A stretch of DNA of 32,000 bases from Erysipelothrix inopinata (GTDB lineage: Bacteria; Bacillota_I; Bacilli_A; Erysipelotrichales; Erysipelotrichaceae), in the NCBI RefSeq assembly GCF_014396165.1, contig NZ_CP060715.1, positions 1,650,001-1,682,000 on the forward strand. Reading direction: 5' to 3'. The position numbers and the translations under genes were made by a program. The notes under the pieces are model-generated. The model had not been told where the DNA came from, ran no database searches, and was given only the letters and a program-made list of their open reading frames with translations. Shown here one piece after another: positions 1 through 32,000 of the stretch (positions are counted from its first letter, which is position 1; each line of letters starts with the position of its first letter).

Positions 1-2320
1 CTTTGTTTCTTGTTTCGAGTTCTTGGATAGATTGTTGGTGTTGTTTTACAGAATCATGATAGGTTTTAATATATTCTTCTTCTACATCGAAATTATAGTC
101 TTCTTTTCGATGTTGTATATACTCATCAAGTGTATTAATACCCGCATAATTCATCGCTTGAGTTAGGAGGTCATAATGACCATTTAGTTCAGTTTGACTC
201 GTAGTTAAAGTTTCATTTAGGGTACCTCTCTGCCCTTCAACATGACTAATCTTCGCAACTAATTTTGTAAGTTCATTGTCATAATTTTCAGATTTACGGT
301 CAAACTCAAACACTTGTTTTTGAAGGCCGTCAATTGTATTATTGGCTTCGTCCTTAGTTTTGTATTTCAGGATTTTGCGTTGGTTCTGAATTTGAGTATC
401 TAACGACTCGAGACGTGCTATTTGAGTAGTTCTATCATCCAATAAAACTGAAAGGTTCTTTTCGAGTAGTTCCAATTTATCGGGACTATTTTCTAATTGT
501 TTGACACTATTTTGATGTGCTATGTTCGAAGTAGTTATATCTTCAATAGTCTTTAAGTGGGCACCCTCCTGGATTTGTAATTGTTTTAGAAATTCTGTAA
601 CTTCTTGTAATGAATGATACTTTAAGCGTTGGGTTTCAGTTTCAATTTTTGTCTTGATTTCCTGAATTAACAAGGTATCTTGACTAATTGTCTCACTAAG
701 TTCGTTCTTTTTTCTAGCAAGACGGTCTAGACCCTCTTTACTTAATGTCTCATCTTCTATAGAAGCTGGATTAGGGTGTTCTAATGATCCGCAAACAGGA
801 CATGGCGCATTATCTGTAAGCGAACTCGCAAGGATTCCAGCTTGTTGCCTGTAAAAATTGAGTTCATAATTGCCAAATTCATGATGAATTTCCTGAAGCT
901 TCTGGCTGTTTTCATTGAATTTTTCTTGTAGAGGTTTGAGGTTTTCTTTAAGTTTTTGGATGTCACGATGGTGTGACACTTCTTGGATTAATGCTTCTTT
1001 TTGAGCCTGTATTTTTTCTAAGTCAAACTGATATTTTTGGAGACGTTCCCCTTCTTTATTTAAAGTGTCTTTTAAGGTATGAAAGGCTAGGATATCTTTT
1101 TTTGTGGACTCAATCTTTGTTTTGACTGTTTCAATCTCAATTTGTGTGTTTTTAGTTTTTACCTCGGAGTCATTGAATTGTTTTAATTGATCATCTAGAA
1201 TTGCATAGTCATTGATTTTATCTTGAATTTCTTTAATTTGGTTCTTGAGGTTTTGACTCTCTTGCTTGTAGCGATCATACTCAGGTTTCTGTTCTAATAA
1301 ACTCTGATGACGTTCATTTAACTCTTTAGTCGAATTCCCATTTTCTTCAAGTTTATTTTGATAGCTCTGAGTCCGCTGTAAAGCAGCCTCCCACGTTATA
1401 AAAGCGGGTTCAACGGTTTCTTTATACTGCTTACGTTTCTTAAAAACTGATTCACGTGTCGCAATCTCTTTACTTTGATTTAATAATACATCAAGGTTGT
1501 ACTTTTTCTGACGTAAAGAAGCTTTGTCTGCTTCAAAATACTGTGCTTTTGTAAGTGTTTTAACAAGCTCAGTGTGTTCTGCCCTTTTCTGGCTTAAATT
1601 GAGTGTCTCAACCTCAATATTTTTTTTGAGAGATTTAATATGGCTATCTACAAAGTCTAAAAAATCAACAAGGGGTAAATTTGCAACATCTTCTTGTACA
1701 AAATCGAAAGTATCTCGTTGATTACTGAGTTCCGCTTGAATCGTATCAAGTTGTGCTTTAACGCCGAGTTCTTTGTTCTTTAATTTGGTTTGTATCTGTT
1801 GATAGATCGTTGTATCAAATATTTTTTGAAAAATAAGTGACCGATCTTGAGAACTGGAATTTAAGAGTTTTAGGAATTCTCCTTGGGCTATCATAACAAT
1901 TTGTTTAAATTGATTTGCATCCATTCCTAGAATATCAATAATTTCAAGGTTTGTTTGCGTTAATGAATCATGGACTGTCCCGTCTGGTAGTGTAAGCTGA
2001 ACCATTGGGTTTTGAACCGTCATTCCCTCGCCCTTTTGCTTGGGTCTCATATATCGCGGACTTCTTCTAACGGTGTATCGCTGTCTATTATGCTCAAAAG
2101 TAAATGAAACAAAGGTTTCTTCATGAGGACTTGCAAAATCACTACGAAGCATTGTTGGATCTCTCAGTGAACCTGATGAAACATCGTAAAGTGCAAAAGA
2201 TATGGCATCAAAAAGTGTAGTTTTCCCAGCTCCGGTATCACCAGATATAAGAAAAAGGCCCTCTTCGAATTGTGAGAAATCTAAAGTTGTTTCTTTAGCG
2301 AACGGTCCGAATGCAGCCAT
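1..2320 (-). CDS. sbcC: SbcC/Rad50-family DNA repair ATPase (SbcCD subunit C). Only the 5' part is present; the gene continues past the left edge of the window.
   Basis: My own minus-strand translation from the ATG at 2320 reads MAAFGPFAKETTLDFSQFEEGLFLISGDTGAGKTTLFDAISFALYD, with the Walker A at about 2216-2242. A long coiled-coil-like K/E/Q/L-rich sequence follows. A CPVC zinc hook at 791-802 lies in the same frame (2320-838 is divisible by 3). The ORF track lists no closed ORF here, consistent with a frame that stays open to position 1. The gene lies directly downstream of sbcD. The true start may be a non-ATG codon at 2341 or 2344 (see findings). Confidence 0.85.
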   Translation of the reverse strand, partial: MAAFGPFAKETTLDFSQFEEGLFLISGDTGAGKTTLFDAISFALYDVSSGSLRDPTMLRSDFASPHEETFVSFTFEHNRQRYTVRRSPRYMRPKQKGEGMTVQNPMVQLTLPDGTVHDSLTQTNLEIIDILGMDANQFKQIVMIAQGEFLKLLNSSSQDRSLIFQKIFDTTIYQQIQTKLKNKELGVKAQLDTIQAELSNQRDTFDFVQEDVANLPLVDFLDFVDSHIKSLKKNIEVETLNLSQKRAEHTELVKTLTKAQYFEADKASLRQKKYNLDVLLNQSKEIATRESVFKKRKQYKETVEPAFITWEAALQRTQSYQNKLEENGNSTKELNERHQSLLEQKPEYDRYKQESQNLKNQIKEIQDKINDYAILDDQLKQFNDSEVKTKNTQIEIETVKTKIESTKKDILAFHTLKDTLNKEGERLQKYQFDLEKIQAQKEALIQEVSHHRDIQKLKENLKPLQEKFNENSQKLQEIHHEFGNYELNFYRQQAGILASSLTDNAPCPVCGSLEHPNPASIEDETLSKEGLDRLARKKNELSETISQDTLLIQEIKTKIETETQRLKYHSLQEVTEFLKQLQIQEGAHLKTIEDITTSNIAHQNSVKQLENSPDKLELLEKNLSVLLDDRTTQIARLESLDTQIQNQRKILKYKTKDEANNTIDGLQKQVFEFDRKSENYDNELTKLVAKISHVEGQRGTLNETLTTSQTELNGHYDLLTQAMNYAGINTLDEYIQHRKEDYNFDVEEEYIKTYHDSVKQHQQSIQELETRNK

Positions 2321-2327
2321 TGTTAAG

Positions 2328-3463
2328 CTAATTGGTTTTATGATTAATTTCCTCCATGATTGATTCTAAAAGCTTCTTTTCTGAATCACTAAATTCCCGT
2401 TGATTTTGGTGCTTGAAGAAATTTTCAAATTGATCTGTAGGTGAAAGATTGAGTACTTCTGTTGCTTCTTGAAGACGTACGTTGTCACTACTACTCAAAT
2501 TGTGATATTGGATTGAAATGATGTTTGGATAAAATTCCTTAAGTTTACTTTTGGGATCATAAATTGTTTCTTCATCCTCTAAAACAGCTTGAATAAAATC
2601 TTCGCTGTATTGTGCATGCTCGATGAGAGCATTAAAAGGCCCTTTGATAATACGGACGTCCCTTTTGGGAATCAGTGGAAGAAGTTCAATGCTTATTTCC
2701 TTTTCATCAAGTGTAATGTAAGGCATTGACTTATGATCTTTTGCTTCAGAGAAAGAATATTTCAAGGGTGATCCTCCATAGCGAATTGTTTCTTTACGAA
2801 GTTTTTGTGGACGATGGATGTGTCCCATTGCTACATAGTTAAAATCGTTTAAGTAGTTGATGTTGATTGCATCAAGTCCCCCTACTTGCGGTCCGATTTC
2901 TGAATCGGAGAGCTCGGGTTGTGTCATTCCATCAATAAAGAATTGATGGACAATTGCGATGTTCCGTTCAAGGGGTTTAGGTTAATGCCCTTGATAACAT
3001 GTTTAAAGGCATCATCATAAGTTGAACCTGTGAAGTCAGGGTCTATATTTTTAATTGTACTTGCTCGTAAGAAAGGAATGGGATAAAAGTTAACCGGTCC
3101 CCATTCATCAAAAATAGATATCGGTACGATTGGAAGTTCGAATCGCGAAATAAGATGAATCTTATGATCGATAAATAGCTTATCTCCTACTCCTAGACGT
3201 TCAACAGAGTCGTGATTTCCAGAAATAATGATGACTTCATAATTTTCCTTAGAAAACGCAATTAAAAGTTCATTCCAAAGTGTGAATGATTCTGAACTTG
3301 GTGCAAAACGATCATAAATGTCACCTGCTACAATCACAACATCCACATCTCTACTCCTAATTTCTTCAAGTATTTGGTTAAATATATAGCGTTGGTCTTC
3401 AATGAGACTGACGTCTTCAAACCTTTTCCCGATATGTAAGTCCGATAGATGAATGATTTTCAT
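2328..3463 (-). pseudogene. sbcD: SbcD/Mre11-family nuclease, interrupted by a single-base frameshift. It could be a true pseudogene or an assembly error.
   Basis: ORF 2924..3463 carries the N-terminal calcineurin-like phosphoesterase motifs (HLSDLHIG, VIVAGDIYDR, SGNHDS). ORF 2328..2927 carries the rest (GGLDAIN..., AMGHIHRPQ). Shifting frame at about 2972-2975 restores a continuous ...NLNP(L)ERNIAIVHQFFIDGMTQPELSDSEIGPQVGGLDA... typical of intact SbcD. Confidence 0.8.
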
Positions 3464-3485
3464 GAAAATACCCCCTAATGATCAT

Positions 3486-3496
3486 ATTATACCATG
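3486..3496 (-). promoter_or_regulatory. Candidate extended -10 promoter (TGgTATAAT) for sbcDC
   Basis: The minus strand reads caTGgTATAATatgatcattaGGGGGtattttcATG, with TATAAT at 3486-3491 and an SD-like GGGGG before the sbcD ATG. There is no good -35. Confidence 0.35.
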
Positions 3497-3510
3497 TTAG
3501 GTATCATCTC

Positions 3511-3541
3511 TTGCTTAATAAAGGCTTTAATTTGATATAAT
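3511..3541 (+). promoter_or_regulatory. Candidate extended -10 promoter (TGaTATAAT) for the acetyltransferase gene
   Basis: TTGCTT lies at 3511-3516, TG at 3533-3534 and TATAAT at 3536-3541. The -35 spacing of 19 nt is poor, so the call rests on the extended -10. Confidence 0.35.
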
Positions 3542-3566
3542 AATAATTGAATTTATGGAGGTTTTT

Positions 3567-4190
3567 ATGACTGAAAAAGAGAGAATGTTATCAGGGCTTT
3601 TGTACAAAGCTAATGATGAAGAACTAAGACGAGATTCGCATCGTTGTCGTATGTTTAATCACGAATATAATCAAACAACCGTTTTAGACATTCCGCGCCG
3701 AAAGGAAATCATTAAAGAATGGCTTGGATCTGTGGGTGAACATGTTGTACTCGTTCCACCAGTCTATTTTGATTATGGAAATAACACCTATATTAAAGAT
3801 GATTTCTTTGCAAATGCAGATCTTATCATCCTTGATGTCGCTCCAGTTGAAATTGGGAGTCGCGTCATGATGGGACCACGAGTTGGACTCTATACTGCAG
3901 GACATCCAATTGACGCAGCTATTCGTAGTGAGGATTTAGAATTTGGTAAAAAAATTGTGATTGAAGATGATGTCTGGTTAGGTGGTAATGTAGTCGTTAA
4001 CCCTGGAGTTACTATTGGCGCTCGTTCAGTCATTGCTTCAGGATCGGTTGTGACAAAGGACATCCCTTCCGATGTGGTTGCGGGTGGCGTCCCTTGCAAA
4101 GTGATTCGCAAGATTACTGAAAATGACCGTGTCGAATGGCAAAAAGAAAAAGATGAGTACCTTGCCTATCAACTAACTAAAGGAATTTAA
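3567..4190 (+). CDS. maa: Maltose/galactoside O-acetyltransferase family (left-handed beta-helix hexapeptide acyltransferase)
   Basis: The N-terminus MTEKERMLSGLLYKANDEELRRDSHRCRMFNHEYNQT is the typical Maa/LacA N-terminal domain. Hexapeptide repeats (VWLGGNVVVNPGVTIGARSVIASGSVV) follow. The track ORF starts at 3555, but a GGAGG at 3557-3561 sits 5 nt before the ATG at 3567, so I prefer 3567. Confidence 0.8.
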   Translation: MTEKERMLSGLLYKANDEELRRDSHRCRMFNHEYNQTTVLDIPRRKEIIKEWLGSVGEHVVLVPPVYFDYGNNTYIKDDFFANADLIILDVAPVEIGSRVMMGPRVGLYTAGHPIDAAIRSEDLEFGKKIVIEDDVWLGGNVVVNPGVTIGARSVIASGSVVTKDIPSDVVAGGVPCKVIRKITENDRVEWQKEKDEYLAYQLTKGI

Positions 4191-4211
4191 TACCAATTAT
4201 TCTATTCCAAT

Positions 4212-4241
4212 AAAAAAAGCTGAAACTTTCAGCTTTTTTTA
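4212..4241. terminator. Bidirectional rho-independent terminator shared by the convergent acetyltransferase gene and the dlt-like operon
   Basis: The sequence aaaaaaGCTGAAActtTTCAGCttttttt is a perfect stem flanked by an A-run on one side and a T-run on the other. It starts at the stop codon of the 4239..5201 gene. Confidence 0.75.
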
Positions 4242-5201
4242 TACGTGTCGATTCTTTTTCTTAGCAATAATATCAGAATATTCCTTATAATTGCTTTTCC
4301 AAGTTTCGAAATTTGGGTCATCTTTTTTATTTACGAGTTCGGTATTATTCGAAAGGTATTCAGCAAGATAGTTACTTACTTTTAAGGCACCACTGTAGTT
4401 TAAATGATCTCCTGCGTCATAAGTGTCGGTGTTCCAATCAATACCAACTTCATTTAATAATAAATTTAAATCGAGATAATCTATATTATTGTTTGATGCA
4501 ATTTTAGAAACTGCATTATGCTTCGTGTAAGTCCAATTTGATGGACTTGGTGCAGAATAAATAACGATTTTAATATCATGTGATTTTGCGAAGTTGAGAA
4601 TTTTCTCGATGCTTTGTCTCTGGTAACCAGGTATCTTATCTGTTTTTTCTGATTCTCTGACATAGTTCCCTTTGGTGTAAGGTTTTACATCAACTGTATA
4701 ATGATACCCTTTGAGTGGACTTAGAGATGGTTTTTCAGGCTTATCTCTTTTTTTATCGTGCTTCACATAGGACTTCCAATTGTTATGATCTGCGAAGATT
4801 GGGAAGAATTGAGAGAAAAAATCACCGATATTCTTCTCTATCTCATTAACCATTCCTTTATCTCTAAAGAAAAAGTTTGATTCAATGAGGAGCACTTTTG
4901 GTTTTTGCTTTGTTAAAGCTGTTTCGAGGTCTTCAAATCCTTTTAAAAGCGATTGAGCAGAACTTCCGATGTTATAGCCAACATAACCCTTTGTATTCCA
5001 TATCTCCATTGGAGATACCGAGGAATAAGCCTCACTATCACCTAGGATTAAATAGTCCATGGTATTATCTTGTTCTGCAAGAACTCCCTTTAATGCTTTG
5101 GGTTCATCTGAAGGCTTGAGCACACTTGAGAAAGCAACAAGCAATAAAGAAAGGATAATGAGAAATAGAATACTTTTGAATATATTTTTATGCTTTTTCA
5201 T
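4239..5201 (-). CDS. Membrane-anchored extracytoplasmic SGNH/DltD-like acyl-transferase or esterase, copy 2 (last gene of the operon)
   Basis: It has an N-terminal signal-anchor (IFKSILFLIILSLLLVAF), a block-I-like LGDSEAYSS motif and a C-terminal DAGDHLN motif (candidate Asp/His). It is a paralog of 7128..8072, about half identical by eye. The SD TAGGAGG overlaps the stop codon of the upstream MBOAT. Confidence 0.65.
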   Translation of the reverse strand: MKKHKNIFKSILFLIILSLLLVAFSSVLKPSDEPKALKGVLAEQDNTMDYLILGDSEAYSSVSPMEIWNTKGYVGYNIGSSAQSLLKGFEDLETALTKQKPKVLLIESNFFFRDKGMVNEIEKNIGDFFSQFFPIFADHNNWKSYVKHDKKRDKPEKPSLSPLKGYHYTVDVKPYTKGNYVRESEKTDKIPGYQRQSIEKILNFAKSHDIKIVIYSAPSPSNWTYTKHNAVSKIASNNNIDYLDLNLLLNEVGIDWNTDTYDAGDHLNYSGALKVSNYLAEYLSNNTELVNKKDDPNFETWKSNYKEYSDIIAKKKNRHV

Positions 5202-5210
5202 GTTATCCTC

Positions 5211-6800
5211 CTAAAATCCTGCATAGATGATATCTACAGGTGCATACCCGTTACCATATGCTCCAAAAATTACGATTACTAAAATAAATGTGTAGGTCAG
5301 ACTCCAACGTGCCCATGTTGGCCACGTGATAACCGTTTGGAATGGATCGAACCCCTTCTCTTTCAACATATCAACTGCGAAGACGACGATAACTGCAATG
5401 AGGACTACTGCTATATCGACGATGTTGAAAGCAGGAACACTGTTTAGTCCATTTACAAAATATGAAAGTCGAAATTTAAAGATGACATTTTTAAACATCA
5501 TAATGAGCTTTTGGATACTTTCGACTCTGAAGATTAGCTCACCAAAGATAATAATCACAGACATTTTTACTGTTTGAATAAACCTTAAGGTGAACGGATG
5601 TTGATCTAACTTCAAGACGTCTTTAATTTTGATAAATACCGGTTCAAATATAAGAGCTAATGTGATTAAGGTAAAATAATACATTCCGTATAAAACAAAA
5701 TTCCATCCAGCACCATGCCAAAAGCCATTGCAAAGCCAAACAACAAACAATGCAATTGCATTCGTAATGATAAGCGACGCATTTTTACCGAATTTTTTTC
5801 GTGTTTTCTTTGTCAGTGATTTAATATGGCGCGAAAGCATAACTGGATAAAAGACATAGTCCTTTAACCATGCTCCAAGTGTCATATGCCAGCGTTTCCA
5901 AAATTCTGTAACAGTCTTAGCAAAGAATGGTTGGCGAAAGTTTTCAGGTACTTTAATATTGAATATATCACTGGTTCCGATACAAATATCAACGATACCG
6001 GAAAAGTCCATATATAATTGGATAGTATAAATGAGTGCTCCAAACAAGATAACTGATCCTGAAAAATTACTATGATTCACATCAAGGATTGCGGAAACAA
6101 GTGCATTGAGACGATCCGCGATTACTATCTTTTTAAAGAATCCCCAGATGATTCGTTGCAAACCGCCACTAAGCGATGTCATTGTAATAGGATTCCCAGC
6201 ATATAATGATGGCGCAATATCGTTATATCTTGTAATCGGTCCCTGCATGATAGTTGGAAAAAAACAAAGATAGAGACACAATTTTAGAAAGTTCTTTTCG
6301 GGTTGAATGACACCTCTATAAATATCCACGCAATATGATATTGCCTGAAGTGAATAGAATGAAATCCCCAGTGGAACAATAAATTTCATAATTGGAATTT
6401 CAACACCAAAAGAAAGTGATGAAACTATTGTTTGGACGTTTTTAGAAATAAAGGGTGAATATTTCAATACAATCAGAATAAGAAGTACGAACCCAATAAC
6501 TATTTTCAAGAAATGTCTCTTTTTAATGAGTGCTTGTGTCTTTAATTCACGGAGATTCTGACTTGCTTCATCCTCTTTAGGAATACTTTTAGAATCGATA
6601 TGACTGATACCCAATCCGAATAAATATATCAACAACGTCGTAAGTAAAACAAATACAAATTGCCACTTACTGATTAAAATATAGAATACAAAACTTGAAA
6701 ACAGTAAAACCCCCCAGCGAAACTTTTTAGGGGCTAACTGATAACTTAGTAGTGTAATGGGGAGAAAAAGTACAAAATATACGGGCGATACGTATGACAC
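5211..6800 (-). CDS. MBOAT-family membrane O-acyltransferase (DltB/AlgI-like) with a C-terminal DltX-like extension, copy 2
   Basis: The protein is polytopic and hydrophobic. It carries the MBOAT signature NFRQPFFAKTVTEFWKRWHMTLGAWLKDYVFYP with the invariant His. The C-terminus is ...FGAYGNGYAPVDIIYAGF. The GTG start at 6800 shares its G with the TAG stop of the carrier gene. Confidence 0.85.
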   Translation of the reverse strand: MSYVSPVYFVLFLPITLLSYQLAPKKFRWGVLLFSSFVFYILISKWQFVFVLLTTLLIYLFGLGISHIDSKSIPKEDEASQNLRELKTQALIKKRHFLKIVIGFVLLILIVLKYSPFISKNVQTIVSSLSFGVEIPIMKFIVPLGISFYSLQAISYCVDIYRGVIQPEKNFLKLCLYLCFFPTIMQGPITRYNDIAPSLYAGNPITMTSLSGGLQRIIWGFFKKIVIADRLNALVSAILDVNHSNFSGSVILFGALIYTIQLYMDFSGIVDICIGTSDIFNIKVPENFRQPFFAKTVTEFWKRWHMTLGAWLKDYVFYPVMLSRHIKSLTKKTRKKFGKNASLIITNAIALFVVWLCNGFWHGAGWNFVLYGMYYFTLITLALIFEPVFIKIKDVLKLDQHPFTLRFIQTVKMSVIIIFGELIFRVESIQKLIMMFKNVIFKFRLSYFVNGLNSVPAFNIVDIAVVLIAVIVVFAVDMLKEKGFDPFQTVITWPTWARWSLTYTFILVIVIFGAYGNGYAPVDIIYAGF

Positions 6801-7030
6801 TATGCTTCGTCTCGCAATCTACACATTAAGTTCCATAATGCACTCGCTGAGTTAAAGTTAGCTGGCACTAAATCGATGGGCGAAATGTCAACATCGAATT
6901 CTGATTCAAGTTCGGTAACGAGTTCAAGAATTGACATAGAGTCTAAATGTCCCCCGTCTACAAGATCGGTTACTGTATCATAATCGATAGTAGGATTAAT
7001 TTGATTTAAAATTGCTAGTAGTTTTTCCAT
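6800..7030 (-). CDS. DltC-like aminoacyl carrier protein (phosphopantetheine attachment site), copy 2
   Basis: The protein reads MEKLLAILNQINPTIDYDTVTDLVDGGHLDSMSILELVTELESEFDVDISPIDLVPANFNS..., with the LDS Ser motif in the DltC position. The track ORF starts at 7063, but an AAAGGAG SD sits 6 nt before the ATG at 7030. That start gives 76 aa, the same length as copy 1. Confidence 0.85.
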   Translation of the reverse strand: MEKLLAILNQINPTIDYDTVTDLVDGGHLDSMSILELVTELESEFDVDISPIDLVPANFNSASALWNLMCRLRDEA

Positions 7031-7127
7031 GTTTGTCTCCTTTAGTATTAAGTATTTCTTCACTTAATATTCTAGTATGTATTGATAACAAATAAGTGTA
7101 AGAATGATGATAAATTGTAAATCACAC

Positions 7128-8072
7128 TTAAGATTTTTTTGCTTTGATTATTTCTGCGTATTTTTGATAATCTTCTTCCCAATTAGTATAATTGGAATTG
7201 TGTCGCAAATCCTCTAAGTTTGTATTCTTTGATAAGTACTCCGATATATATTTTGTAACTTTTAGCGTACCATTAAAATTTAGATGGTCGCCAGCATCAT
7301 AGGTATCTTTGTTCCAATCAATTTCTAATTGTTTCGTAAGTAGATTAAGATCAACGTATTCGCAACCATATTCCTTTGCCAGATCTGCTACTGTATTATG
7401 ATTTGAATAGCCCCAATTTACAGGAGTAGGTGCTGAGTAGAAGATAACTTTTATATCATTGTTATTACAAATTTCCATAATTTGATCAAGAATAAATTTT
7501 TGATACGTTGGTACAGATACTCTATTTTGAGTTGGATTAACATATTCCCCTTTTGTATAAGGTTTTACCTCAAAGCGGTATCGATATCCTTTCAGTGGAT
7601 TTGAAACAAACTCTTGATCATCAAAGGACGGTAATTTTCCTTCTTTGATCATCTTTTTCCAATTTGTATGATCATTAAATATTGAAAAGTGGTTCGTGAA
7701 TAATGTTGATATGAAACTTTCCGCATCATTAATGAACCCTTTGTTTCTGAATATAAAATTAGATTCAATTAATAATATTTTAGGCTTTTGATTCTCAATT
7801 GCTTTTTGAAAAACATCCAACCCTCTCTGAAGTGTTTGTGCGGAAACTCCCAGATTGTAGCCTGTATACCCTCTTTCATTCCAAATTTCCATGGGCGAAA
7901 TAGAAGTATAGGCCTCACTATCTCCGAGAACTAGATAATCAACCGAATTTTCTTTTTCCGATTCAATACCAGATATTTCTTTAACAGAAAATCCCTTTGA
8001 AAGAACCAGTAAAATAAGTCCAAGTATTGTGACAAAGAGTATGAATTTCATAAGTTTTTTTCCTTTTTTCAT
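7128..8072 (-). CDS. Membrane-anchored extracytoplasmic SGNH/DltD-like acyl-transferase or esterase, copy 1
   Basis: It has an N-terminal anchor (LMKFILFVTILGLILLVL), a VLGDSEAYTS motif and a DAGDHLN motif. The SD TAGGAGG overlaps the stop of the upstream MBOAT. Confidence 0.65.
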   Translation of the reverse strand: MKKGKKLMKFILFVTILGLILLVLSKGFSVKEISGIESEKENSVDYLVLGDSEAYTSISPMEIWNERGYTGYNLGVSAQTLQRGLDVFQKAIENQKPKILLIESNFIFRNKGFINDAESFISTLFTNHFSIFNDHTNWKKMIKEGKLPSFDDQEFVSNPLKGYRYRFEVKPYTKGEYVNPTQNRVSVPTYQKFILDQIMEICNNNDIKVIFYSAPTPVNWGYSNHNTVADLAKEYGCEYVDLNLLTKQLEIDWNKDTYDAGDHLNFNGTLKVTKYISEYLSKNTNLEDLRHNSNYTNWEEDYQKYAEIIKAKKS

Positions 8073-8082
8073 TCAAGACCTC

Positions 8083-9672
8083 CTAGAATCCAGCGTAAAT
8101 AATATCTACTGGGGTGTATCCGTTGCCATATGCGCCGAAGACAACAATTGATACTATGAAGACATAGGAAAGTGTCCAACGTGCCCAGATTGGCAAGGAA
8201 TTTAGTTTATCAAGAGGGTTAATATTACGTTCTTTAAGGAAATCTACAATAAATACGAGTATTATTGCAATCAGAACAATCCAAGCGTCCCCTATGTCAA
8301 ACTTGAAACGTGCCAATAAATCTGTAGTGAGCTCAGAAACATTAAAATTAAATAAAATATTCTTGAAAATGATCAATATCTTACGTATACTCTCCACACG
8401 GAATATAAGTTCACCAATCATTATGATTAGTGCCATTTTGGTTGCTTGAATCGTACGTAACAATATCTTATGGTTGTCGAGGTGTAATATTGTTTTGACT
8501 TTTTCCATAAACGGTTCAACAATCAAAGCAAGTGTAATGAGTGTGAAATAATACATCCCATACATGACAAAATTCCAACCTGAACCATGCCAGAATCCAT
8601 TACATAACCAAACCACAAACAACGCAATCGCATTAGTAATAATTAAAGAGGCATGTTTTCCAAACTTTTTACGCGTTTTCTTAGTCAATGATTTAATTCT
8701 TCGGGATAACATGACCGGATAGAATACATAATCTTTCAACCATGATCCCAAAGTAATATGCCAACGTTTCCAAAAGTCAGTCACTGTTTTTGCAAAAAAT
8801 GGTTGTCTGAAGTTTTCGGGAAGTTTGATATTGAAAATTTCGGCGGTGCCTAAACTAATATCTACAATACCGGAGAAATCCATGTAGAGCTGAATGGTAT
8901 AGATTGCTGCCCCTAAAAGCATAATTGAACCTGCAAATTGCGCATTATCAGCATCGATAATTGCAATCACAAGTGAGTTGAGGCGATCAGCAATCATTAT
9001 TTTTTTGAAAAGACCCCAGAAGATTCGCTGGATACCATGAACAAACGAATCGGAGTTAATGGCTGTTCCTGCAAAGAGTGTCTCTTTAACATCACTATAA
9101 CGTGCAATCGGTCCTTGCATAATTGTAGGGAAGAAACTGAGAAAAAGAAGTAATTTAAAATAGTTTCTTTCAGCTGAAACGACGCCTCTATAGACATCAA
9201 CACAGTATGAAATGGCTTGTAAAGAATAGAAAGAGATACCCAAAGGAACCACAAACTTTAATATTGGAACTTTAGCTTCTATTGACAGATAAGCCAGAGC
9301 CGAATTTATAGAAGATGTAATGAAAGGCGCATACTTTAGAACTATTAGTGTTCCGAGGATTATAATAATCGTCCACTTTGTTACCCTCTTCTTTTTGAAT
9401 TGGCTTTGTTGTCTTTCAACAGTCGCAATTTCAGGTTCAAGATCCTGTTTCACTAAGCTTCGTTTCGAAATGAAATCAAGCAACAACCCCGCACTATAAA
9501 TTACGAATGTTGTGATGATTATGATTAAAATCAACCATGAACTTACAAGAAAATAAAATAGCATACTTACCAATAACAACGTTACCCACCGATATTTTGA
9601 AGGGAATACTTGATAAATAAGAAATGTAAATGGCAGAAACAGAGCAAAATAAAGTGGTGAAACGTACGACAC
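8083..9672 (-). CDS. MBOAT-family membrane O-acyltransferase (DltB/AlgI-like) with a C-terminal DltX-like extension, copy 1
   Basis: It carries NFRQPFFAKTVTDFWKRWHITLGSWLKDYVFYP and ends ...FGAYGNGYTPVDIIYAGF. The GTG start at 9672 overlaps the carrier TAG stop (TAGTG). At 529 aa it is the same length as copy 2. Confidence 0.85.
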   Translation of the reverse strand: MSYVSPLYFALFLPFTFLIYQVFPSKYRWVTLLLVSMLFYFLVSSWLILIIIITTFVIYSAGLLLDFISKRSLVKQDLEPEIATVERQQSQFKKKRVTKWTIIIILGTLIVLKYAPFITSSINSALAYLSIEAKVPILKFVVPLGISFYSLQAISYCVDVYRGVVSAERNYFKLLLFLSFFPTIMQGPIARYSDVKETLFAGTAINSDSFVHGIQRIFWGLFKKIMIADRLNSLVIAIIDADNAQFAGSIMLLGAAIYTIQLYMDFSGIVDISLGTAEIFNIKLPENFRQPFFAKTVTDFWKRWHITLGSWLKDYVFYPVMLSRRIKSLTKKTRKKFGKHASLIITNAIALFVVWLCNGFWHGSGWNFVMYGMYYFTLITLALIVEPFMEKVKTILHLDNHKILLRTIQATKMALIIMIGELIFRVESIRKILIIFKNILFNFNVSELTTDLLARFKFDIGDAWIVLIAIILVFIVDFLKERNINPLDKLNSLPIWARWTLSYVFIVSIVVFGAYGNGYTPVDIIYAGF

Positions 9673-9902
9673 TATGCCTCGTCTCGCAATCTACAAATTA
9701 ACTTCCACAATGAATCCATAGAATTGAAATTAGCTGGTATTAAATCTATCGGTGAAATATCGATATCAAACTCTGATTCAATTTCAGTAACGAGTGATAA
9801 GATTGAAAGTGAATCAAGTAAACTGTCATCTACAAGTCCCGTTGCTTTTTCATAATCAATGCTTGGGTTGATTTCTACGAGTATATCTAATAATTTATCC
9901 AT
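9672..9902 (-). CDS. DltC-like aminoacyl carrier protein, copy 1
   Basis: The 76-aa protein reads ...GLVDDSLLDSLSILSLVTEIESEFDIDISPIDLIPANFNS.... It resembles DltC around the LLDS serine. An AAAGGAG SD lies inside the 3' end of the decarboxylase gene. Confidence 0.85.
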   Translation of the reverse strand: MDKLLDILVEINPSIDYEKATGLVDDSLLDSLSILSLVTEIESEFDIDISPIDLIPANFNSMDSLWKLICRLRDEA

Positions 9903-9904
9903 AA

Positions 9905-11089
9905 TTATTGCTCCTTTGCCATGTTTAATGGGTATGTTTCAATCGAATTTCTAACTTTTGTGAGTCCTTTTGCTTCTGAGTAGAAGTATACTTGTGGTAA
10001 GTCGCGACTTAGAAAAAGTGCGATTCCTTCAGTAACTGAGTAGGCTCCTACCTTGTCAAAAATAAGGAAATCTCCTATATTTACATTCTTAAGTTCGCAA
10101 CTCTTTACAAGAATATCGCTTGTCGTGCATAACGCACCACAAAGTGTCCAAGATTCTGTTTCATCGCGTTGCGATACATGAGTTTCAATATGTTTAAAAG
10201 GTGGTGTCTTCATTGCCATTGACTGTCCGAAGTAATTTACTTGGTGCATTCCCCCATTAACGATGGCGATATGAAGGTCACGATGATGTTTTATATCTTC
10301 AATGCGAGTTACGTAGTGACCACAATTAGCGACAAGGTATCGCCCTAATTCTACTGTTACCGGTAAAACTTTTGCTTGTTTCTCTAATGCCTCGTAAAGC
10401 GCAGTCGTCATAACATCCTCAAATTTTTCATCTTCTTCAAAGTAATCGATGGGTAAACCCGGACCATATTCTAACGAAAGTTTGGATGAATCTAAATAGG
10501 GTAAAGAGATGACAAACTCATTGAGTTTTCTAAAGTCTCTTTCATATTTAGTGGCTGCTTTTCGCTGTGTCCCAACAAAATAGTGAATCCCAACTATATT
10601 GAGACTTGGATATTGTGAAATATTTTCGCATATCGAAGTAATATCTGCTTTAGACATTCCAAATTGACTTCCTGAAGATAAACGCAAATAAACATTAAGT
10701 GTGGCATTGAATTCTTGTGAAGCAGCAAAGAGTAGCTCCCAATGTCTTAAAGATTCTGCTGTATAAACGATCGTTGAACCGTACTTTTCCACAACCTTAT
10801 CAATGTCTGACTTTCCTTTAAATACTCCAGAAAGTACAATTTTCGACATATCAATTCCAAGGTCTTCGCAGATATGGAACTCACCAAACGAACAGACCTC
10901 GAAAGTGTCAATATGGGGTTCCAATACTTTCACAAGAAATGGATTGGCCTTCATTGCATAACATAGTTTCGCATTTGAATTAAGATGCTTCCTTACCTCT
11001 GAAATATGGTCCGTAAGTGCATCAACGTCAAAGATATAAGCGGCATGTTCGAATAAATCTTGGTGTTCTAGGATTAGTTTTGAATTCAT
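9905..11089 (-). CDS. Fold-type III PLP-dependent decarboxylase (DapDC/ODC/BtrK-like group IV decarboxylase)
   Basis: Motifs seen: the PLP-lysine motif CYAMKANPF, GIHYFVGTQ, the glycine loop EYGPGLP, ELGRYLVANCG (EPGR-like), CGALCTTSDIL (catalytic Cys region) and VGAYS. An ATGA start/stop overlap joins it to the upstream ligase gene. Confidence 0.8.
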   Translation of the reverse strand: MNSKLILEHQDLFEHAAYIFDVDALTDHISEVRKHLNSNAKLCYAMKANPFLVKVLEPHIDTFEVCSFGEFHICEDLGIDMSKIVLSGVFKGKSDIDKVVEKYGSTIVYTAESLRHWELLFAASQEFNATLNVYLRLSSGSQFGMSKADITSICENISQYPSLNIVGIHYFVGTQRKAATKYERDFRKLNEFVISLPYLDSSKLSLEYGPGLPIDYFEEDEKFEDVMTTALYEALEKQAKVLPVTVELGRYLVANCGHYVTRIEDIKHHRDLHIAIVNGGMHQVNYFGQSMAMKTPPFKHIETHVSQRDETESWTLCGALCTTSDILVKSCELKNVNIGDFLIFDKVGAYSVTEGIALFLSRDLPQVYFYSEAKGLTKVRNSIETYPLNMAKEQ

Positions 11090-12591
11090 AGTGATTGATA
11101 CTCCAGTCTAATTTGTTTTCGGTCAAGCTTGCCATTATTGTTGAGGGGTAAGTTTTCAAATTGCTTGATAATAGTTGGAACCATATAAGACTCAACTTTT
11201 TCAATAAAATATTTCTTCAATTCGGTAGCATCAATTGAACCACTATAACAGAGAATAATTTGATGTTTTTCTTCTATATAGAAGCAACACGCCTGATTTA
11301 CTGATGTATTTTTATAGGCCATAACTTCAATGCCCTCTAATTCAATACGATGTCCCATGTGCTTGATTTGGAAGTCTTTACGACCCACGTAATAAAGCTT
11401 GTTATCGGGCATTCTATATCCCAAATCACCCGTACGATACATGCGTTCAGGATAAACTTTGTTGAGAGGATTTTGTACGAAAAATTTTTCTGTTTGTTCG
11501 GGATTGTTGTAGTAACCCAGGGCAAGACATCTTCCAGTTACACATATCTCCCCTTTTTGTTCGTATTCAGTAATGAGATGATTGGTTTCGTCGAGAAGAA
11601 AGACTTCTTCATTAAGGAATGACTTCCCGATTGGCATCGCATAATCATCATTTAGCGTTTCAGGGATTACTTCATAGGTGCAATTGCATGTAATCTCAGT
11701 AGGTCCGTACAGATTAACGTAAAGAACTGAAGGTAAAGACTTTTGAAGTTTCTTTAGAATGGGTAAAGGCATTTTCTCACCACTAAACATGATTTTATTG
11801 ATATGCTCAGGAACTTTATAACTCAGTCCTTTGAATTGGACGAGCATGCTAAGGGCAGATACGGCCCAGATTAAAGTCGTAATTTCATGATCAATAAGAT
11901 AATCCATTAATGAAGTTATCACAGAAAAGTATCTCTTCGGAATAACAACAAGAGTTGCTCCGGTTGAAAGGGCACTGTATATATCTTTGACTGAAACATC
12001 AAAATCAAAAGGTGCCTGATTTCCAATGATATCTTTATCAGTTATCTTGAAGGTCGTAGTAAATTCATCAATGAAATCAATGACAGAGCCATGACTTACA
12101 ATGACCCCTTTAGGAACACCCGTTGTTCCCGAAGTGAAATTACAATAAAGCGGATCTGTATCTAAAGCAGAACATTGAACTTTATTCAGCACATTTATAT
12201 CAGGTACTTCAGAAATAACATCTTGATAATTCAAGGTTTTTCCTGAATATTGTATTGTTGAAGGAAGGCTTGATTCATATGTAATCATGAGTTTTGCATT
12301 ACTAATATCAAGGATTTGTTGAATTCGTCCTTCATGTTGCTTTGGATCTATGAAAATATAGAAGCACCGTGCATAGGCAACTCCCATGAAGAGGCTCAAC
12401 GCTTCAGGTCCCTTCTCCATAAAAATTATGATTGGGCTTTTGGGTACCATTAGCTTTGAAAATACAGTTCCACTAGACTGCGCATGGTATAAATAGTCGC
12501 CATAAGTTAGTAATTTATCTTCACAGACTATTGCTTTTTTATCACCGTACAGTTCAGCTGTTCTCTCTAAATACTCAGTTATATTTTTCAT
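11086..12591 (-). CDS. DltA-like stand-alone amino-acid adenylating enzyme / carrier-protein ligase (ANL superfamily)
   Basis: Core motifs seen: FTSGTTGVPKGV (A3), NQAPFDFDVSVKDIY (A4), NLYGPTE (A5), YRTGDLG (A7), GRKDFQIKHMGHRIELEGIE (A8, the DFQIK form typical of DltA) and NGKLDRK (A10). At 501 aa it has no C or T domains. An ATGA overlap joins it to the kinase gene. Confidence 0.85.
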   Translation of the reverse strand: MKNITEYLERTAELYGDKKAIVCEDKLLTYGDYLYHAQSSGTVFSKLMVPKSPIIIFMEKGPEALSLFMGVAYARCFYIFIDPKQHEGRIQQILDISNAKLMITYESSLPSTIQYSGKTLNYQDVISEVPDINVLNKVQCSALDTDPLYCNFTSGTTGVPKGVIVSHGSVIDFIDEFTTTFKITDKDIIGNQAPFDFDVSVKDIYSALSTGATLVVIPKRYFSVITSLMDYLIDHEITTLIWAVSALSMLVQFKGLSYKVPEHINKIMFSGEKMPLPILKKLQKSLPSVLYVNLYGPTEITCNCTYEVIPETLNDDYAMPIGKSFLNEEVFLLDETNHLITEYEQKGEICVTGRCLALGYYNNPEQTEKFFVQNPLNKVYPERMYRTGDLGYRMPDNKLYYVGRKDFQIKHMGHRIELEGIEVMAYKNTSVNQACCFYIEEKHQIILCYSGSIDATELKKYFIEKVESYMVPTIIKQFENLPLNNNGKLDRKQIRLEYQSL

Positions 12592-13946
12592 ACTTCGTCC
12601 TCTACTAGTAACGATACCGTCACAATAAATTTACTTGCGGTTTGATGTACTTCAAAGTTACCACCCAGTTGCTGCATAACATTTGCACATGTTTTTAGCC
12701 CAATGTTAGTACTCTTTGAATTCATTTTTCCAATATCTTTAAAATTTTCAAATTCTAATACATAGTTTTCACCACGATCTAAGCCTGTGATAATTACCCC
12801 CTCTTTCAATGCGTAACGACTGATGTTACTAAATAAATTATCAAAGAGACGGTGAAGATACTGAACATCAACGCGTATGACCTTATCGGTTTCTTCAAGA
12901 TTTACAGTTACTTCGAAATCATTTGCCTGAAGATCAAATACTCGTTCATAAATCAATTGAGGCAACAGCACCATAAGTTCGTATTCTTGTGTATTAGTAT
13001 CCATGAATCCTTCATTAAAGTTAAAGGAATATTGGAACATTTTATCGGTAATTAGTTTTAATTGAAGTGTTTTATCTTTACTACGGCTGATATAGTCTCT
13101 TTTCTTTTCTTCACTCAATTCAGGATGTTCATCTAATACCTCCATGTAACCTATCAATGCTGTGAGAGGTGTACGGACATCATGAGACAATTCACTTACC
13201 AGGTCATAATTAGTTTTTACGACTTCTTGTTCTCGTTTCATCTGATCAACCAATGAAAAACGCATAGAATCAACATGATAGGCAAGCTGTGTTAGTTCAC
13301 TACACCCTTCCTTTGTAACAGGATAGTTAATATTTCCACATTCAATTTGTGTTACTTCATCGGAGAGTCTTTTGACTTTACGAATGATTTTATTAGTGAA
13401 TAAAATTTGTAAGAACATAAACATGAGGATTCCAAAGCCTATTGAACCTATTTTGATGAGATTGTACCAAAAGACTTCCGTTGATTCACTGACATATAAC
13501 ATAAAGTTACCATCAGCAAATTGAATATCACGAACAGGATATGCAATGGTCGTCTCTAATACTTCATCGTCAAAACCCTTAACTTCTTCCACAACAGTTT
13601 CATCAAGATAAACAGGATCGGTCTCTGACCAATGACCGGATTCATAAACTACAAATCCCTCTTCATCAATCAAGAAAAGATAAACGTCTGGATTTTGCTT
13701 TATCCATGAGGACATTTTATAGTAGTCCATTGAAGAAAGATTATTATCGACAACATAATCTTCGAATGAATCTTCGTATGCGAGACGTCGTGACTCAACG
13801 GCACTTTGTTTGAGATAAAATTTTTCGATAAGTTGTGCCCCTGTAAGATACAAAATCCAACTAAACAGCGAACAGATAATTAAGCTTATGAGAAAATACG
13901 CAATATGAATTGTTCTTAATCGCTTAAATTTCAAATTTTCCATCAA
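12588..13946 (-). CDS. Sensor histidine kinase: two TM segments flanking an extracytoplasmic domain of about 125 aa, then HisKA plus HATPase
   Basis: TM1 is IHIAYFLISLIICSLFSWILYL and TM2 is IKIGSIGFGILMFMFLQILF. The H-box is SELSHDVRTPLTAL and the N-box is LFDNLFSNISRYA. It overlaps the response regulator gene by 23 nt. Confidence 0.85.
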   Translation of the reverse strand: MMENLKFKRLRTIHIAYFLISLIICSLFSWILYLTGAQLIEKFYLKQSAVESRRLAYEDSFEDYVVDNNLSSMDYYKMSSWIKQNPDVYLFLIDEEGFVVYESGHWSETDPVYLDETVVEEVKGFDDEVLETTIAYPVRDIQFADGNFMLYVSESTEVFWYNLIKIGSIGFGILMFMFLQILFTNKIIRKVKRLSDEVTQIECGNINYPVTKEGCSELTQLAYHVDSMRFSLVDQMKREQEVVKTNYDLVSELSHDVRTPLTALIGYMEVLDEHPELSEEKKRDYISRSKDKTLQLKLITDKMFQYSFNFNEGFMDTNTQEYELMVLLPQLIYERVFDLQANDFEVTVNLEETDKVIRVDVQYLHRLFDNLFSNISRYALKEGVIITGLDRGENYVLEFENFKDIGKMNSKSTNIGLKTCANVMQQLGGNFEVHQTASKFIVTVSLLVEDEV

Positions 13947-14634
13947 TACGATACCCCTTTCCCCATACGGTTTTTATGATTGAATCATTCTGACTTGTAT
14001 CCAGTTTCTTTCTAATATTGAAGATATGAACCATGATAGTATTGTTTGCGGATGCGAAATAAGGTTCATTCCAAATTTCTTCAAACAGTTGTTTCGCATC
14101 GAACACTCTTCCTGGATTGGTAATCAACAAGAATAGGATATCTGCTTCTACAGATGTGAGGTCAATTTTCGAATTATTACGTCGTACTGTTTTGTTTTTA
14201 AGATCAAAGTCAGTTCCTTCAAAGGTCGTAATTGTTTTGTCTTTTTCATTGTATCCATAATTATAAATGCGATAACGTCTGATTAATGCCTCAACCTTAG
14301 CAAGAAGTTCTACTTTAGAAAACGGCTTGGAGAGGAAATCATCACCCCCGTTTGAATAGGCTTCAACAATATCGATCTCTCCAGATTTTGCTGTTAGAAA
14401 TAAAATAGGCGCTTTCGTCATTTCTCGGATCTTAATACACGCTTCAAGTCCGGTGACACGAGGCATCATAATATCGAGAATTATTAAGTCAAAGAGATTA
14501 TTGGAATCGGTGATGATGTCAATAGCATCTTGGCCGTCAACAGCTTCAGAAACATCGTAACCTTTAAATTCAAGTTGCAATCGGATGACTGCACGAATAT
14601 CTTCTTCATCATCAACAATGAGTATTTTTTTCAT
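13924..14634 (-). CDS. OmpR/PhoB-family response regulator
   Basis: The receiver domain has ILIVDDEED, LIILDIMMP (phospho-Asp), LFLTAK and SKPF. The C-terminal winged helix ends TVWGKGYRI. An AAGAGGAGG SD precedes the ATG. Confidence 0.9.
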   Translation of the reverse strand: MKKILIVDDEEDIRAVIRLQLEFKGYDVSEAVDGQDAIDIITDSNNLFDLIILDIMMPRVTGLEACIKIREMTKAPILFLTAKSGEIDIVEAYSNGGDDFLSKPFSKVELLAKVEALIRRYRIYNYGYNEKDKTITTFEGTDFDLKNKTVRRNNSKIDLTSVEADILFLLITNPGRVFDAKQLFEEIWNEPYFASANNTIMVHIFNIRKKLDTSQNDSIIKTVWGKGYRIDGKFEI

Positions 14635-14654
14635 AGATACCTCCTCTTATTTTT

Positions 14655-14717
14655 ATTATAGCATTGGGTTTGGTTTGAAAATATAAGTAGAAACGTTTAT
14701 TAAGAAATATTAAGAAA
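14655..14717 (-). promoter_or_regulatory. Candidate extended -10 promoter (TGcTATAAT) with two perfect tandem 10-bp direct repeats upstream. This is a putative response-regulator operator for the dlt-like operon.
   Basis: On the minus strand, TATAAT lies at 14655-14660 with TG at 14662-14663. TTTCTTAATA TTTCTTAATA lies at 14698-14717, with a third degenerate copy TTTCTACTTA at 14684-14693. Confidence 0.45.
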
Positions 14718-14723
14718 GTCATG

Positions 14724-14957
14724 CTATTGGCCATCTTGTTGTATTTTTTTTATTATAAATTTAGTTAAGAAAAATGAAATAATCAGTGTGCATAGAATGA
14801 GAAAGATAAAAACAGAATCCATCCAAGATGCTTTCTCAGGACTAGGATAATAACCGCCTTCTGATACAATTTCTGAAATCGATGCAATTATATATTCATT
14901 AAAGAGTAGAAATGTAAATACCATTGATATAATAAGTGCTTTTACGTTATTTGACAT
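14724..14957 (-). CDS. Small (77 aa) two-TM membrane protein of unknown function, directly upstream of the two-component system
   Basis: The protein reads MSNNVKALIISMVFTFLLFNEYIIASI...SWMDSVFIFLILCTLIISFFLTKFII. The track ORF starts at 15002, but an AGGGAG SD sits 6 nt before the ATG at 14957. I recognise no homolog. Confidence 0.5.
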   Translation of the reverse strand: MSNNVKALIISMVFTFLLFNEYIIASISEIVSEGGYYPSPEKASWMDSVFIFLILCTLIISFFLTKFIIKKIQQDGQ

Positions 14958-15026
14958 AGTAATCTCCCTATTACTATAGTAATGGCCTGGTGTGAATATC
15001 ATGTGTAATTTTAATGATAAGTCATG

Positions 15027-15062
15027 TAAAAAAGCCTGTACTCATGAAATGTACAGGCTTTT
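15027..15062 (-). terminator. Rho-independent terminator of deoB
   Basis: The minus strand reads AGCCTGTACatttcatgaGTACAGGCT followed by TTTTTT. It begins 15 nt after the deoB stop. Confidence 0.8.
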
Positions 15063-15076
15063 AGGTATTAATAGGT

Positions 15077-16267
15077 TTATTTAAGTAAATTTAAAATTGA
15101 ATGACCGTTTGCAGTAGGTTCAACCCCAAATGCATCAGTGATTGTAGCACCAAGATCTGCGAATGTGTGTGACTTAGGAAGCAATCCACTTCCCTCAAAT
15201 TGAGGTGAATAGAAGAGTACTGGAACCTCTTCTCGAGTATGATCTGTTCCTGTGTGGGTTGGGTCGTTACCGTGGTCAGCAGTAATGATTAAGAGGTCAC
15301 GTTCACCAATAAATGGTAAGAGTTCCCCTAATTGGCCATCAAATTCTTCAAGAGCATCACCATAACCTTGAGGATTACGACGGTGACCAAATAGTGCATC
15401 AAAATCAACGAGATTCACAAACAAGAAACCATTAAAGTCCATATCTTTTACAATACGAATTGTTTCTTCCATACCATGATGGTTTGATTTTGTACGGTAA
15501 GCATCTGTAATGCCTTCATTATCGAAGATATCAACAATTTTACCAACACTAATTACATCATAATTAGCTTCTTTAAGTGAGTCTAATGCAGTTTTTCCAA
15601 ATGGTTTTAAAGCGTAGTCATGGCGGTTAGGAGTACGTGTGAATTCTCCTTTACCAGGTCCTACGAATGGTCGTGCAATAACACGCCCTACTTTCCATTC
15701 ATCACGCATTGTAAGTTCACGTGCAATCTCACAGCAGCGATAGAGTTCTTCAAGACCAAATGTTTCTTCATGAGCAGCAATTTGTAATACAGAGTCAGCA
15801 GAAGTATAAACAATCATATCTCCTGTTTTCATATGTTCTTCACCAAGTTCATCAAGAATAACGGTTCCACTTGATGAGTAGTTACCGATGATACCATGTC
15901 CGGTACGAGCAGTTAGTTCATCAAGTAATTCTTTAGGGAATCCTGTCTCTGTAAAAGTAATGAATGGGTTTTGGATATTTAATCCCATCATTTCCCAGTG
16001 TCCTGTCATGGTATCTTTACCATTTGACGCTTCAATCATCTTAGTATAATAAGCAGCGGGATGATCTACTTTCTTAACACCTTTTATTTCATGGAGATTT
16101 CCAAGACCAAGTTTTTCCATATTTGGCATCTTTAAACCACCAACAAATTCAGCAATATGTCCGAGTGTATCGGTACCTAAATCGCCAAATTTTTCTGCAT
16201 CGTGTGCTGCGCCAGCACCGACAGAATCCATAACAATTGTAATGATACGATCAAATCTCTTCGTCAT
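15077..16267 (-). CDS. deoB: Phosphopentomutase
   Basis: The protein has [38 protein letters not shown] and ...[22 protein letters not shown]. The track ORF starts at 16321, but an AAGGAGGA SD precedes the ATG at 16267, which matches the normal DeoB N-terminus. Confidence 0.9.
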
Positions 16268-17168
16268 CTTTTTGTCCTCCTTGATTCGAAAAGCCACCTT
16301 TAAGGTAAGCATCGTATTCACGTTTCATCGTATTTTGATGAACGTGGGTGTATATTTGGGTTGTTGCAATATCAGAATGTCCAAGTAATTCTTGAATGAT
16401 TCGTAAATCGACACCTTGCTCTAAAATGCCAGTCGCAAAAGAATGTCTTAGTGTATGAGCCGATATTGGCTCAAGGCCTGCATGTTTACAGCGACGCTTA
16501 ATCATTCCGTCAACATATTGACGTGTTAATCGTTTGCCCTTGCTATTGATAAATACATAAGGACTTTGTGCTGTTACCCATGAAGGTCTTACATTTTCAA
16601 TATAATCAAACAATGCATTTAAAGCATCGTCAGCAACTGGAATCATCCGTTCTTTTAGCCCTTTACCAATGATTCGAATCCATTTCTCTTCTCTATAAAT
16701 TTGATTAAAGGAAAGATCGACGCATTCACTTACTCTCAGACCACAGCGATAGAGCATCAGCAAGATAGTGTGATCATATAAGTCTTTGAAAGTTGTGATT
16801 GGAAACGAAAAAAGAGCTTGAATGGTTTCTTGGGATGCAACTTTGGGTAATCGGCTTCCCTGCCGTTTTAAAGATAAATACTGAGTTGGGTCCTGTGTTA
16901 CTTTCCCACTCTTAATTAAGAATTGATGAAATTGCCTGATACTTACGATTTTGCGTTGAATCGTAGCAAATTCATATTCTTCATTGAGAACACCAAGATA
17001 ATCTGTAATATTGTGATATGAAATATCTCTTAATTCAAAGATGTCTTGTTGTTCGATAAAGCTTAAATAGTGATTGATATCAGAATTATAAGCAGAAATT
17101 GTATGATCACTTCGTGGGTCAACAAAACGCATAAAATGCATAAATTCTTGTCTTTCTAATTCGTACAT
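16251..17168 (-). CDS. xerD: Tyrosine site-specific recombinase, XerD-like
   Basis: Catalytic motifs [21 protein letters not shown] and [16 protein letters not shown] are present. The xerD-deoB adjacency is the arrangement I recall from Bacillus subtilis (ripX-drm). The start could be 17180 or 17168; I chose the MYELERQEF start. Confidence 0.7.
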
Positions 17169-17231
17169 AACTATCACCACTCATATTATACAACGAAACA
17201 AATAAATATTAAATACAGTGACTTATAATGA

Positions 17232-17272
17232 CTAACAAAAGAAACAAAGCCTCATCTAAGAGACTTTGTTTA
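17232..17272 (-). terminator. Rho-independent terminator at the end of the pur operon
   Basis: The minus strand reads AAACAAAGTCTCttagatGAGGCTTTGTTTC followed by ttttgtt. The stem is about 12 bp with one mismatch, and it begins 6 nt after the purD stop. Confidence 0.7.
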
Positions 17273-17277
17273 ATTAT

Positions 17278-18507
17278 TTATATAAGGCCAATATCTTTGC
17301 GATACTGTTTATCTTCAAATTGTAATGAATCTATTCTTTGATTTAGTTTTTGATTCATAGTTTTAAGATTATCACCAAGTTCAATGAACGATAGAACGCG
17401 TCCGCCATTGGATACTAATTGATTATTTACTCTAGAAGAACCATTATGAAAGATTAGTTCTGAATCATCGATATCTATAGAAATTCCTTTACGATATTGT
17501 TCTGGGTAACCCAAAGCAGTTACTACCGTCGTCATACATGATAAATCAGACCATTTTAAATCTTCAGATTGTAAAGTATCGTTCTCGATTTTTTTGATAA
17601 TGTCTACGAGATCTGTTTCAAGGCGTGGAAGTAATACCTCTGTTTCAGGATCTCCAAAACGAACATTAAATTCCAACACATATACCATATCGTTGACGAT
17701 CATCAATCCAATGAAAAGGATTCCATTATATTTATAACCATCAACTGACAATCCATTTTCTATCTTATTCAGAATAGTGAAAATTTGTTCTTCAATTGTC
17801 TTATCAAGTTGTGGACCAGGAGAATAACATCCCACACCACCTGTATTTGGTCCGAGATCACCCTCGTAAAGTTTTTTGTAATCACGTGCTGTTTGCATTG
17901 GAACACATCGGTTGTTTGCGACAAAGCACAATAATGATGTCTCATAGCCATCCAGGTAAGTTTCAATCAAAACACGGCGACCTTCTTCTCCAAATTTACT
18001 TTTAATAAAGAAATCTCTTAAAGTAGTTTCCGCCATGACAAAGTCATCGCAAATAACGACACCCTTACCCAGACATAGACCATCGGCTTTGATAACAACA
18101 GGATAACTGAAACTATTTAACGTAGATATCGCATCATCATATGAAGTAACTGTAACAGAGTGTGCAGTTGGGATTTGATGTTTTAACATAAACTGTTTGG
18201 ATACATCTTTGCTTTTCTCAAGATTAGCACATTTCATATTAGGTCCAAAGATGCGTAAATCATGCTGTTCAAAGAGATCCACAATTCCCATACACAGAGG
18301 TTCTTCGGGTCCAACCACTGTAAGATCAATGCGATGATTAAGAGCAAATGTTAACAGTCCTTCAAGATCGTTGGCCGCAATGGGGACATTTTCATAGGTT
18401 CCCCCATTTCCGGGACTAACATAAATTTTAGATACATGAGGTGATTGGTTAAATTTCCATGCTAATGCATGTTCGCGGCCACCACTACCAATAATAAGAA
18501 TCTTCAT
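17278..18507 (-). CDS. purD: Phosphoribosylamine-glycine ligase
   Basis: The N-terminus MKILIIGSGGREHALAWKFNQSPHVSKIYVSPGNGGT is followed by an ATP-grasp body. The gene sits in the pur operon. Confidence 0.92.
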   Translation of the reverse strand: MKILIIGSGGREHALAWKFNQSPHVSKIYVSPGNGGTYENVPIAANDLEGLLTFALNHRIDLTVVGPEEPLCMGIVDLFEQHDLRIFGPNMKCANLEKSKDVSKQFMLKHQIPTAHSVTVTSYDDAISTLNSFSYPVVIKADGLCLGKGVVICDDFVMAETTLRDFFIKSKFGEEGRRVLIETYLDGYETSLLCFVANNRCVPMQTARDYKKLYEGDLGPNTGGVGCYSPGPQLDKTIEEQIFTILNKIENGLSVDGYKYNGILFIGLMIVNDMVYVLEFNVRFGDPETEVLLPRLETDLVDIIKKIENDTLQSEDLKWSDLSCMTTVVTALGYPEQYRKGISIDIDDSELIFHNGSSRVNNQLVSNGGRVLSFIELGDNLKTMNQKLNQRIDSLQFEDKQYRKDIGLI

Positions 18508-18508
18508 A

Positions 18509-20023
18509 CTAGTGTTTAAAGTGACGTGTTCCAGTGAAAACTAACGCCATATTGTACGAGTCAGCTAATGCAATTACTTTTGGATCTTTAATAGACCCTC
18601 CAGGTTGAATTATTGCGGTAATTCCTGCTTTATAGCACCGCTCAATCGTATCTTCAAAGAAGAACCCATCAGACGCCATTACACTACCCTTTACATCAAA
18701 ATGCGATCTATCAATTGCTTTCTCACAGGCCCAGTATCTTTGAACCTCACCTTGTCCGATACCCAGCGTCTTACCATTATTAGTAACGACAATGGCATTT
18801 GAATCACAGGCCCTTACCGCTTTCCAAGCAAAGTCTAGGTCATGTAGTTCATCATCTGTAGGTTTTCTTTTTGAGACAACTTTAAATAGACTATCACTAT
18901 CATCTTGATTATCACGTTCTTGGACTAAAATTCCGTTTAAGACATCTTTAGTAGAAAAAGAAGGTTCCGTGAATGTAAGGAGATTTTCACATTCCAATAA
19001 GCGAATATTTTTCTTTTGTGTTAGAAGATCCAATGCTTCTTGCGTGTAGGAAGGTGCTAGGATGACTTCTAAAAATATTTCCGAAAGATGAACAGCAGTA
19101 TTTAAATCAACAGGTCTATTTAATGCGATGATGCCTCCGAAAATAGATTCAGGATCACAAGACTTCGCTTCAACGAATGCTTCTTCAATGTTTGTGGCTT
19201 GTGCAATGGCACAAGGATTAGCATGTTTCACGGCAACAACAGTTGGTTCTTGGAACAAACGTAACGAGCGTACCGCACCTGATAAATCATTAATGTTGTT
19301 GTAGGAAAGCTCCTTACCATGGAGTTGTGTATAGTTAAATGCTTTCTTTTCACCTTGAAGCGCATAATATGAAGCATTTTGGTGAGGGTTTTCACCATAA
19401 CGAAGGGATTCTATTTTATCATAGGGTAATACAAGTGTATCGGGATTCGATATTCCCAGATATTTATTGAAATATTGTGCAATGATCGCATCGTATCGTG
19501 CAGTATGACTGAAAGCCTTTCTTGCTAATTCAAGCCGATAGCTCGTGTCTGTATCGTTAATGTGCTCAATAACCGTAGGATAATCTTGGTTATCACATAC
19601 AACGAACGTAAACGGATAATTCTTTGCAGCACTTCGAATCATTGAAGATCCCCCAATATCAATGTTTTCAACGATAACCTCATGAGGAGCACCTTCTAAC
19701 ATTTTCTCTTCAAAAGGATAAAGATTGCAGACCACCATATCAATATTAGCGATTCCTTGTTTCTCAAGACTTGCTGAGTGCTCAGGGGTTCGTTTCGATA
19801 AGATGCCTCCGTGAATGTTTGGATGAAGTGTTTTAACCCTCCCATCCAACATTTCTGGAAAATCAGTGATTTGTGAAACTTCAATAACGGTTAAACCTTG
19901 ATCCACAAGATATGAGTAGGTACCTCCTGTTGAGATGATTTCCCATCCCAATTCAAGAAGTTGATGACAAAACTCATAAACCCCTTCCTTATTGCTTACT
20001 GACACCAATGCTCTACGCTTCAT
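18509..20023 (-). CDS. purH: Bifunctional AICAR formyltransferase / IMP cyclohydrolase
   Basis: The protein has MKRRALVSVSNKEGV...ISTGGT...LDGRVKTLHPNIHGGIL and a C-terminal FTGTRHFKH. Confidence 0.93.
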   Translation of the reverse strand: MKRRALVSVSNKEGVYEFCHQLLELGWEIISTGGTYSYLVDQGLTVIEVSQITDFPEMLDGRVKTLHPNIHGGILSKRTPEHSASLEKQGIANIDMVVCNLYPFEEKMLEGAPHEVIVENIDIGGSSMIRSAAKNYPFTFVVCDNQDYPTVIEHINDTDTSYRLELARKAFSHTARYDAIIAQYFNKYLGISNPDTLVLPYDKIESLRYGENPHQNASYYALQGEKKAFNYTQLHGKELSYNNINDLSGAVRSLRLFQEPTVVAVKHANPCAIAQATNIEEAFVEAKSCDPESIFGGIIALNRPVDLNTAVHLSEIFLEVILAPSYTQEALDLLTQKKNIRLLECENLLTFTEPSFSTKDVLNGILVQERDNQDDSDSLFKVVSKRKPTDDELHDLDFAWKAVRACDSNAIVVTNNGKTLGIGQGEVQRYWACEKAIDRSHFDVKGSVMASDGFFFEDTIERCYKAGITAIIQPGGSIKDPKVIALADSYNMALVFTGTRHFKH

Positions 20024-20630
20024 GTTGCCCTCCTATTAGTACATGACGTCCATCGACTTTTAAACAATGATTACAGAAATAGACTACAGTTTTTACAATC
20101 AAAGCATGTTCAATTTCAAGAACACGATTGGTTAGTGATGTTACTGTATCTTCAGAATTAATTGCAACAATCTCTTGAAAAATAATAGGACCTTCGTCCG
20201 CTTGCTCTGAAACGAAGTGGGTCGTTACTCCTGTGTACCGAACACCATAGTCAAGTGCCACTTGCGCGACCTTTGCCCCGTAATACCCTTTTCCGCAAAA
20301 ACTGGGAATTAGTGAAGGATGAATGTTAATGATTTTGTTTTGATATTGTTTAACAATCTGCTGCGGAACTATTTTAAGATAACCTGCTAATATGATACCG
20401 TCCGGTTGTACTTCATCAAGTTTCTTATTGAGAAATTCATCATAATTATGTTTGTCAGGAACGAATGTTTCGATTCCCTGTTTCTGAGCTCGTACAAGTC
20501 CGTATGCATTGGCATTATTAGAAACGACCAATACGATATCACCACAATATGCGTCACTATCCAGTAAAGCCTGAAGATTGCTTCCATTTCCAGAAATCAT
20601 GACCACGAGTTTATGTCTTATTTTAGACAT
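20013..20630 (-). CDS. purN: Phosphoribosylglycinamide formyltransferase
   Basis: The protein has VVMISGNGSNLQALLD, INIHPSLIPSFCG and THFVSEQADEGPII. Confidence 0.9.
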   Translation of the reverse strand: MSKIRHKLVVMISGNGSNLQALLDSDAYCGDIVLVVSNNANAYGLVRAQKQGIETFVPDKHNYDEFLNKKLDEVQPDGIILAGYLKIVPQQIVKQYQNKIINIHPSLIPSFCGKGYYGAKVAQVALDYGVRYTGVTTHFVSEQADEGPIIFQEIVAINSEDTVTSLTNRVLEIEHALIVKTVVYFCNHCLKVDGRHVLIGGQHEA

Positions 20631-21628
20631 ATGTTGCCATTTCCATCTTCAATTGTTCCTAAAATAAAGGCGGAATTCCCTAGTAATTCAAGTGTTTTAT
20701 CGGTATCTTCTTCAGCAATAACAACGACGAATCCGACTCCCATATTGAAGGTGTTGTACATTTCTTCGATATTGATATTTCCGTAATTTTGAAGAAAACT
20801 GAAAATTTCCTGATGTGGAATATTTTTTGTTTGTACACGTGCAGATACATTACGAGGTAAAATTCGTGGTAAGTTTTCATAGAGACCCCCTCCGGTAATA
20901 TGGGCCATTCCTTTAATCGAAACATGATCTCGAAGATTTAAAATTTCTGATACATAAATACGAGTTGGTTCCAACAATACTTGACCTAGAGTTTTCTCAC
21001 TTTTACCAAATTTTTGATTTAAGCTAAGATCTGAAACGATTGCTCTAACAAGCGAAAAACCATTACTATGGATTCCTGAACTTTCGATTCCTATAAGAAC
21101 ATCCCCTTTTGAAATATCATTTCCTGTAATAATATCTTCTTTATTAACGATTCCTACGGCAAATCCTGCAAGATCATATTCAGAGCCATGATAGACTCCC
21201 GGCATCTCTGCAGTTTCACCACCGATTAAGGCCATGTTTGCCACTTGACACCCCTTCGCAACTCCTTCAACGACTGCGACAGAGATATCTGGATCCAGAG
21301 AACCTGTTGCAAGGTAATCCAAGAAAAATAAGGGTTTTGCTCCCTGACATAGAATATCATTAACACACATTGCGACACAGTCAATGCCAATACTGTCATG
21401 AATTCCCATTTCATAAGCCAATTTCACTTTTGTTCCTACTCCATCAGTACCCGATACCAAAACAGGATGCACTCCTTCATGACAATCCAACTCATAGAGT
21501 CCGGAAAATCCACCAAGATGGGAGAGAACATTAACACTATGAGTCTTATTAACCGCTTCTTTAATTCTCTCTACATGATGATAGCCTGTTTCTTTATTTA
21601 CACCCGCATCACTATATGTCTTTACCAT
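20618..21628 (-). CDS. purM: Phosphoribosylformylglycinamidine cyclo-ligase (AIR synthetase)
   Basis: The protein has MVKTYSDAGVNKETG...LVSGTDGVGTKVKLA. The track ORF starts at 21664, but a GGAGG SD precedes the ATG at 21628. Confidence 0.9.
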   Translation of the reverse strand: MVKTYSDAGVNKETGYHHVERIKEAVNKTHSVNVLSHLGGFSGLYELDCHEGVHPVLVSGTDGVGTKVKLAYEMGIHDSIGIDCVAMCVNDILCQGAKPLFFLDYLATGSLDPDISVAVVEGVAKGCQVANMALIGGETAEMPGVYHGSEYDLAGFAVGIVNKEDIITGNDISKGDVLIGIESSGIHSNGFSLVRAIVSDLSLNQKFGKSEKTLGQVLLEPTRIYVSEILNLRDHVSIKGMAHITGGGLYENLPRILPRNVSARVQTKNIPHQEIFSFLQNYGNINIEEMYNTFNMGVGFVVVIAEEDTDKTLELLGNSAFILGTIEDGNGNICLK

Positions 21629-22814
21629 AATAACCTCCATCTTCCGCAATTGATTTGCCATCAAAGTATTCTGTATAGAAATGCGGTTGATGACAACTTG
21701 ATATTAATTTTTCTAAACTTAAAAATTTAATGGAATCGCATCCTAGTTCATGGATAAGATCTTCTTCGGTCTTTCCGTGACACATTAAGTTCTTAGGATT
21801 TGGAATATCAATACTTAAATTATCTGCAAATAAGACGGGTGGTGATGAAACACGAATATGTACTTCGGATGCTCCGGCCTCTTTTAATAGTTTCACAATA
21901 TGTTTGATCGTGGTTCCCCTTACAATTGAATCGTCTACTAAAACAACCGACTTTCCTTTTACCAGCCGACTGACAACTGATATTTTGATTTGAACGTGAT
22001 TGTTTCGTTCTGAAGGATTAGCATTGATGAAAGTGCGGTTTACATATCGATTTTTTACCAGTGCTTTTTGATACGGAATCTGTGTCTCTTCTGAATAACC
22101 GAGCGCTGCTATCATCCCAGAGTCAGGTGACCCAACAACGATATCAGCGTTTACAGGATGTTCTTTCGCAAGTTCATGTCCCATTTGTTGTCGACATTGG
22201 TAGACAAGTTGACCATCAATGGTGGAATCAGGACGTGCAATATAAACCATCTCGAATAAACACAAATGCGGTTGATGGTGTTTTGATGATTGCAGACTCT
22301 TGAGTCCGTTTTCATCAATAACTATGGTTTCACCAGGCATGATATCACGAAGAACACTTCCACCTAAGCTTTCGATCGCGCAAGACTCAGATGCAACAAT
22401 CCAAGTTTTTTTAATTCTTCCTAAGACAAGTGGTTTGATTCCCATTAAATCACGACTGCATATCATACTTGAAGGACTGATTTTAATTTGTGCTTGTGCA
22501 TAATCCCCATCAAGACGTGACTTGCCATCTTCAATGATTAATGAATTATCAACACGAATTGGCATCATGGGTTCCTTTTTCTTTTGATTTGTAAAAGCAT
22601 ACCGTGTCATAGCACATGCGACAGATGCATGAATATCAACCGGATTCATAGTGTCGATCGTACTTGAATGATGAAAGATAACTTCTGTCTCATCTAACCA
22701 CAGTCCAATTCCAATCCCATCTTGTCCTCGATGTTGCAAACCGTATATGCCTTTAATGAGTGTTGGGATCACATCTTCGTTTTGAAACGAAATACATCCA
22801 ATTAAGCCACTCAT
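21612..22814 (-). CDS. purF: Amidophosphoribosyltransferase, atypically short (400 aa), with a divergent N-terminal glutaminase domain
   Basis: The PRTase domain is intact (PDSGMIAALGYSEETQIPY, NRYVNRTFI, VVLVDDSIVRGTT). The N-terminal domain has LQHRGQDGIGI but unusual nucleophile and oxyanion regions (see findings). Confidence 0.85.
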   Translation of the reverse strand: MSGLIGCISFQNEDVIPTLIKGIYGLQHRGQDGIGIGLWLDETEVIFHHSSTIDTMNPVDIHASVACAMTRYAFTNQKKKEPMMPIRVDNSLIIEDGKSRLDGDYAQAQIKISPSSMICSRDLMGIKPLVLGRIKKTWIVASESCAIESLGGSVLRDIMPGETIVIDENGLKSLQSSKHHQPHLCLFEMVYIARPDSTIDGQLVYQCRQQMGHELAKEHPVNADIVVGSPDSGMIAALGYSEETQIPYQKALVKNRYVNRTFINANPSERNNHVQIKISVVSRLVKGKSVVLVDDSIVRGTTIKHIVKLLKEAGASEVHIRVSSPPVLFADNLSIDIPNPKNLMCHGKTEEDLIHELGCDSIKFLSLEKLISSCHQPHFYTEYFDGKSIAEDGGYYGKDI

Positions 22815-23291
22815 CTAAAAATCCAATGCCTTGTTCATATCCAGAACGTGTTCTCTCATTGATTCTTTATGCTGTATCAGTGATTCCTTTAACTGTGGAT
22901 CACGAATAGATAACATTTGAATTGCAAGATAAGCAGCATTTGCAGAGCCATTGATTGCGACAGTAGCAACAGGGACTCCTTGTGGCATTTGTACGGTTGA
23001 AAGCAACGCGTCCATTCCATCTAAAGCGGTGGATTTCACAGGAACACCAATTACTGGCTGAATGTTGATTCCGGCGATTACTCCTGCAAGGTGCGCAGCT
23101 TTTCCAGCAAAGGCTATGTAGACATCTGTGCATTCTTTCTCTTGTTCGCAATATGCTTGAAGATCGAAGAGTGCACGATGTGCTGAGATGACTTTAACTT
23201 CATAATTAATATTAAAATTCTTGAGTACGTTAATACAATCTTTAACACATTCTTTGTCACTAATACTTCCCATTATTACAGATACTTTCAT
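22815..23291 (-). CDS. purE: PurE (N5-CAIR mutase-like, class I-like motifs)
   Basis: The protein has VSVIMGSISD, VISAHR, AFAGKAAHLAGVIAG and GVPV. It is 158 aa. Confidence 0.88.
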   Translation of the reverse strand: MKVSVIMGSISDKECVKDCINVLKNFNINYEVKVISAHRALFDLQAYCEQEKECTDVYIAFAGKAAHLAGVIAGINIQPVIGVPVKSTALDGMDALLSTVQMPQGVPVATVAINGSANAAYLAIQMLSIRDPQLKESLIQHKESMREHVLDMNKALDF

Positions 23292-23293
23292 GA

Positions 23294-26200
23294 TTATTTA
23301 CCCCCTATGAAATATTCAAATAGCATCGCAAGTAACGATTTATTATTTTCAATTTGACACAATGTCCCAATTATTCGACCTTCAGCAGCGTGCATTCCTA
23401 TAACCATAGGTTGATTGCTAAGGGTTTCTGTAGCTTCTAAAAACACTTTATCAAATGAGTATTGGACCTCGATTTCGGAATAAAACGCATTGAGACTTAC
23501 ATCAAAGTGATTTCCTAGCTGATTTTGAAATAACGCATTTTCATCGGATACGACACGACACTTTAGATCGCGATGCATAAATTTATGGTGTGGATTTGAA
23601 TAAACTTTGATATCATCACCGAAGTAATTGTGATTAATTAATCCGACAAAGCCAGCTCCACTACCAATTATTAAACCTTTCCTCGAAATAAGCATTTCTA
23701 AAGATTTTTTAACTTTCGGATGTGAAAGGAAAACACTGATTTGTGTTCCACTATTGAAGACGGTGTTAACCATTTTATAACCATCACATAGAAATAGTGT
23801 GTTGTGATTCTCTATTTTATTTACAAATCGATCAATTGAAGCCTCGTAATCATTTGTTTGAATAATTATAAATTCATGATGAATAGAAAGTGCTTTAAGG
23901 TTCATCTCAAGTTCCAAGTCCCCAGTCATTCCTGGCAATATTGGAATTAAAAGTGAACATGCTTCATCGTTTTTAAGTTCAAAATCTGCTTTATCCTTAG
24001 GTGTTGGTCGTAGTGTTCGCCATTTCGAAGTTTGATAAATTTCAGAGAGTGGTTTTTCCCACATATCTATTTGTTTACGAAGTGGTTGTTGGTTGAACTC
24101 CATTTTCTTAAGTGTCTTGCCAATTATTTGATAATCTAAATCCTTCAAAGATTCAAGGTTTTCTACTTCTAAGATTAAAGATCCAGGAAGAAATCCAACA
24201 GGTAGATTTTCTTCGAATGCGACTCCAATGAGCTTATCCGCTGTCATTTCTAAAACTTCGTGCTTTATATCAGTGGTCACAGTTGAAGCAGATAAAATTT
24301 TCTGTTCATTCATTAGTTTATGAATTAGAGTCATCTTACTTCTGTAGTTTTCAATATCAAGCAACGTTTCGTGAGAATAACCTGCATTAACAAGAATTAA
24401 AGTTGAGGTATTTGATTTGAGGGATCGACTGACTAAATTACCACCTTCAATAACTTGGATAGCAAAGCAAAGTAATGTCGGTGGTACCATCAACTCTTCA
24501 AACGTTCCACTCATGGAGTCTTTACCACCCAGTGCTGGAATATCGAGAGCTTTCATAACCTCAAATGCTCCGAGAAGACTGGCCAAAGGTTTCCCCCAAG
24601 ATTCATCGCATGTAAGTTTTTCAAAATATTCTTGATATGATAAGCGAATATTTTCGAGTGATCCACCCATGGCAACAATCTTGGTAATTGCATCTATGGT
24701 TGCGACATAACCACTGTGATAAGGACTTGATTCAGCAATAAAGGGATTGTACCCATGAGTCATTAGCGACATTTTGGACGAGTAGCCGTCTTTTAAGGGT
24801 ATGTACGACATCATTCCAAGTTGCGGAGTGTTGTTATGAAAATCCAAGTATTGACCATTAAATTGCTCTCTTAGGCCCTTTGCGACGCTTTATTCAAAGG
24901 ATCCATTTCGCATTGAACCTCGTGGCTTTGCATCAATACATTTTGATGTTTAGAAACACCGTTGCTATCAAGAAAATTCCGAGTAATAGCTGCAACACAC
25001 GAGTTATCATAAAACATTTCTAATTTTTGAGTGTCTGTAACTTCAGCAATGACAGTAGCTTCGAGATCTTCAAAAAATGCTTCACGAAACATGAATTCAA
25101 CGTCGTCTTTTGCAACAACGATAGCCATGCGTTCCTGAGATTCCGAAAGCGCAATTTCTTCAGCAGAGAGTCCAGGATATTTGAGGGGCACACGGTCCAA
25201 ATAGATTCGTAAACTTTCTGCAAGTTCACCTACTGCTACACTAACGCCACCCGCTCCAAAGTCATTGCAACGTTTAATACGTTTTAAAAATTCAGGTCTT
25301 TTAAATAAGCGAACAATTTTTCGTTCTAAAACCGGATTACCCTTTTGAACTTCAGCGCCAACTGAACTCAAACTGCGTTTTGTTGATGCTGATGATGACC
25401 CAACCGCGGCACCCAACCCATCACGTCCAGTTCTACCACCAATTAGAATGATACAATCACCCAATTCAGGAATTGATTTTTGAACATCTTCTTTAGGAAC
25501 TGCAGCGATTAGAGCCCCCAGTTCAAGTCTTTTTGCTTCGAAGCCATCATGATAATATTCTTTAACATATCCCCCATCGATACCCATCTGATTCAGATAA
25601 TCGGTATAACCTAAAGCAGCATCTTGACAGATTTTACGTGATGATAATTTTAGAGGGTGCGTTTTCTTGTATGAAAGTGTTGGATTTTTGGAACCACTAA
25701 TACGCATAGCTTGATAAGCATACCCTCTTCCGGATAATGGATCTCTTACACCACCACCAATACAAGTTGATGCACCGCCATAAGGTTCAACTTCGGTAGG
25801 ATGATTGTGAGTTTCGTTTTTAAATAAAAGTAGCGTCTCTTGGTTATCCAAAGTAACATTAATACTCGCTGCATTCACTTCTTCTGATATATCCCAATCC
25901 TCAAGAAATCCTTTTTTCTTTATTTCTTTGGCATTGATCGTTGCAAGGTCCATGAGTGTTATGGGTTTCGTTCGATTCAGATACTTTCTAGTTTCCAGAT
26001 ACGAATTCCAAGATTTTAAAATGAGATCTGTGTATGTTCCTTCGATAGAAACATCGTCCAGCACGGTGTTGAATGTTGTATGACGACAGTGATCAGACCA
26101 GTATGTATCAATGATTTTAAGCTCTAATTGATTCGGTACTCTATTCTCAGATTCAAAAGCTTGAAATACATAATCAAGATCTGCCTGATCCATGCCAAGT

Positions 26201-26679
26201 CCTAAAGTTTCGTTTTCAGCATAATTTGTTACACTGTTATTCTCATCTTCAGTGACAAGTTCCATTTCTAATGGATTAACAATATAATCCCGAAATATTT
26301 CAAACTCTTGATATGTGATACTTTCTAGTGAATAAATTAATGAATGTGTGATAGAAATATGATTGAATCCGAGCATGGTATGAACCATTTCTTCAACTTG
26401 GTCTTCGATAAAATCATATTGTCCTGAAATATGTTTTATCTTGAAATGAGTTCTTGGTAAACTTGGTACACTATCGTAGATAATACCAATAGGTTCTTTA
26501 AAAATTTGGTTTTTGATTGTATCGAGTTCGAATGAATTTGCATTTTCAATCTCAAATACGTGAAGAATTCTCACGGATTTAAGTGTTTGTAGTTTTAAGT
26601 AATTTGTAGCTTCAATAACAAGTCTACGACCTTCGTGGTTGTAGTTAGAAAAACGTTCTGTAATAATGGTTCGACCCAT
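23294..26679 (-). pseudogene. purL: Single-chain (large-type) FGAM synthase split by a single-base frameshift. It could be a true pseudogene or an assembly error.
   Basis: ORF 24871..26679 (602 aa) holds the N-terminal domain and the first synthetase half (YWSDHCRHTTF, ETHNHPTEVEPYGGASTCIGGGVRD, GRTGRDGLGAA). ORF 23294..24847 (517 aa, TTG start in the track) holds the second half and the C-terminal GATase-like domain. Shifting frame at about 24876-24881 gives a continuous ...DPLNKASQKGLREQFNGQYLDFHNNTPQLGMMSY.... Confidence 0.85.
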
Positions 26680-26770
26680 AATTTCCTCCTAGAATATAAG
26701 TCAGATACCCTATCGCTACCCTCAATAGGAGTTAGAAACAACAAAAAAAACAATCACAGTATAACTCCCC

Positions 26771-27448
26771 TTAAAAATATTGTGACAACTCGAACGGTTT
26801 TAAAACGATTCCGTTTTTAGCAACACGCATATTACCTGTCGAAACTTCATCGATAAGCATAATAGTATTTGATTGCGTATTGAGACCAAACTCGAGTTTG
26901 ATATCCAATAAATCTAAGTCGTGATTGTGTAATTCTTCCTGAATTAATTTACAGATTGATTGTGTCATTTTTGTAATTAAGTTATAAGTCTCTAAATCCA
27001 TAATATTGAGGATTTCAAGTCCTTGTGAAGTAATAAGTGGATCTTCTCGTAAATCATCTTTAAGAGTCATCTCCACATATGCATTCAGTGGTTGTCCATC
27101 TTCGATATATGCTCCGTAGCGCTTAACAAAGCTTCCTTTAGCAACATAACGACAAATCACTTCTACTCCTTGACCGAAAACCTGAGCTTCTTTAACAATC
27201 ATTGTATTATCGTTCAAATCCGCACTCACAAAGTGTGTTGAAATTCCACTTTGATTAATAAGCTCAAAGAAGTATTTTGACATTCTCAAGTTTTCATTGC
27301 CAATGCCATCCATTGTAAGTCCGACATGATTAGCGCCCGGGTTAAAAACACCGTCTTCTCCGGTAACATCGTCCTTAAACTTCAATAACAAGTTCATACC
27401 ATCGCATTGGTAGACATCTTTTGTCTTACCTGCTTGTTTCAATATCAT
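26771..27448 (-). CDS. purC: SAICAR synthetase
   Basis: The protein has MILKQAGKTKDVYQ...EVICRYVAKGSFVKRYG...LLDIKLEFG. A GGAGGA SD precedes the start. It is the first gene after the riboswitch. Confidence 0.9.
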   Translation of the reverse strand: MILKQAGKTKDVYQCDGMNLLLKFKDDVTGEDGVFNPGANHVGLTMDGIGNENLRMSKYFFELINQSGISTHFVSADLNDNTMIVKEAQVFGQGVEVICRYVAKGSFVKRYGAYIEDGQPLNAYVEMTLKDDLREDPLITSQGLEILNIMDLETYNLITKMTQSICKLIQEELHNHDLDLLDIKLEFGLNTQSNTIMLIDEVSTGNMRVAKNGIVLKPFELSQYF

Positions 27449-27470
27449 TCCTTGTCCTCCTAAGGTGATA

Positions 27471-27630
27471 AGAAAAATAAAATAAGCCCAGAGTGGGTAG
27501 GCTTAGCGAAACCTACCCCTCTGGGCTTTTATCCCTTAGGTGTGACATCTTCATGTCTGTACCGCTTGGACCAGCAAACTTAAGTTTCGGAACCCTAGGT
27601 ACACTTTCGCCCATTTCGTAATGAGCTTAT
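27471..27630 (-). promoter_or_regulatory. ykkC-family riboswitch, subtype-2-like (probably PRPP-sensing), with an overlapping intrinsic terminator as its expression platform
   Basis: The minus strand reads ...gtaCCUAGGGUUCCGaaacuuaaguuugCUGGUCCaAGcGg-(hairpin GACAUgaagAUGUC)-ACACCuaAGGGAuAAAAGCCCaGaGG.... These blocks match the conserved ykkC blocks CUAGGGUUCCG / CUGGUCCGAGAG / GGGAnAAAAGCCCGGGAG as I remember them. A 16-bp terminator follows, AGCCCAGAGGGGTAGG...CCTACCCaCTCTGGGCT plus a U-run (27471-27530). Its 5' arm is the 3' conserved aptamer segment. Confidence 0.7.
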
Positions 27631-27646
27631 TCTTTTTTCTAATTCC

Positions 27647-27675
27647 AAGATAACAACTTTTGAAAATAAAGTCAA
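27647..27675 (-). promoter_or_regulatory. Candidate sigma-A-type promoter of the pur operon
   Basis: On the minus strand, TTGACT lies at 27670-27675, followed by a 17-nt spacer and TATCTT at 27647-27652. It sits just upstream of the riboswitch. Confidence 0.5.
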
Positions 27676-27767
27676 CTTGGAAACAAGAAAAAAGACATCT
27701 GAAACGGTTGTATAAGTAGAAATAACCGCTATAGAATGCCTTATTATCTATATATGAAACTTGTGAA

Positions 27768-28931
27768 TTATTTCGAATTCTTTTCTAAAAGCGAACGTGG
27801 TGTCTTAAATACATCTTGCTTTAATTCTTGATTAAGACGTGAAATAATATCATTTACTGTTGGCTCAGTCAAGTCATCGAAGATGTTGAGTTGTTCGATT
27901 ATTTCATCTTTATAAACAAGGTTAGATAATGAAATAGAAATGAATGTAACACCATCTAAACCATCAAATTCATCATAAAGACCCATAACTTTCTCGAAAA
28001 TTACATCACTTGATTGAGTTGGTTCATCCAGGGTAATCGAGCGCGCAGCAGTCTTATAGTTTTGAAGTCGAATAGAAAAAGTAATTGTCTTTCCTACCAT
28101 ATCTCTGTTAAGAAGTCTGCGTTCTATTTCCTTGATTTCAAATAAAATAGCATTTCTTATTTCATCCAATTCTACCATTGGATGTGTAAAAGTCTTCGAT
28201 TGACCTATGGATTTGGCCGTTGTGTCGGTTTCAATGGGGCTACTATCGATTCCATTTGCTTTATTGATGAAGTTTTGCGTATTAACACCTAAAGTATTTC
28301 GTAAACTATCTTCATTAGCCTGTGCTAAATCTCCAATTGTTTTTATGCCCATTTTTTGAAGCTTTGGAACAGTTTTAGAGCCAATTCCGTGCATGTCTTC
28401 AATCGGTAATTGCCACAACTTTGACTGTACCTCACGAATTCTAAGAACCGTTATTCCTTTGGGCTTTTCCATATCGCTTGCCATCTTTGCTAGGAATTTG
28501 TTGGGTGCAACACCAATCGAAATGGGCAACTTTAATTCGCGATACACGCGTGTCTGAATTTCATATGCAAGATCTAAAGGTCGTTCGTATTCTTTAATCT
28601 TTTCGGTTACATCAACATAACACTCATCAATACTTGCAGGCTGCATCAGTGTTGAATAGGAGCGAATAATATTCATAAATTTTGAAGACAAATCTTGGTA
28701 CAACGAGAAATCGATTGGAACTACCACAAGATCTCGACAAAGCGTTTGTGCATAAGAAAGAGGCATCGCTGAATTGATGCCAAATTTTCGTGCTTCATAA
28801 GAAGCAGTAGTGATAACAGAACCACGGTGATTACTGCAAACCACGAGTGGTTTGCCTGCAAGTTCAGGCTCTACGACCGCATGAGCACTTGCATAAAATG
28901 CATTAATATCAATATGTAAAATTACTGCCAT
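27768..28931 (-). CDS. dinB: Y-family DNA polymerase IV
   Basis: The protein has ILHIDINAFYASAH, ITTASYEARKFGINSAMP, SIDECYVDVT and GIGSKTVPKLQKMGIKTIGDL. Its ATG overlaps the recN stop (TAATG). Confidence 0.9.
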   Translation of the reverse strand: MAVILHIDINAFYASAHAVVEPELAGKPLVVCSNHRGSVITTASYEARKFGINSAMPLSYAQTLCRDLVVVPIDFSLYQDLSSKFMNIIRSYSTLMQPASIDECYVDVTEKIKEYERPLDLAYEIQTRVYRELKLPISIGVAPNKFLAKMASDMEKPKGITVLRIREVQSKLWQLPIEDMHGIGSKTVPKLQKMGIKTIGDLAQANEDSLRNTLGVNTQNFINKANGIDSSPIETDTTAKSIGQSKTFTHPMVELDEIRNAILFEIKEIERRLLNRDMVGKTITFSIRLQNYKTAARSITLDEPTQSSDVIFEKVMGLYDEFDGLDGVTFISISLSNLVYKDEIIEQLNIFDDLTEPTVNDIISRLNQELKQDVFKTPRSLLEKNSK

Positions 28932-30571
28932 TAAAATTGTTGTCCTAACTGGTATATTTCTTCTGCTGCCTTGAGTGAATTGTCAGAATCATTTCCCGAC
29001 ATAATAAGCGCAATTTGTTGAATTCTTTGTTTTTCATCGATTTGTTTAATCGAAGTGATACTGGATTGATCATCGTGTGATTTTTCAATTAAATAGTGAT
29101 GATGGGCACAAGCTGCTACCGAGCCAAGATGTGTAATGGATAACACTTGGGTTGTTTCTGATAAAGCCTTCATTTTTTCACCAATTCGAAGTCCAACACG
29201 ACCACTTACTCCCGTATCTATCTCGTCGAAGACAAGAGTGGAAATTCCGTATATTTGTGAGAAGATTACTTTCAATCCTAACATCAATCTCGAAAGTTCT
29301 CCCCCGCTCGCGACTTTATCGAGTGGTGCTAAAGCCATCCCTTTATTCATGCTAACCATGAATTGTATCGTATCATAGCCATCATGAGATAGTTCTTTGT
29401 CAGATATTTTAATTTCGAACTGAGCTTCTTCTAAAAGCAACTCGTTTAATTGAATAACAATTTGTTCTTCAAGCTCTTTCGCTGCCCTTTGACGCACTTT
29501 TCTAATTTGTAAAGCTAGTTCTTCACAAACTGTTTTTTGGTGTTTTAATTCAATTTCTATATCTTCTAGAAACTCGTCATAGTTATCCGCTTGTTTAATT
29601 CGAATTTGCAACTCTTCTTGTTTCTCTAAAGCATTTTCGACGCTACCAAATTTTCGTTTTAAAGCTGTGTATTGCATCATTCTCTCTTGGTAACGATTAA
29701 ATTCGTATTCATCGAACTGGGTATTGTTGTTTATCTTCTGAATGGATTCATAAACACTTTCTAATGAAAAATAGGCATCTTTGTAAGCTTGAACAAGTTC
29801 TTCATTTGCGATGCCTTCGATAATATGCATACCATCATAAAGCGTATCCATAACCGAGATACGGCCATTAAAGACCGCTTCGAGTTCATTCCATTTAGCC
29901 TTATTCTTCTCAAAAGCAATCATGGTTTCAAGTTTGCTTGCAATTTCTTCATAGTTATCCACAGTTGGTTGAATGGCCTCAATTTCTTTTAACTGAAACT
30001 TTGCGAAATCAATCTCATCAGGGTTGATATCACTATTCATGATGGCATCCCGTTCTTTTTCTAATTTTAAGTATTGACGATATTCGTCACGGTAATCTTG
30101 ATGTAATGAACCATTGCCTGCGTACCGATCTAGTAAGAGTCCGTGGTTCTTCGCATCCAATAAATATTGAGTTTCGTGCTGTGAATGAATATCTAAGATA
30201 CCTTCTAAGACATCTTTTACTACAGATAAATTCACAAGTCTTTGATTTATGCGGCACACACTGCGCCCTTCTTGACTCATTTCTCGTGAGACAATCATGA
30301 CATGATCTTCTTCGTATAAGCCGTATTCATGAAGCTTATCATGAATGGGATCATTATCACTCATAATAAAGATTGCTTCTACACGTGCAAAAGTGTCGTG
30401 GTTTCCCACGACATGAGCGCCACTACGTTGCCCTGATATAAAATTCAGAGCATCAACGAGAAGTGATTTCCCTGCGCCCGTTTCACCAGTGAAAACATTA
30501 AACTGATTAGAGAGTTCGACATCAATATTTTGAATTAATACATAATTATGTACACTGAGTTGACTTAACAT
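28931..30571 (-). CDS. recN: DNA repair protein RecN (SMC-like ATPase)
   Basis: The protein has MLSQLSVHNYVLIQNIDVELSNQFNVFTGETGAGKSLLVDAL, a central coiled coil, the signature ASGGELSRLMLGLK and the Walker B LVFDEIDTGVSG. Confidence 0.92.
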   Translation of the reverse strand: MLSQLSVHNYVLIQNIDVELSNQFNVFTGETGAGKSLLVDALNFISGQRSGAHVVGNHDTFARVEAIFIMSDNDPIHDKLHEYGLYEEDHVMIVSREMSQEGRSVCRINQRLVNLSVVKDVLEGILDIHSQHETQYLLDAKNHGLLLDRYAGNGSLHQDYRDEYRQYLKLEKERDAIMNSDINPDEIDFAKFQLKEIEAIQPTVDNYEEIASKLETMIAFEKNKAKWNELEAVFNGRISVMDTLYDGMHIIEGIANEELVQAYKDAYFSLESVYESIQKINNNTQFDEYEFNRYQERMMQYTALKRKFGSVENALEKQEELQIRIKQADNYDEFLEDIEIELKHQKTVCEELALQIRKVRQRAAKELEEQIVIQLNELLLEEAQFEIKISDKELSHDGYDTIQFMVSMNKGMALAPLDKVASGGELSRLMLGLKVIFSQIYGISTLVFDEIDTGVSGRVGLRIGEKMKALSETTQVLSITHLGSVAACAHHHYLIEKSHDDQSSITSIKQIDEKQRIQQIALIMSGNDSDNSLKAAEEIYQLGQQF

Positions 30572-30587
30572 AGCGGTATCCTTTCTT

Positions 30588-32000
30588 TTAGTTCAAAGTG
30601 AAGAGTTTTAATGCATCATCAACATGAAGATGATTGCGTGTTTTGATATCCTTTGAGGATGCATTGAGATCGACATTGCTTAAATCAATTAACTTAAGAT
30701 TGAGAAATTGGTGGGTTGCTGCACAATATTCTTGAATATTATGATACAACGCATTATTTGTCGACTCAGTATTATATACGACGACAAGTTTATTAAGTCT
30801 GATAAGGGCTTCGATCACTACATCATCGACATGATTCATATCAATAGCATTATATAATGCTATATTTAACTCATTATTAGAAATTCGTGATTTGAATTGT
30901 TGAACAGAATTGCCAAATGTTATTACAACACCATTTGAGTCATCATTTAATGGAAGTGCAAAGTATCCTTCTAATAAATTATCAGGTGCTGTTTCTACTA
31001 CAAGTTTTTCGTATCCGGAACTGTAGTTTAAAACATTGATTCCAGGTTCATTCAATAATAGTTGAAGCAATTGGTAATTTTCACCAATTGAGGAACCCGT
31101 GTACATATTAATATTATCAAAATAATTAGGGTTCATAATCCCTTGTTTATAATACTCTCCTTGTGGCGAAAGTCCTGAATCAGAAATCAAAATTGTAATG
31201 GGGAGTTTGTTTAAAACAAACTGATTTACAAGTTGCGGATAACTTTCTAAGAATCGGTATGATTTCATCATCAAAACGACCTGTTTTCCAGATTCTACCA
31301 TACCTGCTGCTATTGTAACTAAGGATTGTGTAGATCCTGATGTACTCAGATAACTCTGTGTATTTTGCAATGCAAAATCAATAAAGTGATCCTGAATTGA
31401 AATGGTATCTGCTAATACGAAGAGATTATCGCGTACTTTAGCTTCAGCTGATAGCAATTCATCAAATGCTTCTTGAGTCGTGGTGTAGTTTTCAGGACGT
31501 GTCATATCCGTTTTGAAAGCTGGGAACTCTAGTTTTCTTTCACTTCGGTGTTTGAGTCGTGTCTGGACGTGAATAATATTGGGTCCACTGAACTTTGTTG
31601 ATAATTCAAACACTTTGATAAGCTCATTCATATTTTGTCCATTAATTGGCCCATGATAGTTAATTCCGAATTGGGTAAAAATTGTAGGTTCAAGGACTGT
31701 TTCTTTAACAGCATCTCGAATCTTTGTAAGTGTCGTAAGTAACGGTCTTGAAAAGGCATTGGAATCTAAAATGGCTTTCATATCTTTTTTTAATCCAGTA
31801 TAGGTTTTACTAATACGGATTGATTTAACCAAAGAATCTACAGACGAGTAATGACGTAGTAAAGATTGTTGTTCATCAATCAAGATGATTGTAAGATCTG
31901 GTTGCAAACGACCAATTTGCATTAATGTTTCATATGTTAAGCCATAATTGAGTGCATTATCATCCATCATAATAACAGTTCTACCATTATCATTAAGTGC
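30588..32000 (-). CDS. DXP synthase (Dxs)-like transketolase-fold protein, 3' two-thirds only, with degenerate thiamine-diphosphate motifs. The gene continues past the right edge of the window.
   Basis: The protein is collinear with Dxs: FGINYHGPINGQ matches LGFNYIGPVDGH, VTIAAGMVESGK matches VTFAAGLA, and KLPITILISDSGL matches KLPVxFAIDRAG. The frame stays open upstream of the track's ATG at 31970 (ALNDNGRTVIMMDD...). The position just upstream of recN matches the usual dxs...recN neighbourhood of Bacillota. Confidence 0.65.
   Translation of the reverse strand, partial: ALNDNGRTVIMMDDNALNYGLTYETLMQIGRLQPDLTIILIDEQQSLLRHYSSVDSLVKSIRISKTYTGLKKDMKAILDSNAFSRPLLTTLTKIRDAVKETVLEPTIFTQFGINYHGPINGQNMNELIKVFELSTKFSGPNIIHVQTRLKHRSERKLEFPAFKTDMTRPENYTTTQEAFDELLSAEAKVRDNLFVLADTISIQDHFIDFALQNTQSYLSTSGSTQSLVTIAAGMVESGKQVVLMMKSYRFLESYPQLVNQFVLNKLPITILISDSGLSPQGEYYKQGIMNPNYFDNINMYTGSSIGENYQLLQLLLNEPGINVLNYSSGYEKLVVETAPDNLLEGYFALPLNDDSNGVVITFGNSVQQFKSRISNNELNIALYNAIDMNHVDDVVIEALIRLNKLVVVYNTESTNNALYHNIQEYCAATHQFLNLKLIDLSNVDLNASSKDIKTRNHLHVDDALKLFTLN

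Follow-up and report, generated by a model that had tools for sequence, protein, structure and literature searches.

A ten-gene operon of Erysipelothrix inopinata that probably encodes an uncharacterised cousin of the Dlt envelope acylation system

Results

Organization of the operon

The window analysed here is a stretch of 32,000 nucleotides from the chromosome of E. inopinata, and all positions are counted from its first letter. Ten co-directional open reading frames lie on its minus strand, and these were recovered from the sequence, together with their overlaps, exactly where a first-pass annotation had placed a ten-gene operon. The genes and the associated features are as follows.

14698-14717, minus strand: tandem direct repeat, two copies of TTTCTTAATA, candidate binding site for the response regulator
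14655-14663, minus strand: extended -10 promoter element TGcTATAAT, read by eye
13924-14634, minus strand: response regulator (RR), OmpR/PhoB family, 236 aa
12588-13946, minus strand: histidine kinase (HK), membrane sensor, 452 aa
11086-12591, minus strand: ligase, stand-alone amino-acid adenylation enzyme, 501 aa
9905-11089, minus strand: decarboxylase, type III (Orn/DAP/Arg family) PLP enzyme, 394 aa
9672-9902, minus strand: carrier protein 1 (ACP1), 76 aa
8083-9672, minus strand: MBOAT1, DltB-fold core, 529 aa
7128-8072, minus strand: ectoprotein 1 (SGNH1), SGNH-fold, membrane-anchored, 314 aa
7031-7127, minus strand: spacer between the two trios, 97 nt, read from the sequence
6800-7030, minus strand: carrier protein 2 (ACP2), 76 aa
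5211-6800, minus strand: MBOAT2, 529 aa
4239-5201, minus strand: ectoprotein 2 (SGNH2), SGNH-fold, 320 aa
4212-4241, no strand: bidirectional intrinsic terminator, hairpin with flanking A-run and U-run

Pfam and NCBIfam searches, profile comparisons and AF2/Foldseek analyses agree on the gene order RR, HK, ligase, decarboxylase and then, twice, carrier, MBOAT and SGNH protein, as had been proposed. Translational coupling is nearly complete. HK and ligase (12588-12591) and ligase and decarboxylase (11086-11089) share 4-nt ATGA overlaps, a single base is common to the ACP stop and the GTG start of the MBOAT in each branch (9672 and 6800), and a TAG-GAGG overlap of stop codon and Shine-Dalgarno (SD) sequence lies upstream of both SGNH1 and SGNH2. 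The sole uncoupled junction is the 97-nt spacer, which contains an SD for ACP2 (AAAGGAG), an imperfect inverted repeat (AAGTGTGA/TTACACTT) and the sequence TTGTTA-16-TATTAA. It possibly also holds a weak internal promoter or a processing hairpin; an Rfam search with the spacer returned no match. The longest ACP2 reading frame begins at a GTG at 7063, but the ATG at 7030 has this SD as its own and aligns with the start of ACP1.

The first-pass annotation had also bounded the operon with a promoter near 14660 and a bidirectional terminator, and both can be located. The terminator hairpin, AAAAAAAGCUGAAA-G-UUUCAGCUUUUUUU, has a dG of -15.4 kcal/mol (z = -5.08), was equalled in 0 of 200 shuffles and is common to the operon and a convergent acetyltransferase gene (3555-4190, plus strand). 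The extended -10 (14663-14655) is kept in loci L006 and L005, the latter from E. aquatica; a generic promoter scan did not rise above shuffles. Upstream of the -10, two copies of the motif TTTCTTAAT(A/T) are likewise kept in these two loci, 36-37 nt from the -10, and this spacing is fixed across three Erysipelothrix loci. The upstream region of the E. aquatica locus is otherwise unalignable, and still the repeat is retained. The repeat 10-mer occurs nowhere else in the 32-kb window. Because the tandem repeat is conserved, we suggest that it is a candidate site for the operon's own OmpR-family RR and that the operon is autoregulated.

The RR has a receiver domain (Response_reg, 98 bits) and an output domain (Trans_reg_C, 78 bits) in Pfam, and in NCBIfam the VanR family matches best, with 212 bits under a cut-off of 350. 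The HK matches HisKA (43 bits) and, weakly, HAMP, and its ATPase domain is divergent and barely detectable (HATPase_c, 14.7 bits; cut-off 26.4). Two transmembrane segments (about 15-33 and 161-187) lie on either side of an outside loop of about 125 residues. VanS is its best NCBIfam match, at 98 bits far under the cut-off of 400. An RR and HK adjoin 24 of 37 cassettes of the same type.

The ligase has a pocket unlike that of DltA

The ligase (AMP-binding, 191 bits in Pfam) has the DltA subfamily as its top NCBIfam match (292 bits), with AA-adenyl-dom at 290 bits, and both scores are under the cut-offs. Its profile matched TycA (324 bits), GrsA (313), DltA (292) and HitB (238) in the PDB. Since HitB/IdnL1, adenylation enzymes that activate beta-amino acids and work on the side chain, are at about 238 bits no nearer than DltA or alpha-amino-acid A-domains such as TycA, the phylogeny of the ligase gives no sign of side-chain activation. 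With Stachelhaus positions assigned by hand from motifs, the pocket reads D-V-K-S-M-S-L-C-N-K here, and D-V-K-S-(L/M)-S-L-C-N-K is invariant in 85 homologues that are about 45-50% identical overall. The ligase has kept both the D235-type Asp and the A10 Lys. The Lys at position 239 is fixed, which fits a substrate whose carboxylate is still present, and the bulky Leu/Met299 and Leu322, with no acidic residue for a distal amine, argue for a short substrate. From what we take to be the B. subtilis DltA code, 6 of the 10 positions differ, including the change of Met to Lys at 239 and of the D-Ala-selecting Cys to Ser. An acyl group other than D-Ala, as the first-pass annotation had supposed, is supported by this comparison and by the invariance of the pocket. 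The substrate would be L-Asp or L-Glu, and L-Asp is our preferred guess.

The decarboxylase resembles enzymes that act on carrier-bound substrates

In Pfam the decarboxylase matches Orn_Arg_deC_N (60 bits), Orn_DAP_Arg_deC (58 bits) and Ala_racemase_N (48 bits). Its best NCBIfam model is TIGR03099 (161 bits), and with lysA, whose cut-off is 298, it reaches 141 bits; both scores are below cut-off. When the family profile was compared with the PDB, BtrK, an "L-glutamyl-[BtrI ACP] decarboxylase", scored highest (170 bits), although its margin over 6KNH (165 bits) and the best DAP decarboxylase (143 bits) is modest. Across 87 homologues there is no variation at Lys47 (which binds PLP), Glu247 or Cys321, and the motifs ExGR, CxxxD and GAY are likewise invariant. 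The PLP-stacking His of related enzymes is Gln in 76 of the 87 family members and His in this one. Together with the lysA score and the BtrK match, the presence of ligase and ACP genes beside the decarboxylase in 55 of 55 well-flanked loci speaks against a housekeeping lysA, in keeping with the earlier reading. We predict that the enzyme acts on Asp or Glu tethered to the carrier.

Three other readings of the decarboxylase need to be weighed. First, the operon might carry out ordinary D-alanylation, with the "decarboxylase" being an alanine racemase-like supplier of D-Ala to a DltA-type ligase. The name given by NCBI is indeed "alanine racemase", Ala_racemase_N is among the matches and the DltA model heads the list for the ligase. 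However, the racemase match goes no further than the common N-terminal barrel, the score with the alr equivalog is 20 bits where 168 are required, full-length profile matches are to decarboxylases exclusively, and the C-terminal Orn_DAP_Arg_deC domain and the invariant decarboxylase motifs are present. The ligase pocket, including its lack of the D-Ala-selecting Cys, is also unfavorable, and in Pfam and NCBIfam all four Dlt equivalog tests failed, with ligase, carrier and MBOAT falling far below the DltA, DltC and DltB cut-offs and DltD giving no match. We give this reading a very slight probability, and the earlier description of the system as a relative of Dlt, rather than Dlt proper, holds.

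Second, meso-diaminopimelate might be loaded by one end and its distal D-centre trimmed, to yield a lysyl-carrier and, ultimately, surface lysyl esters. The enzyme does belong to the DAP decarboxylase family, and Lys239 of the ligase could hold the distal carboxylate. The chance of this is slight, because the ligase pocket points to a short substrate, the direct loading of free lysine would be simpler, and the enzyme, like BtrK and 6KNH, has CT(x)xD where DAP decarboxylases have CExxD.

Third, the decarboxylase might act before the ligase on a free metabolite, for example converting Asp to beta-alanine or decarboxylating some other dicarboxylic amino acid, and the ligase would then load the product, with the remaining steps unchanged. 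Among type III decarboxylases that have been characterised, the majority, with several of the PDB relatives, use free substrates, and the gene order ligase-decarboxylase-ACP is uninformative on the order of reactions. Nevertheless, the invariant Lys239 suits a substrate that bears a carboxylate. NRPS domains that activate free beta-Ala have a shifted amine-binding Asp (code VDxVISLADK), whereas the Asp of this ligase is at the canonical position. Furthermore, the best solved relative, BtrK, is ACP-dependent, and the homologue CtaF, whose cassette is equivalent, is unable to act on free substrates (PMC7183216). Decarboxylation of a free metabolite thus appears rather unlikely, and we retain decarboxylation on the carrier as the preferred order.

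The doubled carrier, MBOAT and SGNH branch

ACP1 matches PP-binding at 20.6 bits in Pfam and, in NCBIfam, AmcB ACP at 38 bits and DltC at 25 bits; its phosphopantetheine serine, Ser31, is conserved in 86 of 86 sequences. ACP2 (PP-binding, 24 bits), which NCBI annotates in the 76-aa form, is 71% identical to ACP1, and the BLASTP alignment begins at Met12 of its longest reading frame. MBOAT1 and MBOAT2 are 62% identical and SGNH1 and SGNH2 48% (BLASTP E 6e-101). Identity between the MBOATs reaches 90-95% in the catalytic core (281-360) and is 32-60% in the periphery.

MBOAT1 scores 55 bits against MBOAT in Pfam and 153 bits against DltB TIGR04091, under the cut-off of 375. DltB is its sole solved relative by sequence, the match being limited to residues 138-414, and is also the top Foldseek match of the AF2 model (E 4e-10; pLDDT 82). 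All 71 homologues have both His305 and His362. In the model, helices 460-481 and 495-514 are followed by a flexible, low-confidence tail (515-529) that bears a Tyr motif. Both MBOATs end in IIYAGF, a Tyr "acyl-shuttle" motif fused at the C-terminus, and the Tyr of the hexapeptide x-I/V-Y-x-x-F is present in 70 of 71 homologues; because of this fused motif, DltX is not needed. The two long terminal helices and the motif tail agree with the description of PatA and with the FxYxxF acyl-shuttle mechanism (PMC12148441).

The ectoproteins had been called SGNH/DltD-like, and the first half of this description stands. The AF2 model of SGNH1 (pLDDT 91) has an SGNH fold, with TesA/GDSL proteins as Foldseek matches (E 1e-7), PatB at rank 30 and DltD at rank 39, so that DltD is no nearer than other SGNH proteins. 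In Pfam and NCBIfam, SGNH1 matched no family above cut-off. Ser52 of the GDS motif and His263 are conserved in 58 of 58 sequences, SGNH2 matches the invariant GDS and DxxH positions in family alignment A2, and both proteins have an N-terminal transmembrane anchor (7-25 in SGNH1, 10-28 in SGNH2). The ectoprotein is predicted to be the final transferase.

It might be argued that the product of the operon is a small secondary metabolite, secreted or bound to the membrane, and not a decoration of the envelope, since trios of adenylation enzyme, ACP and PLP decarboxylase are known from antibiotic pathways (PMC11284099, PMC11350588, PMC7183216) and the carriers match a cispentacin ACP best in NCBIfam. 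We find this barely credible: condensation, KS, thioesterase and tailoring enzymes are all absent from the operon, the trio is linked either to a Tyr-tailed MBOAT and an anchored SGNH protein or to nucleotide-sugar genes, and a two-component sensor adjoins.

Distribution and neighborhoods

A survey for a decarboxylase gene between ligase and carrier and near an MBOAT, which the first-pass annotation had proposed, found ligase, decarboxylase and ACP together in all 55 well-flanked loci, an MBOAT in 46 of the 55 and a same-family SGNH partner in 37. In the one locus inspected that has the MBOAT alone (L036), a different GDSL/SGNH protein follows it. The single-branch cassette is present in hundreds of Bacillota from gut and soil; the count is at least 563 species genomes, a frequency that refers to a sample of genomes. 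The second branch was found, among the genomes scanned, in this Erysipelothrix lineage only. The architecture is therefore not rare, and the doubled branch alone is lineage-specific. A literature search found no characterisation of the gene set and public annotation is generic, in line with the earlier view that this is not a characterised system.

The genes that flank the operon in the window are housekeeping genes and give no clue to the acceptor. In a relative (L048), the glycan-modification genes GtrA and GT2 adjoin the cassette, and in at least 12 Lachnospiraceae genomes the ligase-decarboxylase-ACP trio lies inside polysaccharide loci with nucleotide-sugar genes. Both settings would favor a glycopolymer, though indirectly. 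The same chemistry could instead be directed at a membrane glycolipid or phospholipid head group or at peptidoglycan, in a role nearer to those of AlmEFG, MprF or PatAB. Erysipelothrix rhusiopathiae reportedly has no classical teichoic-acid and dlt genes, which is in favor of such an acceptor. Downstream of the cassette in C. septicum lie genes for an MGDG-synthase-like GT, a polysaccharide deacetylase and an LPG_synthase_TM protein. Taken together these are a further sign of an envelope and glycan setting, while the first and last of them point to a lipid acceptor. Moreover, MBOAT-paired SGNH proteins acylate widely differing acceptors (PMC12148441). An acceptor of this kind is unlikely on the whole.

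Discussion

A proposed pathway

As a whole, these results lead us to suggest that the operon is probably an uncharacterised cousin of Dlt, in which a decarboxylated amino-acyl group is carried by an ACP and delivered outward through two parallel pairs of membrane enzymes. On balance we favor inducible, carrier-dependent acylation, in which the acceptor belongs to the extracytoplasmic envelope and receives a cationic omega-amino-acyl group, most likely beta-alanyl or GABA. The ligase would activate L-Asp, or else L-Glu, and attach it as a thioester, by the side-chain carboxyl, to the phosphopantetheine of one or other of the 76-aa carriers. The type III PLP enzyme would then strip the free alpha-carboxyl from the tethered residue, giving beta-alanyl-S-carrier from Asp or gamma-aminobutyryl-S-carrier from Glu. 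There is precedent for such thiotemplated decarboxylation in VinN/VinL/VinO and FlvN (PMC11284099), and in BtrJ/I/K, CtaD/E/F and FlvN/L/O type III PLP enzymes alpha-decarboxylate side-chain-linked Asp or Glu on an ACP (PMC11350588).

At the cytoplasmic face, each DltB-fold MBOAT would receive the acyl group from its carrier, and a conserved His would move it to the Tyr of the MBOAT's own flexible IIYAGF tail at the outer face. The catalytic Ser of the anchored SGNH protein would accept it and transfer it to a hydroxyl of some envelope glycopolymer. The two ACP-MBOAT-SGNH branches would have come from an old tandem duplication within Erysipelothrix, and they would most likely act on two sites or on two different acceptors; the idea of two acceptors is plausible. 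The neighboring OmpR-type RR and sensor kinase would regulate the operon through the tandem repeat upstream of the promoter.

Comparison with known systems

Canonical D-alanylation is encoded by dltX-A-B-C-D, with one ligase, one carrier, one MBOAT, one DltD and no decarboxylase. The present operon resembles it in its stand-alone adenylation enzyme, small carrier, DltB-fold MBOAT with two conserved His, acyl-Tyr shuttle motif and membrane-anchored SGNH transferase. It differs in the added PLP decarboxylase and its own two-component system, in the ligase pocket, in the doubling of the carrier/MBOAT/SGNH part, and in having, in place of the DltX microprotein, a Tyr motif fused to an MBOAT extension of about 115 residues.

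The extra C-terminal MBOAT helices, the FxYxxF-like end and the separate SGNH protein are shared with PatA/PatB and with the AlgI and WssH types, and the ectoprotein has PatB as one of its fold matches. However, these systems are described as carrier-free and dependent on acyl-CoA (PMC12148441), whereas here a carrier gene precedes each MBOAT gene with a 1-base overlap and a ligase and decarboxylase feed the carrier; moreover, the ectoprotein and PatB fall in no common sequence family.

In VinN/VinL/VinO, FlvN/L/O, BtrJ/I/K and CtaD/E/F, as in this operon, a PLP decarboxylase of the Orn/DAP/Arg family is encoded alongside a ligase and a stand-alone carrier. The operon ligase is an adenylation enzyme, and so are VinN and FlvN, in contrast to BtrJ and CtaD, which are ATP-grasp enzymes; by profile, the operon ligase is not specifically in the beta-amino-acid adenylation clade. 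Those modules supply polyketide, aminoglycoside or thioamide antibiotics, whereas here an MBOAT/SGNH exporter follows and some of the Lachnospiraceae trios serve a nucleotide-sugar pathway. The ligase and decarboxylase also match the paired models TIGR03098 and TIGR03099 (190 and 161 bits, far below the cut-offs of 592 and 478), NCBIfam hypothetical equivalogs for an "exosortase A system-associated" acyl-CoA ligase and PLP decarboxylase, which suggests that a related pairing exists in proteobacterial exopolysaccharide loci.

Finally, Vibrio AlmEFG places glycine on lipid A by means of a DltA-like ligase and a DltC-like carrier and thereby modifies envelope charge. The provision of the amino-acyl group by these two proteins is common to both systems, but AlmG is not an MBOAT, AlmEFG includes neither an SGNH protein nor a decarboxylase, and its acceptor is lipid A.

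Organization of the operon

All ten open reading frames of the co-directional operon proposed in the first-pass annotation were recovered exactly where it had placed them, on the minus strand.

Genes of the operon (from the ORF listing)
13924-14634, minus strand, response regulator (RR)
12588-13946, minus strand, histidine kinase (HK)
11086-12591, minus strand, ligase
9905-11089, minus strand, decarboxylase
9672-9902, minus strand, first carrier (ACP1)
8083-9672, minus strand, first MBOAT protein (MBOAT1)
7128-8072, minus strand, first SGNH ectoprotein (SGNH1)
6800-7030, minus strand, second carrier (ACP2)
5211-6800, minus strand, second MBOAT protein (MBOAT2)
4239-5201, minus strand, second SGNH ectoprotein (SGNH2)

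The tight junctions described there are present as well: 4-nt ATGA overlaps at 12588-12591 and 11086-11089, an ACP stop codon sharing one base with the GTG start of the following MBOAT gene at 9672 and 6800, and TAG-GAGG overlaps of stop codon and Shine-Dalgarno (SD) sequence ahead of both SGNH genes. The sole loose junction is the 97-nt spacer between SGNH1 and ACP2 (7031-7127), and ACP2 has its own SD sequence, AAAGGAG, and an ATG start codon at 7030. Within the spacer lie an inverted repeat with imperfect arms, AAGTGTGA...TTACACTT, and TTGTTA-16-TATTAA, which weakly resembles a promoter; to judge from these elements, the second branch might be expressed or processed on its own.

A generic promoter and terminator scan of the window returned the same counts as shuffled sequences and overlooked the real terminator. 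Because it did no better than shuffles, promoter and terminator calls were based on direct reading, folding and conservation. An extended -10 element, TGcTATAAT, was read directly from the sequence at 14663-14655, upstream of the RR gene. Downstream of SGNH2 a hairpin at 4212-4241 folds with -15.4 kcal/mol (z = -5.1), and since it is bordered by A- and U-runs it should also be able to terminate the convergent acetyltransferase gene. An Rfam scan of positions 3500-15500 at E <= 0.1 gave no match, and hence no riboswitch or leader was detected in this interval. Recent horizontal acquisition of the operon was considered and set aside, since GC content is flat across the window (33-39%) and offers no compositional sign of it.

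An exact-match look-up placed the proteins of the window in the public records QNN60313-QNN60323 (H9L01_08030-08080), where the names are generic only: 'AMP-binding protein', 'alanine racemase', 'acyl carrier protein', 'SGNH/GDSL hydrolase family protein' and 'hypothetical protein'. All ten operon proteins thus stand under generic or misleading names, 'alanine racemase' being an example of the latter.

The ligase and the decarboxylase

The ligase is an AMP-binding amino-acid adenylation enzyme that scores 292 bits with the DltA subfamily model and 290 with AA-adenyl-dom, both under cut-off, and it fails the DltA equivalog TIGR01734 (267 bits against a cut-off of 560). With the family profile, TycA and GrsA score 324 and 313 bits, DltA 292 and the beta-amino-acid adenylating enzymes 215-238. 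These scores describe a generic stand-alone A-domain. Membership in the beta-amino-acid clade was rejected, the profile being no closer to it than to DltA or to NRPS A-domains. The ten Stachelhaus positions, mapped by hand from the core motifs, read D-V-K-S-M-S-L-C-N-K, and across 85 homologues, which are about 45-50% identical, the only variation in this code is L/M at position 299. All members of the family therefore probably activate the same substrate. We take the pocket code of Bacillus subtilis DltA to be D-L-M-S-M-C-T-V-A-K, in which case six positions differ, among them a change from Met to Lys at 239 and from the D-Ala-selecting Cys to Ser. The fixed Lys239 fits a substrate that bears a carboxylate, and it would lend indirect support to the putative loading of Asp or Glu on the carrier through the side-chain carboxyl, with decarboxylation to follow there.

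The supposed racemase gene encodes a PLP enzyme of type III in which Pfam recognizes both Orn/DAP/Arg domains. A role as alanine racemase was rejected: the alr equivalog gives 20 bits against a cut-off of 168 and matches the N-terminal barrel only, and the C-terminal domain is Orn_DAP_Arg_deC. An ordinary D-alanine system equipped with a racemase-like enzyme would agree with the public name of this gene, and with these scores and the ligase pocket before us we give it hardly any weight. The supposition that the enzyme is not the housekeeping lysA product has held up, since it scores 141 bits with TIGR01048 against a cut-off of 298 and is flanked by a ligase and an ACP in all of the 55 well-flanked loci. 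Its best NCBIfam match is the 'exosortase A-associated' TIGR03099 (161 bits); the pair TIGR03098/TIGR03099 goes unmentioned in Haft 2006.

The PLP-binding Lys47, Glu247, Cys321 and the GAY motif are invariant in the family alignment. When the single sequence is used as query, 6KNH and BtrK rank above the DAP decarboxylases, and with the family profile the solved relatives follow in the order BtrK (170 bits), 6KNH (165) and the best DAP decarboxylase (143), a modest margin. BtrK is an 'L-glutamyl-[BtrI acyl-carrier protein] decarboxylase', whereas the close runner-up 6KNH is not an ACP-dependent enzyme. DAP-to-lysyl chemistry on the carrier would suit the presence of DAP decarboxylases among these relatives; we think it very improbable. 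His169 of the window protein, in the motif GIHYF, aligns with a His of BtrK and 6KNH that we take to be the PLP-stacking residue. Position 169 is Gln in 76 of the 87 family members, and His occurs in the window protein and 10 others.

In several described pathways decarboxylation takes place on a carrier. Glu or Asp is joined to an ACP via its side-chain carboxyl by BtrJ, CtaD and FlvN, and the type III PLP enzymes BtrK, CtaF and FlvO alpha-decarboxylate the ACP-bound amino acid to GABA or beta-alanine (review, PMC11350588). VinN puts 3-methylaspartate on VinL, where the PLP enzyme VinO decarboxylates it, and FlvN acts likewise with Asp (PMC11284099). In the reverse order the decarboxylase would act first on a free substrate and the ligase would then load the product; free substrates are not usable by CtaF (PMC7183216), and we hold this order to be improbable.

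Carriers, MBOAT proteins and ectoproteins

Both carriers are PP-binding proteins with the conserved Ser, and they score 21.5 and 19.3 bits with the DltC model TIGR01688, against a cut-off of 52. The sole NCBIfam relative of the MBOAT proteins is DltB (TIGR04091), at 153-154 bits against 375, and DltB is also the best fold match, with PDB DltB aligning to residues 138-414 of MBOAT1 only. At 529 residues the MBOAT proteins are longer than DltB (about 400), and the approximately 115 extra residues end in IIYAGF. The AF2 model (pLDDT 82) has added helices at 402-441 and long hydrophobic helices at 460-481 and 495-514, followed by a low-confidence flexible tail that carries this hexapeptide. His362 (GFWHG) and His305 (WxRWH) align with the DltB motifs and are conserved in 71 of 71 homologues. 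The Tyr of the tail hexapeptide is present in 70 of the 71, among variants such as LIYAGF, FIYAQF and FVYMQF, and the first position is I, L or F, not strictly F. The ORF listing contains no separate DltX microprotein with a C-terminal FxYxxF in the operon; the motif is instead fused to the MBOAT protein.

The ectoproteins match no Pfam or NCBIfam family, DltD included. An AF2 model (pLDDT 91) shows an anchoring helix at the N terminus, followed by an SGNH core. All 58 homologues share the GDS Ser52 and His263, 55 have Asp259 and 47 have Asp262. In the Foldseek ranking TesA and generic GDSL hydrolases lead, PatB is 30th and DltD 39th. The first-pass description of an SGNH/DltD-like protein is therefore upheld for the SGNH fold and can be kept for DltD at the superfamily level only. 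The family profile matches 3,497 clusters (50% identity) at E <= 1e-30, so that a family of about 3,500 clusters exists without any Pfam or NCBIfam model. Its top match, P0295 (924 aa), aligns in two stretches and may be a fusion protein or carry the ectodomain in tandem.

Distribution and duplication of the branch

Decarboxylase homologues number in the thousands in Bacillota, and a one-genome-per-species scan found the cassette in at least 563 species among the 600 stretches listed; this is a lower bound, because Erysipelothrix inopinata and Erysipelothrix aquatica themselves are not among the matches. The survey of gene neighborhoods that the first-pass annotation had suggested covered the 55 loci with enough flanking sequence, in every one of which the decarboxylase is flanked by a ligase (55/55) and an ACP (55/55), with the three genes contiguous in nearly all. 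An MBOAT gene is found in 46/55 and an MBOAT gene with an SGNH gene of the same family in 37/55; 24 of these 37 also have a two-component system. In L036, the one locus inspected among those with an MBOAT only, a different GDSL/SGNH variant follows the MBOAT gene. Clostridium septicum, Enterococcus faecalis and E. aquatica share a set composed of the two-component system, ligase, decarboxylase, 76-aa ACP, MBOAT protein of about 503-527 aa and ectoprotein of about 316 aa.

Several of these loci have features of their own. In E. faecalis (L003:366-1274 and L003:1904-9358) the cassette is rare, being known from two contigs, and adjoins an IS605-family OrfB/TnpB gene, with its two-component system downstream, not upstream, which suggests that it is horizontally mobile. 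Just upstream of the E. aquatica cassette a divergent 4'-phosphopantetheinyl transferase (ACPS) gene (L005:5733-6329) fits a dedicated carrier-priming enzyme; no ACPS gene adjoins the operon in the window. Upstream of the C. septicum cassette, short ORFs matching GDSL, MBOAT, DHHW and AlgX (L001:2873-5637) look like the fragments of another MBOAT system, probably the decayed remains of an MBOAT/AlgX pathway of the acyl-CoA type. One ligase-decarboxylase-ACP trio lies outside Bacillota, in a Treponema sp. MAG (L067), where no MBOAT or SGNH gene was detected in 13 kb; it may be a transfer or a binning artefact.

The ACP-MBOAT-SGNH trio is duplicated in 1 of the 55 loci, that of the nearest Erysipelothrix MAG (L006, 88% identity). 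In neighbor-joining trees, computed with no bootstraps, both branches fall within the Erysipelothrix clade and the one copy of E. aquatica clusters with branch 1. Branches 1 and 2 are 62% identical in MBOAT, 48% in SGNH and 71% in ACP. Taken at face value, this indicates an old tandem duplication inside Erysipelothrix. The catalytic core of the MBOAT has diverged least (90-95% identity), its periphery and the SGNH protein most, a pattern that would be expected if acceptor recognition has diverged.

Regulators and the upstream region

The regulators are an OmpR-type RR and a HAMP/HisKA kinase (Pfam, NCBIfam). Both miss the VanRS cut-offs (VanR 212 bits against 350, VanS 98 against 400; NCBIfam), and VanR and VanS are only their best-scoring generic relatives. 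The ATPase domain of the kinase is barely detectable (HATPase_c 14.7 bits against a cut-off of 26.4, residues ~361-444), and by eye its G1 and G2 boxes look degenerate (ENFKD, STNIGL). HATPase_c is listed for the C. septicum homologue and not for those of E. faecalis and E. aquatica.

Two copies of TTTCTTAATA at 14717-14698 form a tandem direct repeat, which is separated by 37 nt from the extended -10 downstream of it and occurs nowhere else in the window. It is kept at the same spacing in L006 and E. aquatica, two other Erysipelothrix loci, and in the latter the upstream region is unalignable apart from this type of repeat. By its position and conservation it is a good candidate for an OmpR-family box to which the RR would bind, and this would imply autoregulation of the operon. 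Just upstream of the promoter, a 77-aa minus-strand ORF (14724-14957), annotated as hypothetical, has two hydrophobic segments (two-TM). It is conserved solely in the closest MAG (78%) and is absent upstream of the E. aquatica cassette. The lack of a Tyr motif at its C terminus, its location ahead of the promoter and its absence in E. aquatica led to its rejection as an equivalent of DltX.

The acceptor and the glycan context

The flanks of the operon are housekeeping genes (pur operon, deoB, xerD-like, dinB, recN and a split sbcD), and the window contains no clue to the acceptor. The sbcD gene is apparently split into two minus-strand ORFs within 2328-3463 with a 4-nt overlap: 2924-3463 looks like the N-terminal part, and the SbcD_C domain lies in 2328-2927. 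Either a frameshift or a pseudogene could account for the split.

In one relative (L048) the cassette adjoins GtrA and a GT2 gene, and in C. septicum it adjoins an MGDG-synthase-like GT, a polysaccharide deacetylase and an LPG_synthase_TM protein. In Lachnospiraceae, at least 12 loci (L064:5116-14822; also L023, L032, L050, L051, L053, L061, L070, L073, L075, L076 and L078) carry the ligase-decarboxylase-ACP trio, with an identical pocket code, without MBOAT or SGNH. There the trio is placed between a WbpD-like hexapeptide acyltransferase and a WbpE-like (DegT) aminotransferase, within a WbpA/B/I-like nucleotide-sugar and polysaccharide locus (UDP-sugar dehydrogenase, GFO oxidoreductase, 2-epimerase, GT, EpsG). 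This arrangement suggests that the same acyl group is put on a diamino-uronic nucleotide sugar by cytoplasmic N-acylation. Since the trio occurs in MBOAT/SGNH cassettes and sugar loci alike, it seems to be a portable module that donates acyl groups for decorating glycans and that would deliver them outside the cell through MBOAT and SGNH proteins or in the cytoplasm through an N-acyltransferase. That the acceptor is a lipid or peptidoglycan, with the chemistry unchanged, might be argued from the MGDG-synthase-like and LPG_synthase_TM genes of C. septicum; set beside the polysaccharide loci, it seems to us unlikely.

Mechanism and comparison with known systems

We consider it fairly probable that the operon decarboxylates Asp or Glu on the carrier and exports the product by way of the MBOAT Tyr and the SGNH protein to an envelope acceptor. 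The identification of the product as beta-alanyl (or GABA) and of the acceptor as a glycopolymer is more tentative. A secondary metabolite as product would accord with a carrier-based decarboxylation module, and beside the MBOAT and SGNH genes it is scarcely credible.

Put together, and again tentatively, hundreds of Bacillota species, among them many gut Lachnospiraceae, Clostridium and Erysipelotrichaceae, may place beta-alanyl (or gamma-aminobutyryl) esters on envelope glycopolymers, a previously unrecognised cationic modification that would be made by on-carrier decarboxylation of Asp or Glu and exported by a carrier-dependent MBOAT with a fused Tyr shuttle. In E. inopinata the exporter would have been duplicated for two acceptors under one envelope-stress sensor, and in some Lachnospiraceae the module would feed a WbpD-like N-acyltransferase to yield an N-(omega-aminoacyl) diamino-uronic sugar.

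D-alanylation, a drug target, is the textbook route by which Gram-positive bacteria make their surface less negative and withstand cationic peptides. If our reading is true, Dlt-type export machinery has been re-plumbed for a different amine-bearing acyl group that arises by on-carrier decarboxylation. Omega-aminoacyl esters lack the activating alpha-amine and should therefore be chemically more stable than D-alanyl esters, which could alter the durability of the charge modification. The cassette family is abundant in gut Clostridia and may for this reason have a bearing on how members of the microbiota resist antimicrobial peptides, adsorb phages and are recognised by the immune system.

A search of the full-text literature, which did not cover one paper on the Dlt mechanism (Schultz 2023) where MBOAT neighborhoods may have been surveyed, found no paper describing the combination of ligase, decarboxylase, carrier, MBOAT and SGNH protein, in agreement with the first-pass view that the architecture is not that of a characterised system. 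Its other judgement, that this is a relative of Dlt, also stands: the logic is Dlt-like, yet every test of Dlt membership (DltA, DltC, DltB, DltD, DltX) failed. The encoding together of a ligase, a stand-alone carrier and an Orn/DAP/Arg-family PLP decarboxylase, without exception in the well-flanked loci, is shared with the Vin, Flv, Btr and Cta modules. With MBOAT-SGNH pairs the cassette has in common the MBOAT His, the C-terminal Tyr hexapeptide and the adjacent SGNH protein, and by this analogy acyl transfer by way of acyl-Tyr (Tyr526) and acyl-Ser to an envelope polymer is predicted. The FxYxxF acyl-shuttle arrangement has been demonstrated for DltX and PatA, and the systems with a fused motif are described as being without a carrier protein (PMC12148441); if our reading is true, fused-shuttle MBOATs are not limited to acyl-CoA donors, against that generalisation. 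The cassette resembles Dlt in its carrier-dependent MBOAT and differs from it in the fused IIYAGF, there being no fused shuttle on DltB, and it resembles PatA in the fusion of the shuttle motif to the MBOAT. Carrier dependence as in Dlt and a fused shuttle as in PatA make the cassette a hybrid and, if the joint reading is true, the missing one between Dlt and the acyl-CoA-dependent PatA/AlgI systems.

Follow-up and report, generated by a model that had tools for sequence, protein, structure and literature searches.

The window analyzed here, a stretch of 32,000 nucleotides of the Erysipelothrix inopinata genome (contig NZ_CP060715.1), contains an operon whose genes all lie on the minus strand. 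At its head is a two-component system (12588..14634; response regulator 13924-14634, histidine kinase 12588-13946), which is typical of regulated envelope-charge modifications, and the same pair of genes stands ahead of the cassette at other loci, among them one of Clostridium carnis. There follows a single gene for a DltA-like amino-acid-adenylating enzyme (11086..12591; 501 aa; AMP-binding 191 bits), which scores 267 and 292 bits and stays below the DltA equivalog cut-offs (TIGR01734 / NF003417: 560 / 476 bits); the Asp of FDxS is kept, and FSGE stands where 15 DltA sequences of dltX loci have F[C/D]GE. The next gene, also present once, codes for a PLP enzyme of the Orn/DAP-decarboxylase fold (9905..11089; 394 aa; Pfam Orn_Arg_deC_N and Orn_DAP_Arg_deC), and its best solved relatives are 6knh and the L-glutamyl-[ACP] decarboxylase BtrK (79 bits, E 2e-21 for BtrK). 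Carrier protein A (9672..9902; 76 aa; phosphopantetheine Ser31 in LDSLS) has Pfam PP-binding and NCBIfam DltC/ACP matches that are all below the cut-offs, and carrier protein B (6800..7063; 87 aa as called; 71% identity to A; Ser42 in LDSMS) reaches 24.3 bits with Pfam PP-binding, the cut-off being 20.8. The stop codon of each carrier protein gene overlaps by 1 nt with the start codon of an MBOAT gene, MBOAT-A or MBOAT-B, respectively, and each MBOAT gene is followed by a gene for an SGNH protein.

The order of the resulting cassette (DltA-like adenylase, BtrK/DAP-decarboxylase-like PLP enzyme, 76-aa carrier protein, MBOAT, SGNH protein) is kept in all nine independent contexts across Bacillota, which come from Erysipelothrix, Clostridium, Anaerocolumna, Enterococcus faecalis, and uncultured Clostridia. 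In the window, the triplet of carrier protein, MBOAT, and SGNH protein is duplicated en bloc, and the adenylase and the PLP enzyme upstream are single. The preliminary description had regarded each triplet as a self-contained unit, and this holds for the duplication as a block but not for the supply, as both copies rely on one adenylase and one PLP enzyme. In a second family, known from Blautia schinkii and further Lachnospiraceae, an MBOAT of the fused-motif type is likewise linked with an adenylase and a carrier protein.

MBOAT-A (8083..9672) and MBOAT-B (5211..6800) have 529 aa each, share 62% identity in a gap-free alignment, and score 55 and 46 bits, respectively, with the Pfam MBOAT model (PF03062; cut-off 27). 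The sole NCBIfam model that they match is DltB, with 153-154 bits and thus below the equivalog threshold of 375 bits (TIGR04091), and their sequences stand nearer to long MBOATs of the AlgI/PatA type, with a median of 202 bits, than to DltB, with about 86-94 bits. The AlphaFold2 model of MBOAT-A (pLDDT 88, pTM 0.88) has a DltB-like core; its structural matches are DltB, HHAT, and PORCN, and DltB is the closest solved fold (TM-score 0.71-0.73, normalised to the target). The catalytic His362 (codon 8587-8589; codon 5715-5717 in MBOAT-B) and the funnel residue Asn287 (codon 8812-8814) of MBOAT-A are invariant in an alignment of 64 sequences. The NCBIfam DltB profile (380 positions) covers MBOAT residues 85/97-424, and solved DltB chains (414-419 residues modelled) cover residues 143-401. 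As the DltB alignments stop at about residue 424, some 105 C-terminal residues lie beyond the DltB core, which agrees with the earlier estimate that the two proteins are roughly 100 aa longer than DltB-type proteins.

According to AlphaFold2 secondary structure and hydropathy, the C-terminal extension of MBOAT-A that is absent from DltB (8134..8295) consists of a transmembrane helix (460-481), a short cytoplasmic peripheral helix (486-491), and a second transmembrane helix (495-513), after which the tail begins. The two additional transmembrane helices that go with the published FXYXXF motif are thus present, and their arrangement is that of helices α15-α17 of PatA (PMC12148441). According to the predicted structure and the charge distribution, the tail is extracellular and shares its side of the membrane with His362; this prediction is based on a simple positive-inside count and on DltB homology. 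The Lys/Arg-rich loops are 78-100, 322-338, and 482-494, the tail is slightly acidic, and the chain is predicted to cross the membrane four times between His362 and the C-terminus, which would bring the tail to the His362 side, extracellular in DltB (PMC11035591). A cytoplasmic position of the tail, which had been named beforehand as speaking against a relay function, was therefore not what the topology prediction gave. The AlphaFold2 confidence of the tail region is moderate (pLDDT 63-67).

Both MBOATs terminate with FGAYGNGY(T/A)PVDIIYAGF-COOH, as had been noted from the sequence, since the translation of 8083-8139(-) is FGAYGNGYTPVDIIYAGF for MBOAT-A and that of 5211-5267(-) is FGAYGNGYAPVDIIYAGF for MBOAT-B. 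The terminal hexapeptide IIYAGF (8086..8103 in MBOAT-A, 5214..5231 in MBOAT-B) fits the x-Φ-Y-x-x-F pattern of the published FXYXXF acyl shuttle (PMC12148441) and contains the proposed acyl acceptor Tyr526 (codons 8095-8097 and 5223-5225). Tyr at −4 and Phe at −1 of this motif are present, and Phe at −6 is replaced by Ile in both paralogs; the 120 close homologs (40-96% identity) have I, L, P, V, A, or M and no F at this position, and Phe returns in 89 of 135 more distant representatives. The Tyr at −4 is kept in all 120 close homologs. Among 144 full-length representatives at 30-48% identity, 135 have the x-Φ-Y-x-x-[FY] ending, seven of the nine exceptions nonetheless carry Tyr at −4, and FG.YG.GY is likewise retained. 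In the alignment of 64 sequences, R498, G513, Y515, G516, Y526, and A527 are invariant, and the terminal F529 is conserved to at least 90%, with Tyr as a rare alternative. When long MBOATs were collected from 80 loci of many phyla, all 85 shared the tail ending, in 83 cases in the strict form F[ILVM]YxxF. The motif is thus conserved in orthologs, and this degree of conservation indicates that the tail is under strong selection.

A separate DltX microprotein (about 40-50 aa with one transmembrane helix, encoded upstream of dltA) was found neither in the operon nor in the window, which bears out the preliminary description. No DltX-resembling ORF is present among the ORFs of at least 20 aa in 4000-13000, and of the 1,216 stop-to-stop frames of at least 15 codons in the whole window, only four end with x-[ILVMF]-Y-x-x-[FY]. 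Two of these are the MBOATs, and the other two (15 and 19 codons) are out-of-frame inside other genes and lack a membrane-spanning hydrophobic stretch. The DltX ending given in the preliminary description was essentially right, as real DltX proteins have the consensus ...LLYFxIxLxLLYLYxYxGxGQGxFIYNEF; this metagenomic set was retrieved by a FIYNEF-encoding DNA pattern and validated by dltA/dltB immediately downstream, and the invariance of its last six residues is therefore by construction. The last 37 or 73 MBOAT residues gave no match to Pfam DltX (PF12459; gathering score 25 bits) at E<=10, whereas real DltX controls reach 56-75 bits, and hhalign aligned the tails with real DltX weakly (P about 1e-3, probability 22%), albeit in register end to end. 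The term DltX-like is therefore used here as a label of function and motif and does not imply demonstrated homology.

The SGNH partner of MBOAT-A (7128..8072; 314 aa) has an N-terminal transmembrane anchor and is 100% identical to an 'SGNH/GDSL hydrolase family protein' of Erysipelothrix inopinata, and the partner of MBOAT-B (4239..5201; 320 aa) shares 48% identity with it. Both match Pfam Lipase_GDSL_2 at sub-threshold scores only. The block-I GDS serine and the block-V histidine that mark the SGNH fold are present (Ser52, codon 7917-7919, and His263, codon 7284-7286, in partner A; Ser56, codon 5034-5036, and His266, codon 4404-4406, in partner B), with D-A-G-D-H instead of the canonical DxxH in block V, and G50, D51, S52, D262, and H263 of partner A are invariant. 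In the AlphaFold2 model of partner A (pLDDT 91), residues 2-28 form a helix, and Foldseek finds TesA and GDSL lipases (E about 1e-6) as well as DltD and PatB (E 5e-5 to 1e-4).

It is known that DltX bears the FXYXXF acyl shuttle and that other bacterial MBOATs have it fused to their C-terminus (PMC12148441). In PatA, two extra transmembrane helices carry this motif, the Tyr is auto-acetylated in a His-dependent manner, an acetylated FIYANF peptide donates to PatB, and the transfer to the SGNH partner has been shown experimentally (PMC12148441); for DltX, the Tyr is the relay of D-Ala (PMC13653941). The best-supported reading of the locus is that each MBOAT contains a built-in acyl-shuttle element and that the Tyr of IIYAGF probably relays the acyl group to the neighboring SGNH protein, as had already been suggested in the preliminary description. 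It is favored because the tail is conserved and predicted to be extracellular on the His side, because the SGNH neighbors have the GDS and His residues, and because PatA, with the same architecture, acylates its Tyr (PMC12148441), while the outcomes that had been named as contradicting it did not appear. In such a mechanism, the single DltA-like adenylase would load an amino-acid-derived acyl group on the carrier proteins in the cytoplasm, and the PLP decarboxylase-like enzyme may edit the carrier-bound group. The carrier protein would then dock at the cytoplasmic face of the MBOAT, as DltC does at DltB, and at the base of the extracytoplasmic funnel, His362 would catalyze the transfer to Tyr526, in analogy to the Tyr of PatA and DltX. 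Tyr526 would hang with IIYAGF on a linker of about 12 residues behind the two extra transmembrane helices, and this flexible tail could swing to the active site of the next gene product downstream, the membrane-anchored SGNH protein, whose GDS serine would accept the acyl group and pass it to a putative cell-envelope polymer. A dltX gene would not be needed, as the MBOAT itself contains the shuttle, and the tandem duplication would provide two delivery branches behind one activating enzyme, plausibly for two acceptors.

Conservation of the tail by itself is no proof of catalysis, and the tail could also be a structural or assembly element, such as a funnel plug or a peptide to which the SGNH protein docks, with direct acyl hand-over that bypasses a covalent Tyr intermediate. 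A docking role is real, since DltX's C-terminal peptide binds DltD with micromolar affinity (PMC13653941), and the modest pLDDT of the tail would also fit. However, both experimentally studied relatives carry the acyl group covalently on the Tyr, the Tyr-to-Phe exchange in PatA abolishes labelling while the peptide with acetyl-Tyr is able to donate (PMC12148441), and it is specifically the hydroxyl-bearing Tyr that is invariant at −4 across thousands of diverged MBOATs, whereas purely hydrophobic docking would tolerate Phe. We therefore regard a purely structural tail as improbable.

By MBOAT sequence, the closest group comprises PatA/PatB of Gram-negative peptidoglycan O-acetylation, AlgI/AlgJ/AlgX, WssH/WssI, PatA1/PatB1, and CcsH/CcsI. 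Like the proteins of the window, these systems have a long MBOAT with two transmembrane helices past the DltB core and a C-terminal Φ-Φ-Y-x-x-F (FIYANF in NgPatA, IIYAGF in the window), and a separate membrane-anchored SGNH partner encoded adjacently, with no microprotein. They differ in having Phe at −6, where window-type MBOATs have Ile, Leu, or Pro, and in their acetate cargo, whereas the cargo in the window is probably an amino-acid derivative. They are also described as using acyl-CoA and as free of carrier proteins (PMC12148441). From this and from the sequence proximity to AlgI/PatA-type MBOATs, one could argue that the MBOATs of the window use acyl-CoA (e.g., acetyl-CoA) like PatA, AlgI, and WssH, and that adenylase, PLP enzyme, and carriers belong to an unrelated pathway. 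This is very improbable in view of the strict synteny: the carrier protein gene is always directly upstream of the MBOAT gene, here with overlapping stop and start codons, it was duplicated along with the MBOAT and SGNH genes, the five-gene order recurs in all nine contexts, and the Lachnospiraceae family, too, joins a fused-motif MBOAT to an adenylase and a carrier protein. The least probable alternative is that the acyl group is accepted by Tyr515 of FGAYG (8128..8130 in MBOAT-A), the second invariant Tyr at the outer end of the last transmembrane helix, or by Tyr515 and Tyr526 in series: the invariance of Y515 and G516 equals that of Y526, distant representatives still have FG.YG.GY, and DltX contains aromatic and Gly residues about as far from its C-terminus that hhalign aligns in register, but these DltX positions vary while FIYNEF is invariant (in a set selected by that motif), published mutagenesis and mass spectrometry place the adduct on the Tyr of the terminal hexapeptide (PMC12148441), and Y515 is less mobile because of its position at the helix end. 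The existence of this second Tyr is the reason why the assignment of Tyr526 as acceptor rests on analogy.

Another close system is the Dlt pathway of teichoic acid D-alanylation (DltX, DltA, DltB, DltC, DltD), which has the same cytoplasmic half and where, as in the window, a DltA-type adenylase and a small carrier feed an MBOAT, a membrane-anchored SGNH transferase follows, and a Tyr four residues from the C-terminus is the proposed relay. In contrast to that pathway, the window has no DltX gene, as the shuttle is fused to the MBOAT, its components score far under the equivalog cut-offs (154 vs 375 bits for DltB, 267-292 vs 476-560 for DltA, and below cut-off for DltC), the adenylase pocket differs (FSGE vs F[C/D]GE), and there is an extra PLP decarboxylase-fold gene as well as the duplicated unit. 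OatA, an AT3-SGNH peptidoglycan O-acetyltransferase, likewise passes an acyl group from a Tyr on an extracytoplasmic peptide to an SGNH serine (PMC12148441), but its membrane domain is an AT3 unrelated to MBOAT, the Tyr is on a loop rather than at the C-terminus, and membrane and SGNH domains are fused. For the PLP enzyme, the parallel is BtrK of the BtrI/BtrJ/BtrK system (butirosin side chain), a DAP-decarboxylase-fold enzyme whose substrate is a carrier-tethered amino acid; that system belongs to secondary metabolism, includes an ATP-grasp ligase, and has neither an MBOAT nor an SGNH protein, and the similarity of BtrK to the window enzyme is moderate.

In conclusion, from sequence, conservation, fold, predicted topology, and synteny, we consider it likely that the two MBOATs are long PatA/AlgI-type enzymes with a built-in acyl shuttle that are fed by carrier proteins and deliver to SGNH partners. 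The fusion as such is not a new idea but the published norm for non-Dlt bacterial MBOATs, since all sampled long MBOATs end in this way and the mechanism has already been described; the unusual part is the occurrence of the built-in tail in a pathway of the Dlt style, with cargo loading on a carrier protein. Our literature search found no description of fused-shuttle MBOATs in a five-gene carrier-protein cassette, nor of Ile, Leu, or Pro, and never Phe, at −6. The operon could represent an undescribed and widespread envelope-aminoacylation pathway of Bacillota, a hybrid of Dlt and PatAB, although with all its parts taken together this proposal is tentative and possible rather than probable. 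If it were true, a DltA-like enzyme would charge a DltC-like carrier with an amino acid, a PLP decarboxylase similar to BtrK would edit this amino acid in its tethered state (for example, Asp or Glu to a β-alanyl- or GABA-type amine), and a long MBOAT with a Tyr shuttle would hand the group to an SGNH transferase for the decoration of a wall polysaccharide. The unsplit state could then be ancestral to DltB plus DltX, or the reverse, and the duplication in Erysipelothrix would serve two different acceptor polymers.

The two 529-residue MBOAT acyltransferases of the operon, MBOAT-A and MBOAT-B, had been proposed in the preliminary description to carry a DltX-like acyl-shuttle tail fused to each enzyme, with no separate dltX gene, and our analyses agree with this proposal. 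On the minus strand, positions 5211–5267 translate into FGAYGNGYAPVDIIYAGF (MBOAT-B) and positions 8083–8139 into FGAYGNGYTPVDIIYAGF (MBOAT-A), each directly followed by the stop codon. Alignments of the DltB profile and of the solved DltB chains reach no further than residues ~401–424 of 529, and therefore the two MBOATs carry about 105 residues that are absent from DltB, while no ORF of at least 20 aa in the operon resembles DltX. Only four of the 1,216 stop-to-stop frames of the window end with x-Φ-Y-x-x-[FY]; two of these are the MBOATs, and the other two are out-of-frame fragments of 15 and 19 codons within other genes.

The tyrosine at position −4, Tyr526, is invariant in 120 homologs with 40–96% identity, the tail consensus of which is FGAYGxGYxPvDx[IM]YA[GNQD]F. 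In a 64-sequence alignment, the invariant residues include R498, G513, Y515, G516, Y526, and A527, the catalytic His362 and Asn287 are invariant as well, and F529 is conserved in at least 90% of the sequences. When 1.84 billion representatives were searched exhaustively with HMMER, 8,167 relatives were detected at E ≤ 1e-30, and among the best 144 full-length representatives (30–48% identity), 135 share the x-Φ-Y-x-x-[FY] ending, with Tyr at −4 still kept in seven of the nine exceptions. The same ending was found in all 85 long MBOATs (median 489 aa) encoded at 80 loci of a genome scan, 83 of which have the strict F[ILVM]YxxF motif. These loci cover Bacillota, Bacteroidota, Proteobacteria, Planctomycetota, Verrucomicrobiota, and several archaeal MAGs, and the scan, which used single-sequence peptide patterns, mostly yielded distant AlgI-like MBOATs that have no more than 38% identity and are not orthologs. 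The scan thus represents a family-wide sample, and orthologous contexts were drawn from a search for contigs encoding homologs. In the clade of the window MBOATs themselves, position −6 is I, L, P, V, A, or M, and never Phe. A second invariant tyrosine is Y515 of the FGAYG motif (8128–8130 and 5256–5258, minus strand), which is positioned at the outer end of the last transmembrane helix, 11 residues ahead of the shuttle tyrosine, and FG.YG.GY is conserved far outside the close family.

For comparison with genuine DltX, metagenome contigs were scanned for DNA that specifies FIYNEF followed by a stop codon, and hits were kept if dltA/dltB homologs followed; the resulting proteins score 56–75 bits on Pfam DltX, and the set is biased to FIYNEF endings because it was retrieved by FIYNEF-encoding DNA. 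The ending FIYNEF given for DltX in the preliminary description is correct, as the DltX of L. plantarum ends with NQAKFIYNEF (PMC13653941), and the C-terminus of S. thermophilus DltX is FLYFGF (PMC11035591). DltX has a transmembrane helix, an aromatic and Gly-rich turn, about ten residues, and then FIYNEF, and the MBOAT tails share this layout. In a profile–profile comparison, tails and DltX align in register from end to end (columns 15–47 versus 16–48), but the match is weak, with P ~1e-3 and a probability of 22%, and the isolated tails gave no match to Pfam DltX. A DltX-like peptide used as query against the PDB sequences gave no match and turned up no DltX chain in the DltB entries 8jem, 8jes, and 8jf2. 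As judged from these sequence comparisons, the tails genuinely resemble DltX in motif and architecture, short of demonstrated homology.

The AF2 model of MBOAT-A, for which the 64-sequence alignment served as input, has a pLDDT of 88 and a pTM of 0.88, with 63–67 in the tail, and among solved structures it is most similar to DltB (TM-score 0.71–0.73, normalised to the target) and next to HHAT and PORCN. In the model, helices 366–396 and 403–425 complete the DltB-like core after the helix that ends with His362, and are followed by two short helices (429–441 and 446–455) that are too short to cross the membrane, a transmembrane helix (460–481), a short helix (486–491), a second transmembrane helix (495–513), and the 16-residue tail. 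With four crossings from His362 to the C-terminus, the tail is predicted to be on the side of the catalytic His, which is extracellular in DltB (PMC11035591), and the C-terminus would therefore be extracellular by homology. On alignment average, loops 78–100, 322–338, and 482–494 contain 7.4, 6.2, and 3.3 Lys/Arg per sequence, respectively, and the tail contains 0.3 Lys/Arg and 1.1 Asp/Glu. The predicted arrangement matches that of PatA, in which α15, the cytoplasmic peripheral α16, and α17 return the motif to the periplasm beside the catalytic His (PMC12148441).

The mechanism that had been suggested for the tails corresponds to a general model that is already published. DltX bears an FXYXXF "acyl shuttle" (Anderson, Schultz, Walker, Clarke and colleagues, PMC12148441), and in other bacterial MBOATs, which have no DltX-like microprotein, the motif forms the C-terminus of the enzyme itself and is borne by two additional transmembrane helices; in the case of PatA, the motif tyrosine is auto-acetylated in a His-dependent manner, and the acetylated hexapeptide serves PatB as donor (PMC12148441). 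In view of these findings, the fusion is the usual condition, not an exceptional one. Our data support a fused shuttle, and the tail alone adds one more family that confirms a known principle of bacterial MBOAT–SGNH pairs. SGNH protein A fits into this picture: its AF2 model (pLDDT 91) has an N-terminal transmembrane helix and structural matches to TesA and GDSL lipases, and also to DltD and PatB; G50, D51, S52, and D262-H263 are invariant, and homologs also come after many of the distant long MBOATs in the genome-scan loci. The protein shows 100% identity to one from Erysipelothrix inopinata, the source organism.

The genes form a single minus-strand operon in which, according to profile-based domain assignments, a two-component system (response regulator, 13924–14634, 236 aa; histidine kinase, 12588–13946, 452 aa) and genes for an AMP-binding adenylase (11086–12591, 501 aa) and a PLP enzyme of the Orn/DAP-decarboxylase fold (9905–11089, 394 aa) are followed by two triplets of carrier protein, MBOAT, and SGNH-like protein. 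Triplet A consists of 9672–9902 (76 aa), 8083–9672 (529 aa), and 7128–8072 (314 aa), and triplet B of 6800–7063 (87 aa), 5211–6800 (529 aa), and 4239–5201 (320 aa). The stop codon of each carrier-protein gene overlaps the start codon of its MBOAT gene by one base, and the paralogs share 71% (carrier proteins), 62% (MBOATs), and 48% (SGNH proteins) identity. The view of the triplets as self-contained modules holds in so far as the triplet is duplicated as a unit, but both copies depend on one adenylase and one PLP enzyme. The histidine kinase gene overlaps the response-regulator gene by 23 nt at its start, and Pfam at E ≤ 1e-3 gives only a HisKA match and no HATPase_c, which is matched in the orthologous kinases of the loci L081 and L083. 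Between deoB and the response-regulator gene, there is a 92-aa ORF (14724–15002, minus strand) with hydrophobic stretches and no Pfam match, and in L205 and L206, two loci of Erysipelothrix MAGs, a 40-aa gene is called at the matching position. Elsewhere on the minus strand of the window, sbcD (2328–3463) is broken into two ORFs with a 4-nt overlap, the Metallophos N-terminal half (2924–3463, 179 aa) and the SbcD_C half (2328–2927, 199 aa), which is a frameshift, pseudogene, or sequencing error. The large-type purL (23294–26679) appears as two ORFs 23 nt apart, one with FGAR-AT linker and AIRS_C (24871–26679, 602 aa) and one with a weak GATase_5 match only (23294–24847, 517 aa), and is a split gene or pseudogene within a pur operon that is intact in other respects.

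The genes for adenylase, PLP enzyme, 76-aa carrier protein, MBOAT, and SGNH protein follow one another in this order in all nine independent contexts: this window, Erysipelothrix MAGs that share the tandem duplication (L205, L206), Clostridium carnis (L081), an uncultured Clostridia lineage (L083), a Lachnospiraceae MAG, covered as far as the MBOAT stop codon and thus short of the SGNH position (L002), Anaerocolumna (L207), Enterococcus faecalis (L208), a dTDP-rhamnose/glycosyltransferase cluster (L209), and another uncultured lineage (L210). In L209 (1888–13999), which is from one uncultured lineage, the cassette lies inside a polysaccharide cluster with RmlA/B/C/D-like, GtrA, and GT2 genes, and this setting hints at a rhamnose-containing wall polysaccharide as acceptor, rather than teichoic acid. 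A second arrangement occurs in Lachnospiraceae, in Blautia schinkii (L007:9995–14520) and the loci L006 and L008, with MBOAT, a 356-aa protein without Pfam match, adenylase, and carrier protein, and no PLP enzyme gene; this MBOAT has 506 aa and ends with FIYAQF. By sequence, the long MBOATs of the AlgI/PatA type (median 202 bits) are closer to the window MBOATs than DltB is (~86–94 bits), and every Dlt equivalog model scores far under its cut-off on the window proteins. Pathways with a fused motif are reported to have no carrier protein because they use acyl-CoA (PMC12148441), whereas the fused-motif MBOATs of the window belong to a Dlt-like loading system, and we disfavor acyl-CoA, instead of an acyl-carrier protein, as their donor.

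Some clues to the cargo come from the adenylase and the PLP enzyme. The adenylase keeps the Asp of FDxS (PFDFDVS), the residue by which DltA and the adenylation domains of NRPSs bind the amino group of the substrate. In place of the F[C/D]GE of 15 DltA sequences from dltX loci, the adenylase has FSGE, and FSGE is common to all cassette orthologs and to the Blautia-type clusters. Probably, the adenylase either uses an amino acid different from D-Ala or binds its substrate in a different pocket. The best solved relatives of the PLP enzyme are 6knh (86 bits), which may be the staphyloferrin enzyme SbnH, and BtrK (79 bits, E 2e-21), and both outrank classical LysA diaminopimelate decarboxylases. 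An assignment of 6knh to the fluvirucin pathway was dropped; its sole mention found was in an iron-metabolism review. BtrK is the L-glutamyl-[BtrI ACP] decarboxylase and acts on carrier-tethered glutamate. Among NCBIfam models, TIGR03099 for the exosortase-A-associated decarboxylase scores best on the PLP enzyme of the window (161 bits, below cut-off). These matches suggest that a carrier-tethered amino acid is decarboxylated, and not free DAP, and the cargo is probably an amino-acid derivative.

We consider it likely that the carrier protein would feed the acyl group to the MBOAT, which would acylate its own Tyr526, from where the group would be handed to the serine of the adjacent SGNH protein. 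Alternatively, the invariant Tyr515 could be the acceptor, or the conserved tail could have a purely structural or docking role, and we disfavor both. What is new in comparison to the published shuttle is that an adenylase/carrier-protein donor and a PLP enzyme are combined with a fused shuttle whose −6 residue is non-canonical. A literature search for such a MBOAT/SGNH/adenylase/carrier/decarboxylase cassette found none, the survey of Schultz et al. 2023 being outside its coverage, and a search on Erysipelothrix dltABCD gave nothing relevant. According to the current rule, a separate DltX accompanies carrier-protein donors, and acyl-CoA donors are found where the motif is fused and a carrier protein is lacking. 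The five-gene cassette of Erysipelothrix, Clostridium, Anaerocolumna, Enterococcus faecalis, and many uncultured Clostridia breaks this rule, and thereby points to an uncharacterised envelope modification under the control of a two-component system. This modification could have consequences for surface charge, antimicrobial-peptide resistance, and interaction with the host, and the cassette MBOAT is a natural single-polypeptide model for the MBOAT-to-Tyr transfer with a carrier-protein donor.

Follow-up and report, generated by a model that had tools for sequence, protein, structure and literature searches.

A two-component-system-linked, Dlt-like gene cluster of Erysipelothrix inopinata for putative decoration of an envelope polymer with a carrier-made cationic acyl group

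A gene unit of Erysipelothrix inopinata, linked to a two-component system, seems on balance to encode a Dlt-like pathway in which an envelope polymer would be decorated with a cationic acyl group, derived from an amino acid and made on a carrier protein. The sequence-only reading of this DNA had proposed that a ligase for an acidic substrate loads a carrier, that a PLP decarboxylase works on this substrate while it is tethered, and that the cationic product is exported. This reading is partly supported and appears to be the one that everything computed supports best, whereas its variant in which diaminopimelate is converted to a lysyl unit is disfavoured. The window analysed, 32,000 nt in length, comprises positions 1,650,001 to 1,682,000 (forward strand) of contig NZ_CP060715.1 in assembly GCF_014396165.1.

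Results

Gene organization and distribution

The gene order, gene overlaps, motifs, folds and conservation across genomes are observations. All genes of the unit are on the minus strand. The first encodes an OmpR-type response regulator (13924..14634; Pfam Response_reg and Trans_reg_C), and is followed by genes for a membrane histidine kinase (12588..13946; HAMP, HisKA), a stand-alone adenylation enzyme or aminoacyl-carrier ligase of 501 amino acids (11086..12591; AMP-binding, E 2.7e-56), a fold-type III PLP decarboxylase of the DAPDC/BtrK/SbnH clade with 394 amino acids (9905..11089; Orn_Arg_deC_N and Orn_DAP_Arg_deC), a carrier protein of 76 amino acids (carrier 1, 9672..9902), an MBOAT protein of 529 amino acids with a DltB-like core (MBOAT 1, 8083..9672; Pfam MBOAT) and a membrane-anchored SGNH-fold transferase of 314 amino acids, analogous to DltD and PatB (7128..8072; AF2 model and Foldseek). 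A second set consists of carrier 2 (6800..7063, 71 % identical to carrier 1, with the likely true start at Met12, position 7030), MBOAT 2 (5211..6800, 62 % identical to MBOAT 1) and SGNH-fold transferase 2 (4239..5201, 48 % identical to transferase 1). The carrier/MBOAT/SGNH set is thus found in two diverged copies in the window, the ligase and the decarboxylase in one copy each, suggesting two acceptors.

The stop codon of the histidine kinase gene and the start codon of the ligase gene lie in a common ATGA, as do the stop codon of the ligase gene and the start codon of the decarboxylase gene (cactATGAattc). The latter overlap had already been pointed out from the sequence, and at other loci the ligase gene and the earliest possible start of the decarboxylase gene also mostly overlap or are less than 10 nt apart. 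The Shine-Dalgarno sequence of the carrier gene, AAGGAG (9911..9916), was found, as previously described, within the 3' end of the decarboxylase gene, 8 nt 5' of the ATG at 9902-9900, the decarboxylase stop codon being at 9907-9905. In both sets the carrier gene is immediately 5' of the MBOAT gene, with an overlap of 1 nt.

The genes for ligase, decarboxylase and carrier were adjacent in all of the genome loci with room on the contig (80/80), and a relative of the decarboxylase is encoded in at least 551 species genomes. A homologous response regulator/histidine kinase pair flanks 37 of the 80 related loci, 36 of which have an MBOAT gene. The same trio, with the same ligase pocket code, is also present in polysaccharide clusters of Lachnospiraceae, beside an LbH acyltransferase and a DegT aminotransferase. 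Since it occurs both in MBOAT loci and in unrelated polysaccharide clusters, the trio behaves like a portable unit that supplies a special acyl-carrier donor. The same module, so far uncharacterised, occurs in hundreds of Firmicutes from gut and soil, and no published description of such a module was found in the literature.

The thiotemplated fold-type III decarboxylases characterised so far are all from secondary-metabolite pathways, which would fit a cassette making a diffusible natural product, as for butirosin and closthioamide, instead of decorating the envelope. This is extremely improbable: the cassette lacks genes for condensation, ATP-grasp, transglutaminase or tailoring enzymes, its conserved partners are either polysaccharide-synthesis genes or a membrane-anchored SGNH transferase together with a DltB-like MBOAT that has the acyl-shuttle Tyr, and a two-component system accompanies it, as is often the case at envelope-remodelling loci.

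The ligase and its substrate pocket

Like DltA, the ligase is a stand-alone adenylation domain encoded next to a small carrier and an MBOAT. It scored 267.1 bits with the NCBIfam DltA equivalog TIGR01734 (cutoff 559.85) and 291.9 bits with the DltA model NF003417 (cutoff 476), reaching neither cutoff. Its top PDB sequence matches were LgrA and GrsA, with DltA behind. With TIGR03098 it scored 190 bits (cutoff 592), the amino-acid adenylation and DltA models fitting more closely.

The A4 pocket helix of the ligase, NQAPFDFDVSVKDIYSAL (residues 190-208, 11968..12024), aligned without gaps (HMMER) with that of B. cereus DltA in 3fcc/3dhv, 'nqapfsfdlsvmdiypsl', which is exactly the string that had been given for Bacillus DltA, and likewise with B. 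subtilis DltA (3e7w). The amino-group-binding Asp at Stachelhaus position 235, which had been stated to be kept, is D198 (11998-12000), corresponding to D197 of DltA and invariant in 81 homologous ligases; V199 is position 236. The Lys noted in place of Met at position 239 is K202 (11986-11988). It is present in 81/81 ligases, although their overall identity is about 40-50 %, and is therefore no chance substitution. In DltA the Met at position 239 contacts the substrate side chain (PMC11253843), and the Lys of the ligase is therefore at a pocket-lining position.

Extraction of the 10-residue specificity code, which the sequence-only reading had proposed as a check, gave DVK[ITV][LMI]S[LIV]CNK, kept across the 81 ligases, with D235, V236, K239, S301, C330 and N331 invariant. 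A basic pocket residue, as in Lys-containing Asp/Glu codes, is typical of adenylation domains that accept substrates with a second carboxylate; we know of no code that matches the present one. The same alignment gave DLMTLCTVAK for DltA, with 2/10 positions in common. Leu236, Met239, Cys301 and Val330 of the DltA pocket for D-Ala are V, K, S and C in the ligase (gap-free alignment with 3fcc); of the D-Ala determinants, C269 (B. cereus numbering) is replaced with Ser, and neither L198 nor the Met is kept.

Among the pocket residues of the 81 ligases D235 is the only acidic one, which makes a basic substrate, for example Lys or Orn, less likely. The invariant K239, with no further charged residue in the pocket, lends indirect support to a putative Asp/Glu-type acid activated at its side-chain carboxylate. 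Positions 278, 299 and 322 have a bulky I/L/M/L lining, suggesting a short substrate. The Lys at position 239 could suit Glu or Asp activated at the alpha-carboxylate equally well, which would leave a PLP alpha-decarboxylase with nothing to remove. K202 could in principle also be structural, for example forming a salt bridge with D235, which is one turn away on the helix.

Enzymes for beta-amino acids have bulkier residues at positions 236 and 301, as in VinN (F231/S299) and TycA A236V (PMC11253843). The ligase likewise has bulkier residues there with Asp235 kept, the D, V and S being invariant, a combination that is not diagnostic. The V/S pair at 236/301 is found also in Ser-type codes. A published hallmark of the VinN type is that the beta13-beta14 loop has one residue less than in adenylation domains for alpha-amino acids. 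Alignments of the ligase with LgrA, DltA and a Pro ligase had no gap in this loop, with no one-residue shortening seen relative to LgrA or DltA, and positions 330 and 331 are C and N, not basic.

The decarboxylase

Both Orn/DAP/Arg decarboxylase domains were above the Pfam threshold. All the catalytic motifs that had been listed for the enzyme are present, namely YAMKANP with the PLP-binding Lys K47 (10949-10951), EYGPGLP, ELGR (E247/G249/R250), LCTTSD with the catalytic Cys C321 (10127-10129) and D325, and GAY (Y350). In an alignment of 20 family sequences K47, G209, G211, E247, G249, R250, C321, D325 and Y350 were invariant. A PLP decarboxylase that belongs to the DAPDC/BtrK clade and has its catalytic residues intact is thus encoded beside a loading enzyme and a stand-alone carrier, as would be expected in a thiotemplated module.

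Matched with PDB sequences, the family profile scored highest with BtrK (167.5 bits, E 3.9e-48), followed by SbnH (166 bits, 1e-47) and LysA (143 bits, 1e-40), a ranking among solved structures in which the scores are not far apart. The specificity helix of the family, GGIHQLNYYGQ, differs from that of LysA, GMNDLIRPSIY, and the catalytic loop has C-T where LysA has C-E, the residue next to the catalytic Cys being, in about 95 % of family members, the Thr that BtrK and SbnH also have. In DAPDC the Arg of the specificity helix binds the distal carboxylate, and in DAPDC and ODC the acidic residue beside the catalytic Cys binds the side-chain amine (PMC7857480). The family has neither the Arg (R343 in M. 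jannaschii) nor the acidic residue after the Cys, which speaks against the diaminopimelate-to-lysyl option of the sequence-only reading. Annotations of homologues vary: some sources give diaminopimelate decarboxylase, and several homologues are named 'alanine racemase' at NCBI. The best NCBIfam match was TIGR03099 (161 bits, cutoff 478).

Decarboxylation of a free amino acid (for example meso-DAP, giving Lys, Asp, giving beta-Ala, or Glu, giving GABA) before loading by the ligase and export, an alternative already listed in the sequence-only reading, would be classical behaviour for most fold-type III decarboxylases. The enzyme did score 141.4 bits with the LysA equivalog TIGR01048, and there are the diaminopimelate decarboxylase annotations. 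This order of events is nevertheless unlikely. The score is below the LysA cutoff of 297.9, and the specificity-helix Arg and the acidic residue following the catalytic Cys are absent. A ligase pocket with an invariant Lys and no acid other than D235 fits Lys poorly, and with beta-Ala or GABA, neither of which has a side chain, the pocket Lys would serve no purpose. In addition, the closest solved relatives, BtrK and SbnH, use conjugated substrates, CtaF and VinO require the thioester, and the strict linkage of the three genes extends across two unrelated transfer contexts.

Alternatively, meso-DAP could be loaded through one of its alpha-carboxylates and the distal carboxylate removed, resulting in a lysyl-S-carrier, possibly D-lysyl, and export of a doubly cationic ester. 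The enzyme does belong to the DAPDC clade, the loop length of the ligase resembles that of alpha-amino-acid enzymes, K239 could bind the distal carboxylate, and loss of the carboxylate-binding Arg would be expected if that carboxylate of DAP were the thioesterified one. The distal amine would, however, remain, and the amine-binding acid beside the catalytic Cys is Thr in nearly all of the family; the ligase has no acidic residue for a second amine, and its bulky residues at 278/299/322 point to a short substrate. Tethered diaminopimelate is accordingly considered very unlikely.

The 'alanine racemase' names, a Pfam Ala_racemase_N match on the barrel (E 1.3e-12) and the use of a D-amino acid in the Dlt precedent would be consistent with a racemase, epimerase or beta-decarboxylase making a D-aminoacyl unit for a DltA-like ligase, akin to ordinary D-alanylation. 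Such an activity is highly improbable: the enzyme scored 20 bits with the alanine racemase equivalog TIGR00492 (cutoff 168), its C-terminal domain is the Orn_DAP_Arg_deC beta-sheet domain (Pfam) and not of the racemase type, and the catalytic Cys loop, the EPGR-like motif and GAY are invariant. Furthermore, 44/44 of the listed PDB matches to the family profile at E ≤ 1e-10 were decarboxylases, and the ligase does not have the D-Ala determinants of DltA.

The carrier and the export proteins

Carrier 1 was below the Pfam PP-binding threshold (20.6 bits, cutoff 20.8) and the NCBIfam thresholds, with weak NCBIfam DltC/ACP matches. Its phosphopantetheine attachment residue, Ser31 in LDSLS (9810-9812), was conserved in 84 homologues.

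DltB was the only NCBIfam match of the MBOAT core. The two MBOATs scored 152.8 and 153.9 bits with the DltB equivalog TIGR04091 (cutoff 375, not reached), and both have the catalytic His of MBOAT proteins, in WHITL/WHMTL. Their last six residues, IIYAGF (8086-8103 in MBOAT 1, 5214-5231 in MBOAT 2), correspond to a fused Tyr acyl-shuttle motif. A C-terminal [FLIP]xYxxF was present in 67/68 MBOAT homologues, the first F mostly being replaced by I or L. The role of the FxYxxF-type Tyr motif in PatA and DltX has been established experimentally (PMC12148441). The unit encodes no separate DltX microprotein, for which there is no room because the histidine kinase and ligase genes overlap.

The AF2 model of SGNH transferase 1 (mean pLDDT 90.2) has an N-terminal helix at residues 2-28. 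In Foldseek it matched TesA and GDSL lipases (E about 1e-7), DltD (6pfx, 5e-5) and PatB (7tlv, 5e-5). The invariant residues G50-D51-S52 and D259/D262-H263 include a candidate Ser/Asp/His triad, with D259 or D262 as the Asp. As in systems of the PatAB type, the MBOAT is accompanied by a membrane-anchored SGNH-fold partner. The fused acyl-shuttle motif, the SGNH partner and the duplication of the set had not been mentioned in the sequence-only reading.

Discussion

Proposed pathway

In the favoured pathway, with decarboxylation on the carrier, the ligase would adenylate an acidic amino acid and then thioesterify it to the 76-amino-acid holo-carrier. The substrate would most likely be L-Asp, activated at the beta-carboxylate, and next most likely L-Glu, activated at the gamma-carboxylate, with the invariant Asp198 holding the amine and the invariant Lys202 the free carboxylate. 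The translationally coupled PLP decarboxylase would strip the free alpha-carboxylate from the tethered residue, to give beta-alanyl-S-carrier or 4-aminobutyryl-S-carrier. Free GABA thioesters lactamise readily, as is known from butirosin work, which favours the beta-alanyl group over GABA as final donor.

The DltB-like MBOAT, as judged from homology and motifs, may then unload the carrier on the cytoplasmic side and pass the acyl group to the Tyr of its own C-terminal IIYAGF at the outer face. The SGNH-fold protein would accept it on Ser52 and transfer it to a hydroxyl of a putative surface polymer, such as teichoic acid or another glycopolymer.

Comparison with known systems

Thiotemplated precedents for the decarboxylation step are VinN/VinL/VinO, BtrJ/BtrI/BtrK and CtaD/CtaE/CtaF, of which CtaF rejects free Asp (PMC11284099, PMC7183216). 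VinO decarboxylates 3-MeAsp-VinL, for which VinN is the loading adenylation enzyme, FlvN activates Asp, BtrK is carrier-dependent and SbnH acts on a conjugated substrate. In VinN/VinL/VinO and FlvN-type modules an ANL-type enzyme places an Asp-type acid on a stand-alone ACP and the PLP decarboxylase accepts only the thioester. The amino-binding Asp of VinN is kept in the ligase, with bulkier V236/S301 where VinN has F231/S299. VinN, however, binds the free carboxylate with K330/R331 on its shortened beta13-beta14 loop, whereas the ligase has C/N there and its basic residue at position 239, and the product of VinN goes to a PKS, whereas that of the present operon is predicted to go to MBOAT/SGNH export or polysaccharide genes.

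Butirosin and closthioamide biosynthesis also employ a fold-type III decarboxylase of the DAPDC clade acting on Glu- or Asp-S-carrier, and BtrK is the best match of the family profile among solved structures. The family has in common with the BtrK type a GGxH on the specificity helix, an aromatic residue for the second His of HxHxG(S/T)Q and the C-T catalytic loop. Those pathways use ATP-grasp loaders and iterative chain extension, whereas the operon has an adenylation enzyme as loader and no chain-building genes. The exosortase-A-associated pair TIGR03098/TIGR03099 is likewise an AMP-ligase and a fold-type III decarboxylase tied to surface-polysaccharide loci, but the scores were far under the cutoffs (592 and 478), the partner genes are different, and the pair is mostly from Proteobacteria while the present proteins are from Bacillota.

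PatA/PatB and AlgI/AlgJ-type O-acetyltransferases share with the operon an MBOAT with a C-terminal Tyr hexapeptide on extra helices and a separate SGNH partner. They are described as carrier-free, with an acyl-CoA donor (direct for PatA), in contrast to the operon, which encodes a carrier, a ligase and a decarboxylase.

With the Dlt pathway the operon shares a stand-alone adenylation enzyme whose A4 region is framed almost identically, a small carrier, a DltB-like MBOAT core and a membrane-anchored SGNH-fold last transferase. Shared too, as read from the sequence, is the principle that an aminoacyl group held as a thioester in the cytoplasm is passed to a polymer outside the cell. The operon differs in the pocket code, where Lys replaces Met and Ser replaces the Cys that selects D-Ala, and in the extra PLP decarboxylase between ligase and carrier. 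It has no DltX, the FxYxxF-type motif being fused to the longer MBOAT (529 amino acids), all its proteins are far under the Dlt equivalog cutoffs, and its carrier/MBOAT/SGNH set is doubled. If the proposed reading is true, the operon probably encodes a relative of D-alanine cell-wall decoration in which an acidic amino acid is decarboxylated on the carrier and a cationic group exported.

Organisation of the cassette

The operon is encoded entirely on the minus strand, with little space between its genes. Genes for a response regulator (13924-14634, -) and a histidine kinase (12588-13946, -) are followed by those for an adenylation enzyme, hereafter called the ligase (501 amino acids; 11086-12591, -), a PLP decarboxylase (394 amino acids; 9905-11089, -), a carrier protein (76 amino acids; 9672-9902, -), an MBOAT protein (529 amino acids; 8083-9672, -) and a protein of 314 amino acids (7128-8072, -). 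As had been noted in a sequence-only reading of this DNA, the ligase and decarboxylase genes overlap in an ATGA, and the Shine-Dalgarno sequence of the carrier gene (AAGGAG, 9911-9916) lies in the final codons of the decarboxylase. One base belongs to both the stop codon of the carrier gene and the start codon of the MBOAT gene. The stop codon of the histidine kinase and the start codon of the ligase also share an ATGA (12588-12591), which suggests a single operon with translational coupling of the sensor to the biosynthetic genes, as opposed to a regulator acting on a separate promoter. A scan of 3900-15300 for promoters and terminators gave background level only.

The carrier, the MBOAT and the 314 amino acid protein are encoded in tandem duplicate (4239-9902, -) behind the single ligase and decarboxylase genes, the second set consisting of a carrier (6800-7063, -), an MBOAT (5211-6800, -) and a protein of 320 amino acids (4239-5201, -). 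The two copies share 71 % (carrier), 62 % (MBOAT) and 48 % (314/320 amino acid protein) identity. The same duplication is found in the closest Erysipelothrix MAG, and E. aquatica has one set. The most diverged member of the triplet is the final transferase, which suggests two acceptor polymers, both served by one ligase and one decarboxylase.

The operon is set among unremarkable housekeeping genes (sbcCD, a maltose-type acetyltransferase gene, phosphopentomutase, xerD, a purine operon, dinB and recN). Directly upstream of the response regulator is an ORF coding for a hydrophobic protein of 92 amino acids (14724-15002, -) without a Pfam match. The sbcD region (2328-3463, -) consists of two overlapping ORFs, one coding for an N-terminal Metallophos domain (179 amino acids, 2924-3463) and the other for SbcD_C (199 amino acids, 2328-2927), and represents either a pseudogene with a frameshift or a gene that is naturally split. 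The FGAM synthase region of the purine operon (23294-26679, -) is also divided into two ORFs; that at 24871-26679 has AIRS_C and FGAR-AT linker domains, and that at 23294-24847 (517 amino acids) has only a faint GATase_5 match (E 4e-4), unusually weak for a pur gene.

The decarboxylase

The catalytic motifs previously read from the decarboxylase sequence were all found (YAMKANP with K47, EYGPGLP, ELGR and LCTTSD), as was GAY, and an alignment of 20 family members shows no variation at the catalytic residues. Both Orn/DAP/Arg decarboxylase domains were detected with Pfam. The top NCBIfam match, TIGR03099 (161 bits, below cutoff), is an uncharacterised 'exosortase A system-associated' decarboxylase. 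Identity with the housekeeping lysA (141 bits against a LysA equivalog cutoff of 298, and loss of motifs) and with alanine racemase (20 bits against an equivalog cutoff of 168) was rejected. Fusions of the decarboxylase with a carrier were sought among longer homologues and none was found, the added length consisting of low-complexity tails or inserts.

When the family profile was compared with solved structures, the best match was BtrK (167.5 bits, E 3.9e-48), followed by SbnH (166 bits) and LysA (143 bits). A racemase or a beta-decarboxylase is a rival assignment. BtrK is an L-glutamyl-[BtrI carrier] decarboxylase and SbnH an N-citryl-diaminopropionate decarboxylase, and BtrK, SbnH, AcsE, MccE and FigC together with DAPDC form one clade which acts on conjugated amino acids (Li et al., PMC7857480).

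Two other rival readings are a decarboxylase acting on a free substrate and one acting on tethered DAP. Two determinants of DAP binding have been named: an Arg of the 3-10 'specificity helix' (R343 in M. jannaschii) contacts the DAP carboxylate, and an acidic residue beside the catalytic Cys contacts the amine of the side chain (PMC7857480). In the alignment LysA has GMNDLIRPSIY and C-E-T-G-D, whereas the window decarboxylase family has GG(I/M)HQ(L/V)NY(Y/F)GQ and C-T-x-(S/N)-D, so that both determinants are gone. BtrK has GGMHHH... and C-T-P-E-D, thus having C-T and GGxH in common with the window family, and SbnH has C-T-P-K-D. Judged from these alignments, the loss of both determinants and the likeness to BtrK speak against a function like that of LysA and, with less force, against DAP as the tethered substrate.

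The ligase and its specificity code

The likeness of the A4 region to that of DltA was borne out, NQAPFDFDVSVKDIYSAL aligning without gaps with 'nqapfsfdlsvmdiypsl' of B. cereus DltA and with B. subtilis DltA. The amine-binding Asp is retained as proposed (D198, aligned to D197 of DltA), and Lys202 does stand opposite the DltA Met at position 239. The ten Stachelhaus positions were mapped from alignments to LgrA and DltA together with GrsA numbering. The residue identities agree with those published, and the Met of DltA at position 239 touches the methyl group of D-Ala (PMC11253843).

The 10-residue code of the window ligase, which the sequence-only reading had left to be extracted, is D-V-K-I-M-S-L-C-N-K, and that of B. 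cereus DltA in the same alignment is D-L-M-T-L-C-T-V-A-K. Only Asp235 and Lys517 are common to both, and Cys269 of DltA, which selects D-Ala, is replaced by Ser. The consensus code of 81 ligases with about 40-50 % overall identity is DVK[ITV][LMI]S[LIV]CNK, with D235, V236, K239, S301, C330, N331 and K517 invariant (81/81). The pocket Lys is therefore a specificity feature that a distinct family of ligases has conserved, and is not peculiar to the E. inopinata genome; its orientation into the pocket is predicted by homology to the DltA and GrsA pocket positions. A phmmer search with the ligase against 1.84 billion representatives returned giant multi-module NRPSs for all of the top 150 matches, since their summed scores swamp those of single-domain relatives.

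In VinN the amino group is still bound by the conserved Asp, bulkier residues (F231 and S299) occupy GrsA positions 236 and 301, and the free carboxylate is bound by K330/R331, located on a beta13-beta14 loop which is shorter by one residue (PMC11253843). The window ligase resembles VinN in the Asp, V236 and S301, but differs from it in having C330/N331, with the basic residue at 239 instead. No deletion in the beta13-beta14 loop was seen when the ligase was aligned to LgrA, DltA and a Pro ligase; VinN, HitB and IdnL1 among the PDB entries matched sub-segments of the ligase, with net span lengths that are uninformative on loop length. If the ligase activates a side-chain carboxylate, it would use a solution other than that of VinN.

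Position 239 is occupied by Arg or Lys in codes for Glu and in the microcystin A domains that accept iso-linked MeAsp and Glu, and by Arg in the ACV-synthetase domain activating the delta-carboxylate of aminoadipate. These cases would be consistent with a basic residue at 239 gripping a distal or an alpha-carboxylate. Since I/L/M/L and Ser take up the space of the pocket, the substrate is probably short.

The MBOAT and SGNH-fold proteins

DltB was the sole NCBIfam match of both MBOATs in the window, and their scores of about 153 bits fall well below its cutoff of 375. Both contain the catalytic-His motif WH(I/M)TL, are about 125 residues longer than DltB, and end in ...DIIYAGF (IIYAGF at 8086-8103 and 5214-5231). 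The last six residues conform to [FLIP]-x-Y-x-x-F in 67 of 68 MBOAT homologues. The hexapeptide FxYxxF has been described as an 'acyl shuttle', its Tyr being a covalent acyl carrier toward the SGNH partner; in Dlt it is found on a separate microprotein, DltX, and in PatA, AlgI and relatives it is fused to the MBOAT, on two additional helices (PMC12148441). A separate DltX-like gene is not present in the cassette, which combines the shuttle motif with a carrier-protein donor; elsewhere such motifs are known from DltX or from MBOATs that use acetyl-CoA.

The 314 amino acid protein had no significant match in Pfam or in profile searches against PDB sequences and Pfam, and its fold was recognised only after structure prediction. 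The AlphaFold2 model, built with 41 homologues (mean pLDDT 90.2), has an N-terminal transmembrane helix, and Foldseek identified an SGNH hydrolase fold, with TesA and GDSL lipases at E ~1e-7 and DltD (6pfx) and PatB (7tlv) both at 5e-5. G50-D51-S52, D259, D262 and H263 are invariant. The sequence shows 100 % identity to an E. inopinata protein. The protein is thus the predicted functional counterpart of DltD/PatB, on the basis of the model.

Distribution and genomic context

Relatives of the decarboxylase are encoded in at least 551 species genomes in a scan with one genome per species. Among the matches listed, most are from Lachnospiraceae (Lacrimispora, Anaerocolumna, Hungatella, Blautia, Dorea), Clostridium (septicum, cadaveris, carnis and collagenovorans), Erysipelotrichaceae, Oscillospiraceae and Paenibacillaceae, with a single Treponema MAG; rare Enterococcus faecalis strains also have a relative.

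The ligase, decarboxylase and carrier genes of the best 80 loci are direct neighbours with a common strand and a constant order, provided that the contig extends far enough (ligase 79/80, decarboxylase 80/80, carrier 78/80; the three exceptions are contig ends). An MBOAT gene is present in 65 of the 80 loci, the 314 amino acid protein in 53 and the response regulator/histidine kinase pair in 37, 36 of which also have the MBOAT. A natural-product pathway, the setting in which thiotemplated decarboxylation is known, is a rival reading of the trio.

In the rare E. faecalis strains that have it, the cassette adjoins an IS605-family transposase/TnpB gene (366-1274 of locus L003) and the regulator/kinase pair is downstream, not upstream, which suggests that the cassette was horizontally acquired. 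In C. septicum (locus L001, 870-3640 and 12780-15580) one flank contains fragments of another MBOAT/DHHW-ALGX acylation system and the other an MGDG-synthase-like glycosyltransferase, a polysaccharide deacetylase and an LPG_synthase_TM (MprF-type flippase) gene, so that several functions in envelope modification are clustered here.

About a dozen Lachnospiraceae loci (e.g. L079, L078, L057 and L086; also L027 and L036) have the trio without an MBOAT. Here it is placed between genes for an LbH (hexapeptide) acyltransferase and a DegT-type sugar aminotransferase, near those for a UDP-sugar dehydrogenase, a UDP-GlcNAc 2-epimerase, glycosyltransferases, an EpsG-type polymerase and a DUF6077 protein (L079, 900-14900). 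The gene set is similar to that of the WbpA/B/D/E/I pathway leading to 2,3-diamino-uronic acids, and by this analogy suggests that the aminoacyl-carrier may N-acylate an amino sugar, a diamino-uronic acid, in these clusters. The ligase code in the polysaccharide loci is DVKTMSLCNK, with I278T the sole change relative to the window. Since the same trio, with nearly the same code, is found in both MBOAT and polysaccharide contexts, it behaves as a portable module making one particular acyl-carrier donor. A housekeeping role of the decarboxylase is hard to reconcile with such a portable trio.

Discussion

The pathway that we moderately favour as a whole is a carrier-tethered one. The ligase would load an acidic amino acid and the decarboxylase would strip the free alpha-carboxylate on the carrier; the MBOAT would pass the aminoacyl group to its own C-terminal Tyr, from which the SGNH protein would hand it to a polymer hydroxyl. 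Fold-type III decarboxylases active only on carrier-tethered acidic amino acids are known from three experimentally reconstituted systems (PMC11284099, PMC7183216, PMC7857480). In VinN/VinL/VinO the adenylation enzyme loads 3-methylaspartate, which is then decarboxylated (PMC11284099), BtrJ/BtrI/BtrK convert Glu to GABA (PMC7183216, PMC7857480), and CtaD/CtaE/CtaF convert Asp to beta-Ala, free Asp being no substrate (PMC7183216). FlvN activates Asp in the same manner as VinN.

We infer Asp, giving a beta-alanyl group, as the first candidate substrate, Glu (giving GABA) as the second and DAP (giving Lys) as the third. Asp is ranked first because the pocket seems suited to a short substrate, because VinN and FlvN likewise retain D235, and because a GABA thioester would lactamise, which is the reason for the gamma-glutamyl protecting group in butirosin biosynthesis.

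D-alanylation by Dlt is the textbook means by which Gram-positive bacteria lower their negative surface charge; it gives resistance to cationic antimicrobial peptides, lysozyme and some antibiotics, and is a drug target. We tentatively propose, as a possibility somewhat short of probable, that many Bacillota, among them common gut Lachnospiraceae, Clostridium and Erysipelotrichaceae and in all at least 551 species genomes, carry on their surfaces an undescribed cationic group, most likely ester-linked beta-alanine made by decarboxylation of aspartyl-S-carrier and exported by the first carrier-protein-dependent MBOAT with a built-in shuttle Tyr, and that the same module may also provide the aminoacyl-carrier with which a diamino-uronic acid is N-acylated in capsule or cell-wall polysaccharides of Lachnospiraceae, making them zwitterionic. 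If so, this would be a second widespread pathway linked to a response regulator/histidine kinase pair, installing an aminoacyl group other than D-Ala, and surface charge and host interaction would have to be reread in gut commensals and in pathogens, for example C. septicum and some E. faecalis strains. A beta-amino ester would probably resist hydrolysis better than a D-alanyl ester, and thiotemplated PLP decarboxylation would extend from antibiotic biosynthesis to primary envelope biology.

A full-text literature search returned Dlt, PatAB and unrelated work and no description of the cassette, of which the sole earlier trace is an NCBIfam 'hypothetical equivalog' pair for exosortase systems. 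The joining of Dlt-type MBOAT/SGNH acylation to thiotemplated PLP decarboxylation, each already known, is therefore rated as the new element. The export system is a hybrid, like Dlt in its carrier-protein donor and like PatA in the fusion of the shuttle motif to the MBOAT. According to the current generalisation, use of a carrier protein sets Dlt apart from all other MBOAT/SGNH systems (PMC12148441), and the proposed pathway, if true, would contradict it.
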